From positions 1,616-65,615 of the forward strand of contig CAUHSG010000007.1 of the NCBI GenBank assembly GCA_959608885.1: a stretch of 64,000 nucleotides of DNA. The letters run 5' to 3'. The notes under the pieces were generated by a model, which was given only the letters and a program-made list of their open reading frames with translations, ran no database searches and was not told the DNA's origin. This document shows positions 1 through 64,000 of the stretch, piece after piece (within the stretch, counting starts at the first letter, position 1; the number at the start of each line of letters is the position of its first letter). This stretch comes from an uncultured Coriobacteriia bacterium (GTDB taxonomy: Bacteria; Actinomycetota; Coriobacteriia; Coriobacteriales; QAMH01). Position numbers and translations under genes: made by a program.

Positions 1-1748
<1,748 letters not shown>

Positions 1749-1768
1749 TCAGATTTCGACATACCGAG

Positions 1769-1810
1769 CAAAACAGGACCCCGTCTCATGCACGATGGGG
1801 TCCTGTCATT
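1769..1810. terminator. bidirectional intrinsic terminator between convergent carB and Fic genes
   Basis: 10-bp G+C-rich stem ACAGGACCCC/GGGGTCCTGT (1773-1782 / 1797-1806). An A-run precedes it on the plus strand, giving a ...CCTGTTTTGCT tail on the minus strand. The tail on the plus strand is weaker (CATTTCG). Confidence 0.6.
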
Positions 1811-1851
1811 TCGAGCGAAGCCGCCGAAGGCGGCGCAGTCGAGAAATCTCA

Positions 1852-2991
1852 CTATCTAGCAGCGTCGATTTCACCGCGAATCGCGGACGGGATAACCCAT
1901 TCGCCATTACGTCGTCCACCCTCACGTTGCAATAGTCCCTTTGCCTGCAGCTCGACAGTACGCGTCTTAACTGTCCTCTCAGAGATGCCAATCACCGCAG
2001 CGAGGCCCTTCTGCGTTATTCGTGGGTTATCCGCAATCAGACGAAGTACCGCGAGTTCTCCCAAAGTGCAATTCAAAGTGCAATTTTTGCACTTTGGGAA
2101 CGCACTGCTTGCACTTAAAACTGTTCCGTCTTTTTTGAGAGCTCCATAATCGACATGCATATAACGGTTTTTCAGATCGTTGTGCGCTCCTAGTAACAGG
2201 TTCTCAAAGAATCGTTCGAGGAATTCAGTTGTGGCCCTGATACCCTTTGGATAGTCATCATAATTTGCTCGAACAAGCGCATTCCTGAAATACCAGGAGT
2301 TGTCGCGAAACGTCTCATTCTCAACCGTAAAGCCCATCGCGCGCAGATACTTGATAATGAACACCGCTGTCGTACGCGTGTTTCCCTCGTAAAAAGGATG
2401 AACCTGCCATATGCCCGATGTGAACTCGGCGATGTGTTTCGAGATCTCGTCCCGCGACATCCCCTCATACGAGAAGGCGGTTTCGCGGTCAAAGTCATAA
2501 TCGAGCGTCTCCCCTATGAGCTCCCAAGGGGCGTAGAGCACTGATTCTCCCTTGAGCACCCATTCCTTCTTGGAGATGTTGTGCGTTCTATACGTGCCCG
2601 CGTCCTTTATCAAGCCCTTGAACAATCGCCCATGGATAGACCGAAGCGTCGCCGGCGAGAACGAGAACGAGCGCTCGCCGAGAATCTCCGTAATGCGTGA
2701 GGACACGATGTCGGCTTCCTCGCTTTGTAGCTCCTCCCCGGTTCGCTCGCCGCTGCGCGCGTAATAGAACTCGACAAGCTTCTGGACCTCGCCAATAGTG
2801 AGCCGGCCCTCGATATGCTCCTTTGCTGTGTCAAGCAGATACCGCGACGGACTCAGGCCATCTACCGCCTGAAGGCCAATGGCCGTCGCCCAGTTCCTGC
2901 CCTTTTGGGCTTGATCCGGCTCGCCCTGGCGAATGTACCCCTCAAGGTCCGAGGCCCAAGACCGTGCGTCATGCTGGGTATCGTTGGCCAT
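1852..2991 (-). CDS. Fic/Fido family protein with C-terminal winged-HTH domain
   Basis: 379-aa ORF. Fido motif HPFYEGNTRTTAVF is a variant of HxFx[D/E]GNGRxxR. C-terminal HTH reads ITQKGLAAVIGISERTVKTRTVELQAKGLL. G+C is visibly lower than in flanking genes. Confidence 0.85.
   Translation of the reverse strand: MANDTQHDARSWASDLEGYIRQGEPDQAQKGRNWATAIGLQAVDGLSPSRYLLDTAKEHIEGRLTIGEVQKLVEFYYARSGERTGEELQSEEADIVSSRITEILGERSFSFSPATLRSIHGRLFKGLIKDAGTYRTHNISKKEWVLKGESVLYAPWELIGETLDYDFDRETAFSYEGMSRDEISKHIAEFTSGIWQVHPFYEGNTRTTAVFIIKYLRAMGFTVENETFRDNSWYFRNALVRANYDDYPKGIRATTEFLERFFENLLLGAHNDLKNRYMHVDYGALKKDGTVLSASSAFPKCKNCTLNCTLGELAVLRLIADNPRITQKGLAAVIGISERTVKTRTVELQAKGLLQREGGRRNGEWVIPSAIRGEIDAAR
2059..2099. 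repeat. 13-bp perfect inverted repeat plus direct repeat of CAAAGTGCAAT inside the Fic coding region
   Basis: TCCCAAAGTGCAA (2059-2071) pairs with TTGCACTTTGGGA (2087-2099). CAAAGTGCAAT is repeated directly at 2062-2072 and 2074-2084. The block encodes FPKCKNCTLNCTLGE in the linker before the wHTH. Confidence 0.8.
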
Positions 2992-3403
2992 ATCACATCG
3001 CTCTCTGCCTTTGGAAAAGGGACGAAAAACATGTGCCCATTATACCCTTGCACATTCTCGTCACCTCGCGCTTCCCCAGTTCACCCCATCTGAAACGCGG
3101 CGGTAAGCGCCCTGCCATCGCACCGCAACGTGCGGCCGGTATCCTTGCGGGGCAATGTGAGTTGCACCGGCATGGAAGGAGTCGAGGGCCAAGGGGGCTT
3201 TCGGCCCCTTCAGCATGTCGGCAGCGACGATTCGTGCCCACCGCCCCAAATGCGAGAAGACCGAAAGTCCACCGGCTTCGGTCTTCTCGAAGAGAGCGGC
3301 GTGCCATGGACCTGAGGTTGGGGGATTAATCCACGGCACGCCTCGGAAATGGGCATATCACCTGCCGGAGGATCCCAGACATCCCCCGGCAAGGACAGGA
3401 AAA

Positions 3404-4033
3404 TCACCTTCCGCCCATGGGAATGAACATCGTCTCTTGCGAACCGTCCCACTTCTCGCGAGCGCCGATGATGGCATCGTGGAGGTTCTTGGCACGCGGC
3501 TCGACGAACTGCACGGCAAAGCCCAGATCCTTGCGCATGTCGGCCACCATGAACGAAGGCTTGCCCGCGTTGGCGCGCACCATCGCCTCGTCGGTACCTG
3601 TCGCACGCGCCTTCTCGAGTGCGTTCTCGAGGTCGGGATAGCCAACCGTGATCACATCGATGCCGAGGAAATCGCAAGCGTCCTGGGCTTCGGCCAGGCT
3701 GTCCACGAAGATGTGCACGTGGTTGAGACCGGGTTCCCCCTCCTTGTTGAGTTCGGTGAACATCGTGGGGATTGACCAATCGTTTTGCGTCACGACTTCT
3801 ATGGAGTGACTACCCCACGCGCCGTAGCAGGCGTGGAACTCCAGTCCCTTGCAGTCGACCTCCTCGCCGTGATAGAGCAGTTTGCCAAAGGTGTTGGTCG
3901 TGTAGAAGAACGGCCCGGACCCGAACAGGCGGTTATGGGCAGTCATGAATGCGCGCCAGTCGGGTGCGCAAAAGCCTAGCTGATGCACCCAGTCCTTGCC
4001 TTCGAAATAAGTCGAGTGATCTTTCATGGTCAT
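3404..4033 (-). CDS. VOC (glyoxalase/bleomycin-resistance/dioxygenase) family protein
   Basis: ORF 3404-4072. Start moved to ATG 4033 (MTMKDHSTYF...) with a GAAGGG SD-like sequence upstream. The two-module VOC-like layout and the LFGSGPF block resemble the 8989-9528 paralogue. Confidence 0.7.
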   Translation of the reverse strand: MTMKDHSTYFEGKDWVHQLGFCAPDWRAFMTAHNRLFGSGPFFYTTNTFGKLLYHGEEVDCKGLEFHACYGAWGSHSIEVVTQNDWSIPTMFTELNKEGEPGLNHVHIFVDSLAEAQDACDFLGIDVITVGYPDLENALEKARATGTDEAMVRANAGKPSFMVADMRKDLGFAVQFVEPRAKNLHDAIIGAREKWDGSQETMFIPMGGR

Positions 4034-4082
4034 GTGTATCCCTTCTTCTTGCACAAGTGTCAAACGCCCCATGCAATGAAAT

Positions 4083-4913
4083 CTAGTCGAGCTGCTTTGC
4101 CATTGTCATGCCAAACTTGCCACCATCCAAGATGAGGTCGACGCCCGTCAGGTACTCCAAGCCGGGTTCGAGCATGCGCACGATGAACTCGGCCATCTCG
4201 TCAGGATCTCCCAGACGGCCAAATGCAGTGCCGCGTTCGATGCCGGCGACCGTCTCCTCGGATGCCTCGCGCAACATGGGCGTGTCAAAGGCTCCTGGCG
4301 CGATGGAGAAGATACGGCAGCCCTTCTTCCCGAACCTCAGCGTGTTCGCGCGCGTGTAATACTGCGTGAAGGTCTTGGATATCGGATAGTACTGGTAGTC
4401 CTCGCCCATGGCACGCATGGCCTCGGGCACCTCACGCGCATCTATAGCCGCCTTGACCTTGTCGAAGAACGCAGGGTTGTTGGGATCGTCCCAAATCTCG
4501 CGCTCCTCGGACGTGGGCTGCACGAAGTATCCCGTGATGGACGAGTAGTTCACCAAAGCCGAGCCTTCTTCGAGATAGGGCAGAAACGCCTCGACGAAAT
4601 TGACCGTTCCCACCATATTGACCTTGACGATAAGGTCACCACCGCCCGTGTCAACGCCCGCGGCGTTTACCACGTTTCCCAACGGCGCAATCGAGGTCGC
4701 ATAGGCCGCGAACTCGTCGAGAGAGGCGCGATTGGCGATATCGACTGTCTTCCCATAGGCCTCGACGCCATCGGCTTCGAGCTTGGCGACGGCGTTGGCA
4801 AGGCGTTTCTCGTTGCGTCCTCCTACCAGCACGGGGCCAAACTTGCCCAGCGCTTTGGCGGTGGCAAGGCCCATGCCCGATGTTCCGCCTGCCACAACTT
4901 GCAATCTTTTCAT
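4083..4913 (-). CDS. SDR family NAD(P)-dependent oxidoreductase
   Basis: Glycine-rich cofactor motif VAGGTSGMGLATA and catalytic YxxxK (YPISK). Start taken at ATG 4913 (MKRLQVV...); an in-frame GTG lies at 4925. Confidence 0.85.
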   Translation of the reverse strand: MKRLQVVAGGTSGMGLATAKALGKFGPVLVGGRNEKRLANAVAKLEADGVEAYGKTVDIANRASLDEFAAYATSIAPLGNVVNAAGVDTGGGDLIVKVNMVGTVNFVEAFLPYLEEGSALVNYSSITGYFVQPTSEEREIWDDPNNPAFFDKVKAAIDAREVPEAMRAMGEDYQYYPISKTFTQYYTRANTLRFGKKGCRIFSIAPGAFDTPMLREASEETVAGIERGTAFGRLGDPDEMAEFIVRMLEPGLEYLTGVDLILDGGKFGMTMAKQLD

Positions 4914-4979
4914 CTCGTTACCCACCTATCCGGACGGCCGCAAGCACGAACGGCCGCCCTTGATCGAAAATCAAATAAC

Positions 4980-6437
4980 CTACTCGGCATCCGCCTCGGC
5001 CTCGGTGGGCTTCTTGAGGAGGAACGTGATGAGGAGCAGGACAATCCAGGCGACCAGCGAGACGATCATGCACAGACGCATGCCCGTCGCCGGGTCCATC
5101 GCCACGAGCAGCGTGAAGACCGCCATACCCACGCCGGCACCAAGGTTCTGGCCCAACTGGATGACGGAGTTGCCAAGCGTGCGCAACTGGGCCTTGAGCA
5201 TGATCTGCGGTGCCGCGGACTGCGTAACCGTCTGCTGGGAGTTGAAGAAGCCACCCAGGAAGGTGAGGATGTAAATCACCCACACGGGCACGCCAGGCAC
5301 GAGCACGAGCACGAAGGCGCCCATGATGAGAACACGCCACACGTTGCCAAAGGTCATGACCCACTTCGCCGTGTTCTGCTTGGCAATGATCCTGCCGAAC
5401 ACGGGCCCGAGGAACAGGCCAAGCACGGCCATGAGCGAAGTCGACAGACCGCCGGCAAGCGCGGGGCCTATCGTCTGCACGATGGAGTCGGTCGCGAGCG
5501 TGCGCATGATGAAGCCGGGGATGAAGAACGAAATCGACATCGCGCCGAAGTTATGCAGGAAGTTCGAGCCCGTCAGCACGAGCGTGTTGCGGTCCTTGAG
5601 GGCGTTGAGCGGAACAATGGCGTCGTCCTTCTTCTTCCTGATGATGAAGACGAGCACGATGAGCGCTATGACGGACACGACGAGCAGCCCCGTGTTGAGC
5701 GGCGTGCCGAACTTGACGTAGCTGCTGCCCATGGAAAGCGCGATAATGAGGCAACCCAGGAAGATGGTGATGACCGCGGCACCGGCGAAGTCGAACTTGC
5801 CGCCCTTGACGGCCAGAAATGCGACCTCTTCCTTCTTTACCTTGACGCCCATGAGAATGAGGATCGCTCCCAGGGCGAGGAAGGCGAAGAGGATGAAGCA
5901 CCACACGCGCCAGCCGATCTGGTCGATGACCAGACCACCCACGAAGGGGCCGGCAAGGATGCCGATGGACATCATCGTGCCCACAAGGCCGAGATACAGA
6001 CCCGCTTGCTTCTTGTCGTAGATGTCGCGGATCATGGTGAAGCCGATGGCGAAGACGCCGGCGCTCACCAGGCCCCAGAAGATGTTCGCGGCGATGATCA
6101 TGAACATGTTCGTCGCGATGCCGCGGATGAGGAGCACCAAAGCGCCCACGACGAGCGAGCCACCGGCAAGCAGCCGCTTGGAGGCCGGGTTGCGCGCGCC
6201 GATGAAGCCGTAGATGGGCATGGCGCAGACGCCGATGATGCCGCTGACTCCCTGGGCAAGACCGTAGATGTCCATGCCTCCGATGTCGGCTGCCGCCGCG
6301 GGCAGCATGACCGAGTTCGTGTTCGATACGAGCATGTTGGCGATGACGGCGAGGTAGAGGCCTATGACCGTCATCATCTTCTTTGCATTTGGAGCGTCTA
6401 GAAACGGGTTTCTCGGCTCCTCCTTGACCTGATCCAT
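4980..6437 (-). CDS. MFS transporter (DHA2/drug:H+ antiporter-like)
   Basis: ~485 aa, hydrophobic throughout, with an MFS motif-C-like LAGPFVGGLVID. Start at ATG 6437 (MDQVKEEPRN...) is preceded by AAGGGAG 7 nt upstream. Confidence 0.85.
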   Translation of the reverse strand: MDQVKEEPRNPFLDAPNAKKMMTVIGLYLAVIANMLVSNTNSVMLPAAAADIGGMDIYGLAQGVSGIIGVCAMPIYGFIGARNPASKRLLAGGSLVVGALVLLIRGIATNMFMIIAANIFWGLVSAGVFAIGFTMIRDIYDKKQAGLYLGLVGTMMSIGILAGPFVGGLVIDQIGWRVWCFILFAFLALGAILILMGVKVKKEEVAFLAVKGGKFDFAGAAVITIFLGCLIIALSMGSSYVKFGTPLNTGLLVVSVIALIVLVFIIRKKKDDAIVPLNALKDRNTLVLTGSNFLHNFGAMSISFFIPGFIMRTLATDSIVQTIGPALAGGLSTSLMAVLGLFLGPVFGRIIAKQNTAKWVMTFGNVWRVLIMGAFVLVLVPGVPVWVIYILTFLGGFFNSQQTVTQSAAPQIMLKAQLRTLGNSVIQLGQNLGAGVGMAVFTLLVAMDPATGMRLCMIVSLVAWIVLLLITFLLKKPTEAEADAE

Positions 6438-6476
6438 CAGGTTCTCCCTTCTTGTAATCCCACCTTGTCCCATTCG

Positions 6477-7262
6477 CTAGCAGAGCTCTCCGCCATCGAC
6501 CACGAGATGCTGTCCGGTCATGAAGCTGGACGCATCCGAGGCGAGGTAGAGCACCGCGTTCGCGCAGTCGGATACCTTTCCCGTGCGACCAAGGGGAATC
6601 TTCGCCAAAATCCCCGGCGCGATCTTCTGGAAGATGTCATCCGATCCCTCGGGGTGCGTCATGTCGGTCTCGATGAAGCCCGGATACAGCGTGTTCATGC
6701 GCACGCCCTCCGGGGCAAGGAGCTTCGCGACGCATGGCGTGAGCGCGCGTATGGCACCCTTGGTGGCAGTGTAGGCAACCGAACCCGCGGCTTTCCACGC
6801 GGCAAGCGAGGCAACGGGGATGATCGCACCGACGTCGTTCTTGGCGCACTCCTCCCAGCCATACTTGATCATGAACATGACGCCATCCAGGTTGACACCC
6901 AGGACCTTGCGCCAGTTGTCGGTGTCGAAAGCCGTCCCGAGGCCGCCCGAAACGGAAAGTCCCGAGATTCCGGCCGAGAGCACCATGATGTCGAGGCGCC
7001 CGAACGTGGTGATGCACTCCTCGATGGCGGCCTTGCAATCTTCCTCGTTCGAGACGTCGGTGACACGATATGCCGCACTGGCGCCGGCTGCCTCGATCTC
7101 CTCGACCGCCTTTTGCAGCTTGTCCTCGCGACGGGCCGTGAGAAACACCTTGGCACCGTGCTCGGCGAGGACCTTTGCCGACTCGTTCCCGATTCCATGG
7201 GAGCTCGCACCCGTGATGAGGGCAACACGCCCCGTCAGGTCAAAGGGATCTTTCATTTCCAT
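6477..7262 (-). CDS. SDR family oxidoreductase
   Basis: ITGASSHGIGNESA cofactor motif and YTATK catalytic motif. Start ATG 7262 (MEMKDPFDL...) has GGAGAGGAAAGG upstream. The longer ORF to 7385 has no RBS. Confidence 0.88.
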   Translation of the reverse strand: MEMKDPFDLTGRVALITGASSHGIGNESAKVLAEHGAKVFLTARREDKLQKAVEEIEAAGASAAYRVTDVSNEEDCKAAIEECITTFGRLDIMVLSAGISGLSVSGGLGTAFDTDNWRKVLGVNLDGVMFMIKYGWEECAKNDVGAIIPVASLAAWKAAGSVAYTATKGAIRALTPCVAKLLAPEGVRMNTLYPGFIETDMTHPEGSDDIFQKIAPGILAKIPLGRTGKVSDCANAVLYLASDASSFMTGQHLVVDGGELC

Positions 7263-7408
7263 CGCCTTTCCTCTCCATGTTCTTATGATTTGAATACACG
7301 CCGATTCCCGAGCCCCGCGCTGTCCCTCTCGTGAAACGAAGGGACATGCGCGCATGCGTCGGGCCCCCCAGCTCGACATCTTCAAAGATGGGGGAAGCGG
7401 CCGGTCTA

Positions 7409-7443
7409 TTCAATTTGCAATGATTCTGAATTGGGAACAGTGC
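7409..7443 (-). promoter_or_regulatory. candidate operator/promoter element upstream of the SDR-MFS-SDR-VOC operon
   Basis: TTCAATT (7409-7415) and TTGGGAACAGTGC (7431-7443). The 13-mer is identical to 13244-13256, which lies in the equivalent position downstream of the paralogous TetR gene. Confidence 0.45.
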
Positions 7444-7539
7444 CAGGGCAGCTGGAGCCGCTGGGCATGTTTGGGAGACACATCGCGATCACCCGCACCC
7501 AATCGGTACAAATCGGGCGATCTGTTTCCTCTCCCTGGA

Positions 7540-8115
7540 TTAGTCCTTGGTCGATGGTGGGAATGTCGTCAACCAGAACTGCCGGGTCATCTCGTCATAC
7601 AGCTTGGCAAGCTCACGGGGCGTATAGGGCAAGCCATCGCTCACCCACTTCTGTATGAACATGGCTTGGGACGAGGCGAAGAAGTAGGCGGTGTAATCGG
7701 CTTTCCGGATGTCTCCCATCCACTCGTAGGAAGTGAGAATGTCGATGTTGAGATCGTAGATGGCGTGGGTCGCGATGCGGATGAACGTATCATCCCTGCC
7801 CCTCATGGGGCCAAGAAGCTTGCCGTAGAAAGCGGCGGATTCGTAGATTTTCTCGTATACCTTCTCGTAGAAGAGCATGCTCATATCGAATGCCTGCTTT
7901 TGCGTCAGCACCACGTTGAGGCTTTCGATGGGCTCGACGACGTCCTGCTTGAAGATCGTGGACAGGACATCGTCCTTGTTCTCGAACATGTTGTAGAAAG
8001 ACTTACGGGAGACATGGGCATTTTGGCATATGTCCGATACGGTTATGCTCGTGTAGGGTCTTTCCTCGACCAGCTCTTTCAGGCTCGAAATTATCGCGCT
8101 CTTCGCATCCCCCAT
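7540..8115 (-). CDS. TetR/AcrR family transcriptional regulator
   Basis: N-terminal HTH YTSITVSDICQNAHVSRKSFYNMFENKDD, 191 aa, SD GAGGGGGA upstream. Paralogue of 13323-13886. Confidence 0.9.
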   Translation of the reverse strand: MGDAKSAIISSLKELVEERPYTSITVSDICQNAHVSRKSFYNMFENKDDVLSTIFKQDVVEPIESLNVVLTQKQAFDMSMLFYEKVYEKIYESAAFYGKLLGPMRGRDDTFIRIATHAIYDLNIDILTSYEWMGDIRKADYTAYFFASSQAMFIQKWVSDGLPYTPRELAKLYDEMTRQFWLTTFPPSTKD

Positions 8116-8187
8116 AGTCGTCCCCCTCGACTCTGCTCTCTACCCCAAGGAGTACGCTCCTCCTATGCCCTAGGCTATGACTTCGTA

Positions 8188-8703
8188 TCAGTGCTCGCCG
8201 GCGGAAAGCGACTCCTGCAGCCTGTCGCAGCCGCACGTGCACCCCTCGGGATGCAACTCATGCTCAATAGGCGTCTCGCTCACGATATCGACTAAGGTGA
8301 TGTCGAAGTTGAGGTTCTGGCCTGCGAGCTCGTGATTGCAATCGAGCACCACCTCTTCGTCGCCTACCTCGAGCACGCGCACGCGCATGACATCGCCCTC
8401 GGGCGTCTGGATGCCCAGCATCGCGCCCACCGGGAGCGCCTCGCCATTGGGAAGCGAGGTCACGGGCATCGAGATGACGAGGGCCTCGTCACGCTGCCCG
8501 TAGGCGCGATCAGCCGGGATGTGAATGCTGCGCGTCTCGCCCACTTTCATGCCCATCACGGCATAATCGAAATCGGGCAGCACGACGCCGCTTCCCGCCA
8601 CGAACTCGAGCGGCTCATCTTGGGCCTTCGTGCTCGCAAACTCCGTGCCGTCATCGAGTTTGCCGCGATACTCGACGATGACGCGATCCCCCTGGTTAAC
8701 CAT
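8188..8703 (-). CDS. slyD: FKBP-type peptidyl-prolyl cis-trans isomerase, SlyD-like
   Basis: FKBP fold blocks (VEYRGKLDDGTEF, LEFVAGSGVVLPDFDYAVMGMKVGE), an inserted flap region and a Cys/His-rich tail (HELHPEGCTCGCD...GEH). Confidence 0.8.
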   Translation of the reverse strand: MVNQGDRVIVEYRGKLDDGTEFASTKAQDEPLEFVAGSGVVLPDFDYAVMGMKVGETRSIHIPADRAYGQRDEALVISMPVTSLPNGEALPVGAMLGIQTPEGDVMRVRVLEVGDEEVVLDCNHELAGQNLNFDITLVDIVSETPIEHELHPEGCTCGCDRLQESLSAGEH

Positions 8704-8712
8704 ATTGCTCCC

Positions 8713-8982
8713 TCATCTCTCGCGATTCTTCCCGCGCGCGACGGCGCCGGAGTACATGTTCACCCACGCGCCATCGCGTCGCTCGTAAAACGGCTTGAGC
8801 ACGATGTGCCCTCCGTGCGACCCCGAGCCGTGACACGCGATGACGCCTTCCTCGACGATGCCATCGAGCACGAAGACGTCAGCTTCCACCTCGTAGTAAC
8901 GACGACCATCGGAGCCCAGGAATGCTCCCGAGCTCCGATCGATGGCCACGACTGGTATTTCACGCAAACGGGCTTTTGCCAT
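8713..8982 (-). CDS. hypothetical 89-aa protein
   Basis: ORF packed 6 nt after the VOC stop and 9 nt before the slyD-like start. I recognise no motif. The coding call rests on operon packing only. Confidence 0.45.
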   Translation of the reverse strand: MAKARLREIPVVAIDRSSGAFLGSDGRRYYEVEADVFVLDGIVEEGVIACHGSGSHGGHIVLKPFYERRDGAWVNMYSGAVARGKNRER

Positions 8983-8988
8983 GCGAAT

Positions 8989-9528
8989 CTAGCGTCCCAT
9001 CATCGCCATGACGTCCTGAATGCCCACGAGGGCGACGTCATCCGGCCACTTCTGGTGCACGCCCATGCCCATCTGCCGCACTTGTTCGAGCGGCGGATTG
9101 ATCTCGATGTACTGCCCGAGCTGTTCGCGTGCGTCGACGTAGACCACGCGCATTCCGGAGCCCGAGACCATGTCCATGGCGACCTCGATGCCGGCAGCGG
9201 CAAATTCGTCGACTGTCTCCTGCACGTCGTCGACCCAGATGCAGTAGTGATGCAAGCCGTAACGCTCCGCCTCGGAGTACGGGCTCGGACAATCGCTCTT
9301 GTCCTCGATGAGCTCGATCTCCATGTCACCGAGGTACCCGATGGCCGTGCGCATCTTGACCGGTTGCTCGACGCCACGAATCTTGCAGCTCTCTGGGGCG
9401 TTCACACCCATGTCGATGAACGGACCGGCACCGAAGAGGTCGTGATACAGCTGTGCCGTCTCCTCGATACTCTCCACGTTATACCCGAGCTGTCTGATGC
9501 CGTATTTTCCGAAAAGCTCCTTGCCCAT
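8989..9528 (-). CDS. VOC family protein
   Basis: 179 aa with a glyoxalase/VOC-like layout (IRQLGYNVESIEETAQLYHDLFGAGPF, GLHHYCIWVDDV). Confidence 0.75.
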   Translation of the reverse strand: MGKELFGKYGIRQLGYNVESIEETAQLYHDLFGAGPFIDMGVNAPESCKIRGVEQPVKMRTAIGYLGDMEIELIEDKSDCPSPYSEAERYGLHHYCIWVDDVQETVDEFAAAGIEVAMDMVSGSGMRVVYVDAREQLGQYIEINPPLEQVRQMGMGVHQKWPDDVALVGIQDVMAMMGR

Positions 9529-9612
9529 GGTTCCTCCTCATGTGAGTAGATGCATTCGCGCTCGCGAAAAGAGCAGGCCGTCGACACATGCCGACGGCCC
9601 TTTGCCCCAGAC

Positions 9613-10416
9613 TTACGCAAGCGGAATGTCGCCCAGTCCCTTGTCTTCCTCGAGCGTGCTCACCTCGAGAGTGGCCCTCTTGCCGCCCTTCTCGATCTCG
9701 ACACGCCACTCGGCATCCGGCAGGTCCTTGAGCCAGAAGTCGCCCCAGCTGTCGGTCGTTGCCGTGACCGTTCCCTCGGCGCAAGTCGCGGTGACGGTCG
9801 CGCCCTCGACGATCTCCTCGGTCTCCGGGTCGTACACCGTGCCGGCGATGAACTTCTTGGGCAGACTGCGATAGTAGACATGCGGATCTGTCTTGTACTC
9901 GGGATGAAGCACCTCGCAACCCGTCAGGTCGAAGTCCTCGGCCTCACCAAACTGGATGACGTCGAGATGGCAGTTGTCCATGCAGCGCGGCGTGTGGATG
10001 GGCTGCTCGGGATCGTCGATGAGATGCGCGCAACCCGTGCACTTCTGCGGAATCTCCTTCTCCTCGTTCCAGTAGATGACATGGTACGGGCAGGCGTCGA
10101 CGATCTGCTTCTGGCCCTTGGCCTTGACCGGGTCGATGATGACCAGGCCGTCATCGCGACGGTAGACTGCGTCGTCTTTGGCTGCCCTCATGCAGGGAGC
10201 GTCCCCGCAATGATTGCACAGGCGCGGCGTGTAGCTCACCTTGACGTGCGGCTTGTGCCCGCGTTCCTTCTGCTCGACCTTCATCCAGAACTGGCCGATT
10301 TCGGGCTGCTCCTCGGCATAGGGCATCCAGCAGTTACCGCAATGCTCGTCCTTGCAGCCGATCTGGCAGTTATGGCAGCCGACGCAACGGGCGGCGTCGA
10401 TAACGAATACCTTCAT
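9613..10416 (-). CDS. 4Fe-4S subunit of AthL/BthL-type (pyrogallol hydroxytransferase-like) molybdoenzyme
   Basis: Cys motifs CVGCHNCQIGC, CNHCGDAPC and CTGCAHL...C. The block IIDPVKAKGQKQIVDACPYHVIYWNEEKEIPQKCTGCAHLIDD is present. The C-terminal ~75-aa all-beta module (GTVYDPETEEIVEGATVTATCAEG...) matches the layout I recall for BthL (274 aa). Confidence 0.8.
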   Translation of the reverse strand: MKVFVIDAARCVGCHNCQIGCKDEHCGNCWMPYAEEQPEIGQFWMKVEQKERGHKPHVKVSYTPRLCNHCGDAPCMRAAKDDAVYRRDDGLVIIDPVKAKGQKQIVDACPYHVIYWNEEKEIPQKCTGCAHLIDDPEQPIHTPRCMDNCHLDVIQFGEAEDFDLTGCEVLHPEYKTDPHVYYRSLPKKFIAGTVYDPETEEIVEGATVTATCAEGTVTATTDSWGDFWLKDLPDAEWRVEIEKGGKRATLEVSTLEEDKGLGDIPLA

Positions 10417-10431
10417 GATATGACCTCTCTC

Positions 10432-13107
10432 CTACTTCTCGATAACCCAGGACTTGCGGTTGATGCCGATGGCCGGGTCGTAGTCACGTGCGAACGCCTC
10501 GGGGTAGTCGCGCTTCCAGCCCTCGTACTCCTCGTCGGTGACCTTGGCGACCTCGGCCAGGTAACCCGTGACCGCAAAGCCCTTGCAGTGCTTGGAGACC
10601 TGGTTGCCCGGGCAGATGAGGTTCGCGGCGCCACCGCGGTCCAGGTGCGGGGCGATCGGGTCCACGCGGCTGCCCTTGGCGATGACGACGCTACGCGCCG
10701 TCACGCGCTCGGAGATGCGCGCACCGCACAGGATCGTGCCACGCTCGTTGAACATCTTGACGATGTCGCCGTCCTCGATACCGCGGGCCTCGGCGTCCTC
10801 GGGAGCCAGCCACAGCGGCTCGTAGAGGTAGCCGTCCTTGCCCTTGACCTTGCAGGTCTCGATCTCGCGGAACCACTTGATGTCGTCACCTTGCACATGC
10901 ACGCGCCACTTGGCGGGGTTTGCCGTGACGAGCAGCGGGTACTTCTTGCAACGCTCGCCCCAGAAGGTCTCGTCGTGGGTCCATCCCTCCTCGGCCGGGC
11001 CGCCGACGATCCAACGCGCCATGGGCGTGCGCTCCTTGTCATCAGGGAAGTTGTCGGCCAACGCCTGGCTCCAGAACTCGATCTTGCCCGTGGGCGTGTC
11101 GAGCGGGTACTCCTCGGGGTTCTCGTAGAAGTTGCGCATGCCGGGGGCCATCTGCTCCCAGTTCTCCTCGAGCTTGGGATAGTAGTAGCCCTTTTCCTTA
11201 TAGGTGTCCCAGTCGATCTCCTCGACGAGACGCGAGCTCTGGAAGGCCGTCTCGATCCACATGTCATCGCTCATGCCCTTGTCGATTTCCTCGCGCACGC
11301 CAAAGCGCTCGCCGATCTTGCAGGCGATTTCGAAGTCCGAAAGCGACTCACCCTGGTGCTCGATGGCCGCGGGCGTGAGGCCGGCATGACGCACAGGGAC
11401 CTGCGAGGAGGCACCCATGTCGTCGTTGTCCTCGACGCAGGTCGTGACGGGAAGCACCAGATCAGCAAACAGCGAGTCGTTCTCGAGCCACTGATGGTTG
11501 GTGATGAAACACTCGACCTCGTCGGTGCGAATGGCGTCCTGGTAGTTGAAGCCGCCGTCCCAGCAGTTCATGTTGCAGGGCTTCTCCGACCACAACAGGT
11601 GAATACGGTTGACCTTGGGCTCCTCGGTGGGGATGGGCTTGCCGAATCGCTCGGCCATGGCCTGCTGCATCGCGAGCGCCGCCTTGGGATTGCCGGGATA
11701 GTTGAACTCCTGGAACTGCTCGCTCGTCTCGACGTAGACGATACAGGGGCTGCCCCACCACGTGGCCTTGCCGGTCTGCAGCGCCTCGGCGATCATCGTA
11801 CGCGGCAGCGACTGCGCGCTGGGGAAGAACATGCGGCACTGGATTGCCATGGTGAACGGCGCCGTGGTCGAACGTGCGATGGTCTCCTTGGCGGTGACCT
11901 GCGCGCTCAGGTGGTACTGCTGCACACCTGGCTTACCCAGACCCTGCAGGGCGAGCAGGTAGGCTGAGGTGCGGGCGGGCTCGTGGCTATACGGCGTCTT
12001 GATCGAGCCGGAGCTGTAGTGCACGTGCGAGGTCGCCTTCTTGGCCGTGTTGCGCGCAAAGGCCTTGATGGTCCAAGCGGGAACGCCGCAGCGTTCGGCT
12101 GCCCATGCGGGGGTCTTGGGCTCGCCGTCCTCCTTGCCCAGCACGTAGTCAGCCATCTTGTCGAAGTGCACGGTATGCGTCTCGACATAGTCCTTGTCGT
12201 AGAGGCCCTCGGTCAACCACGTGTAGATGACGCCGAAGTGGAAGGCCGCGTCGGTGTTGGGAAGGATGGGAATCCACTTCATGGTGTGGCACACGGAGGT
12301 GTAGTTGCAGAACGGGTCGACGCAGATCATCTCCTTGCCAAGCTTCTCCCAATACCCCATGACTTGCGAGAGGAACATACTCGCATAGTTGGTGGTGAGC
12401 TCGTAGTCGCCCGCGTCGAAGACGAGCATCTCGGAGTTCTGGCAGATGTCGAGCAGAACGTTCCACGAGTTATAGCCCGTCTCAGGCGGCGCGACCAGGC
12501 CAAGACCCTTGTTGGCACCTGCGCCCCAGACGTGCTTGGCGCCCCAGTACCATCCCTCGACCGAGTCCGGCGTACGCGTCTCGCGCGTGTAGCCGCCCAG
12601 CTTGTCCATGAGCGTGGCGTGCATGCCACCACCAGCATGCAGGTCCTTGGACTCGCGATGGCCGTCCTCGCCGATGCAGATCACCGAGTACGGTCCATAC
12701 TTGTCGATGACGCGACGCAGCTCGGACTCGACGATGTCGAGTGCCTCGTCCCAGCTGATTTCGACAAACTTCGATATGCCGCGGTTTGCGGAATTGATCT
12801 TGGCAGGATCTCCGCCTGGCTCCCAGTCGACGCGCTTGAGCGGTTTGAGGACGCGGTTCTTCGAGTAGACGCGGTTCTTGTACGCGAGCGCCATCCAGTT
12901 GGGACACGTCTTGATGCTCGGCTCGAACACCTTGCCGTCGACGTCGATCTTCCACATCGAAGGTGCGAGCTCCTCCTTGGTGTAGGCGGTATCGTTCCTG
13001 AATGGGCGAATGCGCAAGATCTTGCCATCCATGGTGTCGACCGCGGTAATCTCACCGCCCGTTCCGCCACACGCGATGCTTTGGAGTGTGGTCTTGATCT
13101 CCTTCAT
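10432..13107 (-). CDS. molybdopterin oxidoreductase large subunit, AthL (pyrogallol hydroxytransferase)-like
   Basis: 891 aa with no signal peptide and no N-terminal Cys cluster. Blocks typical of the transhydroxylase alpha subunit are present: PDSVEGWYWGAKHVWG and YVLGKEDGEPKTPAWAAERCGVPAWTIKAFARNTAKK. The small subunit starts 15 nt downstream. Confidence 0.82.
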   Translation of the reverse strand: MKEIKTTLQSIACGGTGGEITAVDTMDGKILRIRPFRNDTAYTKEELAPSMWKIDVDGKVFEPSIKTCPNWMALAYKNRVYSKNRVLKPLKRVDWEPGGDPAKINSANRGISKFVEISWDEALDIVESELRRVIDKYGPYSVICIGEDGHRESKDLHAGGGMHATLMDKLGGYTRETRTPDSVEGWYWGAKHVWGAGANKGLGLVAPPETGYNSWNVLLDICQNSEMLVFDAGDYELTTNYASMFLSQVMGYWEKLGKEMICVDPFCNYTSVCHTMKWIPILPNTDAAFHFGVIYTWLTEGLYDKDYVETHTVHFDKMADYVLGKEDGEPKTPAWAAERCGVPAWTIKAFARNTAKKATSHVHYSSGSIKTPYSHEPARTSAYLLALQGLGKPGVQQYHLSAQVTAKETIARSTTAPFTMAIQCRMFFPSAQSLPRTMIAEALQTGKATWWGSPCIVYVETSEQFQEFNYPGNPKAALAMQQAMAERFGKPIPTEEPKVNRIHLLWSEKPCNMNCWDGGFNYQDAIRTDEVECFITNHQWLENDSLFADLVLPVTTCVEDNDDMGASSQVPVRHAGLTPAAIEHQGESLSDFEIACKIGERFGVREEIDKGMSDDMWIETAFQSSRLVEEIDWDTYKEKGYYYPKLEENWEQMAPGMRNFYENPEEYPLDTPTGKIEFWSQALADNFPDDKERTPMARWIVGGPAEEGWTHDETFWGERCKKYPLLVTANPAKWRVHVQGDDIKWFREIETCKVKGKDGYLYEPLWLAPEDAEARGIEDGDIVKMFNERGTILCGARISERVTARSVVIAKGSRVDPIAPHLDRGGAANLICPGNQVSKHCKGFAVTGYLAEVAKVTDEEYEGWKRDYPEAFARDYDPAIGINRKSWVIEK

Positions 13108-13211
13108 CTGTTCTCCCTTTCCTCTTCACGATGCGACGAACGACGCACGCGGGGGGATTCGCGCATGGCTCGCCACCTTATGCATCCATCTTGGAAGAGT
13201 CGAAAGGGGCC

Positions 13212-13256
13212 TTCAATTCCCAAGGTCTTCGATTCGTTTTCGATTGGGAACAGTGC
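13212..13256 (-). promoter_or_regulatory. candidate operator/promoter element upstream of the AthL/BthL-like operon
   Basis: TTCAATT (13212-13218). TTCCCAA (13217-13223) forms an inverted repeat with TTGGGAA (13244-13250). The 13-mer TTGGGAACAGTGC (13244-13256) is identical to 7431-7443. Confidence 0.45.
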
Positions 13257-13322
13257 GCATGCATCGTGTACCAACGCATGACACATTGCGGGGTTTGTAC
13301 ATTCTTAGAAGAGAATAAAGAC

Positions 13323-13886
13323 TTACTTCGCGATGCTTCGCCAGAAGGTCCCCGTCACGCTACCATAGAGATCGGCGAGCTCCTTGGGCGAAACGCGCAT
13401 ACCGTCGGCAACCCACTTCTGCATGAGCATGGCCTGTGACGAGGCGAAGAAGTACGCGATGTAGTCCGTGTGCCAATCGTCCGCGAGCCTCGTGGTCTTG
13501 GGAATGAGCTCCATATTGAGCTGGTAGATTGCCTGGGTCGCGATGCGCAGGAAGGTGTCGTCCTTGCCGAATATGGGGCCGATGAGGTTCTTGAAGAACT
13601 CGCCTTCGGCGGCCAGGCGCTCGTACATCTGCTCGTTCATGCGCTCCATGAGAGGTTCGAGATCACTGAGGTCGAGCAGACGATTGAGGTCGCGAATGGG
13701 TTGCAATACGGAGGACTCGAAAACCAAGCGAATGACATCGTCCTTGTCCTCGAAGTTGGCGTAAAAGGTGTTGCGCGAGATGCGGGCGCGCAGGCACAGT
13801 TCGTTTACCGTGACCTTTGGATAGCGTGTGGTGACGAGCATGTCCTTCAATGCGGCGATGACACGTTCCTTCGTCTCTGTCATCAT
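13323..13886 (-). CDS. TetR/AcrR family transcriptional regulator
   Basis: HTH YPKVTVNELCLRARISRNTFYANFEDKDD. The C-terminal half is paralogous to 7540-8115 (DYIAYFFASSQAMLMQKWVADG). Confidence 0.9.
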   Translation of the reverse strand: MMTETKERVIAALKDMLVTTRYPKVTVNELCLRARISRNTFYANFEDKDDVIRLVFESSVLQPIRDLNRLLDLSDLEPLMERMNEQMYERLAAEGEFFKNLIGPIFGKDDTFLRIATQAIYQLNMELIPKTTRLADDWHTDYIAYFFASSQAMLMQKWVADGMRVSPKELADLYGSVTGTFWRSIAK

Positions 13887-13999
13887 TGCCTCCCCACGAT
13901 AGCCCCTACGCCGATTTTACCACCTGCGATATCCATAGAATCACATCTCGTTCTGTTGTATACTGAATCGAACATTTGTTTGTGAGAAAGGAGGCGATC

Positions 14000-15640
14000 A
14001 TGGCCAGGCGCACGGTGCAACAGCTCAGCGTTGACGAGCTCCGCACGCAAATTTCCCAGCGCCTGCGTTCCAACGCCGCCTTCAGCAAGACCGTCTACCA
14101 AGACCAGCCCATCATCATGACGGGCAGCCAGCTCAAGAGCTTCGTGCCAGACGCCATACGCGAGGCCCGCCAGCTCGCACGTACGCTTTACGCGCAAAAC
14201 GCGAGCGTTGCCAGCGTCTTCTACGAGCAGGCACGCCTGCTAGCCGGATATGAGGACGACTTCGAGTTCACCGGCACGTTCTCGCACTACTACCCCAGCT
14301 ACGAGGACATGAGCAACGAGCAGCTGCGCGGCTACTTCGCCTGGCGTGCCAAGGCGCGGCAGGGCAACGTCGAGCAGGGTTCCCTCTCGTTCGCCTACGT
14401 CTACCTCTACGAGCTCATCAACCTCGTGGGCGTCGCCGGCGCGCGCGAGGGCTACGACGCGATGCTCGCCTTTGGCAGCGCATACCGCCGCTTCGATGCG
14501 CGCTTCGGCAAGCACCTCGATGCCTGGCTTGACGACTTCGTCATCTACTACGGCCTGGATGCGAGCTTGTTGCGCACGCGTTCGTTCGCCAAGCGTGACG
14601 CCGCCTTCGACGTGCTACTGCACCATGAGGCGCATGCGAAGGGCGAGATCTTCGACGCGCTCGTCACACTCGGTGCCTATGCGATCGTCGATTCGCCCTT
14701 CTTCATCGAGCACGAAGCCGAGCTTAGGCAACTCGTCGTGCACGCCTATCGGGCTGCCGCCCAGCATCACGCGAAGCTCAAGACGGCGCTACCCGCCAAG
14801 CTCGCCGGACGTCTCAAGAACGAGCGTCTCTGGCTGTTCGAGAGGGCCGTCTTCGCCAACCCGCTCGCCATCGATACCGCCAAGTACCAGATCAGCGCCC
14901 ACGACACGGTGTATTGCCGCAACGGTGCGTGGTTCCGTATCCGCTACGAGGCCCTGGAGCGTCCGTTGCCCTGGGTCACCCAGCTGCTCGAGACTTGCGA
15001 GTGCGTCTTGCGTGATGTCTACGCATACCCCAACACGCTCGAGCGCAAACTCGTCACCAAGTACCTGCTCAGGGCAATCGAGGCGCGGGCGAGCGAGCTC
15101 GCCGAGGAGACGCGCCTGCGCGAGGAGCGGGCCGTGCACATCGACTTTTCGCAGCTCGACCACATCCGCGCCGCCGCCGAGGTAACCTGCGAGAAGCTCA
15201 TCGTGGACGATGATAGCAATCTCATCATGCGCGGGGACAAAATCCAAACACCCACTACGTCGCGCGGGGACGGCGCAGTCGCTCAGACAGTCCTGAGCTC
15301 GCACGAAAGCGCCACTGGCGCTTTCGCGAGTATGCGGCGACGCGAAGCTAGTCCCTTTAGGGAAACTCGCTTTGTGCATCCGTCCCCGCGCGTTATGCAA
15401 CGGTCCTCTTCATTTTCTCTCACGCCTGATGAAGCTGCTCTCCTCGTCCACTTACTCGCTGGTGGTGAAATTCGCGAGTTCGAGCGCGCGCATGGCTGCA
15501 TGGCATCCGTGCTCGTCGACTCCATCAACGACAAGCTCTACGACGAGTTCGCCGACATCTGCATCGACACCTGCACCGGAGAGCCCGTCATCATCGAAGA
15601 TTACGTCCCTAAACTACGCGAACTGCTCGACCTGTCCTGA
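14000..15640 (+). CDS. sngA: TerB-N / TerB-C domain protein (Shango SngA-like)
   Basis: AAGGAGG lies 6 nt before ATG 14000. TerB-N-type block: YPSYEDMSNEQLRGYFAWRAKARQGNVEQGSLSFAYVYLYELINLVG. The C-terminal TerB-C-like segment reads LTPDEAALLVHLLAGG...SINDKLYDEFADICID. It is the first gene of a tightly packed triad. Confidence 0.65.
   Translation: MARRTVQQLSVDELRTQISQRLRSNAAFSKTVYQDQPIIMTGSQLKSFVPDAIREARQLARTLYAQNASVASVFYEQARLLAGYEDDFEFTGTFSHYYPSYEDMSNEQLRGYFAWRAKARQGNVEQGSLSFAYVYLYELINLVGVAGAREGYDAMLAFGSAYRRFDARFGKHLDAWLDDFVIYYGLDASLLRTRSFAKRDAAFDVLLHHEAHAKGEIFDALVTLGAYAIVDSPFFIEHEAELRQLVVHAYRAAAQHHAKLKTALPAKLAGRLKNERLWLFERAVFANPLAIDTAKYQISAHDTVYCRNGAWFRIRYEALERPLPWVTQLLETCECVLRDVYAYPNTLERKLVTKYLLRAIEARASELAEETRLREERAVHIDFSQLDHIRAAAEVTCEKLIVDDDSNLIMRGDKIQTPTTSRGDGAVAQTVLSSHESATGAFASMRRREASPFRETRFVHPSPRVMQRSSSFSLTPDEAALLVHLLAGGEIREFERAHGCMASVLVDSINDKLYDEFADICIDTCTGEPVIIEDYVPKLRELLDLS
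15281..15370. repeat. in-frame fragment of the dispersed palindromic repeat also found at 31852-32033
   Basis: 15333-15370 (38 nt) equals the reverse complement of 31941-31978. 15281-15294 equals the reverse complement of 31912-31925. A 33-nt hairpin lies between the two matches. Confidence 0.85.
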
Positions 15641-15650
15641 AGGAGCTGCT

Positions 15651-16997
15651 GTGGCCACCAAGATTCCCAAACGCATCGCATCGACCGTGCTCAACTCCCT
15701 CAAGGGCGGTGTCGTGCCACGCGTCGGCCTGCCCTACGTCGCCGTCGGGCGCGAAGCCGAGATAGACGCCCTGCTGCACGATGTCGACATCATCGCCGAT
15801 GGCGGGGCCACCTTTCGCTTCATCGTCGGCAAGTACGGAAGCGGCAAGAGCTTCCTGCTGCAAACCATCCGCAACTACGCGATGGACCGCAACTTCGTCG
15901 TCGTCGATGCCGACCTCTCCCCCGAGCGCCGCTTGCAAGGCGGCCACGGCCAGGGTCTTGCCACCTACAAGGAGCTCATCCGCAACATGTCGACCAAAAC
16001 CCGCCCCGAAGGCGGTGCGCTCACGCTCATCCTCGATCGCTGGATCTCGGGCGTGCAGCAAGACGTGCTTGCCGAAGGGCATGAGCCCGGCACAGAACCC
16101 TTCGCACAGCGCGTCGAGATGCGCATCCACGAGGTCGTGGGCACGCTTTCGGAGCTCGTGCATGGCTTCGACTTCGCGCAGCTGCTCGTCATGTACTACC
16201 GCGCTTACGTCAACGACGACGAAGACACCAAGGCCAAGGTCATCAAATGGTTCAGGGGTGAGTACGCCAACAAGACCGAGGCCAGAAACGAGCTCGGCAT
16301 CCGCATCATCATCTCCGACGACGATTGGTACGAGTACATCAAGCTCTTCGCATCCTTCCTCGTGCAAGCGGGCTACGCCGGATTGCTCGTGCTCATCGAC
16401 GAGCTCGTGAACATCTACAAGGTTCCCAACTCCATCACGCGACAGTACAACTACGAGAAAATCCTCACGATGTACAACGACACGCTGCAGGGCAAAGCGC
16501 AACATCTGGGCATCATCATGGGTGGCACGCCCCAGTGCGTCGAGGACAAGCGTCGTGGCGTCTATTCGTACGAGGCACTGCGCAGTCGCCTGGCCGAGGG
16601 GCGCTTTGCCAGCCAGCAGTACAAGGACATGCTCGCCCCCATCATCCGTCTCGTGCCGCTCACGCATGAGGAGCTATTCGTTCTCGCCGAGAAACTCGCC
16701 GCCATCCACGCACAGCTCTTCGATTACGAGCCACGCCTCACCGACGATCAGCTCGTCCAGTTCATCAAGACGGAGTTCGAGCGCGTGGGAGCAAGCACCC
16801 ACATCACGCCACGCGAGGTTATCCGCGATTTCATCGAGCTACTCGACATCATGTACCAGAACCCCGATGCGCAGATGGACGAGTTGCTGGCAAGCGAGGC
16901 CTTTACCAGCGCCACTGCGCCCGATGCTTCGAACAGCGTAAGCGTGGGTGCCGAGGCAAACGACCGGCAGGAAAACTTCTTCGAATTCACGCTCTAG
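15651..16997 (+). CDS. sngB: P-loop ATPase, DUF2791/BrxD-like (Shango SngB-like)
   Basis: GTG 15651 lies 5 nt after AAGGAG and 10 nt after the sngA-like stop. Walker A is GKYGSGKS and Walker B is GLLVLIDE. N-terminal block: GLPYVAVGREAEIDALLHDVD. Confidence 0.65.
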   Translation: MATKIPKRIASTVLNSLKGGVVPRVGLPYVAVGREAEIDALLHDVDIIADGGATFRFIVGKYGSGKSFLLQTIRNYAMDRNFVVVDADLSPERRLQGGHGQGLATYKELIRNMSTKTRPEGGALTLILDRWISGVQQDVLAEGHEPGTEPFAQRVEMRIHEVVGTLSELVHGFDFAQLLVMYYRAYVNDDEDTKAKVIKWFRGEYANKTEARNELGIRIIISDDDWYEYIKLFASFLVQAGYAGLLVLIDELVNIYKVPNSITRQYNYEKILTMYNDTLQGKAQHLGIIMGGTPQCVEDKRRGVYSYEALRSRLAEGRFASQQYKDMLAPIIRLVPLTHEELFVLAEKLAAIHAQLFDYEPRLTDDQLVQFIKTEFERVGASTHITPREVIRDFIELLDIMYQNPDAQMDELLASEAFTSATAPDASNSVSVGAEANDRQENFFEFTL

Positions 16998-17000
16998 GCG

Positions 17001-19358
17001 GTGGCCATGGACGTTTTTGCCTCATATGCGCCTTTCATCCAGGACTTCATCTACCGCAATGGCTGGGAGAGCCTGCGCTCAGTGCAAGTCGCCGCAGCCG
17101 ACGCCATCTTCAATTCCGAAGACAACGTCCTGTTGGCCGCATCGACCGCATCGGGTAAGACCGAAGCTGCGTTCTTCCCCATACTCTCCCAGCTCGACGA
17201 GAATCCTTCCTCGAGCGTCGGCGTAATCTACATCGCGCCGCTCAAGGCACTCATCAACGACCAGTTCGGCCGTCTCACCGAGCTCTGCGAGGAGGCCGAG
17301 ATTCCCGTCTGGCGCTGGCACGGCGATGTCGCGCAATCGCGCAAGAGCAAGCTGCTCAAGCACCCGAGCGGCATCCTGCAGATCACGCCGGAGTCCCTCG
17401 AGGCGCTGCTCTTGCACAAGCATTCCCACATTCCTGCTCTCTTCGGCGACCTGCGCTTCATCGTCATCGACGAGATTCACTCCCTCATGCGCGCCGATCG
17501 TGGCGGACAATGCCTCTGCCTCATCGAGCGCCTCTCGCGCCTCGCATCATGCAACCCGCGTCGCATCGGGTTGTCGGCAACCATCGGAGACCTCGAGCTG
17601 GCCGGGCGCTTCCTCGGCTCGGGTTCGGGCCGCGACACCATCATCCCCCGCATCGAGGACGCGCAACAGCGCTGGCGCCTGTCCATGTCGCACTTCTTCG
17701 TGGGGGAGGGTGCCGAAGAGATGGCCGTATCGGCACAGCCCGATGGGGAGGCGCGAAGCGGAGGTCCAAGGGAGCGAGCCGGCGAGACCACAGGCTCGCG
17801 GGGAGCGACTGTCGGAGCGGAGCGCCTCCCCATCGCCGCTGCACCCGAGCCCGCTACTGACACCGCTCCCGCTGGCGCGGACCTTGGCCTTGGCTACATC
17901 TTCGAGCATACGCGCGGCAAGAAGTGCCTCGTCTTCTGCAACTCGCGCGAAGAGGCCGAGGGCGTCACCACCACGCTACGCCGCTATTGTGAGGCCAACA
18001 ACGAACCCGACCGCTTCTTCATCCATCATGGCAACCTCTCGTCAGCCGTGCGCGAGAGCGCGGAGAACGTCATGCGAGACGAGGAGCTCGACCTCACGAC
18101 GGTCACCACCGCAACGCTCGAGCTCGGCATCGACATCGGTCGTCTCGAGCGAGCCTTCCAGATCGACGCGCCCTTCACGGTGAGCGCATTCCTACAGCGC
18201 ATGGGTCGCACGGGGCGGCGAGGCTCGCCCCCGGAAATGTGGTTCGTCATGCGCGAGGACCGCGCCGAGCCACGCACCACCCTGGGCGCGACCATCCCCT
18301 GGAAGCTCCTGCAGGGCATCGCTCTCGTACAGCTCTACCTCGAGGATCGCTGGGTCGAGCCGCCGCGCCTCGACCGCCTGCCCTACAGCTTGCTCTACCA
18401 CCAGACCATGGCAACCCTTGCCAGTGGGGGCGAGATGACACCGGCCGAGCTCGCGGCCCGCGTGCTCACGCTCGGATACTTTCATCGCGTGAGCAGCGAG
18501 GACTTCCGCATCCTGTTGCACCACCTCATCGAAACCGACCATATCCAGCTTACCGAGGAAGGTGGCCTTATCGTCGGCATTGCGGGCGAACGCGTCATCA
18601 ACAGCTACCGCTTCTACGGCGTCTTCCAGGAGAATGAGGAGTACACCGTTCGCAACGAGTCCCAGGAGCTCGGCACCATCGTACTGCCACCACCCGTGGG
18701 CGAGAAGCTCGCCATTGCCGGTGCCACCTGGCTCGTCGAGGAGGTCGACCACAAGCGGCACCTCGTCTACGCCACACAGGTCAAGGGCCAGGTGCCGGCA
18801 TACTTCGGCGACGTACCGGGCGACATCAACACCGTCGTGCTCGAACGCATGCTGCGCGTGCTCATGGAAGACACAGATTATCCCTACCTCATGGACAACG
18901 CGCGCGGCAGGCTCGCCCAAGCCCGCTCGACCGCACGCAACGCCCATCTCGACCACGTGCCGCTCGTTCGGCTGGGTGGCGATACCTGGGGGCTCTTCCC
19001 CTGGCTCGGCAGCTACGCGTTTCTCGCGCTCGAGCGTTTCCTCAAGATCAAGTGCGCCGACCAGCTCCAGCTCAAGGGCCTTGACTCGCCTCGTCCCTAT
19101 TTCATGGAGTTTCGCATGAAGGGCGACGAGCAGCTCTTCTACGACGTGCTCGCCGAGCAGGCGCTGACGCCGTTTGATCCACTTGACCTTGTCTATCCCG
19201 ACGAAGTTCCCATCTGGGAGAAATACGACGAATACGTGCCCATCGAGCTCATCCGCAAGGGTTTTGCCGAAAGCGTTCTCGACATCGACGGCATGCTCAA
19301 GCGCGTGCGCCAGTGGTGCGGCCTGCCCGACGAGAAGCCGTTGCAGCTACCAGGCTAG
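17001..19358 (+). CDS. sngC: DEAD/DEAH-box (Lhr-like) helicase (Shango SngC-like)
   Basis: Starts 3 nt after the sngB-like stop (GTG 17001, or ATG 17007). Helicase motifs: ASTASGKTEAA (I), VIDEIHSL (II), LSATIG (III), QRMGRTGRR (VI). A low-complexity insert lies between the RecA lobes, and the C-terminal region is long. Confidence 0.7.
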   Translation: MAMDVFASYAPFIQDFIYRNGWESLRSVQVAAADAIFNSEDNVLLAASTASGKTEAAFFPILSQLDENPSSSVGVIYIAPLKALINDQFGRLTELCEEAEIPVWRWHGDVAQSRKSKLLKHPSGILQITPESLEALLLHKHSHIPALFGDLRFIVIDEIHSLMRADRGGQCLCLIERLSRLASCNPRRIGLSATIGDLELAGRFLGSGSGRDTIIPRIEDAQQRWRLSMSHFFVGEGAEEMAVSAQPDGEARSGGPRERAGETTGSRGATVGAERLPIAAAPEPATDTAPAGADLGLGYIFEHTRGKKCLVFCNSREEAEGVTTTLRRYCEANNEPDRFFIHHGNLSSAVRESAENVMRDEELDLTTVTTATLELGIDIGRLERAFQIDAPFTVSAFLQRMGRTGRRGSPPEMWFVMREDRAEPRTTLGATIPWKLLQGIALVQLYLEDRWVEPPRLDRLPYSLLYHQTMATLASGGEMTPAELAARVLTLGYFHRVSSEDFRILLHHLIETDHIQLTEEGGLIVGIAGERVINSYRFYGVFQENEEYTVRNESQELGTIVLPPPVGEKLAIAGATWLVEEVDHKRHLVYATQVKGQVPAYFGDVPGDINTVVLERMLRVLMEDTDYPYLMDNARGRLAQARSTARNAHLDHVPLVRLGGDTWGLFPWLGSYAFLALERFLKIKCADQLQLKGLDSPRPYFMEFRMKGDEQLFYDVLAEQALTPFDPLDLVYPDEVPIWEKYDEYVPIELIRKGFAESVLDIDGMLKRVRQWCGLPDEKPLQLPG

Positions 19359-19361
19359 CCG

Positions 19362-19754
19362 CTACTCCCCCACCACCTGCACGTAGACCTTGCGGTGGCG
19401 CGGGCCGTCGAACTCGCAGAAGTAGATGCCCTGCCAGGTGCCAAGCGCCATGGCGCCGCCCGCCACGGGAATGGTCTCCGACGCACCGATGGCGCTGCTC
19501 TTGAGGTGCGCGGCGCTGTTGCCCTCGGCATGCTTGAAGTCACGCCGGTCGGGAAAGATGTCCGCCAGCGCGAGCTTGAGGTCGCGTACGACATCGGGGT
19601 CCGCATTCTCGTTGATGGTGATCGCGGCCGTGGTATGCGGGCAGTACACCACGCACAAGCCCTCCTCGATGCCGCTTTCCCGCACGATTTGCCTTACTCG
19701 CGCCGTGATGTCGACAAACCCGTAGGCCGGTGTCTCCAGTTCGAATCGTTCCAT
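19362..19754 (-). CDS. yjbQ: YjbQ/UPF0047 family protein (secondary thiamine-phosphate synthase-like)
   Basis: 130 aa with CVVYCPHTTAAITINENADPDV and HLKSS blocks. SD GGGAGG precedes the ATG. Confidence 0.85.
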   Translation of the reverse strand: MERFELETPAYGFVDITARVRQIVRESGIEEGLCVVYCPHTTAAITINENADPDVVRDLKLALADIFPDRRDFKHAEGNSAAHLKSSAIGASETIPVAGGAMALGTWQGIYFCEFDGPRHRKVYVQVVGE

Positions 19755-19768
19755 GTCTGCCTCCCATT

Positions 19769-19805
19769 AAAATGAGACAATACCTTTGAGCAATTGTCTC
19801 ATTTT
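19769..19805. repeat. ATGAGACA-family stem-loop
   Basis: 13-bp stem AAAATGAGACAAT / ATTGTCTCATTTT with an 11-nt loop. It lies 15 nt upstream of the yjbQ start. On the minus strand it is followed by TTTTAAT. Confidence 0.8.
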
Positions 19806-19835
19806 CGACAGCGAGGAGCATGACCATGAGCGAGT

Positions 19836-19864
19836 TGTGTCATGGGGTCAGACCCCATGACACA
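19836..19864. repeat. 29-bp palindrome TGTGTCATGGGGTC-A-GACCCCATGACACA
   Basis: Perfect 14-bp arms immediately after the stop of the AAA ATPase gene. It shares the core GGGGTCNGACCCC with the palindrome at 36521-36581. Confidence 0.8.
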
Positions 19865-19868
19865 TGCT

Positions 19869-21218
19869 CTAGCTTTCGGGTTTGGCGGTACGCAAAAACC
19901 ATTCGATGGCAGACATGACGCGAATGTGCTTCTCGTCGAAATCGATTTCCTCGCCCTCTCCTGACCCGACAATAAGGATCAGCTCGTCAATTCCCGTCTC
20001 GTCGGCAGCTTCCACGAGCGCGCGCAACTCCCGTTCACGGGTTTCCTGCGAATCCAGCGATGCGCAGACCTGATAGAGTGCGGGCGCTTCGCCCAGGACG
20101 CTGTCGCCGACAAGGAAGTCGATTTCGTATTGGTGCCGGCTCGTGCGATAGCTCGATATCGCATTTTCGCGCAATCCGACCGTCCTGCGACGCAGCTCGA
20201 GGTACACGGCGTCCTCAAGACGCTGGCCTTCGTTGTTGCTGCCAGCCTTGGCATTTGCCAGAGCGAGTCCGGGATCTATCGCATAGACCTTCCTGTTTTG
20301 CGACACCTTCGGTTTTTCGATGCGCCTCTCCTCTACGAGAAAGGCCAGATATGCAGCGGAAAGGTAATTCACGATATTAGCGATGGAGGCGCGAGCTGTG
20401 TTCAAGCCCTGGGACCGGAGGTAGCTCTCCATCTTGCGAAGCGAAAGTTGACAGCCGTTCAATTCGAGCAGCCTCTGACTTATCGCACTTGCTGCTTCCA
20501 GCCCCTTCAAACCATGCCTCTCCACAACGTCCTTTGCGGCTACGCGACTCGCATAGCTTTGGAGCAGCGTCACCCGCAACGGCATCGACAGGTTGATGGC
20601 GTCCGGAAAGCCGCCACATTCCAAATACGTCTGCAAGGCATTTTGCAGCCTGGAGCGGCCGTTTGTCGTCTTGATCAACCCCACGTCCAAACCAACGAAC
20701 CTCAAGTACTCCGCAAATGAAAACGGCAGCAACTCGAATTCGAGAGCGCGACCCCTGAATTCCGTGCCTATCTCATCAGAAAGGAGTTTCGACGACGACC
20801 CCGTCAAATAGAAGGTCGCCTTTTGGGTATCGACCATACGGCGCATCCACGCGCTCCAACCATCCATTTCCTGGATTTCGTCGAAGAAGTAGTAGACGCC
20901 TTTCTCCGCGGATTCCGGATGCTCGTCCCGGAAGGCTTGGATTACCGCATCTCCAGTACTCGTCGTCACGCGTCCCAGCCGATCATCCTCGAAGTTGAAG
21001 TAGCAGATTCGACTCCATGGGACGTCCTCGTCATGCAGCTTGATCATCTCCTGCAAAAGACGAAAGCTCTTGCCACTTCTGCGCATACCGATAATGACCT
21101 TTACAAGATTGCCGGCCCGCGGAGGAGGTGTCTCGCCCAGGTCGAGATCTCTGGGGACGACAGGCAGATAGTCATCGATATTGAAATCCCTGAGAATTTG
21201 GACGATGGTGGAATCCAT
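19869..21218 (-). CDS. AAA family ATPase with DUF4143-type C-terminal region
   Basis: 449 aa with Walker A GMRRSGKS. The layout is typical of AAA_14 + DUF4143 proteins. G+C is lower and the upstream region is A+T-rich. Confidence 0.75.
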   Translation of the reverse strand: MDSTIVQILRDFNIDDYLPVVPRDLDLGETPPPRAGNLVKVIIGMRRSGKSFRLLQEMIKLHDEDVPWSRICYFNFEDDRLGRVTTSTGDAVIQAFRDEHPESAEKGVYYFFDEIQEMDGWSAWMRRMVDTQKATFYLTGSSSKLLSDEIGTEFRGRALEFELLPFSFAEYLRFVGLDVGLIKTTNGRSRLQNALQTYLECGGFPDAINLSMPLRVTLLQSYASRVAAKDVVERHGLKGLEAASAISQRLLELNGCQLSLRKMESYLRSQGLNTARASIANIVNYLSAAYLAFLVEERRIEKPKVSQNRKVYAIDPGLALANAKAGSNNEGQRLEDAVYLELRRRTVGLRENAISSYRTSRHQYEIDFLVGDSVLGEAPALYQVCASLDSQETRERELRALVEAADETGIDELILIVGSGEGEEIDFDEKHIRVMSAIEWFLRTAKPES

Positions 21219-21390
21219 GACCTTGAGCCCTTCGGATTGTAATCTGATATTTGGGAAAGCACTTTTATCAATAATGGCAATCTCATGTTACCATAAATAG
21301 CATTATCTGGTAACTTAAAGTTACCACTTTTCCATTTGCGAGGAGGTCAGAGTCCTTGGCACATTCGACACACGCTATATCGCGCAACGC

Positions 21391-21425
21391 GAATGAGACA
21401 ATTGCTCAGAGACGTTGTCTCATTC
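21391..21425. repeat. ATGAGACA-family stem-loop
   Basis: 11-bp stem GAATGAGACAA / TTGTCTCATTC. Arm plus loop (AATGAGACAATTGCTCAGAG) matches the reverse complement of 19785-19805 at 19/20 positions. Confidence 0.8.
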
Positions 21426-21490
21426 AGAATCCGTGGGAAAATGGAGTGAGATTTCTGAAGCAACATCGGCACCGCGGCAACCGGAGGAGC

Positions 21491-22309
21491 ATGACCATGA
21501 AGACGACGATACTCGTGGACAACGACGCGCAAGAGGGACTTGGCTGCGAATGGGGTTTCTCCGCACTCATCGAGACCGATGACGCGACCATTCTGCTCGA
21601 CTCGGGTGCGTCGGGGCTTTTCGCACGAAACGCGCAGACCCTCGGCGTCGACCTGGCAGATGTCGACTATTGCGTGCTCTCGCACGCCCATTATGACCAC
21701 GCCGACGGCTTCGGGAACTTCTTCGCGCTCAACGACCACGCGCCGCTGCTCCTCCGAAGCGCCTGCGAGGAGACGTGCTGGAGCGATGCCAAAGGCGACA
21801 TGGCGTACGTCGGCATCCAGAGGGGGCTTCTCGAGCAGCAGGCGTCGCGCATCGAGCGCGTCGACGGCGCCCTGCAATTCGCGCCCAGCGCATGGCTCCT
21901 TGGCCACGACACCGAAGGCCTCAAGGCAATCGGCGAGCGCGAGCACCTCTACCTGAAGACCGATGACGGGCTCGTCGGCGACGGATTTGACCACGAGCAA
22001 AGTCTCATCATCGAGACTTCCGAAGGGCTCGCCATCTTCAACAGCTGCTCTCACGGAGGCATCGAGACCATCATCAACGAGGCGCGTGCCGCATTCCCCG
22101 GCAAGCCCATCCGCGCGCTCGTCGGCGGACTGCACCTGTTCCTGCGCGAAGATGACGAAGTACGCGCCCTTGCGCAGACCATCCGCGAGCTTGGCATCGA
22201 CAAGATCTACACCGGCCATTGCACGGGAGAGCATGCGCTCGAAATCCTGCAAGAGGAGCTACCCGACATCGTCGAGGCAACCTACGCGGGCCAAGTCTTC
22301 GAGCTGTAG
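21491..22309 (+). CDS. MBL-fold metallo-hydrolase
   Basis: Start ATG 21491 (MTMKTTILVDND...) follows GGAGGAG. HxHxDH motif is SHAHYDHADG. The longer ORF from 21356 starts with TTG inside the repeat region. Confidence 0.85.
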   Translation: MTMKTTILVDNDAQEGLGCEWGFSALIETDDATILLDSGASGLFARNAQTLGVDLADVDYCVLSHAHYDHADGFGNFFALNDHAPLLLRSACEETCWSDAKGDMAYVGIQRGLLEQQASRIERVDGALQFAPSAWLLGHDTEGLKAIGEREHLYLKTDDGLVGDGFDHEQSLIIETSEGLAIFNSCSHGGIETIINEARAAFPGKPIRALVGGLHLFLREDDEVRALAQTIRELGIDKIYTGHCTGEHALEILQEELPDIVEATYAGQVFEL

Positions 22310-22313
22310 CCCC

Positions 22314-22412
22314 TCACTTCGAGGGCCCGCAGAACAGGATCGCGAGCATCATGATGATGACGAACCACGCCATCGCACTGGAACCCGCGAGTACTGCCGA
22401 CAAGACGCCCAT
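22314..22412 (-). CDS. putative 32-aa hydrophobic peptide
   Basis: ATG 22412 lies 7 nt after GAGGGAG. Translation: MGVLSAVLAGSSAMAWFVIIMMLAILFCGPSK, ending in TGA. It has one predicted TM helix and lies 73 nt downstream of the APC permease. It is too short for the ORF track. Confidence 0.35.
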   Translation of the reverse strand: MGVLSAVLAGSSAMAWFVIIMMLAILFCGPSK

Positions 22413-22485
22413 GATGTTTCTCCCTCGTTTGAACTGAACGACAAGCCGAGAGTATCAAGCGCCTGTGACGCGGTTTTCCTCTCGC

Positions 22486-23907
22486 TCACTCCATGGTGAT
22501 CTCGCGGTGCAGGGCGCGCGTCATGACCAGGTAGCACACGATGCCGATGGCTATCCACACGACGCCGATGATCTTGGCGGGCACGTCAAGCGAAAGCAGC
22601 AACGCGAAGACCACGATCATGCCCAAGATGGGACAGACCAGAAAACGCACGGGGTTGCCGTGATCCTTCTTCTTGAACCAGAACCACACGACCACGCAGA
22701 GATTGAGCAGAAAGTACGTGGAAAGGGCACCGAAGTTCACGACCTTGCCCAGTCCTTCCATGCCAATAAACAGGAAGGGCGCGAGCAAGACGAGCGAGAG
22801 GGCCGACACGAAGCAGGTGGCGACGATGGGCACCTGACGCTTCTCGTCGATCTTGGCCAGGACGCCGGGAAGCGAGCCGCTCTTACCCATGACGTAAAGG
22901 ATGCGCGATACCGACACCGTCGCGACAAGACCGGTGAAGACGCCTTGAGCCAAAGCCACGGAGACAGCGCAGACGACGCCAAACCACTTACCGCCCACAA
23001 GCTCGGCAATATGGTAGAAGCCGTTGTTCTCGTCGTTCTTGCAAATCTGGCCCGACGGGTCAACGCAGGTGGCGATGAAGCACGTCAGGACGAAGATGGC
23101 CACGAGGATGATGACCATGATCATCATCGCGCGCGACGGCCCGTGTCGCTCGTCCTTCGCCTCGTCGGTGAGCGTGGCAACGCATCCGAAGCCCACGAAC
23201 GAGAACACCGCCAGCGAGGCGGCACCCATGACACCGGATACCGAGAAGGTGTTGGGATTGAACAGGGCTGTCAGCGAGAAGCCGCTCGTCTCGGGATGTC
23301 CGATGATATAGATCACGCCGAACACGATGAACATGCCGAGCACGATGAACTCGAGGATGAGCGCGATGCGGTTGACGAACATCGTCGTGCTCATGCCGCG
23401 TGACGCGACGACGAAGACGAAGACGAGGAAGATGAGGCACCAGCCCCATACCGGAACCTGCGGCACGTAGGTGCTCAGTGCCTCGGCGCCCATGATGAAG
23501 ACCATGTCGGGCGACGTGAGATACTGCAGCAACATGAGCCAGCCGGCCACGAATCCGAGACCCTTGCCGATGCTCTTGGACGTGTAGGTGTAGATGGAAC
23601 CCGATGACGGGAAGGTTCCGATCATCATGCCGAAGGACAATACGGAAAAGAACATGCCGATAAAGGCGACGAAATACGCGAGCGCCGGCATGCCGCCCGA
23701 TGCGTTCGAGACGCCGCCGAAGAGGCTGAACGTGGCAATGGGCACCATGAAGATGAGACCGTAGACCACCATGTCGAATACGCCGACCGTCCTCTTGAAG
23801 CCGGCATCTCCCTGTGTCGAAGACGCGTCCGCGACCTGTGTCGCAGTTGGCGAGTCGCTCTGCACCGAAGCATCCGTCTTCGGAGCTGCATCTTTGGTAT
23901 CAGTCAT
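22486..23907 (-). CDS. APC family amino acid permease
   Basis: 473 aa with a polar N-terminal tail followed by about 12 hydrophobic segments. Blocks typical of amino acid/polyamine permeases are present (FDMVVYGLIFMVPIATFSLFGG). Confidence 0.8.
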   Translation of the reverse strand: MTDTKDAAPKTDASVQSDSPTATQVADASSTQGDAGFKRTVGVFDMVVYGLIFMVPIATFSLFGGVSNASGGMPALAYFVAFIGMFFSVLSFGMMIGTFPSSGSIYTYTSKSIGKGLGFVAGWLMLLQYLTSPDMVFIMGAEALSTYVPQVPVWGWCLIFLVFVFVVASRGMSTTMFVNRIALILEFIVLGMFIVFGVIYIIGHPETSGFSLTALFNPNTFSVSGVMGAASLAVFSFVGFGCVATLTDEAKDERHGPSRAMMIMVIILVAIFVLTCFIATCVDPSGQICKNDENNGFYHIAELVGGKWFGVVCAVSVALAQGVFTGLVATVSVSRILYVMGKSGSLPGVLAKIDEKRQVPIVATCFVSALSLVLLAPFLFIGMEGLGKVVNFGALSTYFLLNLCVVVWFWFKKKDHGNPVRFLVCPILGMIVVFALLLSLDVPAKIIGVVWIAIGIVCYLVMTRALHREITME

Positions 23908-23919
23908 GATAACCCCCTC

Positions 23920-25395
23920 CTATCCTCTCCCGGTTTTCTCACTCGTCGCGCTATCCGCGGCAGCCATCTTCCCCTTCTGACGGCGCACAAGACGCGTATA
24001 GACGACGGTGAGAATGACCGCCACTATCAATATGCCGATGGCAATGAGCAGGGTATGCGAAAAACCAAACGCGTAGGCATCGGCCTTGCTCGTTCCCCCC
24101 GCCATCAAATGGATGACATCGCCGGACATGATACCGACGAAGAGAGCCGACGAGACGGAACTGCCAATTTGCACGATCGTCGAGTGAATGGATGATCCGT
24201 ACGAGGAGATAGCGCGGGGAAGCGCGTCGAGATCGACGGTCTTTACCGCCGGGAAGAAAATACCGATGCCCGCATAGGCTATGGCAGCGCAGACAAGCAA
24301 GACGATGACGAGTAGGTGTGCGGAGGAGAAATACATGCCGATGTAGCCAATGAGCACGATTGCAAATCCTGCTGGCACGAGCGGCCACACGTCATGCTTC
24401 GCGAGCAGATGACCACTGGGAAAACAGCAACACGCATAGCACAGGATAGGCACGATGCACATGCAGCCGGCTATGAATGGCGAGTACGACGCCGCACCCT
24501 CAAGATACAGGGGAACGAGCAAGCTCATGTATACCGAGGCCATGAACGCAAGCGTGACGAGCGTCTCGCCAACGGTGAACACCGGATTGCGCAGCGGCGT
24601 CAGATTGAGCAGGGGCTCGTCAGTGTGCAGCTGACGATACACGAAGATGGCGAGTATCGCGATGCCGGCGAGCATGATGGCGAGTGATGGAAAGACCTCA
24701 TGCGAAATCTCGTTAAGGCCGTAGAGAAAACAGGTCAGGCCGGCAAAGCTCAGCGCAACGCTCGGGATGTCGATATGGGCCTTCCTGCGCATATACAGAT
24801 TGTGGATAGCCGGCCTGCCCGCAATGATGAGGACAAGGGCGATTACCGCGGGGATGAGGAAGAGCGGGCGAAGGCCAATGCAGGTGGTGATGAGACCGGA
24901 AACGGGCGGGGCAAACGCCAGCGCAACGCCAATGACGCCGCTGTTCACGGCGAGCAAGGTCGCCGCCTTGCCCTTTGGCGCGATGGTGAGCAACGCCTCA
25001 TTGATGAGCGGGAAGCACAGTCCCGTGCAAACGGCCTGGAGAGCGCGAGCAACGATCATAACCGGATAGTTCCAGGCAAGGAAGCCGAGCAGCGATCCTG
25101 CGAACGAAAAGACGAATCCGATGGTCATGAGCTTGTGAAGGCCTATGCGCTCGAGCAGCTTCGCCGCCATGGTGATGGTCGTCGCGGTGACAATCGTGAA
25201 GACCAGCACCATCCAATTGGCTTGGGAGAGCGTGATGTGAAAGTCGGTTGCGACGTAATCGAGCGCGACGTTCATGAGCGACTGCGTGAACGATGCGAGA
25301 AGATTGCTCACGAGCAGGACGACAATCATCGCCGTCCGCGCCGCACCCACTGGCGGGCTTGGTATGCTCGCATCAGCCGCCATCTTGTTCCCCAT
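23920..25395 (-). CDS. MFS transporter (DHA2/EmrB-like, ~14 TM)
   Basis: 491 aa, hydrophobic throughout, with MFS-like blocks (LMNVALDYVATDF, GVALAFAPPVSGLI). An alternative start lies at the fifth codon. Confidence 0.82.
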   Translation of the reverse strand: MGNKMAADASIPSPPVGAARTAMIVVLLVSNLLASFTQSLMNVALDYVATDFHITLSQANWMVLVFTIVTATTITMAAKLLERIGLHKLMTIGFVFSFAGSLLGFLAWNYPVMIVARALQAVCTGLCFPLINEALLTIAPKGKAATLLAVNSGVIGVALAFAPPVSGLITTCIGLRPLFLIPAVIALVLIIAGRPAIHNLYMRRKAHIDIPSVALSFAGLTCFLYGLNEISHEVFPSLAIMLAGIAILAIFVYRQLHTDEPLLNLTPLRNPVFTVGETLVTLAFMASVYMSLLVPLYLEGAASYSPFIAGCMCIVPILCYACCCFPSGHLLAKHDVWPLVPAGFAIVLIGYIGMYFSSAHLLVIVLLVCAAIAYAGIGIFFPAVKTVDLDALPRAISSYGSSIHSTIVQIGSSVSSALFVGIMSGDVIHLMAGGTSKADAYAFGFSHTLLIAIGILIVAVILTVVYTRLVRRQKGKMAAADSATSEKTGRG

Positions 25396-25620
25396 TCGGT
25401 AATGTGCATCACATATTTGTCAAGAGCATTGTACTACCGAATAGGTAAAGTGCGCTATTTATTATTTGAGTGGCAGTATCGTGGGTGAATGTCATATTCG
25501 ACTGTTCGAACGAGACGACGATGGAATACCTAGGTCACAAGCCGTGATGATGGCGTTCCCGAACCATCAGGATGCATCGTCGGCGTGTTTTGTGCGTGTT
25601 TCGTGCGTAAATTATCTCGC

Positions 25621-25657
25621 AATAAAATAAAAAGGCCAGCGAGAAAACCCGCTGACC
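25621..25657 (-). terminator. intrinsic terminator downstream of tRNA-Pro
   Basis: The minus strand reads GGTCAGCG-GGTTTTCT-CGCTGGCC followed by TTTTTATTTTATT. Confidence 0.75.
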
Positions 25658-25668
25658 TTTGCATTTGC

Positions 25669-25745
<77 letters not shown>

Positions 25746-25878
25746 ATTGGATACGTGCCTCGCACGCGAGTTGCTATGTTACCACAACGAAAACGGGTGG
25801 AAACACCTTACTTTTCAAATAGAAGACAACTTGTCTGTCATTGGAACACCTTGTCCTTCTTCCAACGTATTCCAAAGC

Positions 25879-27162
25879 TTACGAATCGCCTATCGCGAGT
25901 CCGTACGTGCGGCTTGTCTTCAGGTCAGTGACGATTTCGTTAGCGCGCACGATGAAGCGCGATGCGGTCTGCACCGCCTGCGGTCCGCAAATCTCGACAA
26001 GAAGCTGCGCATTGTTCCAGCAATCGCACAGCTCGCCGAGCTTATCCTGCACGGCCTTGGCGCGCATGTTGGTGCTACCGGCGTTGTCAGGCAGACAATC
26101 CGCAAGCTCGCGCGTCACGTAGCGCAGTGCCTTGGCCTGCTTGCGCACGTCATGCACGGACTCCTGATCGTCATAGTCGACGCGTGCCATCTCCGCCTCA
26201 TATGCCGCACGCATCTCGTTCACACGCTCGACAAGCTCGTCTGGCTCAAGACCGCACTGCCAGACAGACTTGCGCCACGGAAGCTCTTTGACGCGCTTGA
26301 CGATGCGCTTGAGCGAGCGCTGCGTTGCCTCGGAGCCAAATTGCTCGATGAACGCCTCGCGTTCTTCCGAGCACTCCGCGCGAACCATGCCGGCCTCGTC
26401 CGTTTGCGGATCGAGCGCGGCAAGCAACATGTCAAGCTCGCGAATACGCGAAGTGGGGTCCTGGAGCTTCTTGATCGCGCGCATCTCCCTCTTGAGGGCT
26501 CCGCGCTTGCAATGTGGCATGAGAAAGCCGAGTAGCGAACGCGTCACACGCAACGAGATGCGGTATTGATGAAGCGACTCGGGATCATCGGGATTCTCGA
26601 GCAGCTGCGCCGTACAACGCTCGATGCGCTTGACCGCGTCGGAAAGCCCGTCCTCCACGTTGACGAGAGTCTGCCAGTTCTCGGCACACGGGCCCTGCGC
26701 GAACCACTCCAGGCGAGCACCGGCCAGCGTCGCGACACCTCCGGTCTCGAACGCGAAGGCCGCCATCGCGCCTGGCTTCATGGACTGCAGCATGCCACCA
26801 AGCCGTCCGCATAGCTCCTCCATGAACGGATTGTGCCCCACGGCGATGACGCACCCCGTCTCTTCGACGAGTTCGGCCTCGAAGCGCTCGACATCCTGGG
26901 CGTAGAGCGACTCCTTGACCTCGATGCCATCGATGCCAAGCACGCGTGCGATGACCTCGGCCGTCTGCAACGCGCGCAGGGCCGGGCTACTCCAGACCTT
27001 CAGGTCTGCGACAGGGACATCCTCCACCAATCGCAGCGTCACGGGAAAGCGCGCCTCGATGCTGCGGCGACCCGCGCGCGTAAGCTGACGATCCCTATCG
27101 GCGAGCTCGAGAGCGTGTGTCTGCGTCTTGGCATGTCGCACGAGCACCAGCTTGGAAACCAT
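25879..27162 (-). CDS. SixA-type histidine phosphatase fused to CHAD domain
   Basis: N-terminus LVLVRHAKT...AVGHNPFMEE matches the phosphohistidine phosphatase SixA type. The C-terminal ~270 aa are helical and His/Arg-rich, like a CHAD domain (LHQYRISLRVTRSLL, VHDVRKQAKALRY). Confidence 0.7.
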   Translation of the reverse strand: MVSKLVLVRHAKTQTHALELADRDRQLTRAGRRSIEARFPVTLRLVEDVPVADLKVWSSPALRALQTAEVIARVLGIDGIEVKESLYAQDVERFEAELVEETGCVIAVGHNPFMEELCGRLGGMLQSMKPGAMAAFAFETGGVATLAGARLEWFAQGPCAENWQTLVNVEDGLSDAVKRIERCTAQLLENPDDPESLHQYRISLRVTRSLLGFLMPHCKRGALKREMRAIKKLQDPTSRIRELDMLLAALDPQTDEAGMVRAECSEEREAFIEQFGSEATQRSLKRIVKRVKELPWRKSVWQCGLEPDELVERVNEMRAAYEAEMARVDYDDQESVHDVRKQAKALRYVTRELADCLPDNAGSTNMRAKAVQDKLGELCDCWNNAQLLVEICGPQAVQTASRFIVRANEIVTDLKTSRTYGLAIGDS

Positions 27163-27189
27163 GTAACCCCTCCCCGCAACTGACGTCGG

Positions 27190-27591
27190 TTACAACGCCT
27201 CGGGATCTTCGCGTTTCAAGATGAAATGGTAGATGATGAGCACAATGCCCTCGACAGCTGCGGCAATAAGCGCGATGGCGATGACCATGTGCGCGTACAG
27301 GTACATGCGCGCGAGCGCCGCACCTGTAATGACGAGGATCGCACCGATGACGACGGCAAGCGGAATATAGCTCTTGCCCTTGCCGGGATCGCAGGACACG
27401 GCGTACCCCGCCAGGGCAAAGACCACGGCCGACAACCCGGAGAACCAGGTGACTGACGCGATGACCGTGCCGATTTCCTGCACCTGCATGAGGAGGCTGA
27501 ACCCGCACGCCGAACCACCGATGCCCGCGACGATCACCGAGATGATGCGTGTGAGAATCTGCCTCTTGGAAAGTCGATACTCGTTACTCAT
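27190..27591 (-). CDS. hypothetical membrane protein (about 4 TM)
   Basis: 133 aa with four hydrophobic stretches. It starts 18 nt after the upstream stop. Confidence 0.6.
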   Translation of the reverse strand: MSNEYRLSKRQILTRIISVIVAGIGGSACGFSLLMQVQEIGTVIASVTWFSGLSAVVFALAGYAVSCDPGKGKSYIPLAVVIGAILVITGAALARMYLYAHMVIAIALIAAAVEGIVLIIYHFILKREDPEAL

Positions 27592-27609
27592 ACGGCATAT
27601 ACTACCAGC

Positions 27610-28839
27610 TTATAGCGTGAACTGCATGCCGTCTTCTGCCACGATGACGCGCCCATCGAACTGCTCGGCGTATCGGTATATCTCGTCGATCTCGTTCACG
27701 TTCGGCTCGCACATGTGCGGGGCGAGATGCGTGAGGTATACGTGGCCTGCATCGAGGATGTCAATGCCCTCGTGCACGGTCTGACGCACGTCATGGTGCG
27801 AACGAGCCGTACCGTGGTTCTCCCAGAAGGTCGAATCCATGACGAGATTGTCCACGCCCCTGAGAATCTCGATGACCTCTGGTTTGAGATCGCTCGTATC
27901 GGGTGCGTAGAAGGTGCGCCGTCCTTGCGGTGTCGTGATGAGATAGCCGAAGGTGCCAGGTGCGTGTCTGAGCGGCAGCGCCTGGATAGTCATTCCATCC
28001 ACCTCGCGTATGTCGTACTCACCCATCACGTCCAGAGCGAAGCAGTCGTCCATGTAGGCGTATTCCTTGAGCGTCTCGGCAATTGCGTAATCGCTCGCGT
28101 GGAAGGGCAGCGTGCCCATGAGATAGAGACGTATGTAGTACTCGAGCTCGCCCAAGCCACCCATGTGGTCGTAATGGGCATGGGTGAGGAAGAAGTCGTT
28201 GATGACGTCGATGCCCTCGCGATTGAGCTGATGGCGTACGTCGGGAGGGGCGTCAACGAGTGTCGTCCCGTGTCCTCGCAGGACGGCACCCGTGCAACCG
28301 CGGCGCTTGGCAGGATCCTTGCGTGCTGCCTCGCAAGCCGGACAATGGCAGAAAAACGCCGGCACGCCGCAACCGGAGCTCGTCCCCAAGAAGGTGAAGG
28401 TACGCTCGATGGGGAGCGAGCGGAACGGCAGCGGCCCGCAGTTGGCCTTGTCGGGACATGCGTCACACTCAGCGCGATACTCGGGAGCGATCGCGTCCCA
28501 ACCGCAGCGCTCGAAGCCGCAAGACAGGTAGAAGGGCTCGATCTCGCCGCGAGCGACCAAGCGCAGATCGGGATGCAGATGCAACGCGTCCTTGAGCAGC
28601 GCTCGTCCCACGCCCTTGCCCTGCACGACGTCGAAGACGACGATGGGGCGCACGTTCCACGAGCCATCGCTACCCTGCTCCAGGCGACAGGCTCCGTACA
28701 TCGTGTTGTCCGGCGTCACGGCGACACGCACGTTCTCGGGACTCTGCAAATCGCTAAAGCCCTCGACCGAAAACAGGTACCGGATGAGGTCCATATCCGC
28801 CTCGACGCAATCGCGGATATGGTATTCGGGTGCGATCAT
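27610..28839 (-). CDS. GNAT N-acetyltransferase fused to PhnP/PqqB-like MBL-fold hydrolase
   Basis: Start ATG 28839 overlaps the flavin reductase stop (ATGA). GNAT motif A is VVQGKGVGRALL. The MBL part has LGTSSGCGVPAFFCHCPAC and THAHYDHMGG. The Arg-rich N-terminal part of ORF 27610-29268 is rejected. Confidence 0.78.
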   Translation of the reverse strand: MIAPEYHIRDCVEADMDLIRYLFSVEGFSDLQSPENVRVAVTPDNTMYGACRLEQGSDGSWNVRPIVVFDVVQGKGVGRALLKDALHLHPDLRLVARGEIEPFYLSCGFERCGWDAIAPEYRAECDACPDKANCGPLPFRSLPIERTFTFLGTSSGCGVPAFFCHCPACEAARKDPAKRRGCTGAVLRGHGTTLVDAPPDVRHQLNREGIDVINDFFLTHAHYDHMGGLGELEYYIRLYLMGTLPFHASDYAIAETLKEYAYMDDCFALDVMGEYDIREVDGMTIQALPLRHAPGTFGYLITTPQGRRTFYAPDTSDLKPEVIEILRGVDNLVMDSTFWENHGTARSHHDVRQTVHEGIDILDAGHVYLTHLAPHMCEPNVNEIDEIYRYAEQFDGRVIVAEDGMQFTL

Positions 28840-29390
28840 GCGCTGAATCCTTTCTCGAAGTGCCCAAAGTGACCGCGCTGCCCCATGAGCAGCGCCGAAC
28901 ATGGCTCGAGCTTGCCGTTGCCATCGAGCTCGCCGCGCGTCTCGGCGACGAGTGTGCGCCCGATGAAGAGTTCGTGATCGCCATGCACTTGCGATTCCAC
29001 CAGCTCGCATTCTATCCACGAGATGGCCTGTCCGATACGGATGGCGTCGATGCGCGTAGCCGGAAGCGTCATGAGCCCCGCTTCGGCGAAGCGATCCTCG
29101 ACACCGTGCTTCTTGCCGCATGTCATCGCAACGCACACGGCATCCTCGTCGGCGCCGAGCACGTTCACGACGAAGCTTCCCGACTCGCGCATGGCACGCG
29201 CGGTCTGCCCGCCGGGACGAATGGCGACGGCGATGAGGCTCGGCTCGTGCGATATGGGCATGGCCCACGCAATGGTCGCGACCTTGTCAGCGCCCATGGC
29301 ATCACGTGCCGTAACAAGTGTCACGGTCGAGGGAATGAGCAACGTGGCGATCTCGTTGCCGGTAAGCTCGCTCAAGCTCTCGTCCATCAT
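28836..29390 (-). CDS. flavin reductase family protein (FMN-binding split barrel)
   Basis: 184 aa with blocks VTLVTARDAMGADKVATIAWAMPISHEPSLIAVAIRP and SGSFVVNVL. SD GGTAGGAG precedes the ATG. Confidence 0.8.
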   Translation of the reverse strand: MMDESLSELTGNEIATLLIPSTVTLVTARDAMGADKVATIAWAMPISHEPSLIAVAIRPGGQTARAMRESGSFVVNVLGADEDAVCVAMTCGKKHGVEDRFAEAGLMTLPATRIDAIRIGQAISWIECELVESQVHGDHELFIGRTLVAETRGELDGNGKLEPCSALLMGQRGHFGHFEKGFSA

Positions 29391-29408
29391 GGTCTCCTAC
29401 CCACCGAT

Positions 29409-29474
29409 GAGGCAAATGGACAGGGCAAATGTCTCACGATTCCCGGTGAGACATTTGCCCTGTCCATTTGCCTC
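29409..29474. repeat. perfect palindrome with 29-bp arms and 8-nt loop (ATGAGACA family)
   Basis: GAGGCAAATGGACAGGGCAAATGTCTCAC (29409-29437) pairs with GTGAGACATTTGCCCTGTCCATTTGCCTC (29446-29474). Direct CATTTGYCTCAT / CTGTCCATTTG repeats follow to about 29510. Confidence 0.9.
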
Positions 29475-29511
29475 ATTTGCCTCATCCTGTCCATTTGTCT
29501 CATTTACGCAC

Positions 29512-30492
29512 CTACATGATGGGCGGCACGTAAATCTTCATGCGGGACTGCGGGATGGCGCGCTTGGCGAGCTCCCGGCAACCCTCGACAATAGTATCGA
29601 GCCGGTTTGCCGGCACGCCCATGTACATCATATCCTCGCCGATATCGCTCGAGGCACGACCACCATAGCAGCCAAACGAGATGTTCGGCTCATCGTTCAT
29701 GAGCGGCAGCAGCGTTGCCTCCACGCATTGCGCATTGAAGCCCGACGCGTGGAAGTCGTGTCGATGCCCGTCGAAGTACGACATGCTCATCGACAGCCAC
29801 ATCATCTGCTCGGGTGTGCCCGTGAAGACGATGACCTCGGGATGGCGCGTGCATGCGCCAAGCGGTTGCACGAGGGTGGCGCGCTTGGAGTTGGGCGGTA
29901 ACGTGGGACGCTCAGCTACCATCTTGGCCGCGGCCTCGGCGTCCACGACCTTATGGAAGAGCACGTAGATCTCGCCGGTGGCAAGCTTGTCGGGCACGCC
30001 AGTCATACCGAAGATTGAGGTGCCATCAGGGCAGGCATGGCAATGCGGCGGCATGAGTATCGATGCACCGCGCCGCGCCGCGTTCATGCTCTGGCAATAG
30101 CGCAACTTCTCGGTGGGCATGGGTACGTCGGGCAGCGGCTCATCGATGTCGATGAGACCGACGGCCACCGGATGCCAGCGCAGGTCGAGCGCTTCCATGA
30201 TGGCCTTCTCCGCCTCGGCGTAATGACACTGCTCCTCGGCGCTGATAGGCTCGGCGCGTTCCTCGCCGGCATACGGGTCGAAGGCCTCGGCGCCGGGCAG
30301 CGACTTGATCACGATGGCGCGCTGCGGGCACTGGCCCGAGCAGGTCGTGCAGCCGACGCACGCCTCCATGTCGACGGCCTTCGGCATGCCGTTACCATTC
30401 ACCTCGAGACAGTACTGCGGGCAGAACGCCACGCATAGGCCGCAGGCAACGCAGCGATCCGCATCGTGTATGAACTCGTAGTCAGCGCTCAT
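29512..30492 (-). CDS. 4Fe-4S ferredoxin domain fused to DUF169 domain protein
   Basis: Ferredoxin motifs CVACGLCVAFCP and CVGCTTCSGQCP at the N-terminus. The remaining ~250 aa resemble DUF169 (COG2043) proteins (RYCQS..., GCYGGR...). Confidence 0.65.
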   Translation of the reverse strand: MSADYEFIHDADRCVACGLCVAFCPQYCLEVNGNGMPKAVDMEACVGCTTCSGQCPQRAIVIKSLPGAEAFDPYAGEERAEPISAEEQCHYAEAEKAIMEALDLRWHPVAVGLIDIDEPLPDVPMPTEKLRYCQSMNAARRGASILMPPHCHACPDGTSIFGMTGVPDKLATGEIYVLFHKVVDAEAAAKMVAERPTLPPNSKRATLVQPLGACTRHPEVIVFTGTPEQMMWLSMSMSYFDGHRHDFHASGFNAQCVEATLLPLMNDEPNISFGCYGGRASSDIGEDMMYMGVPANRLDTIVEGCRELAKRAIPQSRMKIYVPPIM

Positions 30493-30510
30493 GGGCTGCT
30501 CCTTGTCGCA

Positions 30511-31818
30511 TTAGGCAGTGGGGCCGGTTCCCCACATCTCGTAGATACGCTCACCGGCGGAATTCGTCATCTGGTAGCTGCAAAACGGAATCACGCGCCC
30601 GTCCTTCATCGCCACCGTCATCGAGCATTCCGCCATGCGCTCGGTCGTTGTCGTCATCGCGTCCATGTAGTTCATGATGATGACGCTGATGCCGCGATAG
30701 AGGTTGACGCCCTTTTTGTAGAGGATGTCGGGCAGCACCGAGCCCTGTGGGGATGTCGGGTCGTAGTACTGCATGTACTCCTCGCTCGACAGGCCGCGCG
30801 TGGCCGGGATATAACCGCCGTTTTCATCCGGCATGAGGAAGGTGCCCGTGTCGCACAGCGGATGCGAGCACCCGAGCGGCATGATGTCTGCGACCTTGAT
30901 GCGCCCATCGGTCTGCTCCTCGAGCGCGTAGATGGTGTCGCCGGCCGTGTACGGCGCGTACTCGCTCGGCTCGAAGCGCCCCGAAGTGAACGCGGGCTGC
31001 AGCGCAACGCCAATCACCACATCGGAGTTCTCCCAGGCAAAGTCGATGACCTCGCCGACGCGATCGTCGTTCACGCCCTTGACGATGGTCATGCACAGCA
31101 CGACCTGAATGCCCACCTCGCGGCAGTTCTCGATGCATGCCATCTTGTCAGCGAGCATCGCGGCCTTGCCGCATATGGCCTCATAGGGCTCCTCGTCAAT
31201 GCCATCGAAAGAGAGGTAGATGCCGGTGATGCCCGCATCGACAAGCTCCTGCAGGTACTTCTTCGAACGACCGATGACGATGCCGTTCGTGTTGATCTCG
31301 ATGCCGGTGAAGCCGTGGCGACGCGCGCACATGACGATCTCGGGCAGGTCGCTGCGCACCGTGGGCTCGCCGCCGGTAATCTGCAATCCCGTTTCGGGGC
31401 CAACCTTCTCGGCGAGCGTGGCGATGAGCCCCTCGATCTCGCCGAAGGTGATGCCATCGCTCGGGAAGTCGGCGCTCATGAAGCACACGGGGCACTTCGC
31501 GTTGCAACGGCGCGTGACCTCGATTTCCACCAAAGTGCCACGGCGTAGATGGCGCTTGCACAACCCGCAACTCTTGGGGCATTCGTCGTCGATGGGATAG
31601 TCGCGGCACTTGGGAGCCGTCGGCGCGACGCGCATCGAACGCAGCCACTCGTAGTGCTCGGCATCTGGCCACACGTAGGTGACGGTCTCGCCGTGCTCGG
31701 GGCACGTGCGCGTCATCCAGACCTTGCCGTCGCCGTCCGCGTAGATATCCGCCTTCAGCTGCGTCAGGCAATGTGGGCACAGCGCATGCGCCGTATGGAG
31801 AGTTCGAATTTTAGTCAT
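30511..31818 (-). CDS. radical SAM protein, COG1964 (MJ0619/Tes-like) type
   Basis: N-terminal Zn-ribbon-like CPHC...CPEHG. Radical SAM motif CNAKCPVC, GGEP block ITGGEPT, long C-terminal extension. Confidence 0.8.
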   Translation of the reverse strand: MTKIRTLHTAHALCPHCLTQLKADIYADGDGKVWMTRTCPEHGETVTYVWPDAEHYEWLRSMRVAPTAPKCRDYPIDDECPKSCGLCKRHLRRGTLVEIEVTRRCNAKCPVCFMSADFPSDGITFGEIEGLIATLAEKVGPETGLQITGGEPTVRSDLPEIVMCARRHGFTGIEINTNGIVIGRSKKYLQELVDAGITGIYLSFDGIDEEPYEAICGKAAMLADKMACIENCREVGIQVVLCMTIVKGVNDDRVGEVIDFAWENSDVVIGVALQPAFTSGRFEPSEYAPYTAGDTIYALEEQTDGRIKVADIMPLGCSHPLCDTGTFLMPDENGGYIPATRGLSSEEYMQYYDPTSPQGSVLPDILYKKGVNLYRGISVIIMNYMDAMTTTTERMAECSMTVAMKDGRVIPFCSYQMTNSAGERIYEMWGTGPTA

Positions 31819-31851
31819 AGGTCACCTTATAAAAGTCCTTTTACCTACGAA

Positions 31852-32033
31852 GGTAGCTCTTTTTTCAAACAATTGCGAAGCAGGAAATGCTTTTCGCGAG
31901 GCGTCCTTGCGAGGACTGTCTGAGCGGGCGGTTTCTGCCCGCGAGTTTCCCTAAAGGGACTAGCTTCGCGTCGCCGCACGCAGCCGAGCGAAAAGCATTG
32001 ACGGGTGCGGAGCCTGTTTGAAAAAGAGCTACC
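31852..32033. mobile_element. MITE-like nonautonomous element with 19-20-bp terminal inverted repeats
   Basis: GGTAGCTCTTTTTTCAAACA (31852-31871) pairs with TGTTTGAAAAAGAGCTACC (32015-32033). The interior is a nest of sub-palindromes with no ORF. A 38-nt internal segment recurs inverted at 15333-15370. Confidence 0.6.
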
Positions 32034-32952
32034 GAAGTATCCCTTCGGTCTCCTCCGGCTCGTGCGCAGGTGCGTCGGCGCCGTCCTCCACGTCATCCAG
32101 ATACTGACGCGGATCGTGGTTCTCGTTGGGCGCGGCATGCGGCTTGAGCCCGAGGAAGTCGGCCCATTGCAGGACGCGCTTGGGCACGTAAATGCCCGTC
32201 TGATACTCCGATGCCGTGCGCAGCGCACGAGCGCACGACAGGCAGTGCGCCAGGTCCTCGACCTCGTCAACATCAGCGACAGGTGCGAGGTACGCGTTGG
32301 GGATGCCCTCCTCGACAAGTTTCTCGACGTATCCGTCGAGCGCGGGCCTGCCGGTCATGTTGTAGTAGATGCCCTGGTGGTTGATAGGCGTGTCGAAGTT
32401 GAAACCCACGAGCGAGGTGCCACACTCCTGGCACGGTGCCTGCACGAAGCCGGGCGTGCCAAGCACCTCAGCGAAGTAGATGAGCCACTGAAATGCCTGG
32501 GTCACATGTGCGCGCGGCAACGTCGGGATATCGGCGCCGATGGAGACGATTGCCTCGTAACCCTGGTCGAAAATCTCCTTAAACGCCATGTCGAAGTGAT
32601 CGTCGAAGGTGGCACCGCGGTCGTGCATGTAGTGAATCTCGCGCGGCCACTGTCCGATTTCCTCGATCGTCTCCTTCATGAGGGCGACATTCTTCTCTGG
32701 CGTCGTCGAGATGAAGAGGTCGTAGCTGCGCTCCGGCGCGCTCGGGTCGGCCTCGCGCTCCTCGCGATTCAGCGCCTCGAGATCGTCCATGCACCACATC
32801 GCAAGCTCGGTCACATCCCACAGGCTACGCTTGAAGAACTGGGCCGCTTGCTCCTGCGTGAAGCCGCCACCACGTTCGATGGTGAGACGCGTCTTGACCA
32901 GACCTGGAATCGGCGGCTTGGAGAAGATGAGAATCGCGTATTTCTTCTGCAT
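32029..32952 (-). CDS. DUF2064 family protein (MobA/CofC-like nucleotidyltransferase fold)
   Basis: Start ATG 32952 (MQKKYAILIFSKPPIPGLVKTRL...) follows AAGGAG and lies 5 nt after the Mo-enzyme stop. The N-terminal block is typical of DUF2064/TIGR04282-type proteins as I recall them. Confidence 0.65.
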   Translation of the reverse strand: MQKKYAILIFSKPPIPGLVKTRLTIERGGGFTQEQAAQFFKRSLWDVTELAMWCMDDLEALNREEREADPSAPERSYDLFISTTPEKNVALMKETIEEIGQWPREIHYMHDRGATFDDHFDMAFKEIFDQGYEAIVSIGADIPTLPRAHVTQAFQWLIYFAEVLGTPGFVQAPCQECGTSLVGFNFDTPINHQGIYYNMTGRPALDGYVEKLVEEGIPNAYLAPVADVDEVEDLAHCLSCARALRTASEYQTGIYVPKRVLQWADFLGLKPHAAPNENHDPRQYLDDVEDGADAPAHEPEETEGILR

Positions 32953-32957
32953 GGGTG

Positions 32958-35177
32958 CTACTCCTTCTTTCTGATGCGGCAGGGAATGCCGTTGTAAATC
33001 CACGTCCCGATAAGCGGCTCGCGCGCGCCTTCGACGGCACCGCGTGTGAGCCAGTTGATGTTCGATTTGAGACACTCGTCAAAATCGGGGCTGTCCTCGA
33101 CCGATTCAGGGTACCACCATCCATATTCGGCGGAGGCCACGTCGTCAAGCATGTTCGCGATATGCACGTATTGGAGCACCTCAACGTCCGGCGCATCCTG
33201 GCGCGAGATGAGGCAGGCATCCCCCTCCGCAAGACCCAGGCGCTCGGCCGTCGCGGGTGAGAGCTCGACCGTCGGCTTGGGATGGCGAGCGCGCATCGAG
33301 GGAACCTCGAAATACGAGGATGCCCAGTATGGCTGCTTGCGCGCGCCGGTAATGAGCGTGACGCAATCATCCTCGTGACACACGTCCTCGTGCACACCGG
33401 TCACGGGCGTGAACTGCGCGACAAGCCCGGCACCGCGGCGCTGCAGGAACGGGACGGCGAGTTCGACCTTGCCGCTCTCGGTCGCAAAACCGCGCGGCTC
33501 GCCTGTTACCTCGTCAATCTCGAGATGCTTGAGGTAACGCGCTCCACCACCGCAGATGCCCGTGATGATGAAATCGTCCCAACTCATGCCCGTCGGCTCG
33601 ATGGTGCGGGCGAGTTCCTCGGTCAGGTCCTGAGCCGGCCACAGCGCCTCATCACAGCCCATGCGCAGAGCCAAATCGCGCAGGATGACATAGTCCTCAC
33701 GGCGCTCGAACTGCGGCTCGACCGCAGCCGGTCCGCCATAGCAGAAGTCCGAGACACCGCCCATCGCCTGAAAGCAGGGGTGCTCGACAGCTGCGGCAGC
33801 GGGCAAAACGTAGTCGGCCATGAGGGCCGTGGGTGTCATGATGAACTCAAGCACGACGACGAGATCCATCGCCTCGAGTGCCCGCATAACAAGCTGCGTA
33901 TCGGCATAGGTGACCAGTGGATTGGCGCCATCGACGATGAGTGCGCTCACGCGATAGGGTTTGTCCGTGATGGCCGCTTCCCACACGCGTTGCGGCAACG
34001 CCGAGGTGAGATATCGCATGGGCAGATGACGTCCCAGCTTGCCGGTGCGCTCGTCGGCGAGTTCCCAACCGGCATAACTCTGGAGGCCGCAATCAGGCTC
34101 GTTGAGGCCATGAGCACGAGCCTCGGCAGACAACAGCATGCTGTCCTCGAGCTCGAGCTCGCTCAGGAAGCTCGGTGCCTCGTTGAGAACGTTACCGCCG
34201 GGCACGTCGACATTGCCCGTGATGGCGCGCAACGCGGCGATGACACGATGCAGCGATGCGGTGTTGGGGCCGATCTGGTCGACACCGCGTCCCGAAAGCA
34301 GACCGGCGGGCTTGCTCGTCGCGTACATGCGGGCAGCCTCGCGAATCTGCTCGACGGACACTTGGGTGATAGCGGCCGCCTCGTCGAGCGTGCGCTCGAA
34401 AGCAGCGGCCTTGAACTCGTCGAAGCCGGAGCACCACTCATCGACGAAGTCATGGTCGTAGAGATCCTCCTCGATGATGACGCGCGCGAGCGCGTACGCG
34501 AGAACGAGATCAGTACCGGGAAAGGGCGCGAGCCACAGCGTCGCCTTGGCCGCCGTCATCGACAGGCGCGTGTCCACGACGATGAGCTTACCGCCATCGC
34601 GAGCGTAGTCGGCGATGTTGCGCCAGAACAGCGAGTTGTCCGACTCAGCCGGATTGATACCCCAGAGCATCAGGCACTCCGTGAGGTCGGGCCGGAAGTC
34701 GCATTCGACCGACCAACCGTAGGTCATCGTGTCCATCCAGATGCGCGGATTCCAGCAGATGGGACCGATGCCCATGTTGTTGGGGCTGCCGATGAAGCTC
34801 ATGAAGCGATGCAACGGCCAGTAAACCGCATGCGGACCACCAATGGCACTCGCCACCGTCCACGGACCATGTGCGTCGATGAGCAGGCGCAAACGCGTCG
34901 CGATATCGTCAAGCGCCTCGTCCCAGCTCACGCGGATAAAACCGCCGCCGCCACGCGGCCCTATGCGCTTCAGGGGAAAGTTGACGCGCGTATCCTCGTC
35001 ATAGAGCTTCTCGAGATTGAGCCGCCAACGGGGACAGCGGGCAGATACGCTCACATCGTAGGGATAGCGCGTCGCATCAGGCGTGAAGTCGATTACGCGG
35101 CCGTCTTCGATCGTCGCGTCGAACGCGCATAGATAGCCGCAGTAGTGACAATTGGTTTTACGAATCTCGGTAGTCAT
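32958..35177 (-). CDS. molybdopterin (bis-MGD) oxidoreductase, cytoplasmic, unknown substrate
   Basis: FS0 motif NCHYCGYLC...C near the N-terminus. DMSO-reductase-family blocks are present (VSWDEALDDIA, GINPAESD, LVVVLEFIMTPTALMADYVLP). No Tat/Sec signal. Start is uncertain: ATG 35177 (MTTEIRK) or 35201. Confidence 0.85.
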   Translation of the reverse strand: MTTEIRKTNCHYCGYLCAFDATIEDGRVIDFTPDATRYPYDVSVSARCPRWRLNLEKLYDEDTRVNFPLKRIGPRGGGGFIRVSWDEALDDIATRLRLLIDAHGPWTVASAIGGPHAVYWPLHRFMSFIGSPNNMGIGPICWNPRIWMDTMTYGWSVECDFRPDLTECLMLWGINPAESDNSLFWRNIADYARDGGKLIVVDTRLSMTAAKATLWLAPFPGTDLVLAYALARVIIEEDLYDHDFVDEWCSGFDEFKAAAFERTLDEAAAITQVSVEQIREAARMYATSKPAGLLSGRGVDQIGPNTASLHRVIAALRAITGNVDVPGGNVLNEAPSFLSELELEDSMLLSAEARAHGLNEPDCGLQSYAGWELADERTGKLGRHLPMRYLTSALPQRVWEAAITDKPYRVSALIVDGANPLVTYADTQLVMRALEAMDLVVVLEFIMTPTALMADYVLPAAAAVEHPCFQAMGGVSDFCYGGPAAVEPQFERREDYVILRDLALRMGCDEALWPAQDLTEELARTIEPTGMSWDDFIITGICGGGARYLKHLEIDEVTGEPRGFATESGKVELAVPFLQRRGAGLVAQFTPVTGVHEDVCHEDDCVTLITGARKQPYWASSYFEVPSMRARHPKPTVELSPATAERLGLAEGDACLISRQDAPDVEVLQYVHIANMLDDVASAEYGWWYPESVEDSPDFDECLKSNINWLTRGAVEGAREPLIGTWIYNGIPCRIRKKE

Positions 35178-35281
35178 AGCCCATGATTGTACTGCATGCA
35201 TCGGGCAAACACGCGCACTCTCCGGTTACAACACGGCACCGGCAAACAAAGTGGTTACCCGCCATGAGACAGTTGCCGTCA

Positions 35282-35328
35282 GACGGGATGAGACAAAAGT
35301 GACCGGAGCGTTTTTGTCTCATCCCGTC
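35282..35328. repeat. ATGAGACA-family stem-loop
   Basis: 17-bp stem GACGGGATGAGACAAAA / TTTTGTCTCATCCCGTC with a loop similar to that of 54905-54943. An extra ATGAGACA lies at 35264-35271. It sits 10 nt downstream of the HdrD-like stop. Confidence 0.85.
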
Positions 35329-35337
35329 CCATCGCCA

Positions 35338-36492
35338 TCAGTCGACGAGCGTCAACTCCTCACTCTCCGAAAGCTCCGCATATGCCGGGTCGGCAAAGAG
35401 CGCATCGACGTTCGCGTACACCTGCCCCCAATCGACGGAGCAATCAAAGATTTGCTCGAGGTAATGCTGCACAGGCGTGCTTCCCACACCACGCTGCAAC
35501 GAGTTGACACACGAGAAACAGGTCGACAGCACGCGGTCCGCATCGACTCCGTCGATTTCGGCAAGACGCAGGTTGCGGCGATACGCACAATAATCGGGAG
35601 CGTACACGCTCACCATGCCGCCACCTCCGCAACACAGACAGTCACGTTTCTCGTGCGGCATGCTCTTGAATGTCGCGTTCTCAAATAAACTGCGTGCCGC
35701 ACTGCCAAAGAAACCAGCAGAGCGGTCGTAACACGCATCGTGAAATGTGATGGCCTCGGTGCTCTGCGATATCATGCCGCGCTCGACGAGCAAATCGGGT
35801 AGCCGTACGATCTCGATCTCCATCCCCTCGATGAGCTGTGGCAGCAGATGGCCGCAGTGTGGACAGGTCACGACCAGGCGCCCGATTTCCTTCTCACGCA
35901 AAAAGGCCTGCACGCGCTCGCGATAGGCATCGTATTCGGCATAGAAGCCGACATCATAGAAAGTCGCGCCGCAACAGATGAGCAGCGTGTAGGCGGCAAT
36001 GTCCTCATCACGCAACCATTGCGAAACCTTGGCGGTAAGTTCGGGCGCATATGCATATAGCGCACAACCCGGGAAAAATGCGGTGTGATCGGCATCGCCA
36101 CCCAGATTCGCCTCGCCCTGGATATAGGTGACGTTCGTGATGTCACCGGTGTCACGGGCGCGCAGCGACGAAAACACGTTGTGCTTGAGATCCGTCCTGA
36201 ACTTGCGGTACAGGGGCCTCAGCTCGGGCTTCTTCTCGAGCAGCAATGCCCTGAGCGGTTTGGTAGCACGAGAGGCGACCAGGTCGACCGGGCAGTTAAT
36301 CGTACAGCGATTGCACAGCGCGCACGTGAAGGGTGCGTAATCCCAGGTATCGTCCCCGTTGAGAATCGACTCGCACAGCTCACCGAGATTAGGCTCGCCA
36401 TTCGAGAAGTTACCGCAGTCGGTCTGGGCGCACAGGCCGCAACGGATGCAGCTGTCGGAAAAGTCCTGCACGTCTTCCAGCGGATGATGCAT
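35338..36492 (-). CDS. HdrD/GlpC-like iron-sulfur protein (2x 4Fe-4S ferredoxin + 2x CCG domains)
   Basis: Ferredoxin motifs CIRCGLCAQTDC and CALCNRCTINCP. Two CCG-type patterns: PGC...LICCG...CPHCG and DAC...CLCCGGGG...CFSC. Confidence 0.8.
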   Translation of the reverse strand: MHHPLEDVQDFSDSCIRCGLCAQTDCGNFSNGEPNLGELCESILNGDDTWDYAPFTCALCNRCTINCPVDLVASRATKPLRALLLEKKPELRPLYRKFRTDLKHNVFSSLRARDTGDITNVTYIQGEANLGGDADHTAFFPGCALYAYAPELTAKVSQWLRDEDIAAYTLLICCGATFYDVGFYAEYDAYRERVQAFLREKEIGRLVVTCPHCGHLLPQLIEGMEIEIVRLPDLLVERGMISQSTEAITFHDACYDRSAGFFGSAARSLFENATFKSMPHEKRDCLCCGGGGMVSVYAPDYCAYRRNLRLAEIDGVDADRVLSTCFSCVNSLQRGVGSTPVQHYLEQIFDCSVDWGQVYANVDALFADPAYAELSESEELTLVD

Positions 36493-36520
36493 GTCGAATC
36501 CTCTCTCGCGTCACATCTGC

Positions 36521-36581
36521 GCCCGATTATACGCCAATGTGACAGGGGTCTGACCCCTGTCACATTGGCGTATAATCGGGC
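36521..36581. promoter_or_regulatory. 61-bp perfect palindrome carrying TATAAT, 29 nt upstream of the HdrD-like gene
   Basis: 30-nt arms GCCCGATTATACGCCAATGTGACAGGGGTC / GACCCCTGTCACATTGGCGTATAATCGGGC around T36551. A third CCCCTGTCACA copy lies at 36581-36591. Confidence 0.6.
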
Positions 36582-36648
36582 CCCTGTCACACGCGACCGC
36601 AAATCCATATGCAAGTGCCATCCGAAGAGCTCGCCTGCACGTAAACTG

Positions 36649-36812
36649 CGTTTTCCTAGGATTTGAGAAACTCCCATGCTGGTTTTTGACGTTTTCCTAG
36701 TCTCAATCCCAACTTTCTTGTCGGTTTATTTCGTTTTCCTAGGATTTTTTGAAAACAGCACTAGGAAAACGTCAAAAGCCAACATTTGACCACATCCCAG
36801 CCTAGGAAAACG
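36649..36812. repeat. array of five CGTTTTCCTAGG boxes (three direct, two inverted)
   Basis: Copies at 36649, 36690 and 36732 (plus orientation) and at 36761 and 36801 (inverted). Start-to-start spacings are 41, 42, 29 and 40 nt. The spacers are unrelated in sequence. The same geometry recurs at 60915-61037. Confidence 0.85.
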
Positions 36813-36904
36813 TGATTTTCTTGCATGAGAGAGGCTCAGCGTGCGCATAGGCGCAAGTATCGCGAGTCTACACGCGGGGACAAGGCCTCTTGTGCTGCAT
36901 CAGC

Positions 36905-36944
36905 AAAAAGAGACCCCCGCTTCCATCGAGGGAACGGGGGTCTC
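36905..36944 (-). terminator. intrinsic terminator of the Mo/FeS/NrfD operon
   Basis: The minus strand reads GAGACCCCCG-(15 nt)-CGGGGGTCTC followed by TTTTTGCTG. It lies 42 nt after the NrfD-like stop. Confidence 0.85.
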
Positions 36945-36985
36945 GAGAAACCTTGCGGCTCATTCACGCCAGACGGCATTCGCTC

Positions 36986-38077
36986 CTACTGAGCGCCGGT
37001 CATGGCAGGATTGGGGCCGGAGGTCTGGTAGACCTCGTCCGGACCGTCGGCAGGAGCCTCGTCGGCAACCTCACCAGCGGGCGTAACCCACGTCCAGTAC
37101 TCCCTGCCGGTCTCCCAGTAGTCCATGAAGTCCTGATGACTCTGAGGCAGACGCGTGTAGTACTTGAGCTCGCCCGGGGTGACGCGGCGCTGATAGCTCC
37201 AGATAATCATGAAGCGCAGCAGGCAGCCACCCATGAGAGCGATGAGCGCGGATGCGTAGCCGCCCACGTTGGTGACGTTGAGCAGCAGCGGAATAACCAG
37301 ACCGCAGCAGACCATCAGGCCCCAGAAGTAGCCGGCCCACTCGCCACGAACCCAGCGCTCGGCATGGGCCTTGGCGGTCTCGTTGGAAGCGCAGAACTGC
37401 AGCATCACGTAGAGCAGCAGCACGACGAGCTCGAGCGAGATGAGAATCGCGTCAGCGACATGCAAGATGTGACGCAGCTCCTCGGTGAGCAGCGCGGCAA
37501 GCGGCGTAGACAGGTTGACCTGCAGCCACTCGGCCGGGAAGGGCCAAACGCCGATGCACATGGAGAGCAGGGCCGCACCGGTGGAGCAGCCGGACACCAT
37601 GAAGAGCACGGGCAGAACCGGCGTGTTCCAGAACGGACGGGACTTCATGCTGGAGAGCAGTACGCCCGTGTAGATCGTGACGCACAGGCCGAAGATACCG
37701 GCAATGCCGAGCAGCACCTGCGCAAAGCCCTCATACGGAATGAAGGGCAGACCGGTGAGCCAGGAGAGCTCCCAGAAGATGAAGAGCACGCCTGCGATCA
37801 TCGAGATGGAGAGGAACACAGCACCCCACTTGATAACCGAGGTCCTCGTCACGAAGGCACGGTAGAAAATCCACGGCTGACCAAGCTCGAAGACGAGCAG
37901 GCCGGTGCCAATGCCCAGGATGAGGAAGGCGATGAAGACGCCCCACACGAGGGCACCGCTCGTCAGAGCGGATGGCGCGATGATCAATCCGACAACGGCG
38001 GCGGTCGCCATCATGCCGCCACCAAGGCCGCCCAGGAAGAGGTAGAGGGCAATCGGCCAAATCCAGAACTGCTTCAC
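36986..38077 (-). CDS. NrfD/PsrC-like polytopic membrane anchor subunit
   Basis: 363 aa. N-terminal WIWPIALYLFLGGLGGG is typical of the NrfD family, with 8 or more hydrophobic helices. A polar ~70-aa C-terminal tail is present. The start overlaps the FeS subunit stop (38074-38077). Confidence 0.82.
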   Translation of the reverse strand: MKQFWIWPIALYLFLGGLGGGMMATAAVVGLIIAPSALTSGALVWGVFIAFLILGIGTGLLVFELGQPWIFYRAFVTRTSVIKWGAVFLSISMIAGVLFIFWELSWLTGLPFIPYEGFAQVLLGIAGIFGLCVTIYTGVLLSSMKSRPFWNTPVLPVLFMVSGCSTGAALLSMCIGVWPFPAEWLQVNLSTPLAALLTEELRHILHVADAILISLELVVLLLYVMLQFCASNETAKAHAERWVRGEWAGYFWGLMVCCGLVIPLLLNVTNVGGYASALIALMGGCLLRFMIIWSYQRRVTPGELKYYTRLPQSHQDFMDYWETGREYWTWVTPAGEVADEAPADGPDEVYQTSGPNPAMTGAQ

Positions 38078-38637
38078 TGTACCGTACCTCCTAAGTCGGG
38101 AATGTAGTAGATCATGGGCTCGGTACCAACCTCAGGATAGACCTGCTCGGTGTAGTACGAGTTGACGAGCTTCGAGACCTCGCTGTTGGGATCGTCAAGG
38201 TCGCCGAAGGTACGGGCCTTCTGATGGCACGTCATGACGCAGAAGGGCTGCTCGCCCTCGCGGACGCGATCCTTGCAGAAGGTGCACTTGCGGATGTAGC
38301 CCTCATGCTCGTTCATGTCGCGAGCGCCATAGGGGCAGGCATTCGCGCAGACCTTGCAGCCCATGCACTGGGAAGGCTCAACCCACACGATGCCGTCGTC
38401 GTCCTGACGCGAGGCGCCAGTCGGGCAAGCGGGCACGCAGGCGGGCTTGTCGCAATGCATGCAGATGAGCGGTTGGAAGGTCATGTGGACATGAGGCCAC
38501 ACGCCCTCTGCTCCGTTGGAAACAACAGGATTGTAGATGATGTCAATGGGCAGCTCGTTCCAGGTGCGGCATGCGATGGTGCATGAGGAGCAACCAATGC
38601 AACGACGCTGATCCATAACCATTGCGTAACGGGTCAT
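38074..38637 (-). CDS. 4Fe-4S dicluster subunit (DmsB/PsrB-like)
   Basis: 187 aa with CIGCSSCTIAC, CMHCDKPACVPAC, CMGCKVCANAC and CTFC motifs. No signal peptide. Confidence 0.88.
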   Translation of the reverse strand: MTRYAMVMDQRRCIGCSSCTIACRTWNELPIDIIYNPVVSNGAEGVWPHVHMTFQPLICMHCDKPACVPACPTGASRQDDDGIVWVEPSQCMGCKVCANACPYGARDMNEHEGYIRKCTFCKDRVREGEQPFCVMTCHQKARTFGDLDDPNSEVSKLVNSYYTEQVYPEVGTEPMIYYIPDLGGTVQ

Positions 38638-38653
38638 TTCAGTCCTCCTCTCC

Positions 38654-41527
38654 TTATTTGTTCAAGTCAGCCAGGCTGCAGGGGGCATCAACAGGTTGCA
38701 TGGAGAAGTCGTACCATGCGTTGTTCGCCTCGTCGACCAGGTAGTTGCCCTGACCATACTGGACGAAGCGATAGCCCGTGCCTGCCTGATAGTGGATGGA
38801 GGTGGTCGGATCGATCATCCAGCCACTGCCAGTGTCGTAATAGCGACCCTTGTCATCCTCGGCCTTGAGCGTGATGGGATTCCACGTCGTGCCGGCAGGC
38901 AGCTCGAAGTCGGCCTGCGGGCCCTCGGAAGGCTGCATCGAGAAGTCGTAGAACGTGCCCGTGGCCTCGTCGAGCAGGAAGTCGCCGTTGTGGGAGACGT
39001 ACCTGTAGCCCGTGCCCATCTGGTAGAAGGTGCCCGTGGCGTCGTCGACCATCCAGCCGGAGGCCTGGTCGTAGCGGCGGCCGTTCTCGTCGTAGCACGC
39101 GCGCTTGCGGTAATCCCAGGTGAGACCCTCGGGAACCTCGAAGTCGGGTTGCGCGAAGACGGGCTCGGCAAACTCGAGAGCCATCTTCTGGGTGCTCGGC
39201 ATGGCATGCACGCCGGGGCCCTCGGTGGCAAACGCAGAGCCGGGGATGGAGAACTCGCAGTCGCGCTCGGTGAATTGGTAGTCGATGTCGGTGCACTTGT
39301 ACACCTTGCACATCAGGCCACGGTTCGCCCAGCAACCGGTCAGCGGGTCGCAGTGCTCGTCATCGACGGACGTGAGCACGTTGGTGTTGGACTCGAGGCA
39401 ACCGAAGGGCTCGGGGCCTTCGGGGCTACGCTCGGGGAACCACCAGCCGCGCTGCGTGTAGACCGCGCGCGGATCGATGCCCGGCTCGACGTTGGCGCGC
39501 ATCTTGATGCGGCCGCGACGGGTCTCGATCCAGCACCAATCGCCCATCTCGATGCCCAGCGTGACAGCGAGGTCGGGGTGGATGGTGAAGTACGGATCGG
39601 GCTTGATGTAGCGGATGATCGGGTTGTTGAAGTGCTCCGAGTGATGGAACGGCATGAAACCGCCGCCCGTGGTGAGCACGATGGGGTACTCGGCTGCGAC
39701 CTCGGGATCGTCGACCTCGTTCTCGGCCGGACCGATGTACTTCGGGAAGGCCGGCAGACCGAACTCCTCGAAGACCGAGCACTTGAGCTCGACCTTGCCC
39801 GACGCGGTGCAGAACTGGCCCTTCTGCAGGTACTTCTGGTACTGCAGCGGCGGATAGTACATGCGGAAGCGAGCGACGAAGTCGTTGTAGTCCGTGATGG
39901 GAAGACCAAGCGGCGAGAGAACGTGGAAGTACGCGTCCTCGAGCTCCGGCCAGGGCCAGTCCTCTTCGGTCTGACCGCAGGCAAGGCCCAGGTCCTTCCA
40001 GATGTTGTAGTCGGTCTTGCGCTCGTACATCGGCCAAATGGCGCGCTCGGAGCAGACGATGGAGTCGGTGACACCGTAGTTGGTGTGAACCATCGGTCGC
40101 TCCATGGCACCGGCAACCGGCAGCACGAAGTCGGCCATGAGGGCCGTCGGGGTCATGAAGTACTCGAGGACGACCAGGAACTCGACCTGCTTGCAGGCCT
40201 CGAAGACCATCTTCGCGTCGCCGTAGGACGAAAGCGGATTGGAGCCGCTGACGAACAGCGCGCGAACCTGATACGGATCGCCCGTGAGAATGGCCTTGAA
40301 GACGGACGGGCCATGGGCCTCGCACATCCACTCGGCGGTGAACGCCTTGCCCCACTTGTCCTTGGAGATCTGGGAGAGACGCTCGTAGCCGGGCCAGGAG
40401 GTCATCTTGTACTTGTCGGAGCCGATCTGCTTGGCACGCATCTCGACGGGCAGACGGTCGTTGGCCTCGAGCTCCTCGTCAGTGACGTAAGCCGCGGGAC
40501 CGGGCATGCCGTCGCCGCCGGGGCAGTCGAGGTTGCCGCAGATGGCACGCAGGATCGAACGGGCGTGCATGCCGGCACCAGCCGTGCGGCCGAGCTGATC
40601 CCAGGTGCAACCCCACTGGATGTTGCCGGGGCGGTTGGTCGCGTACATGCGAGCCGCCTGGCGGATGAGCTCGGGATCGAGCCAGGTGAGGGGCGCAGCC
40701 CACTCCGGGGTGTAGGGCTCGATGTAATCGCGGAGCTCGTCGAAGCCCTCGCACCACTCGTCAACAAAGTCCATGTCATAGATGAACTCGTTCATGATGA
40801 CGTTGATCATGGCCATGGACAGAGCCGTATCCGAACCCGGACGCAGCGGCAGCCAGAGGTCGGCGTGCGCGGCGGTCTCGGAGTAGCGCGGATCGACGAC
40901 GATGAGCTTCAGGCCGTTTGCGCGCTGCAGGTCGGTGTAGCCGTGCATGCCGGGCATGGACGACGCACCGGGGTTGAAGCCCCACAGGATGACGCACTTG
41001 GATGCGCCAAGGTCGGTCTCGAACGGGGACCAACCGTTGATGGCGGTCTCGACCATGAAGGTCGGAATCCAGCACAGCAGGGCGTTGTGGAAGCCGTTGG
41101 GCGTTCCGAACAGGTTGAGGAAGCGACGCCTCGCCCAGTCATCGGTACGCAGGGTACCGGCGGCTGCGGCGACTGCCTCTGCACCGGACTCTTCCTTGAT
41201 CTGGTTGATCTTGGCGGCAATCTCGGTCAGGGCCTGATCCCAGGAGACACGCTCCCACTTGTTCTCGCCCTTCTCGCCCGCGCGCTTCATCGGGTAGTTG
41301 ATGCGCGACGGATTGTCCACGAACGTGTAGGCCTGGTTACCACGAGTGCACAGGCCACCAGCGTTGGTGGGATGATCCGGATCGCCTTCGGCGTAGATGA
41401 GCTTACCGTCCTTGACGTAAGCCAGAACGCCGCAGTTCTGATGGCAGAAATAGCAGCATGACTTCTTGACCTCCACGCCTTCTGCGTGGATTTCATCCAA
41501 CCATTTCGTCGATGAATAGTCTCTCAC
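38654..41527 (-). CDS. molybdopterin oxidoreductase catalytic subunit with C-terminal tandem repeat
   Basis: FS0 motif CCYFCHQNCG...C. DMSO-reductase-family blocks are present (VSWDQALTEIA, GFNPGASS, VVLEYFMTPTALMADFVLP). Start placed at GTG 41527, which follows GAAGGAGGAGG; the ORF-track GTG 41557 has no SD. No Tat signal with either start. Confidence 0.85.
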   Translation of the reverse strand: MRDYSSTKWLDEIHAEGVEVKKSCCYFCHQNCGVLAYVKDGKLIYAEGDPDHPTNAGGLCTRGNQAYTFVDNPSRINYPMKRAGEKGENKWERVSWDQALTEIAAKINQIKEESGAEAVAAAAGTLRTDDWARRRFLNLFGTPNGFHNALLCWIPTFMVETAINGWSPFETDLGASKCVILWGFNPGASSMPGMHGYTDLQRANGLKLIVVDPRYSETAAHADLWLPLRPGSDTALSMAMINVIMNEFIYDMDFVDEWCEGFDELRDYIEPYTPEWAAPLTWLDPELIRQAARMYATNRPGNIQWGCTWDQLGRTAGAGMHARSILRAICGNLDCPGGDGMPGPAAYVTDEELEANDRLPVEMRAKQIGSDKYKMTSWPGYERLSQISKDKWGKAFTAEWMCEAHGPSVFKAILTGDPYQVRALFVSGSNPLSSYGDAKMVFEACKQVEFLVVLEYFMTPTALMADFVLPVAGAMERPMVHTNYGVTDSIVCSERAIWPMYERKTDYNIWKDLGLACGQTEEDWPWPELEDAYFHVLSPLGLPITDYNDFVARFRMYYPPLQYQKYLQKGQFCTASGKVELKCSVFEEFGLPAFPKYIGPAENEVDDPEVAAEYPIVLTTGGGFMPFHHSEHFNNPIIRYIKPDPYFTIHPDLAVTLGIEMGDWCWIETRRGRIKMRANVEPGIDPRAVYTQRGWWFPERSPEGPEPFGCLESNTNVLTSVDDEHCDPLTGCWANRGLMCKVYKCTDIDYQFTERDCEFSIPGSAFATEGPGVHAMPSTQKMALEFAEPVFAQPDFEVPEGLTWDYRKRACYDENGRRYDQASGWMVDDATGTFYQMGTGYRYVSHNGDFLLDEATGTFYDFSMQPSEGPQADFELPAGTTWNPITLKAEDDKGRYYDTGSGWMIDPTTSIHYQAGTGYRFVQYGQGNYLVDEANNAWYDFSMQPVDAPCSLADLNK

Positions 41528-41748
41528 TCTGCCTCCTCCTTCATTCTCTCTTGCCACATGTTTGCATTACCTGCTTTCCGCAGACCATGCAGTCATGCGG
41601 AACACCTCCTGCGAAGACGTTGCCATCCTCGCACGTCAACGCTGTCTGCCGGCATATTCGCGCCCATCCGATGAGTGGGCATGGCAATGTCGACGTCTAA
41701 CGTCTAACTTCCGTATTAAATCACGGGATGAAGGTTATGTGAAGCTAT

Positions 41749-41806
41749 GAAAACGGGGATTTCGCCCATGCGCGCAATCTGCGCCGCTTTCGGCAAAATC
41801 CCCGTT
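41749..41806 (-). terminator. intrinsic terminator downstream of mrp
   Basis: 14-bp stem ACGGGGATTTCGCC / GGCAAAATCCCCGT (one G-U pair). On the minus strand it is followed by TTTTCATAG. Confidence 0.6.
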
Positions 41807-41856
41807 CCTCGTTATACATGTGCACCATCGAGGTGCGCTACCCCGCGTTTCGAGTA

Positions 41857-42681
41857 TTAGAGCGCCTCGATCTTGTCAACGATCGGATCGAGCCAATCGC
41901 CCTTGATGTCCTCGACGTTGCCCGAGTCGACCTCGGCCGAAATCTTCGGATCCATCGGCACGCAGGCCCAGGCGTCGATGCCCTTGCTCTTGGCGATGGC
42001 CTCGACCTCGGACTTGCCGAAGATTTCGTGACGCGAACCGCAATCCGGGCACTCGTAGTACGACATGTTCTCGACCAGGCCCAGCACCGGCACGTTCATG
42101 TGCTCGGTCATGCGGATGGCCTTCTCGACGATCATGTTGACGAGGACCTGCGGGGCCGTCGCGATGACAACGCCCTTGAGCGGGAACTGCTGGAAGACGG
42201 TCATGGGAATGTCGCCCGTTCCTGGCGGCATGTCGACGATGAGGTAGTCAAGCTCGCCCCAGTTGATGTCGCTGTAGAACTGCGTGAGGATGCCGTTGAG
42301 CACCGGTCCGCGCCACAGGAAGGGCGTCGCCTCGTCGGCCGTGAGCATGTTGGTCGAGACGACCTTGATGCCGGTCTTGGTCTCGGCCGGCCTCAGCATG
42401 CCGTCCTCGTCGACGGCGGGGGGCTCGTGAATGCCGAAGGAGCGCGGGATGGACGGGCCGGTGATATCGCCATCGAGGATGCCGACCTCGTGTCCGCGAC
42501 GACGCAGCTCGCAGGCGAGCATCGCAGCCGTCAGCGACTTGCCAACGCCACCCTTGCCGCTGGCCACGGCGATGACGTTCTTGATCTTCGTGCCTTCGTG
42601 AAGTTGCAGCGTCTGCGGGGCGGTGCGGTCAGCGCACGCGCTATCGCCACATGCAGAGCAGTTCGAGTTGCACTCAGCCAT
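41857..42681 (-). CDS. mrp: Mrp/NBP35/ApbC family Fe-S cluster carrier ATPase
   Basis: Deviant Walker A SGKGGVGKS. Cys-rich N-terminus CNSNCSACGDSAC. A CPDC motif lies near the C-terminal part. Confidence 0.88.
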   Translation of the reverse strand: MAECNSNCSACGDSACADRTAPQTLQLHEGTKIKNVIAVASGKGGVGKSLTAAMLACELRRRGHEVGILDGDITGPSIPRSFGIHEPPAVDEDGMLRPAETKTGIKVVSTNMLTADEATPFLWRGPVLNGILTQFYSDINWGELDYLIVDMPPGTGDIPMTVFQQFPLKGVVIATAPQVLVNMIVEKAIRMTEHMNVPVLGLVENMSYYECPDCGSRHEIFGKSEVEAIAKSKGIDAWACVPMDPKISAEVDSGNVEDIKGDWLDPIVDKIEAL

Positions 42682-42816
42682 GTCGAATCTCCCTAAACCG
42701 TTCCGGTCACCTTCCGGAACTTCTCTCGTGTAAAGACGGATTCATGGTAATGCAAGGTCTCGGGACGTACCAGTTACGAAACGGCAACTAACGCGATGGG
42801 GCATCACGCGCCGGGC

Positions 42817-42848
42817 ATGAAAAAGGGCCGAAGCAAATGTCTCGGCCC
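42817..42848 (-). terminator. intrinsic terminator downstream of tRNA-Val
   Basis: The minus strand reads GGGCCGA-(10 nt)-TCGGCCC followed by TTTTTCATG. Confidence 0.7.
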
Positions 42849-42860
42849 CTCGTATGTATC

Positions 42861-42935
42861 TGGTGGGCGTTACTGGGATCGAACCAGTGGCCTTTTCCGT
42901 GTCAGGGAAACGCGCTCCCGCTGCGCCAAACGCCC
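42861..42935 (-). tRNA. tRNA-Val (anticodon GAC)
   Basis: Acceptor stem GGGCGTT/AACGCCC with an A-CCA tail. Anticodon stem-loop TTTCC-CTGACAC-GGAAA. T-arm ACTGG-TTCGATC-CCAGT. Confidence 0.9.
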
Positions 42936-43036
42936 GTGGGAAAGTAGTCTAACAGAATGGCGCATCATCGCAAGCATGAATTTTGCAAGTTTCTCTTGCA
43001 CCTTGCTCCAAGTTCCCCTAGAATACCGCTCTGCGC

Positions 43037-43112
43037 GCGGAAGTGGCTCAGTTGGTAGAGCACAACCTTGCCAAGGTTGGGGTCGCGGGTTCGAGCCCCG
43101 TCTTCCGCTCCA
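43037..43112 (+). tRNA. tRNA-Gly (anticodon GCC)
   Basis: Acceptor stem GCGGAAG/CTTCCGC with a T-CCA tail. Anticodon stem-loop CAACC-TTGCCAA-GGTTG. T-loop GGTTCGAGCCC. Confidence 0.9.
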
Positions 43113-43157
43113 TGCTAAGTCAAGAGCCGGCTTTCCAGTCGGCTCTTTTACTCAGAT

Positions 43158-43231
43158 GGCGACGTGGCCAAGTGGTAAGGCAGGGGCCTGCAAAGCCCTC
43201 ACCACCGGTTCGAATCCGGTCGTCGCCTCCA
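43158..43231 (+). tRNA. tRNA-Cys (anticodon GCA)
   Basis: Acceptor stem GGCGACG/CGTCGCC with a T-CCA tail. Anticodon stem-loop GGGGC-CTGCAAA-GCCCT. T-arm ACCGG-TTCGAAT-CCGGT. Confidence 0.9.
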
Positions 43232-43240
43232 GCAAACGAA

Positions 43241-43272
43241 AAGGGCCGGGTAACCCCGGCCCTTGTTTTTTT
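43241..43272. terminator. bidirectional terminator between tRNA-Cys (+) and tRNA-Met (-)
   Basis: AAGGGCCGGG-TAAC-CCCGGCCCTT is followed by GTTTTTTT on the plus strand and by TTTTCGTTTG on the minus strand. Confidence 0.8.
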
Positions 43273-43347
43273 GGTGGCCCCACCAGGATTCGAACCTGGA
43301 ACCTGTCGATTATGAGTCGATCGCGCTAACCATTGCGCCATGGGGCC
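43272..43347 (-). tRNA. tRNA with CAT anticodon (elongator Met, or Ile2 if lysidinylated)
   Basis: Acceptor stem GGCCCCA/TGGGGCC with an A-CCA tail. Anticodon loop CTCATAA. There is no initiator-type GGG/CCC anticodon stem and no 1-72 mismatch. Confidence 0.8.
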
Positions 43348-43376
43348 AAGTGTCGGCCATTATACACAGCCGCCGA

Positions 43377-44843
<1,467 letters not shown>

Positions 44844-44858
44844 GTCAAAACCCCTTTT

Positions 44859-46718
44859 CTAGTCCTTCAGCTCGTCAGGCGCATTGCTCCGCAGCCTCAC
44901 GAGTTCCTTCTGCATCGACACGGTTCGCTCGAAGAGCTCGTCGAGCTCCTCGGGAGAAAGCCCGCTCTCCGAACGCATGCGCGCCTTCGCATCTCGAATG
45001 CTTCGCTCGAGGTCACGCTCCCGCAGGGTACGCACCATGAGCCGTGCCTGAAACAGCTTCTCCTCGCCGTCCTCCGTTTCGACCATCGCCTGCGCGAGCA
45101 GGGTCGAGGCATCGGGACATGCGCCTTGGACCGACGCGAGCGCCTGCGCGGCGGATGCTTCATGGTCAAGCGCGATGAGGGCATCTGCCATGCTCTCCGC
45201 CGCCTGGTCCATCCACCTGATGCGCACCAAGTCCTTCCCGATATGATCGAGGAGATGAGCGTCTGTCACAACGAGCGCGATAAGCCCGTACTCCATGCGG
45301 GCGGATTGTTGGTCCGCCTCGATAATCTGCCTGGCCACAGGATCAACCGCATTCGATTGGGGCTCTGAGACGGCCTGATCGTCTTGATGGCGGGCAGCCA
45401 TAGGGGCCTTGGTCTCCTTGAGAGCCTTGAATACGGCAGTATACTCCACATTCAGACGGTCGGCGATGATATTGACGTAGTCCGTTGCCGAAACGGAATT
45501 CTTGATGGGATACAGAATCTGCAACGCCTCCGTCATGGCACGGACCTTGTTTTCCGGACGCCGCAGGTCATGACGCTCGATGCATCGGTTGATCGAGAAA
45601 GCCAGCAGCGGCTCGGCGGCGGCGATAACGGCACGCATCGCATCGGCGTCATTGGCGGCAAGGAATTCGGCAGGGTCCTTGCCATCGGGCAACACGGCAA
45701 CGCGCAGGTCGATTGGGTCGCGCCTGCTCTCGACCGCCGATTGCCAGTCGATGAACTCGCTCGCGCGGTCGGCCGCCTTCTGCCCGGCCGCATCGCCGTC
45801 GAAGAGATAGACGATGCGCGTGGCAAAGCGGCTGATGAGCTTCACGTGCTGCGCCGTGAGCGCCGTGCCGAGAGTGGCGACGACGTTCTTGATGCCCGCC
45901 TGATGCATGGCGATGACATCGGTATAGCCTTCCACGACGATGGCTTCGCCGCTATTGACGATGGCGTTTTTCGCGATGTCGATGCCGAACATGTTCGACG
46001 ACTTATGGAAGACCGGCGTCTCCGAGGTGTTGAGGTACTTGGGTTCGCCTTGCCCCATGATGCGGCCGCCGAAGGCGATGCTGCGCCCCTGCAGGTCATG
46101 CACGGGGAACATCACGCGCTCGAAGAAGCGATCGACGAGGCGTCCCGACTTGTTCACGTAGGCGAGGTTCGCGCCGACGATCTCGTCACGGTTGAAGCCG
46201 CGCGATTGCAGGTGCGCGACGAGTTTGCCGTGTCCGGGCGCATAGCCGAGCTTCCATTCACGCGCGCACTCCGAGCCAAAGCCGCGCTCGTGCAAGTAGG
46301 CGCGCGCCTGCGAAGGGCCGGCATCACGCGAGCGCATGAGCTCCATATGGTAGAACTCCTCGGCCTCGGCGCAGGCCTGCATCATGCGGTCCTTGAGGCT
46401 GCGCGGGATGCCGCTTCCGCCCACCTCGGTAATCTCGATGTTGGCACGATCGGCAAGCGCGCGCACGGCCTCGGGAAACTCGAGATGCTCGCTTTCCATG
46501 AGATAGCCAAACACGTCGCCACTCTTGCCACAGCCGAAGCAGTGCCAGTTCTGCAGGTCAGGGTCAATCTTGAAGGAAGGCGTCTTCTCGTCATGGAATG
46601 GGCAGCAACCCCAGAACAGGCGTCCCTTCTGGCTGAGTACGACGCGTTCGCTCACGAGGGCGACCAGATCGGTCGCCTCGCGTACGCGGCGAATGTCATC
46701 GTCTGAGATGCGCGCCAT
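44859..46718 (-). CDS. dnaG: DNA primase
   Basis: CHC2 zinc finger CPFHDEKTPSFKIDPDLQNWHCFGC. TOPRIM block VVEGYTDVIAMHQAG. It lies immediately upstream of rpoD, as in the conserved operon. Confidence 0.95.
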   Translation of the reverse strand: MARISDDDIRRVREATDLVALVSERVVLSQKGRLFWGCCPFHDEKTPSFKIDPDLQNWHCFGCGKSGDVFGYLMESEHLEFPEAVRALADRANIEITEVGGSGIPRSLKDRMMQACAEAEEFYHMELMRSRDAGPSQARAYLHERGFGSECAREWKLGYAPGHGKLVAHLQSRGFNRDEIVGANLAYVNKSGRLVDRFFERVMFPVHDLQGRSIAFGGRIMGQGEPKYLNTSETPVFHKSSNMFGIDIAKNAIVNSGEAIVVEGYTDVIAMHQAGIKNVVATLGTALTAQHVKLISRFATRIVYLFDGDAAGQKAADRASEFIDWQSAVESRRDPIDLRVAVLPDGKDPAEFLAANDADAMRAVIAAAEPLLAFSINRCIERHDLRRPENKVRAMTEALQILYPIKNSVSATDYVNIIADRLNVEYTAVFKALKETKAPMAARHQDDQAVSEPQSNAVDPVARQIIEADQQSARMEYGLIALVVTDAHLLDHIGKDLVRIRWMDQAAESMADALIALDHEASAAQALASVQGACPDASTLLAQAMVETEDGEEKLFQARLMVRTLRERDLERSIRDAKARMRSESGLSPEELDELFERTVSMQKELVRLRSNAPDELKD

Positions 46719-46721
46719 GCG

Positions 46722-47654
46722 TCACCTGCCTCCCAGATGCTCGCGTACCCATGTGATATTGCCCATTACGGTCTCGATGAGCTCTTCCTTCGTCTCGAAC
46801 ACGCGCGGCCCGCGCAGCCATTCCTCGAACTCGATGCGAATCTCCTTGCCGTAGAGGTCACCGTCGAAGTCGAGCAGATGCGCCTCGACCGGAGCCGTCG
46901 CCTCAGCAAAGCTCCTGGCCACGCCCACGTTGACGGCGGCGGCATAGCGCACGCCATCGACGATGCCATACGCACCGTAGACGCCCTCGCGCGGCAGCAT
47001 CGTCTCGCAATTCGCCAAGTCGAGGTTGGCCGTCGCGAAGCCAAATCCGTCACCCGCACCGCGTCCGTGCACAATCGTGCCGACGATGGCATGCGGCCTA
47101 CCCGCAAGCAGACGCTTTGCCTGCGCGACTGCGCCTTCGCGCAGCTCGTTGCGTATGCGCGTCGCCGAGATGACCTCGCCATCTTCCTCGATGAGTTCGC
47201 AGGCAACGTAGGCGCAGTCTTGCGTGAGCGCCCAGCGCCCCAGATCATCGGCCGTGCCGCTCGCCTTACAGCCGAAGCGAAAGTCCGAGCCCGTGAAGAT
47301 GGCTCGTGGATGCGCAACACTCCCCAGAAAATCGAGGAAATCCATCGGCAACATCGAAAACAGCTCCGGACTTGCCGGCAGGGCAAGCACACCGCCCTCG
47401 GCCTGCTCGGCGACCATCGCCAGACGATCCTCGTTCGAGAGCAGCTTGCCGAAGCTCGAATCATCGGCGCGAAATATCTCGTCGGGATCGCGCTCGAAGG
47501 TCACGGCGACAAGCGGCACGCCGAGCTCGCGAGCTTGTTCGCGTGCCTGGGCAAAAATCGCGCGATGCCCGATGTGCATGCCGTCGAAGACGCCGATGAC
47601 AAACACGGCATCGCCCAGATTGGCAGGCGCACCACCTACCGGGTCCGCGCGCAT
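46722..47654 (-). CDS. ribF: bifunctional riboflavin kinase / FAD synthetase
   Basis: Start ATG 47654 (MRADPVGG...). Blocks: GVFDGMHIGH and the C-terminal riboflavin kinase domain (GFATANL, VEAHLLDFDGDLYG). The upstream part of ORF 46722-48029 overlaps truB and is rejected. Confidence 0.9.
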   Translation of the reverse strand: MRADPVGGAPANLGDAVFVIGVFDGMHIGHRAIFAQAREQARELGVPLVAVTFERDPDEIFRADDSSFGKLLSNEDRLAMVAEQAEGGVLALPASPELFSMLPMDFLDFLGSVAHPRAIFTGSDFRFGCKASGTADDLGRWALTQDCAYVACELIEEDGEVISATRIRNELREGAVAQAKRLLAGRPHAIVGTIVHGRGAGDGFGFATANLDLANCETMLPREGVYGAYGIVDGVRYAAAVNVGVARSFAEATAPVEAHLLDFDGDLYGKEIRIEFEEWLRGPRVFETKEELIETVMGNITWVREHLGGR

Positions 47655-47667
47655 GATATGTCCCGCC

Positions 47668-48639
47668 CTAGACAACGCCGACGACACCTCCGGGGATGAC
47701 CGTCGCAGGGCGACATGCACCGGAAACGAAGTTGTAGACCGCGAGCAATCTATGACCGCACGTGCATGAAACCATACCCTCGCCCGCGTCGACGTCCGTG
47801 AGCTCGCGACCGTTCGCAACGCATTGGGCCTGCTGCTCGCCAAGTTCGATGACGGGAAAACCCAGCAGCTTGGCCGGGTCGCACCAGGGAAGCGCGCGTC
47901 CTTCTTCCGCGCAGCTCGAAAGCTCGTCGATGGAGCAGGCCTCCTCGATGCCCGTGCTCGCAACCGAAGTGCGACGCAGTGAACCCAGATGCGCACCGCA
48001 TCCCAGGTACGCGCCAATGTCACGCGCAAGCGCGCGGATGTACGTGCCTTTGCTCACGTCGAAGTGAACGTCCCAATATGGCAGCGTGCGCATGCACGTC
48101 TTGCCGTCAGCGTCGACAAGCTCGACATCCTGCACGCCCGTGGCATCGAGACGTGCCGCATGCACGGTGATGGTGCGCGTCTCCAGTTCGATTGCCTTGC
48201 CCCCTCGCGCCGCCTTGTACGCGACGACGCCGTTTTTCTTGATGGCCGAGTACGCAGGCGGCAGCTGTTCGAGCATGCCCGTGAACTCATCGAGCACGGC
48301 CCTGGCATCGACGTTATGCATCGCATCGGCCAATGCGACATCCTCGCTGCCGGACAGCACGCGTCCCTGCGCATCATCGGTATCGGTAGCCACACCGAAG
48401 ACGATGCGTGCATCGTAGCCCTTGTCGTGACCGGTGAGGTATTCGGACAGACGCGTTGCCGCGCCCACGCCCACGAGCATGAGCCCGGTAGCCGCCGGGT
48501 CGAGCGTGCCGGCATGGCCCACGCGCCGCTCGCCCGTAATCTGGCGCACGCGATTGACCACGTCATGCGAGGTCATCCCGTAGGGCTTGTCGAGCGCGAG
48601 CACGCCGCACAACCCGCTGGCGGTGCGCCTACGACTCAT
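47668..48639 (-). CDS. truB: tRNA pseudouridine(55) synthase
   Basis: Blocks LALDKPYGMTSHDVV and HAGTLDPAATGLM. Position is conserved after rbfA/nrnA. Confidence 0.93.
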   Translation of the reverse strand: MSRRRTASGLCGVLALDKPYGMTSHDVVNRVRQITGERRVGHAGTLDPAATGLMLVGVGAATRLSEYLTGHDKGYDARIVFGVATDTDDAQGRVLSGSEDVALADAMHNVDARAVLDEFTGMLEQLPPAYSAIKKNGVVAYKAARGGKAIELETRTITVHAARLDATGVQDVELVDADGKTCMRTLPYWDVHFDVSKGTYIRALARDIGAYLGCGAHLGSLRRTSVASTGIEEACSIDELSSCAEEGRALPWCDPAKLLGFPVIELGEQQAQCVANGRELTDVDAGEGMVSCTCGHRLLAVYNFVSGACRPATVIPGGVVGVV

Positions 48640-49685
48640 AGCATGTCCTCGCGAATCTTGGTGAACACGGTCGTGTTGGTGACTTCGGCATCCGTTGTCA
48701 TCCGGGCGCTCGACTGCTCGGCAAACAACTTCGCGACGAGCTCCTCGACGATGGCGCGTGCCTCGGGCAGCTTGCCGTGGATGGTAAAGCCAGCCGCGGC
48801 CTTGTGACCGCCACCGTTCATCTGTGCCGCGATGGCCGCGACATCGCGATCGGTCTTGGAGCGAATCGAGCCGCGCACGATGGGACCCTGTTCGCGCAGC
48901 ATGACGGCCACCTCGACGCCATCGAGCTGGCGGATCGCATCGATGAGCGAATCACCGTCTTCCTTGTTCGCGCCGAGTTCCTCGAAATCGGCCTCGCAGG
49001 CCCAGGACAGGGCGAGCCTGCCATCGAAGAGGAGTTCGAGACGGCGCACGACGAGCGCCTCGAGCTGCAGGGCAGCCCAGCTGCGACGCTGGTACACGTA
49101 ACGAGCAACCTCGGACGGAACCGCACCGGCGTCCGCCATCTTGGCGGCAGCCATGAACGCGCGCGAATCGGCGTTCTGGAACTGGAAGCGTCCGGTATCC
49201 GTCACGAGCGCGGTATAGCAGCAGGTCGCGATCTGCTGCGTCATCTCGACGCCAGTTTGCTCGAGGAAGTCCCAGACGAGCATGCCGGCCGCGGCAGCCG
49301 TGTTGTCCACATAGCCGACATCGGCGAATGCCGCATCTCCCTGATGATGGTCGATGACGAGGGTCTTCTTGGCACGCTTGAAGACGTGCTCGCCATCACC
49401 GCTACGCGAGACGCTCGGTACGTCAACCAATATGAAGACATCCGGTTGCACATGGTAATCGCAAGCGGATACGAAGTCCCCGTAACCTTCGAGAAAGTCA
49501 TAGAGCCTGGGGTGCTCGCGCGTCGCGAGCAGCGGCGTGACCTCGTAACCGAGGCTGCGCAGACCCAAGGTGAGGGCGAGCGTGCTGCCCAGGCAGTCAC
49601 CATCCGGGTTGACGTGACCGCAAATGGCGACGCTGTGCGCCCCGGCAAGCAGCTCAATGCCCTGCGTGTAATCGAGCTTCGTCAT
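48636..49685 (-). CDS. nrnA: DHH family phosphoesterase (NrnA-type oligoribonuclease/pAp phosphatase)
   Basis: Motifs HVNPDGDCLGS, VIDHHQGD and DHHA1 GGGHKAAAG. It overlaps the truB start by 4 nt. Confidence 0.85.
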   Translation of the reverse strand: MTKLDYTQGIELLAGAHSVAICGHVNPDGDCLGSTLALTLGLRSLGYEVTPLLATREHPRLYDFLEGYGDFVSACDYHVQPDVFILVDVPSVSRSGDGEHVFKRAKKTLVIDHHQGDAAFADVGYVDNTAAAAGMLVWDFLEQTGVEMTQQIATCCYTALVTDTGRFQFQNADSRAFMAAAKMADAGAVPSEVARYVYQRRSWAALQLEALVVRRLELLFDGRLALSWACEADFEELGANKEDGDSLIDAIRQLDGVEVAVMLREQGPIVRGSIRSKTDRDVAAIAAQMNGGGHKAAAGFTIHGKLPEARAIVEELVAKLFAEQSSARMTTDAEVTNTTVFTKIREDML

Positions 49686-49736
49686 AGATCATCCCTTTGT
49701 TCTGATGCCGTCATCGCAAACGAAGAAACTGTCGTG

Positions 49737-50072
49737 CTAGCCCTCGTCAGAGAACAGCGATGCGATGCGCTCGGCCGCATCGACCGACGGGTCGATGAAA
49801 AAGCGCAGCTCGGGCGTGACGCGCCAGCCGAGACTCTTGCCGACAAGCGAGCGAATGCGCCCTTTGGCGGCTTCGAGCCCCTCCATGACCTCGTCGTAGC
49901 GACTCGCATCGGCGCTCACGTAGACGTTGGCGACTTCGCGGTCCTTCGAGACCTCGACGTCGGTCACCGTCACGAGCTCGAGACGCGGATCGGCGATCTG
50001 GAACAGGAGCACGTTGGCAATCTTCTCGCGCAGCTCCTCGTTGACGCGACGCGATGTGGGTGTCTGCTTCAT
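49737..50072 (-). CDS. rbfA: ribosome-binding factor A
   Basis: 111 aa with VNEELREKIANVLLFQIADPRL and VTDVEVSKD blocks. It starts 2 nt after the infB stop. Confidence 0.92.
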   Translation of the reverse strand: MKQTPTSRRVNEELREKIANVLLFQIADPRLELVTVTDVEVSKDREVANVYVSADASRYDEVMEGLEAAKGRIRSLVGKSLGWRVTPELRFFIDPSVDAAERIASLFSDEG

Positions 50073-50074
50073 GT

Positions 50075-52645
50075 CTATTCCTTACGGGCGACCTGCTCGA
50101 TGCGATAGCCCTCGATGACGTCGCCTTCCTTGATATCCTGGAAGTCCTCAATGCCAATGCCGCACTCCGTGCCCGAACGCACCGATGACACGTCATCGCG
50201 ATAATGGCGCATGGACATGATGGAGCCGTCATGGACGATGACACCGTCGCGCACGATGCGCACGTGATCGGTGCTCGCAATCTCGCCCTCGGTGACGATG
50301 CAGCCGGCGATGACACCGACCTTGGGCATCTTGAAGGTCTCGCGCACGGTGGCAGAGCCGGTGTCGACCTCGACCTCCTCGGGAGCGAGCAAGCCGACGC
50401 GTGCGGCGTTGATATCCTCGATGGCCTGATAAATGACGCGATACAGGCGAATGTCGACCTTCTCGCGCTCGGCGACCTGACGCACGCCAGCCTGCGGACG
50501 CACGCCGAAGCCGATGATGATGGCATCGGATGCCGCGGCGAAGTTGACGTCGGTTTCGGTGACGCCACCGACGGCAGCGCGAATGACGTTGATGCGTACC
50601 TCGGACTGATCCATCTTCTCGAGCGCGCCGCGCAGGGCCTCGATGGAGCCCTGGGTATCGGCCTTGACGATGAGATTGAGCTCGGCGTGCTTGTTGGCCT
50701 CGATGCGAGCGAAGAGGTCGTCGAGGTTCATGTGGCGCGGAGCCTCCTGGGCGGCCAGGCGCTGCTTGAGCTCGCGCTCGGCGGCCAGGCTGCGGGCCTC
50801 GGACTCGTTTTCGAAGACGGCGAACTCGTCACCGGCACTCGGAACCGAGGACAGGCCCAGAATCTCGACCGGATCGGCGGGCTTTGCCTCCTTGACCGAG
50901 TTGCCCTTCGGGTCGATGAGCGCACGCACATGGCCGAAGCACACGCCCGCGACGAGCGCATCGCCCACGCGCAAGGTGCCACGCTGCACGATGACGGTCG
51001 CCACCGGACCACGGCCCTTGTCGAGGTTGGCCTCGATGACGAAGCCGCTTGCGGTCGTATCGGGATTGGCCTTGAGCTCGAGTACCTCGGCTTGCAAGAT
51101 GATGGTCTCGAGCAGCTCGTCGATGTTGAGGTTCTGACGAGCCGAGACCTCGACGAACATGTTGTTGCCGCCCCACTCCTCGGGAATGACGCCGCGCTCG
51201 GCGAGCTCGGTCTTCACGCGGTCGGGGTTGGCGCCCGCCTTGTCGATCTTGTTGATGGCAACGACGATGGGCACGTCGGCGGCCTTGGCATGATCGATGG
51301 CCTCGATAGTCTGCGGCATGACACCGTCATCGGCGGCAACGACCAGAACGATGATGTCGGTGACCTGAGCACCGCGTGCGCGCATAGCCGTGAACGCCTC
51401 GTGGCCCGGCGTGTCGATGAAGGTGATCTGGTTGCCGTTGATCCAGACCACGGATGCGCCGATAGCCTGAGTAATGCCGCCGGCCTCGGCCTGCTGTACG
51501 CCCGAATGGCGGATGGCATCGAGCAACGAGGTCTTGCCGTGGTCGACGTGACCCATAACGGTGACGACGGGCGGACGGGGCTTGAGGTCCTTCTCGTCAT
51601 CGTAGAAGGTGAACGACATCTCCTCCTCCGGCGAGATGATCTTGACCTCGCGGCCAATATCGCCGGCGATGAGCTCGACCAGGTCGTCGCTCATCGACTG
51701 CGTGAGCGTGAGCGGCGTGCCGAGCAGGAAGAGCCTCTTGACGACCTCGTTGCCGGGCACCTCGAGCGCGTCGGCGAGCTCGCCGACCGTGATGCCGCTC
51801 GTGACCTGCACGACGCCAACGGGCACGCCCGTGATCTCGGCCTTGCGCTGCGCCTCTTCCTCGGCCTTCTTGGCGGCCTCGGCAGCGCGGCGCTCCTTGC
51901 GCTTCTTGCGACGACCGCTCGACTGCTTCTCGGCCTCGGCAACGGCGGCACGGGCCTCCTCGAGTACCTTGTCGCGTTGCAGCTGCTCGGCAGCCTGCGC
52001 CATCTGACGATAGCGGTCATCCTCGGACTCGGAATCGACCTCGACCTGCTGGCGGCCCTTCTTTTTCTTCTTGGCGCCCTTCTCGCGATACGGCGACTCG
52101 GACTGCGCAGGCTCAGCTACCGCTTGCTCGGAGGCGGCGGCACGGGCCTCGGCGGCCTCGCGCTTCTCCTGCGTCAGGCGGTTGCTCTCGGCGGCGATCT
52201 GCGAAAGCAGGCCGTCGAAGACGGACGGCTTGGCGGGCCTGGCCTCCTGTTGGGCGGCCTTGTCGGCGGCCTCGGCCTCCTGCTGAGCGGCCTTGGCCTC
52301 CGCCTCGGCGGCCTCACGCCTCTTCTGCTCCTTCTGACGGCGCTTTATCTCGGCCTGGGCAGCCTGCTTGTGCTCTTCCTCGAGGCGCTTGCGCTCCTCT
52401 TCCTCGGCACTCGCCTTCTCGTCCTCGGCGCTCTTTTCGGCATCTTCCGGAGCCTGATCGGTGCGATTCTGCAACTCGGGACCAAGCTCCTTGCGAATCT
52501 TGTCGACATAGGCGTCGACGAGCGTTGACGCATGGTTCTTGACGGGGATCTTCATCTCCTTGAGTCTCTCGACGAGCTCCTTGGAGGTCATCCCGAACTC
52601 CTTGGCGAGTTCATGTACGCGCATTCCTGCCATATTCCCTATCAC
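50075..52645 (-). CDS. infB: translation initiation factor IF-2
   Basis: G-domain motifs [17 protein letters not shown] and NKID. The N-terminal region is Ala/Glu/Lys-rich. GTG start 52645 overlaps the ylxR stop (GTGA). In-frame ATGs at codons 5 and 8 are alternatives. Confidence 0.95.
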
Positions 52646-52941
52646 CTATCCCCTGCTGACGCCGCGCCCATGGCGCTCATATACACGTCAAAATCGGCCC
52701 TGAGCCGGTCGTAATCGTCGTTTCCCACCTTGGTGCGCAGCCGCCCACCCAAAAGGCGCTTCTCACATGCCTTGTCGAAGCATACTTCGTCCGCACACAC
52801 ATAGGCCCCACGTCCCGCCGCCTTGCCGCTTGCATCGAGACCGACAGTGCCATCTGGCATGCGCACGAAACGCACGAGCGAGCGCTTGTCCGAGCTCGCA
52901 TGGCAGGCGATGCAGGTGCGTGTGGGGACCTTCCTCGTCAT
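52642..52941 (-). CDS. ylxR: YlxR/RnpM family (DUF448) RNA-binding protein
   Basis: Start ATG 52941 ([26 protein letters not shown]...GRGAYVC). It overlaps the nusA stop (TAATG). It lies between nusA and infB, the conserved position. Confidence 0.88.
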   Translation of the reverse strand: MTRKVPTRTCIACHASSDKRSLVRFVRMPDGTVGLDASGKAAGRGAYVCADEVCFDKACEKRLLGGRLRTKVGNDDYDRLRADFDVYMSAMGAASAGDR

Positions 52942-54212
52942 TAGATGAGGGACTCCTCTTCCTCGTCCGCGGTGGCCTCGGGCGCCTGGCCATCGGCGTG
53001 AATGCCGCAGTAGCGCGAGCCGGGACGAGCATGGTTGCGGCAGCGCACGCCCTCGGGGCTCACGTACTCGCAACGCATATCCACCGGCTCCTCGTTGACC
53101 TCTTCGTCCTCGTCGATGAGCGAGGTCATGGATGCCAGCGAGACGCCATCGGCTGCGGCGAGGCTCGCCGACTTGATGTCGATGTGCCAGCCAGTCAGAC
53201 GTGCGGCAAGGCGTGCGTTCTGGCCCTCCTTGCCAATGGCGAGCGAGAGCTGGTCATCGGGCACGATGACCGTCGCGTAATGCGAGTCCTCGTCAATGAG
53301 GACGTTGGAGACCTTGGCCGGCGAAAGCGCATTGGCCACGAAGGTCACCGGATCCTCGTTCCACTGGATGACGTCGATGCGCTCACCGCGCAGCTCGCCT
53401 ACGACCATGCGGATGCGCGAGCCCTTGGGACCAACGCACGCACCCACCGGATCGAGGTTGGATTCGCGGGAGTGCACGGCAATCTTGGAGCGGGCGCCCG
53501 CCTCGCGCGCGACCGACTTGACCTCGACGACGCCATCGTAGATCTCGGGCACTTCGAGCTCGAGCAGACGACGGATGAGGTCGGGATGCGTGCGGCTCAC
53601 GATAATGCTCGGGCGATTGCCGCCATCGCGCATGCGCGTGGTGCCATGTGCCTGCTGGCTCGGGTCGCGCACGTCGATGATGAGCGCCTTGATGCGCTGG
53701 TTATGCTGGTAATACTCGTTGCTGGGGCGCTCGTTGCGCTCGTTCTCGTTGCGGCGCCTGTCGAAGTGCGGCAGCTCGGCCTCGACACCATCGCGGATCT
53801 TGATGATGGTGAAGTCGGGCGTGGTCTGGAGCACGGTGCCGGTGATGAGCTCGCCCTTGCGGTCGGCAAACTCCTTGTAGATGCTCGCACGGGCTGCGTC
53901 GCGGACGATCTCGTTGATGACGCGCTTGGCGTTCTGCGCGGCAATGCGCGACACGTTGTCAGGCGTCACGTCGCGCGGCTCGTAGTCCTCGTACTCGCCG
54001 GTCTCGGGATCCTCCTCGCCAATGCCGACCATCTCGTAGACGAAGATGCGGCCGCTCTCGCGGTCGATGGTAACCTGCGCATCCCAGTCGAGATCGAGGA
54101 TGCCCTTATAGCTGCGCGCGAGATCCTGCTCGAGACGCTCGAGCACGGCGAGCTGGTCGATGCCTCGCTCGGTGGCAAGATCGGTGAGTGCGCTGATGAG
54201 TTCTGATGACAT
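52941..54212 (-). CDS. nusA: transcription termination/antitermination factor NusA
   Basis: N-terminal domain, S1 and two KH modules ([36 protein letters not shown]), followed by a C-terminal extension. Confidence 0.95.
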
Positions 54213-54225
54213 GGTTCCTCCCTAT

Positions 54226-54741
54226 TTAGTTGTCCTGGCCAAGCGGCGCGTCTTCGTCATCGAAGTTATGCCCGCTAAAGTCGATCCGGCCGATGATGTG
54301 CGCCTTCTTGATGCGATCGAAGGCAATGCGCTCCATCGTGCCATCTTCCATTTCGAGCACGAGCTCATCACCATCGAGCCCATGCGAAATTCCCGTGTAC
54401 TTGCTGCGTGCGGCGCCCGGCTTGAGATAGGCCACCGTCGTCTCGCCCGCGAATCGGTCGAAATCATCGCGCTTGCGCAGGGGACGATCGATTCCGGGTG
54501 ACGAGACCTCGAGATCGTACGACTCGATGAACGGGTCGGCCTCCTCGATCGCCGCATCCACCCACCCCTGGGCGTCGACGAGCTCGTCAAGCGTGATGCC
54601 ACCAGCCGGCGTGTCAAGGAACACGCGCAGGATGGGGCGCTTGCGCGTGCCGGCCACCTCGACCGTCACCAAATCGAGACCGTGCTTGACCGTAAGCGGC
54701 TCGAGCACCTCGATAAGCTTGTCCTCCCTATTCACCTGCAT
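54226..54741 (-). CDS. rimP: ribosome maturation factor RimP
   Basis: 171 aa with LRVFLDTPAGGITLDE and VSSPGIDRPL blocks. It lies directly upstream of nusA. Confidence 0.9.
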   Translation of the reverse strand: MQVNREDKLIEVLEPLTVKHGLDLVTVEVAGTRKRPILRVFLDTPAGGITLDELVDAQGWVDAAIEEADPFIESYDLEVSSPGIDRPLRKRDDFDRFAGETTVAYLKPGAARSKYTGISHGLDGDELVLEMEDGTMERIAFDRIKKAHIIGRIDFSGHNFDDEDAPLGQDN

Positions 54742-54904
54742 GTCTCCTTACAAACAAAGAAAGCGGGGCAAACCCACTTTCTCCTTGACCTTTACTGACT
54801 TAACGGCGGCGTAGAAAGCCGTACCGTGGCTGCGAGCAGCCTCAAAGCACACGAAACGGGCGCTTTGACAAGCTACCCTATTCTACTCGGATTCGCGCAC
54901 GAGT

Positions 54905-54943
54905 CAATGAGACAAAAGTCGCCGGGGCGCTTTTGTCTCATTG
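54905..54943. repeat. ATGAGACA-family stem-loop
   Basis: 14-bp stem CAATGAGACAAAAG / CTTTTGTCTCATTG. The loop TCGCCGGGGCG is similar to that of 35282-35328. It lies between the leuS stop and the rimP start. Confidence 0.85.
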
Positions 54944-55045
54944 TGTTACAGAGGCCAGACCCTGTAACACACGTGGGTACCAGGCACGGGTTGTGCCGCC
55001 CCATGTCCTGCTATGCAGCTGGCAAGCGACGACCCCTGCTCGCCT

Positions 55046-57565
55046 CTAATTCGCCACGACGTTAACGACGGTCGGGGCGACGATCGTCTTGCGCACGATG
55101 AGCCCCTCAATGCGATCGGCAACGGTCTCGAGCGCCGCGGCAACGATCTCGTCCTCGCTGGCGTCGGCAGCCATCGTGATGTGACCACGCACCTTGCCAC
55201 CGATCATGACGGCGCGCTCCACCTCGTCGGCCTTCGTGGCCTCCTCGTCGAAGCTCGGCCAGGCGACGTCATAGGTGCTGCCCTCGTTGCCGAGTGCCTC
55301 GGTCCACAGCTCGTCGGCCCAGTGCGGCGCGTAGGGTGCGAGCAGCAACACGAGCGTCGTGGCAACCTCATGGCACAGCTCCTTGTCGCGCGCGTCCTCC
55401 GCCGTGGCGTTGAGGTAATCGGCCGTCGTGTTGGAAAGCTCCATGATCGACGCGAGCGCCGTGTTGAAGTTGAAGCGCTCAATGTCGGCGCCCACTTTCT
55501 TAATGGTCGCGTGCATCTGGCGGTTGAGTTCCTTGGCGAGTTGCCCGTCATCGGCCGAGCCGGCGGCATCGGCCAGCGACCACACCTGCCCCCACGCGCG
55601 CTTGAGGAAGCGCGCCATGGCCGCGCAGCTCTTGTCGTCCCACTGCAGGTCCTTGTCGGGCGGAGCCATGAACAGGATGCAGGCGCGGGCGGCGTCGACG
55701 CCGTACTCGTCGATGAGCGACTCGGGCGACACGACGTTGCCCTTGGACTTGGACATCGTCTCGCCCTTGGAGTCCTTGACCATACCCTGGCACAGCAGGT
55801 TGGTGAACGGCTCGTCGAAGTCGAGCATGCCGGCGTCGCGCGCGACCTTGGTCCAAAAGCGCGAGTACAGCAGGTGCAAGATGGCGTGCTCGATACCGCC
55901 GATGTACTGGTCGACGGGCATGAAGCGATCCGCCTTGTCCTTTGCGAAGGGAAGCTCGGTGTTATGCGGGTCGGTGTAGCGCAGGTAGTACCACGAGCTG
56001 CACGTGAAGGTGTCCATCGTGTCGGTCTCGCGATGCGCGGGCTTGCCGCACACCGGGCAGGTGCACTCGTAGAATTCCTTGGAATCCTTGAGCGTTTCGC
56101 CCGCAGCGATGTCGATGTCCATGGGCAGGATGACCGGCAGGTCCTCTTCGGGGACGGGCACCAGGCCGCACTCATCGCAATAGATCATCGGGATGGGATT
56201 GCCCCAGTAGCGCTGGCGGCTGATGAGCCAGTCGCGCAGACGGAAGTTCACGACCCCCTTGCCCAGACCACGCTCGGCGAGCCAGTCGATAACCGCCTGC
56301 ATGCCTTGCGAGTCGTGACCGCCGGGCATACCGGTGAACTGCCCGGACTGCACCATGATGCCATCGCCGTTGAAGGCCTCGTCCCAGTCCACGTCGGTCA
56401 CCTCGAGGTCGCGCACGTCGGCGAGCTCGGTGGCAAGCGGACTATCTGCCGGCACCACGACCGGCGGGATGGCCAGGCCGTACTTGCGCGCGAACTCGAA
56501 GTCGCGCTGGTCGCCACAGGGCACGGCCATGACGGCACCGGTGCCGTAATCGGTCAGCACGTAATCGGAAACCCAGACCGGGACCTTGCTCCCGTTGACG
56601 GGATTGATGACGTAGCGGCCCGTGAACGCACCGTGTTTCTCGCGGTCGCCCATCGTGCGCTCGACGGCAGTTGCCGCAGCCGCGACCTTCTGCACCTCGC
56701 GCACCTCGGCCTCGTACTCGGTACCCGCGACCAGGCGCTCGACGAGCTTGTGCTCGGGAGCAAGCATGAAGAAGGTGCAGCCAAACAGCGTATCCGGGCG
56801 CGTCGTGAACACGGTGATGGTCTCGTCGGTGGGCTCACCTGCCTCATCGCAGAGCGTGAACTTCACCTCGGCACCCTCGCTGCGGCCGATCCAATTGGCC
56901 TGCATCTGCTTGACGCGCTCGGGCCAGCCGGGCAGCTTGTCGAGGTCGTCGAGCAGCTCCTGGGCGTAATCGGTGATCTTGAGGTACCACTGGTCGAGTT
57001 CGCGGCGCTCGACGGTGGAATGGCAGCGCCAGCACGTGCCCTGCTCGACTTGCTCGTTGGCGAGCACGGTCTTGCAGTCAGGGCACCAGTTGACGGGGTT
57101 GGACTTGCGATACGCCAGGCCCTTCTCGTACATCTTGAGGAAGAACCACTGGCCCCAGCGATAGTACTCGGGCTTGCAGGTGACGACGGTGCGGTCCCAA
57201 TCGTAGGACAGGCCCATGCGCTTGAAGCTCGCCATCTGGGTATCGATGTTCTCGAAAGTCCAGGTAGCCGGATGGCTATGATGCTTGATGGCGGCGTTCT
57301 CGGCCGGCAGGCCAAAGGCATCCCAGCCGATGGGATGCAGCACGTCGTAGCCGTTCATGTGCAGGTAACGCGCGTAAACATCGCCGATGGTGTAGTTGCG
57401 CACGTGGCCCATGTGGATGTCGCCGCTCGGGTACGGGAACATCTCGAGCACGTACTTCGCGGGACGCTCGGATGCCTCGTCAAGCTTGAAAAGCTCATGC
57501 TCCGCCCAGTACTGCTGCCATTTGGGTTCGATGGAATGCGGATCATACGCCTCGTGCATGGCCAA
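55046..57565 (-). CDS. leuS: leucine--tRNA ligase
   Basis: HIGH-type motif [15 protein letters not shown] and KMSKS-type motif TMSKSKGN. 839 aa with CP1 editing domain blocks. Confidence 0.96.
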
Positions 57566-57652
57566 CCTCCGATATGCCGTCAGATACGTGCGTCAGATAA
57601 AACAGTGACACATCATACCGCAGCGTCACGCCAATGACGCGCTCAAACGGGG

Positions 57653-58255
57653 CTAAAACGCGATGAGGCCCAGATGTTCGAGGAGTATCTTGAGGCCGAT
57701 GGCAATGAGCACGATACCGCCCGCGATCTGCGACGGCTTCTCGAAGCGCGCGCCGAAGCGATTGCCCACGACGACGCCGACGAGCGAGAGGACGAAGGTC
57801 GTGCAGCCGATGATCAGCGCGGCAACCACGATGTCGATCTGCAGAAACGAGAAGCTGATGCCGACGGCCAACGCGTCGATGCTCGTGGCGATGGCGAGCA
57901 TGAAGAGCTCGCACAGGTCGAGCCTGTCCGTGACGGATTCGTCCTCCTCGCCCTCGTCATGGAAGGCATCCCAGAGCATCTTTCCGCCGACGAAGGCGAG
58001 CAAGGCGAAGGCGATCCAGTGGTCGACCACCGTGACGTAGACGGCAAACGCGTTTCCCACCAACCAGCCGATGACCGGCATGAGGCCCTGGAAGACGCCG
58101 AAGAACAGCGCGATGGCGAGCGCATGGGCGTAGTTGACGCGATGCATGCCAAGCCCCTTGCAGACCGACACGGCAAACGCGTCCATGGAAAGCCCGACGC
58201 CTATGAGGAATATCTCGATAATACCCATAAGGGTGCCAATGATAGCAACTCGCAT
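57653..58255 (-). CDS. mntP: manganese efflux pump MntP family
   Basis: Two homologous halves with LSMDAFAVS and TSIDALAVG motifs. About 6 TM segments. Start is ATG 58255 or GTG 58264. Confidence 0.85.
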   Translation of the reverse strand: MRVAIIGTLMGIIEIFLIGVGLSMDAFAVSVCKGLGMHRVNYAHALAIALFFGVFQGLMPVIGWLVGNAFAVYVTVVDHWIAFALLAFVGGKMLWDAFHDEGEEDESVTDRLDLCELFMLAIATSIDALAVGISFSFLQIDIVVAALIIGCTTFVLSLVGVVVGNRFGARFEKPSQIAGGIVLIAIGLKILLEHLGLIAF

Positions 58256-58346
58256 CGCTTCCACGACGCTCGTCGCTGGATTTTGCTATTCACCATGTCG
58301 AGCTATACTTCAGTCACCATCTGAGTTTCACTCAAGGAGACACGCC

Positions 58347-58715
58347 ATGGAACAGGCCACGTTCGACTACATCGCACCGCGCGTCGATATTCTCTCGACA
58401 TCACAGGCAAGCACACAGGTAACCAAGGACGCGGCGGTCGCGTGGAAGAAAGCCATCACCGCTGACAACAGCGATACTGCCATCGAGCAGGCAACCAAGC
58501 AGCTGCTCGACATCCTCGAAGGACGTCCCACCACCATCGATGGCGTCATCGCCTCTGCCCAAGGTCCCGCCAAGGAGATGTTCGGCGAAGAAGCAGCCGC
58601 CCAGTTCCTGGCAAAGCAGCAGCAGCGCAAGGCCGACGGCGCAAAGTGGTGTGACTGCGACGCCTGCATCGCCGCAAGCGAGATCCTCGCCAAATTCAGC
58701 CGCGCGGAGCTGTAG
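58347..58715 (+). CDS. hypothetical 122-aa protein with CDCDAC motif
   Basis: ATG 58347 follows AAGGAGA. The protein is helical and polar with C-terminal KWCDCDACIAASEIL. I cannot assign a function. Confidence 0.6.
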   Translation: MEQATFDYIAPRVDILSTSQASTQVTKDAAVAWKKAITADNSDTAIEQATKQLLDILEGRPTTIDGVIASAQGPAKEMFGEEAAAQFLAKQQQRKADGAKWCDCDACIAASEILAKFSRAEL

Positions 58716-58722
58716 GATCCCC

Positions 58723-59307
58723 CTACACCGCTGGGTTCGTGAGCCGCAGGATGTTGCGGCCAAACGCGTAGCCGTACGGCGGCTCGGCCACCCAATCGGC
58801 CCTGAAGTCACGCGTCGTGGTCGAGATGCTTTCCCCGCGGTTCACCGTCAGGTACTCGTCACTCCATATGTCGCGGTCGAAGACGAGCAGGCCGCCGTCC
58901 TCGCTCTCGATGATCACGGCCTGCGCCCACCTGAAGTCGATGAGTCGACGCGAGCCCTTGGATAACAGCGCCGTGTCCACTACTACGAGCATGTCGGCCA
59001 CCTGAAATCCGCATTCCACGCGTGTCACGTGCTTGCCCGGCGGCGTCCACAGCTCACCTGTCGCGGGCTCGGCGCGCAGAATCGCGACTTCCTCCTCGAC
59101 GAAATCCGGTCCCAGCGCCAACGTCTCGTGCTCGTTCACGAGGTCAACCGTAAAGCCGTCGAAGGCGAGCCGGGCGGTCTTGTATATGTGGTCGCTCTCG
59201 CCATCGAGGCAGTAGCCCTCGTAGGCGACGAGCTCGCGGCCGATGCACGACCGCAAAAGCGCCAGCGCCGCATCGTCGAACTGCCTGCCGATTTCTATCA
59301 GGCTCAT
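58723..59307 (-). CDS. hypothetical protein
   Basis: Start taken at ATG 59307 (MSLIEIGRQFDD...). The longer ORF would overlap the divergent aminopeptidase start. I recognise no motif. Confidence 0.5.
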   Translation of the reverse strand: MSLIEIGRQFDDAALALLRSCIGRELVAYEGYCLDGESDHIYKTARLAFDGFTVDLVNEHETLALGPDFVEEEVAILRAEPATGELWTPPGKHVTRVECGFQVADMLVVVDTALLSKGSRRLIDFRWAQAVIIESEDGGLLVFDRDIWSDEYLTVNRGESISTTTRDFRADWVAEPPYGYAFGRNILRLTNPAV

Positions 59308-59389
59308 GACAAACCCGCCTTCCGCCTCGCGCTCGTAGTATATTGACGTCCTAAGCATACTGCATCGACCACCATATAGGAGGGTGTTC

Positions 59390-60814
59390 ATGGAACGCGA
59401 TAACGCATGGAAGAGCTATAGCGACAAGGACCTCGACAAACTCGAAAAACTCAGCAGCGACTACATCGAGTTCATCTCGGAGAACAAGACCGAGCGCGAG
59501 TGCGTGAACGCCTCGATCGCCATGGCAGAAAAGGCCGGGTACAAGCCGCTTGCCAAGGCCATCAAGAAGCAGCGCAAGCTCAAAGCCGGCGACAAGGTCT
59601 ACGCCCAAACCCACGGCAAGGCCCTTATCCTGGCGGTGCTCGGCACCGATCCGCTCGAGGACGGCTTCAACATCCTGGGCGCCCACATCGACTCGCCGCG
59701 TCTCGACGCCAAGCAAAACCCGCTCTACGAGAACACCGACATAGCCCTGCTCGACACGCATTACTATGGTGGCATCAAGAAGTACCAGTGGGTCACGCTC
59801 CCGCTGGCCATCCATGGCGTCATCGCCCTCAAGGCGGGCAGGTCCATCGAGGTTCGCGTGGGCGAGGACCCGTCCGACCCCGTGTTCTGCATCTCGGACC
59901 TGCTTCCCCACCTGGGTCAGAAGCAGATGGAGAAGAACGCCAAGGAGGTCATCGACGCCGAGGACCTCGATGTGATCGTGGGCAGCAGGCCGCTTCTATT
60001 CGAGAAGGACAGGCTCAACGACGATTCGCCCGCATGGGAGAAGATTGCCGAGAAGGAGCCGGTCAAAGCTTCCGTGCTCAAGTACCTCGCCGAGTACTAC
60101 GGCATCGAGGAGGAGGACTTCCTCTCCGCCGAGCTCGAGATCGTGCCGGCTGGTCGCGCGCGTGAGATGGGCTTCGACCGCTCCATGGTGATCGGCTATG
60201 GCCAGGACGACCGCGTCTGTGCCTACACGTCGCTCGTCGCCCAGCTCGCCATCGAGAATCCCAAGCGCACCGCCGTCACCGTGCTGGTCGACAAGGAGGA
60301 AATCGGCTCCGTGGGCGCCACAGGCATGGAGTCGCTGTTCTTCGAGAACACCATCGCCGAGATCATGGAGCTCGCCGGCGAGGGCGGCCAACTCAAGCTG
60401 CGTCGCGCGCTCGGCGCATGCAAGATGCTGTCCTCCGACGTCTCCGCCGCGCTCGACCCCTGCTACGCGAGCGTCTTCGAGCCCAAGAACGCGGCATACA
60501 TGGGCCGTGGCCTCGTCTTCAACAAGTACACGGGAGCGCGTGGCAAGAGTGGCAGCAACGACACGTCCGCCGAGTTCGTCGCCGAGGTGCGCAAGGTCAT
60601 GGACGATGCCGACGTCGCGTTCCAGACCGCCGAGCTCGGTCGCGTCGATATCGGCGGCGGCGGCACGATCGCCTACATCCCGGCCAAGTACGACATGGAC
60701 GTCATTGACAGCGGCGTTGCCGTGCTCTCGATGCACGCCCCCTGGGAGATCACGAGCAAGGCCGACATCTACGAGGCGCGCAAGGGTTACGAGGCGTTCC
60801 TGAAAAACGCGTAG
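59390..60814 (+). CDS. M18 family aminopeptidase
   Basis: ATG 59390 follows TAGGAGGG. Blocks GAHIDSPRLD, HYYGGIKKYQW, GYGQDDRVC, EEIGSVGATG and SMHAPWE are typical of M18/aminopeptidase I-like enzymes. Confidence 0.85.
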   Translation: MERDNAWKSYSDKDLDKLEKLSSDYIEFISENKTERECVNASIAMAEKAGYKPLAKAIKKQRKLKAGDKVYAQTHGKALILAVLGTDPLEDGFNILGAHIDSPRLDAKQNPLYENTDIALLDTHYYGGIKKYQWVTLPLAIHGVIALKAGRSIEVRVGEDPSDPVFCISDLLPHLGQKQMEKNAKEVIDAEDLDVIVGSRPLLFEKDRLNDDSPAWEKIAEKEPVKASVLKYLAEYYGIEEEDFLSAELEIVPAGRAREMGFDRSMVIGYGQDDRVCAYTSLVAQLAIENPKRTAVTVLVDKEEIGSVGATGMESLFFENTIAEIMELAGEGGQLKLRRALGACKMLSSDVSAALDPCYASVFEPKNAAYMGRGLVFNKYTGARGKSGSNDTSAEFVAEVRKVMDDADVAFQTAELGRVDIGGGGTIAYIPAKYDMDVIDSGVAVLSMHAPWEITSKADIYEARKGYEAFLKNA

Positions 60815-60843
60815 GGCAACCTACGAAAGAGCCTCATTCGAGC

Positions 60844-60873
60844 GTGCAGCTCCACCGAGCTGCACGTTTTTTT
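60844..60873 (+). terminator. intrinsic terminator of the aminopeptidase gene
   Basis: GTGCAGCTC-CACC-GAGCTGCAC followed by GTTTTTTT. Confidence 0.88.
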
Positions 60874-60914
60874 CGTTTTCGTATGATCGCTCCAGTGTTT
60901 ATACGCATTTTTGA

Positions 60915-61037
60915 CGTTTTCCTAGGACTCGCAGTAACGAATTGCAAGAAACGAGCGTTTTCCTAGAGTTCAGCGCCCATCTAGCCTAGGAAAACGCAAT
61001 TATTGTGCATGCCTCGCCCCGCAAGCCTGGGAAAACG
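60915..61037. repeat. array of four CGTTTTCCTAGG boxes (two direct, two inverted)
   Basis: Copies at 60915 and 60956 (plus orientation) and at 60985 and 61026 (inverted; the last is degenerate, CCTGGGAAAACG). Spacings are 41, 29 and 41 nt, the same as in the 36690-36812 part of the first array. Confidence 0.85.
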
Positions 61038-61064
61038 CCAATTACCAGCATACGAATGCACGCC

Positions 61065-64000
61065 CTAGTCCGTGAAGTACCCCACACCGCCTTCGATGAG
61101 CGGCTGGTAGCTCAAATCCGGGATGTTCTGGTACACGCCCGCACTCCAACGCTCGGTATGACCCATCTTGCCGAGCACGCGCCCGTCCGGACTCGTGATG
61201 CCCTCAATGGCGAGCACCGAGCCATTGGGATTCACGTCGAGGTCCATGCTCGGCATGCCATCCAAGCCCACGTACTGCGTCGCGATCTGACCGCTCTCGA
61301 TGAGCTGCTCGAGCGTGTCATCGTTGGCCACGAAACGACCCTCGCCATGGCTGATGGCAACGGTATGAATGTCGCCCACCTCGCAGCGCGAGAGCCACGG
61401 CGACAGGTTGGAGGCCACGCGCGTACGCACGATGCGGCTCTGGTGCCTGCCGATCGTGTTGAAGGTGAGCGTCGGGCAGCCTGCATCCATCGTGACGATA
61501 TCGCCATACGGGACCAATCCGAGCTTGACAAGCGCCTGGAATCCGTTGCAAATGCCCAGCATGAGGCCATCGCGATCGTTGAGCAGGCGGCGCACGGCAT
61601 CCGTCACGTTGGGATTGCGGAAGAATGCCGTAATGAACTTGGCGCTGCCGTCGGGTTCATCGCCACCGGAAAAGCCGCCGGGAATCATGATGATCTGGCT
61701 GTTGTCGATCTTCTCGACGAAGGCCTTCGTGCTCTCTGCGACCGCGTCCGGCGTCAGGTTGTTGATGATGAAGGTCTCGGGCACGGCGCCGGCGCGCTCG
61801 AAGGCGAGTGCCGTGTCATACTCGCAGTTATTACCCGGAAAGACCGGAATGATGACACGCGGCTTGGCGAGGTTGCCGCAGTACGTGAGCGGGATATTGC
61901 TCGCGTCGCTGATCATGTCGACGCCACCGCCATCCTCGCGATACGGGAACACATCCTCGAGTTCGCTCTCCCATGCTTCCTGCAGCACGGCGAGGCGCAC
62001 GGTCTCGCCTCCGGCGATGATCGCATACTCGTCGATGGTCTCGCCAAGCTCGACAACATGCATGTTCTCCGTCGATTCCGGAAGCTCCGCTCCGGGTGCC
62101 ATCTCGACGGCAAAAGATCCGTATGCGTTGATGAACAGCGTATCGAGATCGACCTCGTCGTTGATGCGCAGACCGATGCCGTTGCCCAGACACATCTTGA
62201 AGAGCAGCTCGGCGTCTCCGCCAAAGCCCGGCGTGCCAACCGCGAGCACCTGACCGGTGTCGATGAGACACTCGATCGTGTCGAGGCATTCGAGCAGACC
62301 AGCCTTCTCGGGCATGAGCCCATCGGCTTCGTAGAACGGATGGATGCACAGCACCTCGTGGCCAGCACCCTTGAACTCGGGGCTCATCGCATGATCGACC
62401 GTACCGACAGCCGTGGCGAAGCTCACGAGCGTAGGAGGAACGTCCAGATCCTCGAAACTGCCGGACATGGAGTCCTTGCCGCCGATGGAGCCCACACCCA
62501 GGTCGACCTGGGCCATGAGCGCACCGAGCAGCGACGCGGCGGGCTTACCCCAGCGCTCGGGGACGTCGCGCAGCGAACCGAAATACTCCTGGAAGGTCAG
62601 GTACGCGTCCTTGCGCGAGAAGCCCGCGGCCACGAGCTTGGCCACGCTCTCGACAACCGCAAGGTACGCGCCCTTGAACTGGTTGGCCGACGACAGATAC
62701 GGGTTGAAGCCCCAGGCCATGCCACTTGTCGTGGTGGTCTCGCCCAGGACGGGAAGCTTGGCGATCATCGCCATGGGGGCAGTGAGCTGCCGCGCGCCGC
62801 CAAAGGGCATGAGTACCGTATTGGCGCCGATGGTCGAATCGAACATCTCGACGAGGCCCTTGTTCGAGGCGACGTTGAGATCGGTGACGACGCTTCTCAT
62901 GCGCTCGGCGAAGCTCTCGCCCTCCCAGCTCGGGGAATAGTCCTCACCGGCGGCAATATGCACGTTCATCTGCTTGGACGCACCATTCGAGTTGAGGAAC
63001 TCGCGGCTCACGTCGACAATCGTGTCACCACGCCAGGTCATGACAACGCGTGGCTCCTCGGTGACGGTCGCGATGACGACCGCCTCGACGTTCTCCTCGT
63101 TTGCATACGAGAGGAATTCGTCCACATCCTCGGCAGCAACGGCACAGGCCATGCGCTCCTGGCTCTCCGAAATGGCGAGCTCGGTGCCGTCCAAGCCATC
63201 GTACTTCTTGGGAACGCGATCTAGATCGATGAGCAGGCCATCGGCAATCTCACCTGTGGCCACGCTCACGCCACCAGCGCCAAAGTCATTGCAGCGCTTG
63301 ATGAGGCGGCAGGCGTCCTTGCGACGGAAGAGGCGCTGTAGCTTGCGCTCAACCGGCGCGTTGCCCTTTTGCACCTCGGCACCGCAGGTCTCGATACTCG
63401 ATACGTTGTGGGCCTTGGAGGAGCCGGTCGCGCCGCCGATGCCGTCGCGGCCCGTGCGTCCGCCGAGCAAGATAATCTTATCGCCCGCAACTGGCGTCTC
63501 GCGACGCACGTGATCGGCAGGTGTCGCGCCCACGACGGCACCGATCTCCATGCGCTTGGCCGCGTAACCCGGATGGTACAGCTCGTTGACCTGGCCTGTG
63601 GCAAGGCCAATCTGGTTGCCGTAGCTCGAGTAGCCATGAGCCGCCGTCGTCACGATCTTGCGCTGGGGCAACTTACCCGCAAGCGTCTCGTCGATGGGCG
63701 TATGCGGATCGGCGGCACCGGTGACGCGCATGGCCTGGTACACGTACGAGCGACCGGACAGCGGGTCGCGAATGCAACCACCAATGCAGGTCGCCGCGCC
63801 ACCGAAGGGCTCGACCTCGGTGGGATGGTTATGCGTCTCGTTCTTGAAGAGGAACAGCCAATCCTCGTCCTCGCCATTCACGTCAACCTTGACCTTGACG
63901 GTACAGGCGTTGATCTCCTCGCTCTCGTCGAGGCCCGTCAAGATACCTTGCTTCTTGAGATACTTGGCGCCAATGGTGCCCATGTCCATGAGGCAGACGG
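61065..64000 (-). CDS. purL: phosphoribosylformylglycinamidine synthase, single-chain form (5' end outside window)
   Basis: Frame is open to the window edge. AIR-synthase-like repeats are present (NHPTEVEPFGGAATC, GGRTGRDGIGGATGSS). The C-terminal class I glutaminase has GICNGFQAL. Confidence 0.93.
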   Translation of the reverse strand, partial: VCLMDMGTIGAKYLKKQGILTGLDESEEINACTVKVKVDVNGEDEDWLFLFKNETHNHPTEVEPFGGAATCIGGCIRDPLSGRSYVYQAMRVTGAADPHTPIDETLAGKLPQRKIVTTAAHGYSSYGNQIGLATGQVNELYHPGYAAKRMEIGAVVGATPADHVRRETPVAGDKIILLGGRTGRDGIGGATGSSKAHNVSSIETCGAEVQKGNAPVERKLQRLFRRKDACRLIKRCNDFGAGGVSVATGEIADGLLIDLDRVPKKYDGLDGTELAISESQERMACAVAAEDVDEFLSYANEENVEAVVIATVTEEPRVVMTWRGDTIVDVSREFLNSNGASKQMNVHIAAGEDYSPSWEGESFAERMRSVVTDLNVASNKGLVEMFDSTIGANTVLMPFGGARQLTAPMAMIAKLPVLGETTTTSGMAWGFNPYLSSANQFKGAYLAVVESVAKLVAAGFSRKDAYLTFQEYFGSLRDVPERWGKPAASLLGALMAQVDLGVGSIGGKDSMSGSFEDLDVPPTLVSFATAVGTVDHAMSPEFKGAGHEVLCIHPFYEADGLMPEKAGLLECLDTIECLIDTGQVLAVGTPGFGGDAELLFKMCLGNGIGLRINDEVDLDTLFINAYGSFAVEMAPGAELPESTENMHVVELGETIDEYAIIAGGETVRLAVLQEAWESELEDVFPYREDGGGVDMISDASNIPLTYCGNLAKPRVIIPVFPGNNCEYDTALAFERAGAVPETFIINNLTPDAVAESTKAFVEKIDNSQIIMIPGGFSGGDEPDGSAKFITAFFRNPNVTDAVRRLLNDRDGLMLGICNGFQALVKLGLVPYGDIVTMDAGCPTLTFNTIGRHQSRIVRTRVASNLSPWLSRCEVGDIHTVAISHGEGRFVANDDTLEQLIESGQIATQYVGLDGMPSMDLDVNPNGSVLAIEGITSPDGRVLGKMGHTERWSAGVYQNIPDLSYQPLIEGGVGYFTD

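What the first reader, a model, noticed from the sequence alone, without database searches (positions are those of the whole stretch)
14000..19358. TerB / DUF2791-type ATPase / Lhr-like helicase triad: Shango-type (SngABC) anti-phage cassette in a Coriobacteriia-like genome
Three co-directional genes are separated by only 10 and 3 nt, and they are almost the only plus-strand genes in the left 40 kb. Gene 1 has a TerB-N block (YPSYEDMSNEQLRGYFAWRAKARQG...YVYLYELIN) and a TerB-C-like C-terminus. Gene 2 is a P-loop ATPase of the DUF2791/BrxD type (GKYGSGKS, LLVLIDE). Gene 3 is a DEAD/DEAH helicase (GKT, DEIH, SAT, QRMGRTGRR) with a long C-terminal region. This composition and order match the Shango defence system, which to my knowledge was described in 2022 and tested only in E. 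coli and Pseudomonas. Its mechanism is still unknown. This copy has two oddities. The helicase carries a ~70-aa low-complexity insert between the RecA lobes, and the TerB linker contains a repeat-derived insert. The cassette lies between a TetR/molybdoenzyme module and a further inserted ATPase gene, so 13.9-21.5 kb behaves like a variable island.
Basis: partly seen in the sequence, partly recalled or inferred. Interest (0 to 1): 0.7.

Follow-up and report, generated by a model that had tools for sequence, protein, structure and literature searches.

The report
Shango anti-phage operon, fixed, hairpin-studded
The three genes are a complete copy of the already known Shango anti-phage system in an uncultured human-gut Coriobacteriia bacterium; it is a stable fixture of that lineage rather than a variable island, and its one unusual trait is that small palindromic repeat elements sit in frame inside two of its genes.

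Summary
Window 14000-19358 holds three tightly packed plus-strand genes. All three match the PADLOC Shango models over their full length: SngA 7.6e-58, SngB 5.3e-194, SngC 2.5e-272. Pfam finds TerB_N + TerB_C, BrxC_BrxD (DUF2791) and DEAD + Helicase_C. The ATPase and helicase motifs are intact. This is a new member of a known system, and the papers I could search describe no mechanism for it.

The "variable island" reading fails for sngABC. All 25 related contigs with enough flanking DNA carry sngABC beside yjbQ, including 10 of 10 found through a neighbouring gene. GC3 is host-like. dN/dS is 0.02-0.07 for sngB and sngC and 0.13-0.26 for sngA.

The variable parts are:
- an ~11.5-kb metabolic module (2419-13989) between a Fic-HTH gene and sngA;
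- a 1654-bp single-gene ATPase cassette (19830-21483, PADLOC candidate PDC-S01) bounded by a 17-nt direct repeat;
- the two "odd" inserts.

Both inserts are hairpin-forming repeat elements translated in frame, one in a predicted disordered SngA tether and one in the SngC inter-lobe loop. Strains carry unrelated alleles at the same two sites, and one element is inverted in a relative.

The likely mechanism is inferred only: an ORC/Cdc6-like ATPase loads or activates an Lhr-like helicase on phage DNA, with SngA as sensor or adaptor.

The parts
14000..15640 (+). sngA, 546 aa. TerB_N covers residues 67-253 and TerB_C covers 369-540. The AF2 model is confident (pLDDT 86.6) except for the linker at residues 404-469.
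   Evidence: PADLOC SngA 7.6e-58. Pfam TerB_N 1.1e-27 and TerB_C 1.3e-16. AF2 model. No TM segment.
15223..15397 (.). Palindromic repeat element translated in frame inside the SngA disordered linker. Terminal inverted repeats lie at 15223-15238/15382-15397 and 15261-15273/15380-15392.
   Evidence: Folded stretch 15215-15405: dG -85.1 kcal/mol, z -4.9. 38 nt are identical to intergenic 31941-31978. The core 15266-15387 is inverted in L082 with the frame still open. The linker is hypervariable among >90%-identical homologues.
15651..16997 (+). sngB, 448 aa. ORC/Cdc6-type AAA+ ATPase of the BrxC_BrxD (DUF2791) family, with Walker A GKYGSGKS and Walker B LLVLIDE.
   Evidence: PADLOC SngB 5.3e-194 against BrxD 6.7e-53. 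PF10923 1.4e-173. NCBIfam BrxD scores 178 bits, below the 350 cut-off. Motifs.
17001..19358 (+). sngC, 785 aa (783 aa from ATG 17007). Lhr-like SF2 DEAD/DEAH helicase with a ~365-aa C-terminal region.
   Evidence: PADLOC SngC 2.5e-272 against BrxHI 1.2e-120. DEAD and Helicase_C. The best PDB relatives are Lhr structures 5v9x and 7lhl. Motifs I, II, III and VI are invariant across homologues.
17712..17870 (.). Hypervariable insert in the SngC inter-lobe loop (residues ~238-290). It contains a hairpin element with perfect 14-nt arms at 17741-17754 and 17822-17835.
   Evidence: Folded stretch 17735-17840: dG -59 kcal/mol, z -3.2. At least 3 unrelated alleles occupy the same codon position in 90-100%-identical genes. 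Two of them are perfect 32-38-bp-stem hairpins built from the ATGAGACA repeat family.
13887..13999 (.). 113-nt divergent intergenic region between tetR and sngA. It probably holds the sngA promoter (TATACT box at 13961-13966) and the RBS.
   Evidence: Sequence. Homology with Fic-adjacent strains (L066) resumes only at 13990, 10 nt before the ATG, so the upstream region is swapped between strains. The promoter assignment is an inference.
1852..2991 (-). Fic + winged-HTH gene (379 aa), a PADLOC defence candidate (PDC-S72). In many strains it is the immediate upstream neighbour of sngA.
   Evidence: Pfam Fic and HTH_24. PADLOC PDC-S72 8e-115. Contexts L066-L072.
2419..13989 (.). Strain-variable ~11.5-kb metabolic module: part of Fic, 2 SDRs, an MFS transporter, 2 TetR regulators, a molybdopterin oxidoreductase and its 4Fe-4S subunit. 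It is absent from L066-L072, and L001 lacks 3051-8194.
   Evidence: blastn collinearity. Pfam.
19362..19754 (-). yjbQ/UPF0047 gene, convergent with sngC (3 nt between the stop codons). It is the conserved right-hand neighbour of Shango.
   Evidence: Pfam UPF0047 2.3e-46. Adjacent to sngC in all related contigs.
19830..21483 (.). 1654-bp inserted segment carrying the AAA_14/DUF4143 ATPase gene (19869-21218, minus strand; PADLOC PDC-S01). It is bounded by the 17-nt perfect direct repeat GAGGAGCATGACCATGA at 19813-19829 and 21484-21500.
   Evidence: Absent from L004 and L066-72, which hold one copy of the 17-mer. Direct repeat. PADLOC PDC-S01 2e-89. GC3 is 0.67 against ~0.8 for the neighbours.
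19771..19803 (.). REP-like hairpin AATGAGACAAT...ATTGTCTCATT between yjbQ and the MBL-fold gene. Further copies lie at 21392-21424, 35288-35322 and 54907-54941.
   Evidence: 4 matches against 0 expected. The same family forms one sngC insert allele in other strains.

Best explanation
Window 14000-19358 is a complete, intact three-gene Shango (SngABC) anti-phage operon in an uncultured human-gut Coriobacteriia (Eggerthellaceae-like) chromosome.

**Shown.**
- All three proteins are full-length members of the SngA, SngB and SngC families with intact NTPase and helicase motifs.
- The genes are packed 3-10 nt apart in the canonical A-B-C order.
- They are conserved at this position across the lineage under purifying selection.
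- All three proteins lack transmembrane segments, and no nuclease or other recognised effector domain was detected.

**Inferred (about 40% for the specifics).**
- SngB is a stand-alone ORC/Cdc6-type AAA+ ATPase. It acts as an ATP-dependent loader or switch for SngC.
- SngC is an Lhr-like SF2 translocase. It engages phage DNA or replication intermediates and blocks replication by unwinding or stripping them, or by exposing them to host nucleases.
- SngA is the sensor or adaptor that licenses this. It has a TerB_N helical domain joined through a ~65-aa disordered tether to an acidic TerB_C module. Its faster evolution fits that role.
- The two 'odd' inserts are small palindromic repeat elements tolerated in frame at structurally permissive sites. 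They are most likely selfish passengers, not functional parts.
For: **Family membership.**
- PADLOC SngA, SngB and SngC hits cover nearly the whole models.
- Pfam finds TerB_N, TerB_C, BrxC_BrxD, DEAD and Helicase_C.

**Motifs and spacing.**
- The motifs are present and invariant in homologues.
- Spacing and the RBS are as stated.

**Conservation.**
- sngABC is present in 25 of 25 related contigs.
- dN/dS is 0.04-0.07 for sngB, 0.02-0.07 for sngC and 0.13-0.26 for sngA. dS is similar to the flanking genes.
- GC3 is 0.79-0.82, like the neighbours.

**Defence role of the family.**
- Shango protected E. coli about 10-fold and P. aeruginosa 10-100-fold (papers read).
- The same three-gene unit occurs on 8 IMG/VR viral contigs.
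- The neighbours are defence candidates: PDC-S72 Fic-HTH and PDC-S01.

**Loader-helicase idea.**
- SngB and SngC are the closest relatives of the BrxD-BrxHI dyad of type-2 BREX.
- PMC12839542 classifies BrxD as an ORC/Cdc6 AAA+ ATPase and proposes that it loads or activates BrxHI.
- The best solved relatives of SngC are Lhr helicases.

**Inserts.** They lie in a predicted disordered linker (pLDDT <50 for residues 404-469) and in an inter-lobe loop.
Against: - No function was tested here, and no Shango mechanism has been published.
- The loader-helicase model is borrowed from a hypothesis about BREX that is itself untested.
- No effector domain was found, so how infection is stopped is unknown.
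- Fixation in the lineage, host-like composition and strong purifying selection would equally fit a domesticated housekeeping role.
- The SngC structure prediction failed (pLDDT 42), so its C-terminal domains were not confirmed.
- The SngA model has no significant structural relative, so its 'sensor' role is conjecture.
Confidence: 0.85

Rival explanations
1. The cassette is a domesticated, housekeeping DNA-repair or replication-rescue module built on an Lhr-like helicase. It is no longer, or not primarily, an anti-phage system in this lineage.
For: - sngABC is present at the same position in all 25 related contigs over dS up to ~0.4.
- GC3 is host-like.
- dN/dS is very low for sngB and sngC.
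- Lhr-type helicases, the closest solved relatives, are DNA-damage-response enzymes (my own knowledge).
Against: - All three proteins fit the Shango models, whose tested members protect against phage.
- The NCBIfam ligase-associated Lhr model scores 200.7 bits against a cut-off of 850.
- More distant Eggerthellaceae lack the cassette at this locus, so it is not a family-wide core function.
- The neighbours are defence candidates.
- The same unit is carried on viral contigs.
Confidence: 0.1
2. sngABC is a recently acquired, strain-variable mobile defence island.
For: - It lies among segments that really are variable: the 2419-13989 module and the 19830-21483 ATPase cassette.
- It runs in the opposite orientation to most neighbours.
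- In L066-type strains sngABC is more similar to the window (dS 0.06-0.14) than its flanks are (dS 0.19-0.60). This suggests some recombinational exchange.
Against: - No empty site was found in 25 contigs.
- The cassette has no integrase, no tRNA and no flanking direct repeats.
- Codon usage is host-like.
- In most comparisons divergence tracks that of the flanks.
Confidence: 0.04
3. The SngB-SngC pair is a remnant of a type-2 BREX system (BrxD + BrxHI) rather than Shango.
For: The BrxD (6.7e-53) and BrxHI (1.2e-120) models also match, as does the BrxC_BrxD Pfam family.
Against: - The Sng models score far higher: 643 against 178 bits, and 904 against 402 bits.
- The NCBIfam BrxD equivalog scores below its cut-off.
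- An SngA gene is present.
- No PglZ, PglX, BrxC or PglW hit was found among the neighbours or the large ORFs of the window.
Confidence: 0.01

Closest known systems
Shango (SngABC) of E. coli (Millman et al. 2022) and P. aeruginosa PA14 cDHS1 (Johnson et al. 2022/23)
   Same: - The same three families occur in the same order, with full-length HMM matches.
- The ATPase and helicase motifs are intact.
- The cassette sits among other defence-type genes.
   Different: - The host is an uncultured gut Coriobacteriia.
- The cassette is fixed in the lineage, not variable in a hotspot.
- SngA (546 aa) is shorter than the 638-788-aa SngA on viral contigs.
- Palindromic repeat elements are inserted in frame in sngA and sngC.
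- It has not been tested for function.
BrxD-BrxHI dyad of type-2 BREX (Pgl)
   Same: An ORC/Cdc6-type stand-alone AAA+ ATPase is tightly linked to an Lhr/Ski2-like SF2 helicase. These are the second-best PADLOC matches. The domain description is in PMC12839542.
   Different: There is no PglZ, PglX, BrxC or PglW. The partner is a TerB_N/TerB_C protein instead. The Sng-specific models score 2-3.6 times higher in bits.
Lhr / Lhr-core helicases (PDB 5v9x, 7lhl) and MrfA/YprA (6znp)
   Same: They are the closest solved structures by sequence for the RecA-like core (E 1.6e-27 to 3.4e-20).
   Different: - The C-terminal 365 aa have no sequence match in the PDB.
- The NCBIfam Lhr-type equivalogs score far below their cut-offs.
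- SngC is operonic with SngA and SngB.
Rickettsia palindromic elements (RPEs) and other intragenic MITEs
   Same: Short palindromic repeat elements are inserted in frame in protein-coding genes and translated. Related copies occur elsewhere in the genome (review PMC10969869).
   Different: - Here two permissive sites of one defence operon carry several unrelated alleles.
- One element occurs in both orientations.
- Some alleles are perfect 32-38-bp-stem hairpins.
- Within the 64-kb window, the other strong hairpin elements listed (the longest 25 of 36 pairs) are intergenic or at tRNA genes, apart from two small or weak pairs inside Fic and sngB.

Membership tests
Shango (SngABC) | SngA: a protein with TerB_N and TerB_C domains that matches the SngA model | tested here: met
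   PADLOC SngA 7.6e-58, model positions 52-527 of 528. Pfam TerB_N 97.6 bits and TerB_C 61.6 bits, both above their cut-offs.
Shango (SngABC) | SngB: a DUF2791/BrxC_BrxD-family P-loop ATPase that matches SngB better than BrxD | tested here: met
   SngB 643 bits against BrxD 178 bits. PF10923 578 bits. Walker A and B are present.
Shango (SngABC) | SngC: an SF2 DEAD/DEAH helicase that matches SngC, with intact motifs | tested here: met
   SngC 904 bits, model positions 4-716 of 720. Motifs I, II, III and VI are present and invariant.
Shango (SngABC) | The three genes are adjacent and co-directional | tested here: met
   The gaps are 10 nt and 3 nt (or 9 nt). The same order occurs in relatives and on viral contigs.
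Shango (SngABC) | Confers resistance to phage | not testable with these tools
   This needs expression and phage challenge. It is shown only for the E. coli and P. aeruginosa members.
BREX type 2 | Core genes PglZ, PglX, BrxC and PglW accompany BrxD and BrxHI | tested here: not met
   No such PADLOC hit was found in the neighbours or in 9 other ORFs of the window, 8 of them 427-974 aa. The smaller ORFs of the window were not all scanned.
Tellurite-resistance TerB proteins | TerB domain proper (PF05099) | tested here: not met
   No PF05099 hit at E<=0.01 in the window protein or in any of 80 diverse SngA homologues. No transmembrane segment either.
Lhr / ligase-associated DEXH helicases | Reaches the NCBIfam equivalog cut-off | tested here: not met
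   TIGR04121 scores 200.7 bits against a cut-off of 850. PRK13767 scores 176 against 849.
Strain-variable defence island | Presence/absence polymorphism of the cassette among close relatives | tested here: not met
   sngABC (or the part of it that fits on the contig) is present in 25 of 25 informative contigs. The polymorphism does hold for 19830-21483 and 2419-13989.
Intragenic palindromic repeat elements (RPE/MITE-like) | Hairpin-forming, with related copies elsewhere in the genome, and inserted in frame | tested here: met
   z-scores are -4.9 and -3.2. Related copies lie at 31912-31978 and in the ATGAGACAA family. Reading frames are open in all alleles and in both orientations.
Intragenic palindromic repeat elements (RPE/MITE-like) | Evidence of transposition: target-site duplication, or a cognate transposase | tested here: inconclusive
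   Terminal inverted repeats were seen, but no clear target-site duplication. No transposase was looked for outside the window.

The most novel reading that the evidence does not exclude
The in-frame palindromic elements may not be passive junk. Two sites would be maintained as hotspots: the disordered tether of SngA and the inter-lobe loop of SngC. There, hairpin repeat elements are swapped, duplicated or inverted. Either this diversifies surface segments that phage anti-Shango proteins could target, or it tunes operon expression through very stable mRNA or DNA hairpins. That would be a cheap diversification or regulation device for a defence operon.
Probability: 0.1. Interest if true: 0.6.

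Novelty: new member of a known kind. Interest (0 to 1): 0.3.

Why it matters
Shango is a validated defence system with no known mechanism and no recognisable effector.

- **A natural comparison set.** This lineage keeps an intact copy at one chromosomal position across several species-level groups of a common human-gut actinobacterium, with many natural alleles. These show which parts tolerate change (the SngA tether and the SngC inter-lobe loop) and which do not (the TerB_N core, SngB, the helicase motifs and the SngC C-terminal region).
- **A correction.** 'TerB' in Shango means TerB_N and TerB_C only. The proteins are soluble, which weakens the membrane-surveillance idea.
- **Annotation practice.** A defence system flanked by variable DNA need not itself be variable.
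- **Side finding.** Translated palindromic repeats are a modest new example of RPE-like elements outside Rickettsia.

Tried and rejected
- **SngC structure.** The AF2 model of SngC from a shallow 12-sequence alignment gave mean pLDDT 42, so it was not used for fold search. Only its secondary-structure order is noted: helices, then a beta-rich segment, then alpha+beta. That order is compatible with the BrxHI description.
- **Deeper SngC alignment.** The third protein search, run with the profile A4, returned only the same close clade.
- **PDB sequence and profile searches.** SngA, SngB and the SngC C-terminal half gave nothing significant.
- **Foldseek on the confident SngA model.** Searches against PDB and BFVD found no significant match.
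  - Repeated local ~70-residue matches to LysR/ModE-type winged-helix domains (probability up to 0.8, E>1) are noted only as a weak lead.
  - The tool does not report which residues matched.
  - The helix-helix-helix-hairpin C-terminal module (476-542) is strongly acidic, so DNA binding is not supported.
- **Promoter and terminator scan.** It found no more than chance.
- **Public phage genomes.** tblastn of SngA found no match. Only three distant plasmid hits were found.
- **Rfam.** Only tRNAs were found.
- **Anantharaman et al. 2012.** The paper that defined TerB-N and TerB-C is not held, so what I say about it is from memory.
- **BREX-remnant reading.** Considered and rejected (see the rival explanations).
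- **Assembly artefact as the origin of the hairpin inserts.** Rejected, because each allele recurs in several independent assemblies.

Full report
**1. What is there**

Window 14000-19358 holds three plus-strand ORFs.
- sngA runs 14000-15640 (546 aa).
- sngB runs 15651-16997 (448 aa, GTG). It is preceded by AGGAG and starts 10 nt after the sngA stop.
- sngC runs 17001-19358 (785 aa from GTG). Public gene calls use ATG 17007, giving 783 aa.
- sngC ends 3 nt from the stop of the convergent yjbQ gene.

**2. Identity**

| Protein | Best PADLOC model | Rival model | Other evidence |
|---|---|---|---|
| SngA | SngA 7.6e-58 | none | Pfam TerB_N 1.1e-27, TerB_C 1.3e-16 |
| SngB | SngB 5.3e-194 (643 bits) | BrxD 178 bits | Pfam BrxC_BrxD (formerly DUF2791) 1.4e-173; NCBIfam BrxD below cut-off |
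| SngC | SngC 2.5e-272 (904 bits) | BrxHI 402 bits | Pfam DEAD + Helicase_C; Lhr-type NCBIfam equivalogs below cut-off |

- These results come, and each Sng match covers almost the whole model.
- The closest solved structures to SngC are Lhr helicases 5v9x and 7lhl, and MrfA.
- None of the neighbours or 9 other ORFs of the window (8 of them 427-974 aa) matches a BREX core protein.
- The cassette therefore meets every sequence-level criterion for Shango.

From the literature:
- Shango was reported in 2022 from E. coli (about 10-fold protection against two phages) and from P. aeruginosa PA14 (10-100-fold).
- A 2024 phylogeny groups SngC with BrxHI, DruE and DpdJ in their own SF2 clade.
- A September 2025 preprint still states that the role of TerB-domain defence proteins is unclear.
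- My literature searches found no mechanistic paper.

**3. A nuance about 'TerB'**

- Neither the window protein nor any of 80 diverse SngA homologues (28-78% identity) matches the TerB domain proper. All 80 have TerB_N and 79 have TerB_C.
- The SngA family is large. It has 2259 clusters at 50% identity with E<=1e-3.
- None of the three proteins has a transmembrane-like segment.
- The 'membrane surveillance' idea offered for TerB proteins therefore finds no support in these sequences.

**4. Structure**

- AF2 models SngA confidently (mean pLDDT 86.6), except for residues 404-469 (pLDDT <50).
- The order of elements is: a helical TerB_N region, a four-stranded sheet (272-316), long helices (324-400), a disordered tether, and a C-terminal helix-helix-helix-hairpin module (476-542).
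- Foldseek finds no significant relative in the PDB or BFVD. It gives only weak local winged-helix-like matches.
- The C-terminal module is strongly acidic, so I do not infer DNA binding from it.
- The SngC model failed (pLDDT 42).

**5. Is it a variable island?**

I anchored searches on neighbouring genes.
- *Molybdoenzyme anchor.* Two species-level relatives (L001 and L004, ~93% nucleotide identity) have tetR-sngABC-yjbQ collinear with the window. Two others (L002 and L003) have the molybdoenzyme in a different context, with no tetR or sng genes beside it.
- *Exact SngC protein.* It occurs on 19 contigs. In most of them (L066-L072) the gene just upstream of sngA is a Fic-HTH gene next to carB. 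In the window that Fic gene lies at 1852-2991.
- So the window carries an extra ~11.5-kb metabolic module (2419-13989) between Fic and sngA. Homology resumes at 13990, 10 nt before the sngA ATG.
- *MBL-fold gene anchor.* A metagenome scan gave 10 informative contigs with >=91% identical MBL, and all 10 have yjbQ and sngC beside it. Homologues at ~50% identity, from other Eggerthellaceae, have no sng genes nearby.

In total 25 of 25 informative contigs keep sngABC.
- GC3 of sngABC (0.79-0.82) equals that of the neighbours. The AAA_14 gene has 0.67.
- dN/dS is 0.04-0.07 for sngB, 0.02-0.07 for sngC and 0.13-0.26 for sngA. dS is mostly like the flanks.
- Shango is therefore a fixed, selected resident of this genus-level lineage, probably acquired at its base.
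- The family itself is mobile elsewhere. Eight IMG/VR viral contigs carry full sngABC. In Olegusella the operon is split by a ~7-kb insertion.

**6. What does vary**

(a) *The metabolic module* described above.

(b) *A 1654-bp segment (19830-21483).*
- It carries an AAA_14/DUF4143 ATPase (PADLOC candidate PDC-S01, 2e-89).
- It is bounded by a perfect 17-nt direct repeat. That repeat is the RBS and start of the MBL-fold gene.
- Empty sites hold one copy of the 17-mer.
- L001 has a different PDC-S01 subtype in the same slot.
- L085 and L088 look like remnants.

(c) *The two inserts.*
- The SngA tether holds a ~175-nt palindromic element (folded stretch dG -85 kcal/mol, z -4.9).
- 38 nt of it are identical to an intergenic palindromic element at 31.9 kb.
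- In L082 its 122-nt core is inverted, and the frame stays open.
- The tether varies in length and sequence among >90%-identical homologues, which range from 506 to 591 aa.
- The SngC inter-lobe loop holds a hairpin element (dG -59 kcal/mol, z -3.2).
- Other strains have unrelated alleles at the same codon position. These include perfect 32- and 38-bp-stem hairpins built from the ATGAGACAA...TTGTCTCAT repeat family.
- That family occurs four times in the window's intergenic DNA.
- Among the longest 25 of the 36 inverted-repeat pairs found in the 64-kb window, all but four lie in intergenic DNA or at tRNA genes. The four inside genes are the sngA and sngC elements, a 13-nt perfect pair inside Fic (2059-2099) and a weak 17-nt pair inside sngB (16484-16617).
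- The closest precedent is the in-frame Rickettsia palindromic elements.

**7. How it most likely works (inferred)**

- SngB and SngC are the closest relatives of the BrxD-BrxHI dyad.
- A 2026 analysis classifies BrxD as a stand-alone ORC/Cdc6 AAA+ ATPase. It classifies BrxHI as a Ski2/Lhr-like helicase with a wHTH, a beta-barrel and an Lhr-CTD-like domain, and it proposes helicase loading or activation.
- By analogy, SngB would load or switch on SngC on phage DNA or replication intermediates.
- SngA evolves fastest and has a tethered C-terminal module. It would be the sensor or adaptor.
- No nuclease or other effector domain was detected. Interference is therefore either mechanical, by unwinding or stripping, or depends on host nucleases.
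- I put about 0.4 on this specific scheme and about 0.9 or more on the family assignment.

**8. Verdict**

- This is a correct call of a known system in a new host, so it is a new member of a known kind.
- The island interpretation is wrong for the cassette itself, though right for its surroundings.
- The in-frame hairpin elements are the only unusual feature. They are most likely tolerated selfish DNA.

Noticed in passing
window 19830-21483; L001 (reverse) 19553-20974; L085 1955-2230; L088 1975-2345: The slot between yjbQ and the MBL-fold gene exists in four states. It is empty in L004 and L066. In the window it is filled by a PDC-S01 AAA_14/DUF4143 ATPase with a 17-nt duplication. In L001 it is filled by a different PDC-S01 subtype. 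L085 and L088 keep short remnants that retain the cassette's end hairpin (TGTGTCATGGGGTC/GACCCCATGACACA family). This looks like a single-gene cassette with conserved ends.
   Followed up: partly
window 2419-13989: An ~11.5-kb metabolic module lies between the Fic-HTH gene and sngA. It comprises two SDRs, an MFS transporter, two TetR regulators, a molybdopterin oxidoreductase and its 4Fe-4S subunit. It is absent from many strains that have an identical SngC. L001 lacks only 3051-8194. The sngA upstream region is swapped along with it.
   Followed up: partly
window 1852-2991: The Fic + winged-HTH gene matches PADLOC candidate PDC-S72 (8e-115) and weakly matches SoFic. Its GC3 fell below the filter used for gene calling. 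Together with Shango and PDC-S01 it forms a small defence-type cluster next to carB.
   Followed up: partly
window 29407-29503, 31852-32033, 35282-35328, 36506-36838, 54905-54943: Several families of long, partly perfect palindromic elements lie in intergenic DNA. One pair has 31-nt perfect arms at 29407-29476, and a ~330-nt cluster lies at 36.5-36.8 kb. These are REP/MITE-like repeats of this genome, and two of the families are related to the inserts in the sng genes.
   Followed up: partly
L160-L163 (Olegusella contigs): The Olegusella SngC (71% identical) is separated from the SngB-like gene by a ~7-kb insertion (GntR, an ABC transporter, DJ-1/PfpI genes). A 95-aa ORF sits just upstream of sngC. 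This may be a disrupted Shango.
   Followed up: no
L164-L171 (IMG/VR viral contigs): Eight predicted viral contigs (GC 0.44-0.60) carry full sngABC. Their SngA proteins are much longer (638-788 aa), and in L164 sngA is split into two ORFs. The viral or prophage nature of these contigs was not checked.
   Followed up: partly
L066 vs window: Between the window and L066-type strains, sngABC is more similar (dS 0.06-0.14) than yjbQ (0.60), the MBL-fold gene (0.26) or the permease (0.19). The locus is a recombination mosaic.
   Followed up: no
window 21497-22309, and the 409-aa gene homologous to L066 20338-21567: The public precomputed Pfam hits list 'Anti-Pycsar_Apyc1' for two MBL-fold genes near the defence genes. 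The hit is marked weak for the 270-aa gene. My own Pfam scan of the 270-aa protein returned only Lactamase_B families.
   Followed up: partly
window 42861-43347 and 25669-25745: There is a cluster of four tRNA genes (Val, Gly, Cys, Met) and a lone tRNA-Pro. None adjoins the Shango cassette. The 619-aa ORF at 44859-46718 gave DnaG-like hits and looks like the housekeeping primase.
   Followed up: no

Follow-up and report, generated by a model that had tools for sequence, protein, structure and literature searches.

Tes-like radical SAM enzymes couple two unactivated sp3 carbons via an intermediate bound to an iron-sulfur cluster, and this reaction ranks among the hardest in biology. To our knowledge, lipid synthases are the only Tes-like radical SAM enzymes that have been characterized. 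The zinc-ribbon-type motif of one of them, the archaeal tetraether synthase GDGT-MAS (MJ0619), has been given as C9X2C12X20C33X2H36 (PMC9433317). The closest catalogued system to the locus reported here is the TrsS cassette, which stands beside aldehyde oxidoreductases (the DVU_1551-1557 neighborhood) and contains the radical SAM (seleno)protein TrsS (NCBIfam NF045646), a name given in Haft and Tolstoy 2025 as cited in PMC13188914. TrsS itself can be a selenoprotein.

The DNA analyzed comes from an uncultured Coriobacteriia bacterium (GCA_959608885.1, contig CAUHSG010000007.1, positions 1,616 to 65,615, forward strand). The whole stretch of 64,000 nucleotides is called the window, and all features described below lie on its minus strand. 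We examined a gene pair encoding a radical SAM enzyme (rSAM) and a ferredoxin::DUF169 fusion (Fdx::DUF169). In our judgment, there is an even chance that this pair is part of a cassette, conserved in Coriobacteriia but not described before, that serves cytoplasmic molybdoenzymes in an accessory role.

Domains and metal sites of the radical SAM enzyme

The rSAM gene (P0001; 435 amino acids; positions 30511 to 31818), assigned by Pfam, NCBIfam, and a match to PDB 7tol_A, ends with a TAA stop codon. The gene for the fusion (P0002; 326 amino acids; positions 29512 to 30492), recognized by Pfam DUF169 and Fer4 families, follows after a spacer of 18 nt with AAGGAG ahead of its ATG. Both open reading frames have the lengths given in the initial annotation, and the motifs named there were located: CPHC...CPEHG corresponds to C14, C17, C39, and H42 of rSAM and CNAKCPVC to C105, C109, and C112, while the two CxxCxxCxxxCP ferredoxin motifs of the fusion fall at C14-C24 and C45-C55.

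Pfam recognizes Zn_ribbon_HMPTM (E 1e-14) and Radical_SAM (E 8e-26) in rSAM and no SPASM/twitch C-terminal domain. The match to GDGT-MAS (PDB 7tol_A) has an E value of 7.7e-77 over residues 12-321, with the C-terminal motifs in addition, and all four metallocofactor sites of GDGT-MAS are kept in the same order. The N-terminal rubredoxin-like zinc ribbon, C14-X2-C17-X21-C39-X2-H42 (positions 31669 to 31800; PF23545 at residues 7-50), is invariant in alignments A1 and A4. It is followed by the N-terminal auxiliary [4Fe-4S] ligands C80, C84, C87, and H90 (positions 31549 to 31581), which are invariant in A4 and aligned to C73/C77/C80 and a His of GDGT-MAS, and by the radical SAM core with C105-X3-C109-X2-C112 (positions 31036 to 31524; PF04055 at residues 99-261). 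[quoted passage not shown] These Pfam, NCBIfam, and 7tol matches agree with the earlier placement of rSAM in the MJ0619/Tes-like branch. Assignment to the SPASM/anSME maturases was rejected, as the SPASM families match nothing but the radical SAM core and score far below their cut-offs. A literature search found no characterized actinobacterial member of this branch.

With every metal site kept and strong overall similarity to GDGT-MAS, a true Tes-like function, i.e., a bacterial synthase of membrane-spanning lipids, might be considered, and in the tree described below the rSAM clade also lies closer to representatives with Tes scores than to TrsS verified by context. However, rSAM scores 315.4 bits against the Tes model (NF045702), below the curated cut-off of 450. 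Its C-terminal domain is about 41 residues shorter than that of GDGT-MAS, with 24 residues (350-374) standing opposite 65 in 7tol (386-451), the C terminus is also shorter, and the whole protein is about 70 residues shorter. This bacterial enzyme is encoded among molybdoenzyme genes, with which, and not with lipid genes, it is strictly coinherited. Membership in Tes was rejected on the score; the shortened C-terminal domain and the gene context also count against a lipid synthase, which we regard as highly improbable.

Relationship to TrsS and its cassettes

The nearest full-length relatives of rSAM are TrsS proteins (33-37% identity), and the short architecture is common to both; the initial annotation had left out TrsS as the nearest catalogued relative. 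In a FastTree phylogeny rooted at the midpoint, rSAM falls in a separate clade confined to Coriobacteriia, with 100% local support. It scores 333.9 bits against the TrsS model, compared to a cut-off of 490 and to 504-607 for true TrsS members. The Cys-Cys/Cys-Sec motif of the TrsS C-terminal domain (GCC/SCC/DCC), present in the expected region of 40 of the 73 TrsS sequences, is absent from the rSAM clade in the alignment. The window and the orthologous loci hold none of the DVU_1553, DVU_1555, and DVU_1556 families and no aldehyde oxidoreductase; the CCG protein alone is common to the two systems. TrsS membership of rSAM was rejected on the score, the missing motif, and the missing DVU_1553/1555/1556 neighborhood.

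Among the TrsS loci with full flanks (n = 52), a molybdenum aldehyde oxidoreductase was present in 46, a CCG-containing FeS flavoprotein in 50, and a MocA-like nucleotidyltransferase in 36, and in two TrsS loci a bis-MGD enzyme replaces the aldehyde oxidoreductase. This branch of radical SAM enzymes thus repeatedly accompanies cytoplasmic molybdoenzymes. Both kinds of cassette contain a cytoplasmic molybdoenzyme, a CCG FeS protein, a protein of nucleotidyltransferase fold, and a histidine phosphatase. However, the molybdoenzyme is of the bis-MGD type in the rSAM cassette and of the xanthine-oxidase type in TrsS cassettes, and the partners also differ: rSAM is accompanied by Fdx::DUF169, DUF2064, and GNAT proteins, whereas TrsS is accompanied by an ArsM-like methyltransferase, a C-GCAxxG-C-C protein, and a CoA-ligase-like enzyme. 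DUF169 is absent from the TrsS cassettes. One genome (G030) carries both systems.

The cassette and its inheritance

The initial annotation had placed DUF2064 and a molybdoenzyme on one side of the pair and phospho-ester enzymes on the other. These flanks were borne out, the molybdoenzyme being a molybdopterin oxidoreductase, while the nine-gene molybdoenzyme cassette around the pair had been missed. The cassette is headed by a three-subunit, NrfD-anchored molybdoenzyme (967-residue catalytic subunit, Mo967, with 4Fe-4S and NrfD subunits; positions 36986 to 41557; Pfam and NCBIfam), a unit that is conserved in this place and in which no Tat signal was found. An HdrD-like CCG-domain iron-sulfur protein follows (positions 35338 to 36492; PF02754); it is kept in all orthologous loci, and NCBIfam matches it best to diclust_near_Sec, a TrsS-cassette component, over that family's CCG part. 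The next gene encodes Mo747, a signal-less molybdoenzyme of the bis-MGD family (747 amino acids; positions 32958 to 35201; Pfam), in which no twin-arginine leader was found. The likely start of the DUF2064 gene (positions 32029 to 33075; PF09837; nucleotidyltransferase-like fold, PDB 3cgx) overlaps the 3' end of the Mo747 gene, and DUF2064 lies upstream of rSAM in every locus examined. Beyond the pair are genes for a flavin reductase (positions 28836 to 29390; Pfam), a GNAT::PhnP-like MBL fusion (positions 27610 to 28839; Pfam), and a SixA-like histidine phosphatase::CHAD fusion (positions 25879 to 27162; Pfam/NCBIfam). GNAT comes after Fdx::DUF169 in every locus, and the SixA-like fusion is kept solely within the genus in our sample.

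The gene order Mo967-4Fe4S-NrfD-CCG-Mo747-DUF2064-rSAM-Fdx::DUF169-GNAT was found in seven of seven orthologous loci from four families. Of 401 Coriobacteriia genomes, the same 15 (9 genera) hold rSAM, the full-length fusion, and the Mo747 ortholog, and rSAM and the fusion are adjacent in 13 of these. Since rSAM belongs to the Tes-like branch and the pairing recurs in 15 genomes, neither a SPASM-type assignment nor an unconserved pairing describes this locus. The order breaks in two genomes: in one (G302) the cassette is split between rSAM and Fdx::DUF169, and in the other (G208) it is interrupted by 8.3 kb. In both, the fusion stays with GNAT and rSAM stays with DUF2064-Mo747, so rSAM and the fusion need not be translationally coupled. 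The carriers are gut Coriobacteriia, Gordonibacter included, and the cassette is not mentioned in the literature that we found on DVU1559 and on Gordonibacter. The coinheritance fits a role in molybdoenzyme maturation and a role in another step of the same pathway alike.

The translational link of DUF2064 to Mo747, with long open frames in several genomes that suggest occasional fusion, would suit a role in cofactor supply to the signal-less molybdoenzyme, with DUF2064, rSAM, Fdx::DUF169, and GNAT as the machinery that builds or modifies its pyranopterin or another organic cofactor. In one genome, a MobA-like transferase lies between DUF2064 and rSAM. The TrsS cassettes are rich in genes of Moco maturation (XdhC-like, MocA-like, MoeA, and MOSC), and the two molybdoenzyme families that occur with them are unrelated in structure but have the pterin cofactor in common. 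However, no known cofactor modification needs such an enzyme, and relatives of Mo967, as weak paralog matches only, occur in many genomes that lack the cassette. Of the activities that the initial annotation had cited for this branch, the pterin-methylase activity claimed for MJ0619 was left uncorroborated by those who solved the structure of GDGT-MAS, and the pocket is hydrophobic (PMC9433317). The reading of rSAM as a pterin methylase was rejected on this ground, and cofactor modification in general appears improbable.

The sole NCBIfam match of DUF2064 is to the arsenosugar-associated TIGR04282, and the rSAM cassette of G030 has an insertion of an ArsS-like radical SAM gene (Radical_SAM plus DUF3641), with another such gene in the TrsS locus L067. 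Together with the ArsM-like methyltransferase of the TrsS cassettes and the occurrence of TrsS as a selenoprotein, this could be taken to mean that an organo-arsenic or organo-selenium compound is what the cassette acts on, the molybdoenzymes serving as reductases or oxidases. However, DUF2064 scores 60 bits where TIGR04282 has its cut-off at 134, and the ArsS-like gene was present in just 1 of the 10 cassettes inspected. There are no ars genes, the rSAM and Fdx::DUF169 genes have no Sec codon, and rSAM is without the CC/CU motif. We consider such metalloid chemistry very unlikely.

The ferredoxin::DUF169 fusion

The N-terminal part of the fusion is a 2x[4Fe-4S] ferredoxin domain (C14/17/20/24-P and C45/48/51/55-P; positions 30307 to 30471; Pfam Fer4 families), which in the predicted model matches ferredoxins with Z scores of 8-10.6. 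The remainder is a DUF169 domain (positions 29581 to 30201) matched by PF02596 over profile positions 2-209 of 209 (E 4e-51; 174.2 bits against a gathering score of 27). The fusion is a clear member of the DUF169 family (PF02596, COG2043), but one joined to a dicluster ferredoxin. The domain comprises about 230 conserved residues with near-invariant C133, C154, and C256 (alignments A3 and A5), and this Cys triad is nearly invariant across paralogs of 16-27% identity, including standalone ones.

Modeled alone, the DUF169 domain reached an AF2 pLDDT of 89.7. Foldseek gave no match of this model to solved folds at E <= 0.001, and the best match in a wide structural search (VIA), to TYW3-like proteins, was at noise level (Z 4.7). 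A profile search of PDB sequences with DUF169 gave nothing at E <= 1, a search of the ESM Atlas returned DUF169 clusters alone, and with the model of the whole fusion only the ferredoxin domain was matched by Foldseek and VIA.

Our search for orthologs of Fdx::DUF169 found them confined to Coriobacteriia, and in our sample the fused subfamily occurs solely together with rSAM and Mo747. The other DUF169 proteins of Coriobacteriia are standalone proteins encoded behind OsmF-type ABC transporter operons, with neither rSAM nor a molybdoenzyme. DUF169 is therefore not intrinsically a partner of rSAM. A literature search found no paper linking DUF169 to radical SAM enzymes.

An electron-donor role for the fusion is plausible, and the pair might be a dedicated one in which Fdx::DUF169 mainly reduces the [4Fe-4S] cluster of rSAM. 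The ferredoxin would then be the donor, and DUF169 would serve for docking or for electron input, perhaps from the flavin reductase that follows in some loci. The ferredoxin domain is canonical, the spacer carries a ribosome-binding site, and the fusion co-occurs with rSAM in all 15 genomes, immediately downstream in 13. However, in the split cassettes the fusion goes with GNAT rather than rSAM; rSAM, like GDGT-MAS, already has a surface rubredoxin-like domain and an N-terminal cluster domain; and its TrsS relatives have no such partner. The conservation of DUF169, with its own Cys triad, as a domain that stands alone elsewhere also argues against this. We therefore regard a dedicated donor pair as possible but unlikely.

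Proposed role and implications

Under our preferred reading, an accessory cassette of cytoplasmic molybdoenzymes, the retention of all four GDGT-MAS metallocofactor sites in a shortened relative leads us to infer that rSAM would cleave SAM and, by its likeness to GDGT-MAS, abstract hydrogen from an unactivated carbon. The substrate radical may then be captured by the C-terminal cluster, in which the Met ligand is exchangeable, so that a C-C or C-S bond forms. We expect a substrate smaller than a pair of lipid tails; it may be the substrate of Mo747 or a precursor of something that Mo747 needs. Fdx::DUF169 could take part in the same process as a second, redox-wired component, with electrons passing through its two [4Fe-4S] clusters to or from the Cys-triad site in DUF169, and the GNAT acyltransferase would probably be its closest working partner. 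Counted against the accessory-cassette reading are the split in G302, the interruption in G208, the DUF169-free TrsS cassettes, and the standalone DUF169 paralogs.

The locus shows that a bacterial clade keeps a complete Tes-like catalytic apparatus, which is inherited with a cytoplasmic molybdoenzyme and a ferredoxin-wired DUF169 protein. A bolder proposal, which we think improbable, is that rSAM, Fdx::DUF169, DUF2064, and GNAT install a new pyranopterin modification, or synthesize a small organic cofactor of a new kind, required by this class of cytoplasmic molybdoenzymes, with the TrsS cassettes as the parallel for aldehyde oxidoreductases. The reaction of rSAM, once known, would give DUF169 a first function and would explain the role of the related, widespread TrsS cassettes for molybdenum enzymes. 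It may represent a novel transformation or cofactor in gut anaerobes that are noted for metabolizing drugs and polyphenols.

The gene pair and its surroundings

The radical SAM enzyme (435 aa) is encoded on the minus strand at positions 30511 to 31818 and ends in a TAA stop codon, and the 326-aa ferredoxin::DUF169 fusion (Fdx::DUF169) follows on the same strand at 29512 to 30492 with an ATG start. The spacer between the TAA and the ATG is 18 bases long and contains AAGGAG. These coordinates, sizes, and gap agree with the initial annotation. A DUF2064 gene and a molybdopterin oxidoreductase gene lie upstream of the pair, and a flavin reductase, a GNAT::PhnP-like metallo-hydrolase, and a SixA-like phosphatase::CHAD fusion are encoded downstream; gene and domain assignment confirmed the flanks described previously, a molybdoenzyme with DUF2064 on one side and phospho-ester enzymes on the other. 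Pfam placed an HMPTM-type zinc ribbon at residues 7 to 50 of the radical SAM enzyme and the radical SAM core at residues 99 to 261. The proposed fusion of two 4Fe-4S motifs to DUF169 was likewise recovered by Pfam, with DUF169 at full length (174 bits). The gap between the DUF2064 and radical SAM genes (31819 to 32028) is 210 nt, whereas in G090, a sister genome, it is only about 30 nt (DUF2064 end at 8969 and radical SAM start at 9002 of locus L019). This difference fits the insertion of a palindrome-rich element noted in the first reading at 31852 to 32033.

Family and metal sites of the radical SAM enzyme

The top NCBIfam matches were TrsS, a radical SAM (seleno)protein family found beside molybdenum aldehyde oxidoreductases (334 bits), and the tetraether synthase Tes (315 bits). 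Both scores are below the respective cutoffs of 490 and 450 bits, and the enzyme is thus not a curated member of either family. The closest solved structure was the tetraether synthase GDGT-MAS (MJ0619, 7tol; E value, 7.7e-77), in support of the suggested placement in the Tes-like branch. The alternative of a SPASM/anSME-type maturase was not borne out, as no SPASM domain was found in Pfam and NCBIfam searches.

In GDGT-MAS, metal is bound at four sites: iron in a rubredoxin-like CX2CX20CX2H motif, a [4Fe-4S] cluster in the N-terminal part with three Cys ligands and one His ligand, the cluster bound by CX3CX2C, and a cluster in the C-terminal part that has a labile Met among its ligands (PMC9433317). 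The structure paper could not corroborate the earlier assignment of MJ0619 as a pterin methylase (PMC9433317). Every GDGT-MAS metal ligand has an aligned counterpart in the radical SAM enzyme (C14/C17/C39/H42, C80/C84/C87/H90, C105/C109/C112, and C322/C398/C413 with M382), and these residues are invariant in its clade and in TrsS relatives. The retention of this apparatus argues for a predicted chemistry in which a C-H bond is activated by a radical mechanism and a cluster assists in forming the new bond. However, the enzyme is shorter than GDGT-MAS, with residues 350 to 374 opposite 65 residues of 7tol, and the shortened C-terminal domain together with the genomic context argues against a lipid as the probable substrate.

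Every named close homologue (49 to 97% identity) comes from the Coriobacteriia, namely, from Eggerthellaceae, Raoultibacter, or Coriobacteriales MAGs, and the whole clade falls into one cluster when library sequences are grouped at 50% identity. The next full-length relatives outside this cluster are TrsS proteins with 33 to 37% identity, but the CC/CU motif of TrsS is absent from the clade. In a FastTree tree with midpoint rooting only, the clade is long-stemmed with 100% support, falls outside context-verified TrsS, and adjoins Tes-scoring and unclassified representatives.

Conservation and co-inheritance of the cassette

Seven orthologous loci from four families share one gene order, which runs from Mo967 (the 967-aa catalytic subunit of an NrfD-anchored molybdoenzyme) through a 4Fe-4S subunit, NrfD, one or two CCG proteins, Mo747 (a 747-aa bis-MGD-family molybdoenzyme), DUF2064, the radical SAM enzyme, and Fdx::DUF169 to GNAT. 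Neither Mo967 nor Mo747 has a twin-arginine leader. Among 401 sampled genomes of the class Coriobacteriia, a radical SAM orthologue was present in 15 genomes (9 genera), and full-length Fdx::DUF169 and Mo747 orthologues were present in the identical 15; DUF169 genes in the remaining genomes were only standalone and lower scoring. In 13 of the 15 genomes the two genes are next to each other on one strand; the pairing is conserved. The three genes are strictly co-inherited and their order is fixed, which indicates that the pair and the signal-less molybdoenzyme Mo747 belong to a single predicted functional unit.

The cassette is split in the other two genomes. In G208 (L132), the two genes are 8.3 kb apart, with another molybdoenzyme gene in the interval, and in G302 (L130 and L131) they are located mid-contig on different 150-kb contigs. 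In both cases the radical SAM gene is kept with DUF2064 and Mo747, and Fdx::DUF169 is kept with GNAT or GNAT::MBL (a metallo-hydrolase domain), the latter together with Fdx::DUF169 on one contig in G302. The open frames across the Mo747 match are 900 to 1,126 aa in several genomes (G194, G208, G044, and G302), consistent with a putative Mo747-DUF2064 fusion; the G302 frame contains one in-frame TGA.

The DUF169 domain

Full-length Fdx::DUF169 relatives are from Coriobacteriia, including Gordonibacter species. The structural model was confident for the whole protein (pLDDT, 87.7) and for the DUF169 domain alone (89.7). The ferredoxin domain matched many ferredoxins. No solved relative of the DUF169 domain emerged: Foldseek had no match at an E value of ≤0.001, the best Z in a VIA search was only 4.7, and a profile search was negative. 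C133, C154, and C256 are near-invariant among DUF169 paralogues of only 16 to 27% identity. It is possible that Fdx::DUF169 is a simple electron donor. The joining of a dicluster ferredoxin to a domain that carries a conserved Cys triad suggests that DUF169 is a redox-dependent component in its own right and more than a docking piece. That the fusion gene consistently stays linked to GNAT, and not to the radical SAM gene, is in keeping with this view.

Standalone paralogues in other Coriobacteriia (L124, L126, L127, and L128) are the last genes of operons for OsmF/ProVW-type ABC transporters, which belong to the betaine/choline family. A second, standalone DUF169 gene in the window's own genome (L122, 6954 to 7802; G000:C3) neighbors genes for a LuxR-type regulator, MFS transporters, and an amidohydrolase.

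Comparison with TrsS cassettes

TrsS is an already catalogued family; for the present cassette, a literature search found no published account. The comparison drew on 80 TrsS loci (L027 to L106) that span many phyla, 52 of them with full flanks. These 52 encode a CoA-ligase-like enzyme (51 loci), a flavoprotein with two clusters and CCG domains (50), a molybdenum aldehyde oxidoreductase (46), a C-GCAxxG-C-C protein (45), an ArsM-like methyltransferase (41), an XdhC-like factor (39), a MocA-like nucleotidyltransferase (36), and a CobC-like phosphatase (29). The DUF169, DUF2064, and GNAT genes of the present cassette were found in none of the TrsS loci examined. In-frame stops in 5 of the 80 TrsS matches may be selenocysteine codons.

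In two TrsS loci (L067, 5497 to 7926; L076, 16542 to 18674), the xanthine-oxidase-family aldehyde oxidoreductase is replaced by a bis-MGD enzyme with about 31% identity to Mo747. In L067 the enzyme includes a fused 2Fe-2S domain and an FAD subunit is encoded ahead of it; this locus also encodes MoeA, MOSC, and, adjoining them, an ArsS-like radical SAM protein 47% identical to that of G030. The coriobacterial genome G030 carries a complete canonical TrsS/aldehyde oxidoreductase cassette (L026, G030:C1) as well as the present cassette, and neither system therefore simply replaces the other. In G030, the present cassette has two extra genes (L024, 6556 to 7830 and 10476 to 11216), with a MobA-like NTP transferase separating DUF2064 from the radical SAM gene and the ArsS-like protein (Radical_SAM plus DUF3641) between Fdx::DUF169 and GNAT. 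The DUF2064 match and the occasional ArsS-like genes are weak hints of a link to metalloid chemistry.

A role of the cassette in cofactor or enzyme maturation and a further step in a shared metabolic pathway both fit and cannot be distinguished here. Cytoplasmic molybdoenzymes occur in both the TrsS and the present systems, as do an iron-sulfur protein of the CCG type and a protein with a nucleotidyltransferase fold, whereas all other partners differ. From these gene contents, this branch of radical SAM enzymes is repeatedly tied to those three kinds of protein.

Follow-up and report, generated by a model that had tools for sequence, protein, structure and literature searches.

Acetylene hydratase of Pelobacter acetylenicus (2e7z), the best solved relative of both molybdoenzymes of the locus described here, is a stand-alone, non-redox enzyme without CCG, NrfD or DUF2064 partners. 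The catechol dehydroxylases have been reported as its closest relatives, and those of the Gordonibacter type lack signal peptides (PMC7028382, PMC12771579). The catechol dehydroxylases of Coriobacteriia depend on accessory genes specific to their cluster and show no activity in E. coli (PMC11887054). Drugs, neurotransmitters, steroids and dietary polyphenols are all transformed by Eggerthellaceae and their gut relatives among the Coriobacteriia, which possess large molybdoenzyme arsenals for this; the published surveys have centred on signal-peptide-bearing, substrate-induced reductases, whereas the cluster presented here is signal-less.

The window (the whole stretch of 64,000 nucleotides that was analysed, from an uncultured Coriobacteriia bacterium) carries all the genes of this cluster on its minus strand. 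The sequence features listed in a first-pass annotation were all found in place. The genes, two of which encode the molybdoenzymes called MoAH and MoOCRE in this text, are as follows:

25879..27162, minus strand: histidine phosphatase + CHAD protein, 427 aa (Pfam)
27610..28839, minus strand: fusion of a GNAT acetyltransferase and a PhnP-like metallo-beta-lactamase-fold (MBL) phosphodiesterase, 409 aa (Pfam, NCBIfam)
28836..29390, minus strand: flavin reductase-like protein, 184 aa (Pfam Flavin_Reduct, 103 bits)
29512..30492, minus strand: 2x[4Fe-4S] ferredoxin fused to DUF169, 326 aa (Pfam DUF169, E 4e-51, and Fer4)
30511..31818, minus strand: COG1964 radical SAM enzyme, tetraether-synthase-like, 435 aa (Pfam Zn_ribbon_HMPTM and Radical_SAM)
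32029..32952, minus strand: DUF2064 protein, nucleotidyltransferase fold, 307 aa (PF09837)
32958..35177, minus strand: MoAH, predicted Mo/W bis-pyranopterin enzyme of the acetylene-hydratase branch, 739 aa (Pfam, best PDB match)
35338..36492, minus strand: CCG protein, HdrD-like, 384 aa (two ferredoxin-type Cys motifs and two CCG domains)
36986..38077, minus strand: NrfD/PsrC-type integral membrane subunit, putative quinol-interacting anchor, 363 aa (Pfam NrfD, E 2e-27)
38074..38637, minus strand: four-cluster ferredoxin subunit, 187 aa (Pfam Fer4_11, E 1.5e-24)
38654..41557, minus strand: MoOCRE, second predicted Mo/W bis-pyranopterin enzyme, 967 aa (Pfam Molybdop_Fe4S4, Molybdopterin, Molydop_binding and OCRE)

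A scan seeded with DUF2064 turned up relatives in 139 species-level genomes, and 80 species-representative loci were inspected, every one of them from Coriobacteriia (80/80). Presence was counted only where the reach of the contig allowed it, and the denominators therefore differ gene by gene. On this basis the counts among species representatives were 64/64 for MoAH, 68/68 for the radical SAM gene, 54/57 for the CCG protein, 57/63 for the Fer4-DUF169 gene, 50/59 for GNAT, 52/54 for the four-cluster ferredoxin, 52/55 for NrfD and 45/47 for MoOCRE directly upstream. Loci that lack MoOCRE upstream include L026 and L016. GNAT, the PhnP-like MBL and the flavin reductase are further recurrent members, a homologue of the last adjoining the cluster in 59 loci. 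Gene order is retained in nearly all of the 80 loci, more than chance would give, and is the same in metagenome loci; this synteny spans at least 64 species despite a protein identity of only ~50%, and the CCG protein is the least conserved member (~27% identity between clades). The flagged genes are the core of an undescribed, Coriobacteriia-specific cluster conserved in at least 64 gut species, and the HdrD-like, Mo enzyme, DUF2064, COG1964 radical SAM and DUF169 genes, whose association had been proposed from the window, proved to be co-conserved across Coriobacteriia. In both size and conservation the module exceeds what had been proposed. The literature searched held no description of a system combining CCG, Mo enzyme, DUF2064, radical SAM and DUF169, in agreement with the earlier claim of novelty.

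No transporter or regulator conserved with the cluster was found across the inspected loci, and in the window it is surrounded by housekeeping genes, without a regulator. Terminator-like hairpins lie at the NrfD/CCG boundary (36914-36932, 3' of the NrfD gene) and at the DUF2064/radical SAM boundary, so that the cluster is not one simple operon in the window. The gene at 28836-29390 had been overlooked in the first-pass annotation. Among the neighbours, the radical SAM and Fer4-DUF169 genes were confirmed, and the phosphoesterase that it named turned out to be the GNAT-MBL fusion. The two domains are fused throughout the window's clade; in Eggerthellaceae they are separate genes, GNAT being located after DUF169 and MBL divergently upstream of MoOCRE. 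The membership of the histidine phosphatase + CHAD gene is doubtful because this gene is confined to the window's clade of close relatives.

The N-terminus of MoAH, MTTEIRKTNCHYCGYLC, places just 9 residues before the first FS0 cysteine, too few for a Tat or Sec signal; the N-termini of orthologues favour 35177 over 35201 as the start. The FS0 cysteines (Cys10/13/17/48) are 97-99% conserved in 109 orthologues, and Cys141, within GPICWNPRIW, is 100% conserved in the same set and lines up with Cys141, the tungsten ligand in acetylene hydratase, which bears out the earlier description of a signal-less enzyme with an FS0 motif and a likely ligand cysteine. MoAH has both domains of the DMSO reductase superfamily (Molybdopterin, PF00384, E 1e-36; Molydop_binding, PF01568, E 1e-7), its four-cysteine FS0 motif and a predicted protein metal ligand. 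Its best PDB match is acetylene hydratase (258 bits; PsrA, 163 bits), and it is 30% identical to this enzyme and 33% identical to MoOCRE. The Tat signal and membrane anchor of Dadh-type enzymes are both absent from MoAH. Both MoAH and MoOCRE lack a catalytic residue of acetylene hydratase, the Asp13 beside its second FS0 cysteine (CQSCD), which is replaced by glycine in MoAH (CHYCG) and by histidine in MoOCRE (CYFCH).

The ATG of the DUF2064 gene was confirmed to lie 5 nt past the TAG of MoAH, as had been noted, with a GGAG within the 3' end of the MoAH gene, and to judge from the sequence DUF2064 is translationally coupled to MoAH. The distance from stop to start is 5 nt or less in more than 50 loci. 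MoAH-DUF2064 fusions were found in loci L001, L059, L137 and L141 and also in two protein clusters (1055-1103 aa) from several assemblies, and their recurrence in independent assemblies argues for a physical and functional unit. In the rearranged loci L147, L085 and L086, DUF2064 is still 3' of AH-type Mo enzymes. In the first of these DUF2064 stands with Mo enzymes, but the sequence within reach holds none of the radical SAM, DUF169 and GNAT genes, and DUF2064 therefore need not share one pathway with them.

The HMM comparison sustained the DUF2064 assignment (PF09837, 51.2 bits for a gathering cutoff of 25.8). A Foldseek search with the AF2 model (pLDDT 78) returned first 3cgx, a DUF2064 structure (E 6e-13), and then FbiD/CofC guanylyltransferases; the neighbours include cytidylyltransferases, and a MobA-like protein comes no higher than rank 43. 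The protein models as a CofC/FbiD-like nucleotidyltransferase fold, and its KTRL, GxDIP and DxDxxxDL-type motifs are invariant. Of the MobA/CofC-like fold announced earlier, the CofC part fits the model while the MobA part failed in profile comparison, hhalign against E. coli MobA giving a probability of 0.1%. The subfamily is narrow, with 51 representatives at E<=1e-30 among 1.84 billion. TIGR04282 was rejected both by score (60.8 bits vs a cutoff of 134 in NCBIfam) and by neighbourhood, the adjoining radical SAM enzyme being COG1964/Tes-like and not TIGR04167, and the cluster having no TIGR04283 GT2.

The CCG protein carries the ferredoxin-type motifs CIRCGLCAQTDC and CALCNRCTINCP, with Fer4 matches under the Pfam gathering score (17.9 vs 21.1 bits), and two CCG domains above the Pfam threshold (PF02754, E 5e-15) with visible CXnCCGXmCXXC motifs. 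The HdrD architecture attributed to it is limited to the window's clade; in Eggerthellaceae the orthologues are HdrB-like (~327 aa) and have no ferredoxin domain. Its best NCBIfam matches, diclust_near_Sec and TfrB, are far under the cutoffs, and the protein was rejected as an equivalog of HdrD, DsrK, HmcF, TmcB or TfrB (at best 84 bits vs a cutoff of 530, and 78 vs 385). The sole CCG-MoAH fusion is a singleton and a possible frameshift artefact.

No HdrE/DsrM-type cytochrome b (NarI-type gene) was found in the cluster. The earlier statement that a membrane partner is missing holds only for this type, because an NrfD-type, quinol-interacting subunit, together with the four-cluster ferredoxin and a Mo enzyme paralogous to MoAH, is found directly upstream in 45/47 of the species whose contig extends to that point. 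The NrfD, four-cluster ferredoxin and second Mo enzyme genes (36986-41557) are immediately upstream of the genes of the first-pass annotation, which did not mention them. The core of MoOCRE aligns end to end with acetylene hydratase 2e7z (404 bits, E 2e-119, 33% identity), 63 orthologues show no variation at its FS0 cysteines (Cys35/38/42/70) or at Cys162, and its C-terminal tail is made of Tyr/Gly-rich OCRE-like repeats. MoAH, MoOCRE and the four-cluster ferredoxin carry no export signal; the lack of a twin-arginine signal on MoOCRE implies a cytoplasm-facing enzyme. MoOCRE has the Fe-S and NrfD subunits of the Dadh type and not its twin-arginine signal.

The radical SAM enzyme has the expected superfamily domain (PF04055, E 8e-26) with an invariant CNAKCPVC, and its Zn-ribbon, auxiliary-cluster and radical SAM cysteines are all invariant. 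It matches GDGT-MAS (PDB 7tol) over residues 12-321 with an E of 8e-77, and scores 262 bits against this lipid C-C coupling enzyme and 63 bits against MoaA. The earlier argument that it might tailor a modified pterin is weakened because its closest relative is tetraether synthase and not a pterin methylase. It was rejected as TrsS (334 bits vs 490) and as Tes proper (315 vs 450) on NCBIfam cutoffs. The Fer4-DUF169 protein has eight ferredoxin cysteines and four invariant cysteines in its DUF169 domain, for which no solved relative was found. The conserved residues of MoAH, DUF2064 and the radical SAM enzyme, the CofC/FbiD-like fold of DUF2064 and the above-threshold CCG domains make these parts look catalytically competent.

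Starting from these domain identities, catalytic-type residues, absent signal peptides, synteny and fusions, we infer by homology and context the formation of a complex, its electron path, a nucleotidyl transfer and the identity of substrate and product. The reading that we favour, and hold as a tentative one, is that of a cytoplasmic CCG-MoAH-DUF2064 complex that relies on a small molecule produced by the enzymes inherited with it. A precedent is set by the catechol dehydroxylases of Coriobacteriia, with their need for accessory genes and their inactivity in E. coli (PMC11887054). A HdrB/HdrD-type CCG protein, the Cys-ligated Mo (or W) enzyme MoAH, placed in the acetylene-hydratase/catechol-dehydroxylase branch, and a DUF2064 protein joined to the C-terminal end of MoAH by docking or by fusion would make up one cytoplasmic enzyme. 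DUF2064 would use NTP to nucleotidylate a phosphorylated small molecule, which the radical SAM enzyme, ferredoxin-DUF169, flavin reductase, GNAT and PhnP-like phosphodiesterase would make, tailor or recycle, and which would be a dedicated co-substrate or cofactor of the complex. MoAH would catalyse a two-electron reaction at the metal, of the kind that removes or adds a hydroxyl or oxo group, with electrons passing from Mo through FS0 to the CCG clusters, and these would exchange them with a thiol/disulfide couple or the quinone pool. In most genomes the trio of AH-like enzyme, four-cluster ferredoxin and NrfD may provide the menaquinol link.

A possible though rather unlikely alternative is private maturation, in which DUF2064, the radical SAM enzyme, Fer4-DUF169, GNAT and MBL tailor or insert the pyranopterin of the AH-type Mo enzymes of the locus, or modify the protein post-translationally, while DUF2064 nucleotidylates the pterin phosphate on the apoenzyme. 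The pterin phosphate is the only phosphorylated ligand known for bis-MGD enzymes, and however the locus is rearranged, even in L147, DUF2064 keeps company with AH-type Mo enzymes, as enzyme-specific chaperones would. Maturation of metalloenzymes by radical SAM proteins is known from other systems, and the radical SAM enzyme has a weak match to NCBIfam TIGR04317, a tungsten-enzyme maturase; catechol dehydroxylases, too, are active only in Coriobacteriia hosts and require accessory genes. MobB adjoins the cassette in L086, but this is 1 of ~165 loci, and MobA adjoins it in none. The profile comparison with MobA and the Foldseek ranking, headed by CofC/FbiD and cytidylyltransferases, speak against this reading, as does a radical SAM enzyme far nearer to lipid coupling than to MoaA. 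Many other Mo enzymes in the same genomes do without such genes, and a maturation factor permanently fused to its client would be unusual.

It is unlikely, in our estimate, that DUF2064, the Tes-like radical SAM enzyme, Fer4-DUF169, GNAT, MBL and flavin reductase together make a new prosthetic group or redox cofactor. This would be either a tailored pyranopterin dinucleotide for both AH-like enzymes, with MoAH as a NifEN-like scaffold for MoOCRE, or a new thiol- or quinone-like carrier of low molecular weight that CCG-MoAH would cycle. We consider it improbable that MoAH is an ordinary cytoplasmic reductase of the catechol- or phenol-dehydroxylase type, acting on a dietary or host aromatic beside unrelated or generic helper genes. 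Its best solved relative is the enzyme to which the characterised catechol dehydroxylases are reportedly nearest, the Gordonibacter type is likewise signal-less (PMC7028382, PMC12771579), and the same genomes hold dozens of such paralogues. However, gene order is retained in at least 64 species at ~50% identity, DUF2064 fusions recur, the Gordonibacter-type companions (small Fe-S subunit, MFS transporter, LuxR regulator) are not conserved here, and the window's cluster sits amid housekeeping genes without a regulator.

Very improbable is a role in organometalloid (As/Se) or organo-heteroatom metabolism, in which, along the lines proposed for arsenosugars, an organo-element compound linked to ribose or a nucleoside would be made or processed by the radical SAM enzyme and DUF2064, and its oxidised form would be reduced with thiols by MoAH-CCG: the nearest curated DUF2064 model is named 'arsenosugar biosynthesis glycosyltransferase' by NCBI and its family also has a radical SAM partner, the top NCBIfam matches are the selenoprotein family TrsS for the radical SAM enzyme and diclust_near_Sec for the CCG protein, and GNAT with the PhnP-like MBL recalls the pair PhnO and PhnP known from C-P lyase pathways, but these matches are all far under the family cutoffs, the cluster has no ars, sel, phn or methyltransferase gene, and the likeness is only at the generic superfamily level.

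If the complex that we favour is real, it would add a new partner set to the DMSO-reductase superfamily, would give three orphan families (the DUF2064 subfamily of long proteins, DUF169 and the Tes-like radical SAM enzymes of bacteria) their first functional context, and might help to explain the inactivity of Coriobacteriia molybdoenzymes in E. coli. The cluster's proteins are abundant in gut assemblies (protein clusters with several hundred members) and conserved across genera. Genetic tools are already available, as is an expression host, Gordonibacter urolithinfaciens, which itself carries the cluster.

By their published descriptions, the catechol dehydroxylases of gut Coriobacteriia (Dadh/Cadh/Hcdh; Gordonibacter Cldh/Dodh) occur in the same organisms and, given the shared affinity to acetylene hydratase, probably belong to the same branch as MoAH, the Cldh/Dodh type being signal-less and cytoplasmic like MoAH. 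Some of them have a Tat signal and come with Fe-S and anchor subunits, others are accompanied by a small Fe-S subunit, an MFS transporter and a LuxR regulator, and their accessory genes are helicase-like, TorD-like and ferredoxin genes; none has been reported with CCG, DUF2064, COG1964 radical SAM or DUF169, and it is by these descriptions that they are set apart from the present cluster. Acetylene hydratase, MoAH and MoOCRE have in common a cytoplasmic location, an N-terminal [4Fe-4S] cluster FS0 and an aligned cysteine metal ligand, these traits being predicted for MoAH and MoOCRE. The trio resembles PsrABC and the complex iron-sulfur molybdoenzymes in that a Mo-containing catalytic subunit is combined with a four-cluster ferredoxin and an anchor of the NrfD type, but its catalytic subunit is acetylene-hydratase-like, ends in an OCRE-like repeat tail and has no twin-arginine signal.

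DUF2064 shares with TIGR04282 and CofC/FbiD a GT-A nucleotidyltransferase fold and the KTRL, DxP and DxD motifs, and with TIGR04282 a radical SAM partner, although from a different radical SAM family. It differs from them in about 100 additional conserved residues at its C-terminal end, which include a PCQEC motif, and in being linked or fused to a molybdoenzyme. The radical SAM enzyme has the N-terminal Zn-ribbon/rubredoxin-like motif, auxiliary-cluster motif and radical SAM core of Tes/GDGT-MAS (MJ0619) and TrsS, while its C-terminal 114 residues do not align to the C-terminal part of Tes and its context is a molybdoenzyme cluster instead of lipid synthesis. The CCG protein has the two CCG domains of HdrD, HdrB and TfrB, to which an HdrC-like two-cluster domain is added in the window's clade, and by analogy with TfrB, which feeds TfrA, it appears placed to feed the FS0 cluster of MoAH; its partner is a molybdoenzyme, whereas that of the HdrD, HdrB and TfrB systems is a flavoprotein or HdrA.

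All genes of the cluster lie on the minus strand. The first-pass annotation had described an HdrD-like Fe-S protein (CCG protein), a signal-less bis-MGD-type Mo enzyme (here MoAH), a DUF2064 protein and several downstream genes, and these were all recovered as described. It left out a flavin-reductase gene and an upstream trio comprising NrfD, a ferredoxin and a second acetylene-hydratase-like Mo enzyme (MoOCRE).

Genes of the cluster in the window
38654-41557, minus strand: MoOCRE, 967 aa, with a C-terminal tail of OCRE-like repeats (upstream trio)
38074-38637, minus strand: four-cluster ferredoxin (upstream trio)
36986-38077, minus strand: NrfD membrane subunit (upstream trio)
35338-36492, minus strand: CCG protein, with motifs CIRCGLCAQTDC and CALCNRCTINCP, then two Pfam CCG domains
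32958-35177, minus strand: MoAH, 739 aa, N-terminus MTTEIRKTNCHYCGYLC, Molybdopterin and Molydop_binding domains
32029-32952, minus strand: DUF2064 protein
30511-31818, minus strand: radical SAM enzyme (downstream gene)
29512-30492, minus strand: ferredoxin-DUF169 fusion (downstream gene)
28836-29390, minus strand: flavin reductase
27610-28839, minus strand: GNAT-MBL fusion (downstream gene)

The N-terminus of MoAH leaves no room for an export signal. Five nucleotides separate its stop codon from the start of the DUF2064 gene, and a GGAG lies within the end of the upstream gene. The closest solved relative of MoAH was acetylene hydratase (258 bits, 30% identity), with polysulfide/thiosulfate reductase behind at 163 bits. 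Across 109 orthologues, conservation is 97-99% at the four FS0 cysteines and complete at the cysteine that aligns with the tungsten ligand of acetylene hydratase, this last cysteine lying within an invariant SPNNMGIGxICWNPRxWMD block. That enzyme's catalytic Asp13 is replaced by a glycine in MoAH, which is therefore not an acetylene hydratase. MoOCRE is far closer to that enzyme (404 bits, aligned end to end) than MoAH is and has a histidine at the Asp13 position; no twin-arginine signal was found in it, and the two Mo enzymes share about 33-36% identity. MoAH probably does not fall in a clade of known function whose members lack these neighbours: it is an orthologous group of its own, always found with the cluster neighbours, inside the acetylene-hydratase-related branch, the catechol dehydroxylases being compared by description. 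The C-terminal 170 aa or so of MoOCRE (38654-39200) consist of two repeats rich in Tyr, Gly and Trp, each about 85 aa long, with a match of 31 bits to the eukaryotic OCRE domain, here on a cytoplasmic acetylene-hydratase-like enzyme; these repeats are kept in the Eggerthellaceae orthologues and missing from that of a termite-gut relative (locus L147).

The CCG protein is HdrD-like only in the clade of the window, the Eggerthellaceae form being 327 aa long and HdrB-like, and in some genera a second HdrD-like protein (451 aa) follows the GNAT gene. Its ferredoxin domains scored below the Pfam gathering thresholds, and the whole protein scored far below the cutoff of every curated CCG equivalog (TfrB, DsrK, HmcF and others). 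The DUF2064 assignment was upheld by an HMM score above the Pfam threshold. The invariant motifs of this protein are FSKPPxPGxVKTRLT, GxDIP and ADxDxxxDL, a PCQEC segment is specific to the subfamily, and its score against TIGR04282 was 61 bits, compared with a cutoff of 134. The best structural match of its AlphaFold model (pLDDT 78, pTM 0.80) was the DUF2064 structure 3cgx, followed by FbiD/CofC guanylyltransferases and then by cytidylyltransferases, a MobA-like protein appearing only at rank 43. Identity with MobA was rejected, as hhalign against E. coli MobA was negative and MobB adjoins the genes at one cassette locus only, MobA at none. The radical SAM enzyme aligned with the tetraether synthase structure GDGT-MAS over residues 12-321 (E 8e-77, compared with 1e-16 for MoaA) and has kept all of its Zn-ribbon, auxiliary-cluster and radical SAM cysteines, while its scores were below the NCBIfam cutoffs for both Tes and TrsS. 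The DUF169 domain has four invariant cysteines; no solved relative was found by sequence, and a single-sequence AlphaFold model reached a pLDDT of 31 only. The MBL domain is closest to PhnP-type phosphodiesterases.

Homologues of MoAH, DUF2064 and the radical SAM enzyme with 50-99% identity were found in Coriobacteriia (Gordonibacter, Paraeggerthella, Raoultibacter and uncultured Coriobacteriales). An alignment scan with DUF2064, limited to one genome per species, matched 139 genomes, a few of the records bearing obviously mis-binned labels. The best 80 were all Coriobacteriia, including Adlercreutzia, Ellagibacter, Parvibacter, Enterorhabdus and the uncultured human-gut clade (97-99% identity) that contains the window; no Eggerthella record was present among these 80 or among the named protein matches. 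At 90% identity, the proteins of the window fall into clusters that number about 340-740 members, drawn from NCBI, ENA and Logan assemblies. A search of 1.84 billion representative proteins gave the long DUF2064 subfamily just 51 relatives at E<=1e-30, of which many are fragmentary; next, at around 1e-12, came DUF2064 proteins of the ordinary kind, about 230 aa long.

Comparison of all loci by tblastn with the proteins of the window showed a single gene order: MoOCRE, ferredoxin, NrfD, CCG, MoAH, DUF2064, radical SAM, Fer4-DUF169, GNAT. The MBL gene is divergent and upstream of MoOCRE in Eggerthellaceae and is fused to GNAT throughout the clade of the window. When only species representatives with a contig spanning the expected position were counted, MoAH was present in 64/64 and the radical SAM gene in 68/68, the other genes being CCG (54/57), NrfD (52/55), the four-cluster ferredoxin (52/54), MoOCRE (45/47), Fer4-DUF169 (57/63) and GNAT (50/59), so that the neighbours are indeed co-conserved. 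A flavin-reductase homologue adjoins the cluster in 59 loci.

Several loci depart from this order. Two loci of a subclade related to the window (L016 and L026) contain the genes from CCG through GNAT-MBL without the upstream MoOCRE trio, which is therefore separable from the rest of the cluster. Locus L085 has a MoAH orthologue with DUF2064, radical SAM, DUF169 and GNAT, without CCG, and at L086 the four-gene cassette adjoins MobB, the only nearby Mo enzyme being a divergent paralogue. L147 combines a LuxR regulator, DUF2064, another acetylene-hydratase-like enzyme, a ferredoxin and a MoOCRE orthologue with its own ferredoxin and NrfD; the radical SAM, DUF169 and GNAT genes were absent within reach of this locus. 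DUF2064 always accompanies acetylene-hydratase-type Mo enzymes, usually along with the radical SAM, DUF169 and GNAT genes, and these rearranged loci thus identify it as the hub. MoAH and DUF2064 are fused in four loci (L001, L059, L137 and L141) and the fusion is also seen in two protein clusters, whose members measure 1055-1103 aa and derive from separate assemblies. A CCG-MoAH fusion was given less weight, since it occurs on one singleton contig only and may be a frameshift artefact, the Gordonibacter CCG and MoAH genes overlapping by 4 nt. Distant DUF2064 relatives were set aside as a clue to context, since their contigs were short or their surroundings were unrelated housekeeping genes. 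One Coriobacteriales genome (GCA_024408695.1, the same MAG as locus L032) has a second, more distant paralogue (283 aa; L166 9317-10168) in a housekeeping setting (prfA, prmC, xerC-like, recJ); two GT2 glycosyltransferases and MobB are found no more than 8 kb away.

In the window, two spacers containing terminator-like hairpins and inserted repeats interrupt the cluster, one between NrfD and CCG and the other between DUF2064 and the radical SAM gene; neither is conserved beyond close relatives. The second spacer (31819-32028, 210 nt) has a long closed multibranch fold (-95.5 kcal/mol, z = -4.6) and was rejected as a functional structure: close relatives keep its first 55 nt only, and 38 nt of it are found again at 15333-15370. 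Most likely the spacer is a repeat that has inserted here. In a permissive Rfam scan, the region 25000-43500 gave no riboswitch, only tRNAs and spurious hairpin matches. The motif CCTAGGAAAACG occurs nine times in the window (0.14 expected), in both orientations with a spacing of about 41 bp, as arrays at 36649-36812 (5 copies) and 60915-61037 (4 copies). The second array led us to reject the one upstream of CCG as a cluster-specific operator, and the arrays look like a dispersed intergenic repeat element. A near-perfect palindrome (36506-36596; 45-nt arms, 84% complementary, 1 nt between them) directly precedes the CCG start codon and gave only spurious miRNA-hairpin matches in Rfam.

The cluster of the window is set among housekeeping genes (rpoD, dnaG, ribF, infB) without the large MalT/LuxR-type regulators that flank it in Gordonibacter (L002 16376-19141) and in the termite-gut relative (L147 2076-4925). 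In the clade of the window only, the gene next upstream of MoOCRE encodes an Mrp/ApbC-type Fe-S cluster carrier ATPase (41857-42681; top NCBIfam match MrpORP, 298 bits, cutoff 450). Four tRNA genes at 42864-43347, between this Mrp-like gene and rpoD, and one at 25672-25745, downstream of a histidine-phosphatase/CHAD gene, bracket the region. A TerB_N/TerB_C protein (554 aa) and a DEAD/Helicase_C protein (785 aa) at 13976-19358, with an AAA_14/DUF4143 ATPase nearby (19869-21218), may form a defence or mobile island.

From what was observed (which domains and conserved residues are present, the synteny, the fusions and the lack of export signals), we infer, as the best-supported reading, a cytoplasmic complex of CCG, MoAH and DUF2064. 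Electrons would pass between the CCG clusters, FS0 and the Cys-ligated metal, while DUF2064 would nucleotidylate a phosphorylated small molecule, itself built or recycled by the co-inherited radical SAM, Fer4-DUF169, flavin-reductase, GNAT and MBL enzymes. The MoOCRE-ferredoxin-NrfD trio would provide a menaquinol link for related chemistry in most genomes. The interpretation in the first-pass annotation, a redox module with electrons entering through the HdrD-like protein or with tailoring of a cofactor, is partly supported. The main rival to our reading is maturation or tailoring of the pyranopterin cofactor by the accessory genes. It fits the arrangement of L147 and the fact that Coriobacteriia molybdoenzymes are host-restricted, and is weakened by the lack of MobA similarity in DUF2064 and the Tes-like character of the radical SAM enzyme. 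Organometalloid metabolism has as its sole basis family resemblances that fall below threshold. That the neighbours of MoAH are bystanders is contradicted by synteny and fusions.

A further Mo enzyme in the window (9613-13107, 891 aa) has no FS0 domain, and its top solved relative was the large subunit of pyrogallol hydroxytransferase (297 bits); an adjoining Fer4_11 and CarboxypepD_reg protein resembles the small subunit, and an MFS transporter is nearby (4980-6473). This layout is that reported for the soluble dehydroxylases of the Gordonibacter type.

The literature searched yielded no paper on DUF2064, none joining DUF169, radical SAM and molybdopterin, and none joining Eggerthellaceae, molybdopterin and radical SAM. 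One broad gut-reductase survey chose enzymes by their signal peptides, which may be why the cluster has escaped notice. The catechol dehydroxylases of Coriobacteriia, whose nearest relative is reported to be acetylene hydratase, are of two types, one Tat-exported and membrane-bound, the other soluble and signal-less, and have different partner genes (PMC7028382); they require cluster-specific accessory genes and are inactive in E. coli (PMC12771579, PMC11887054). The cluster itself is a DMSO-reductase-family enzyme system with an unprecedented set of partners.
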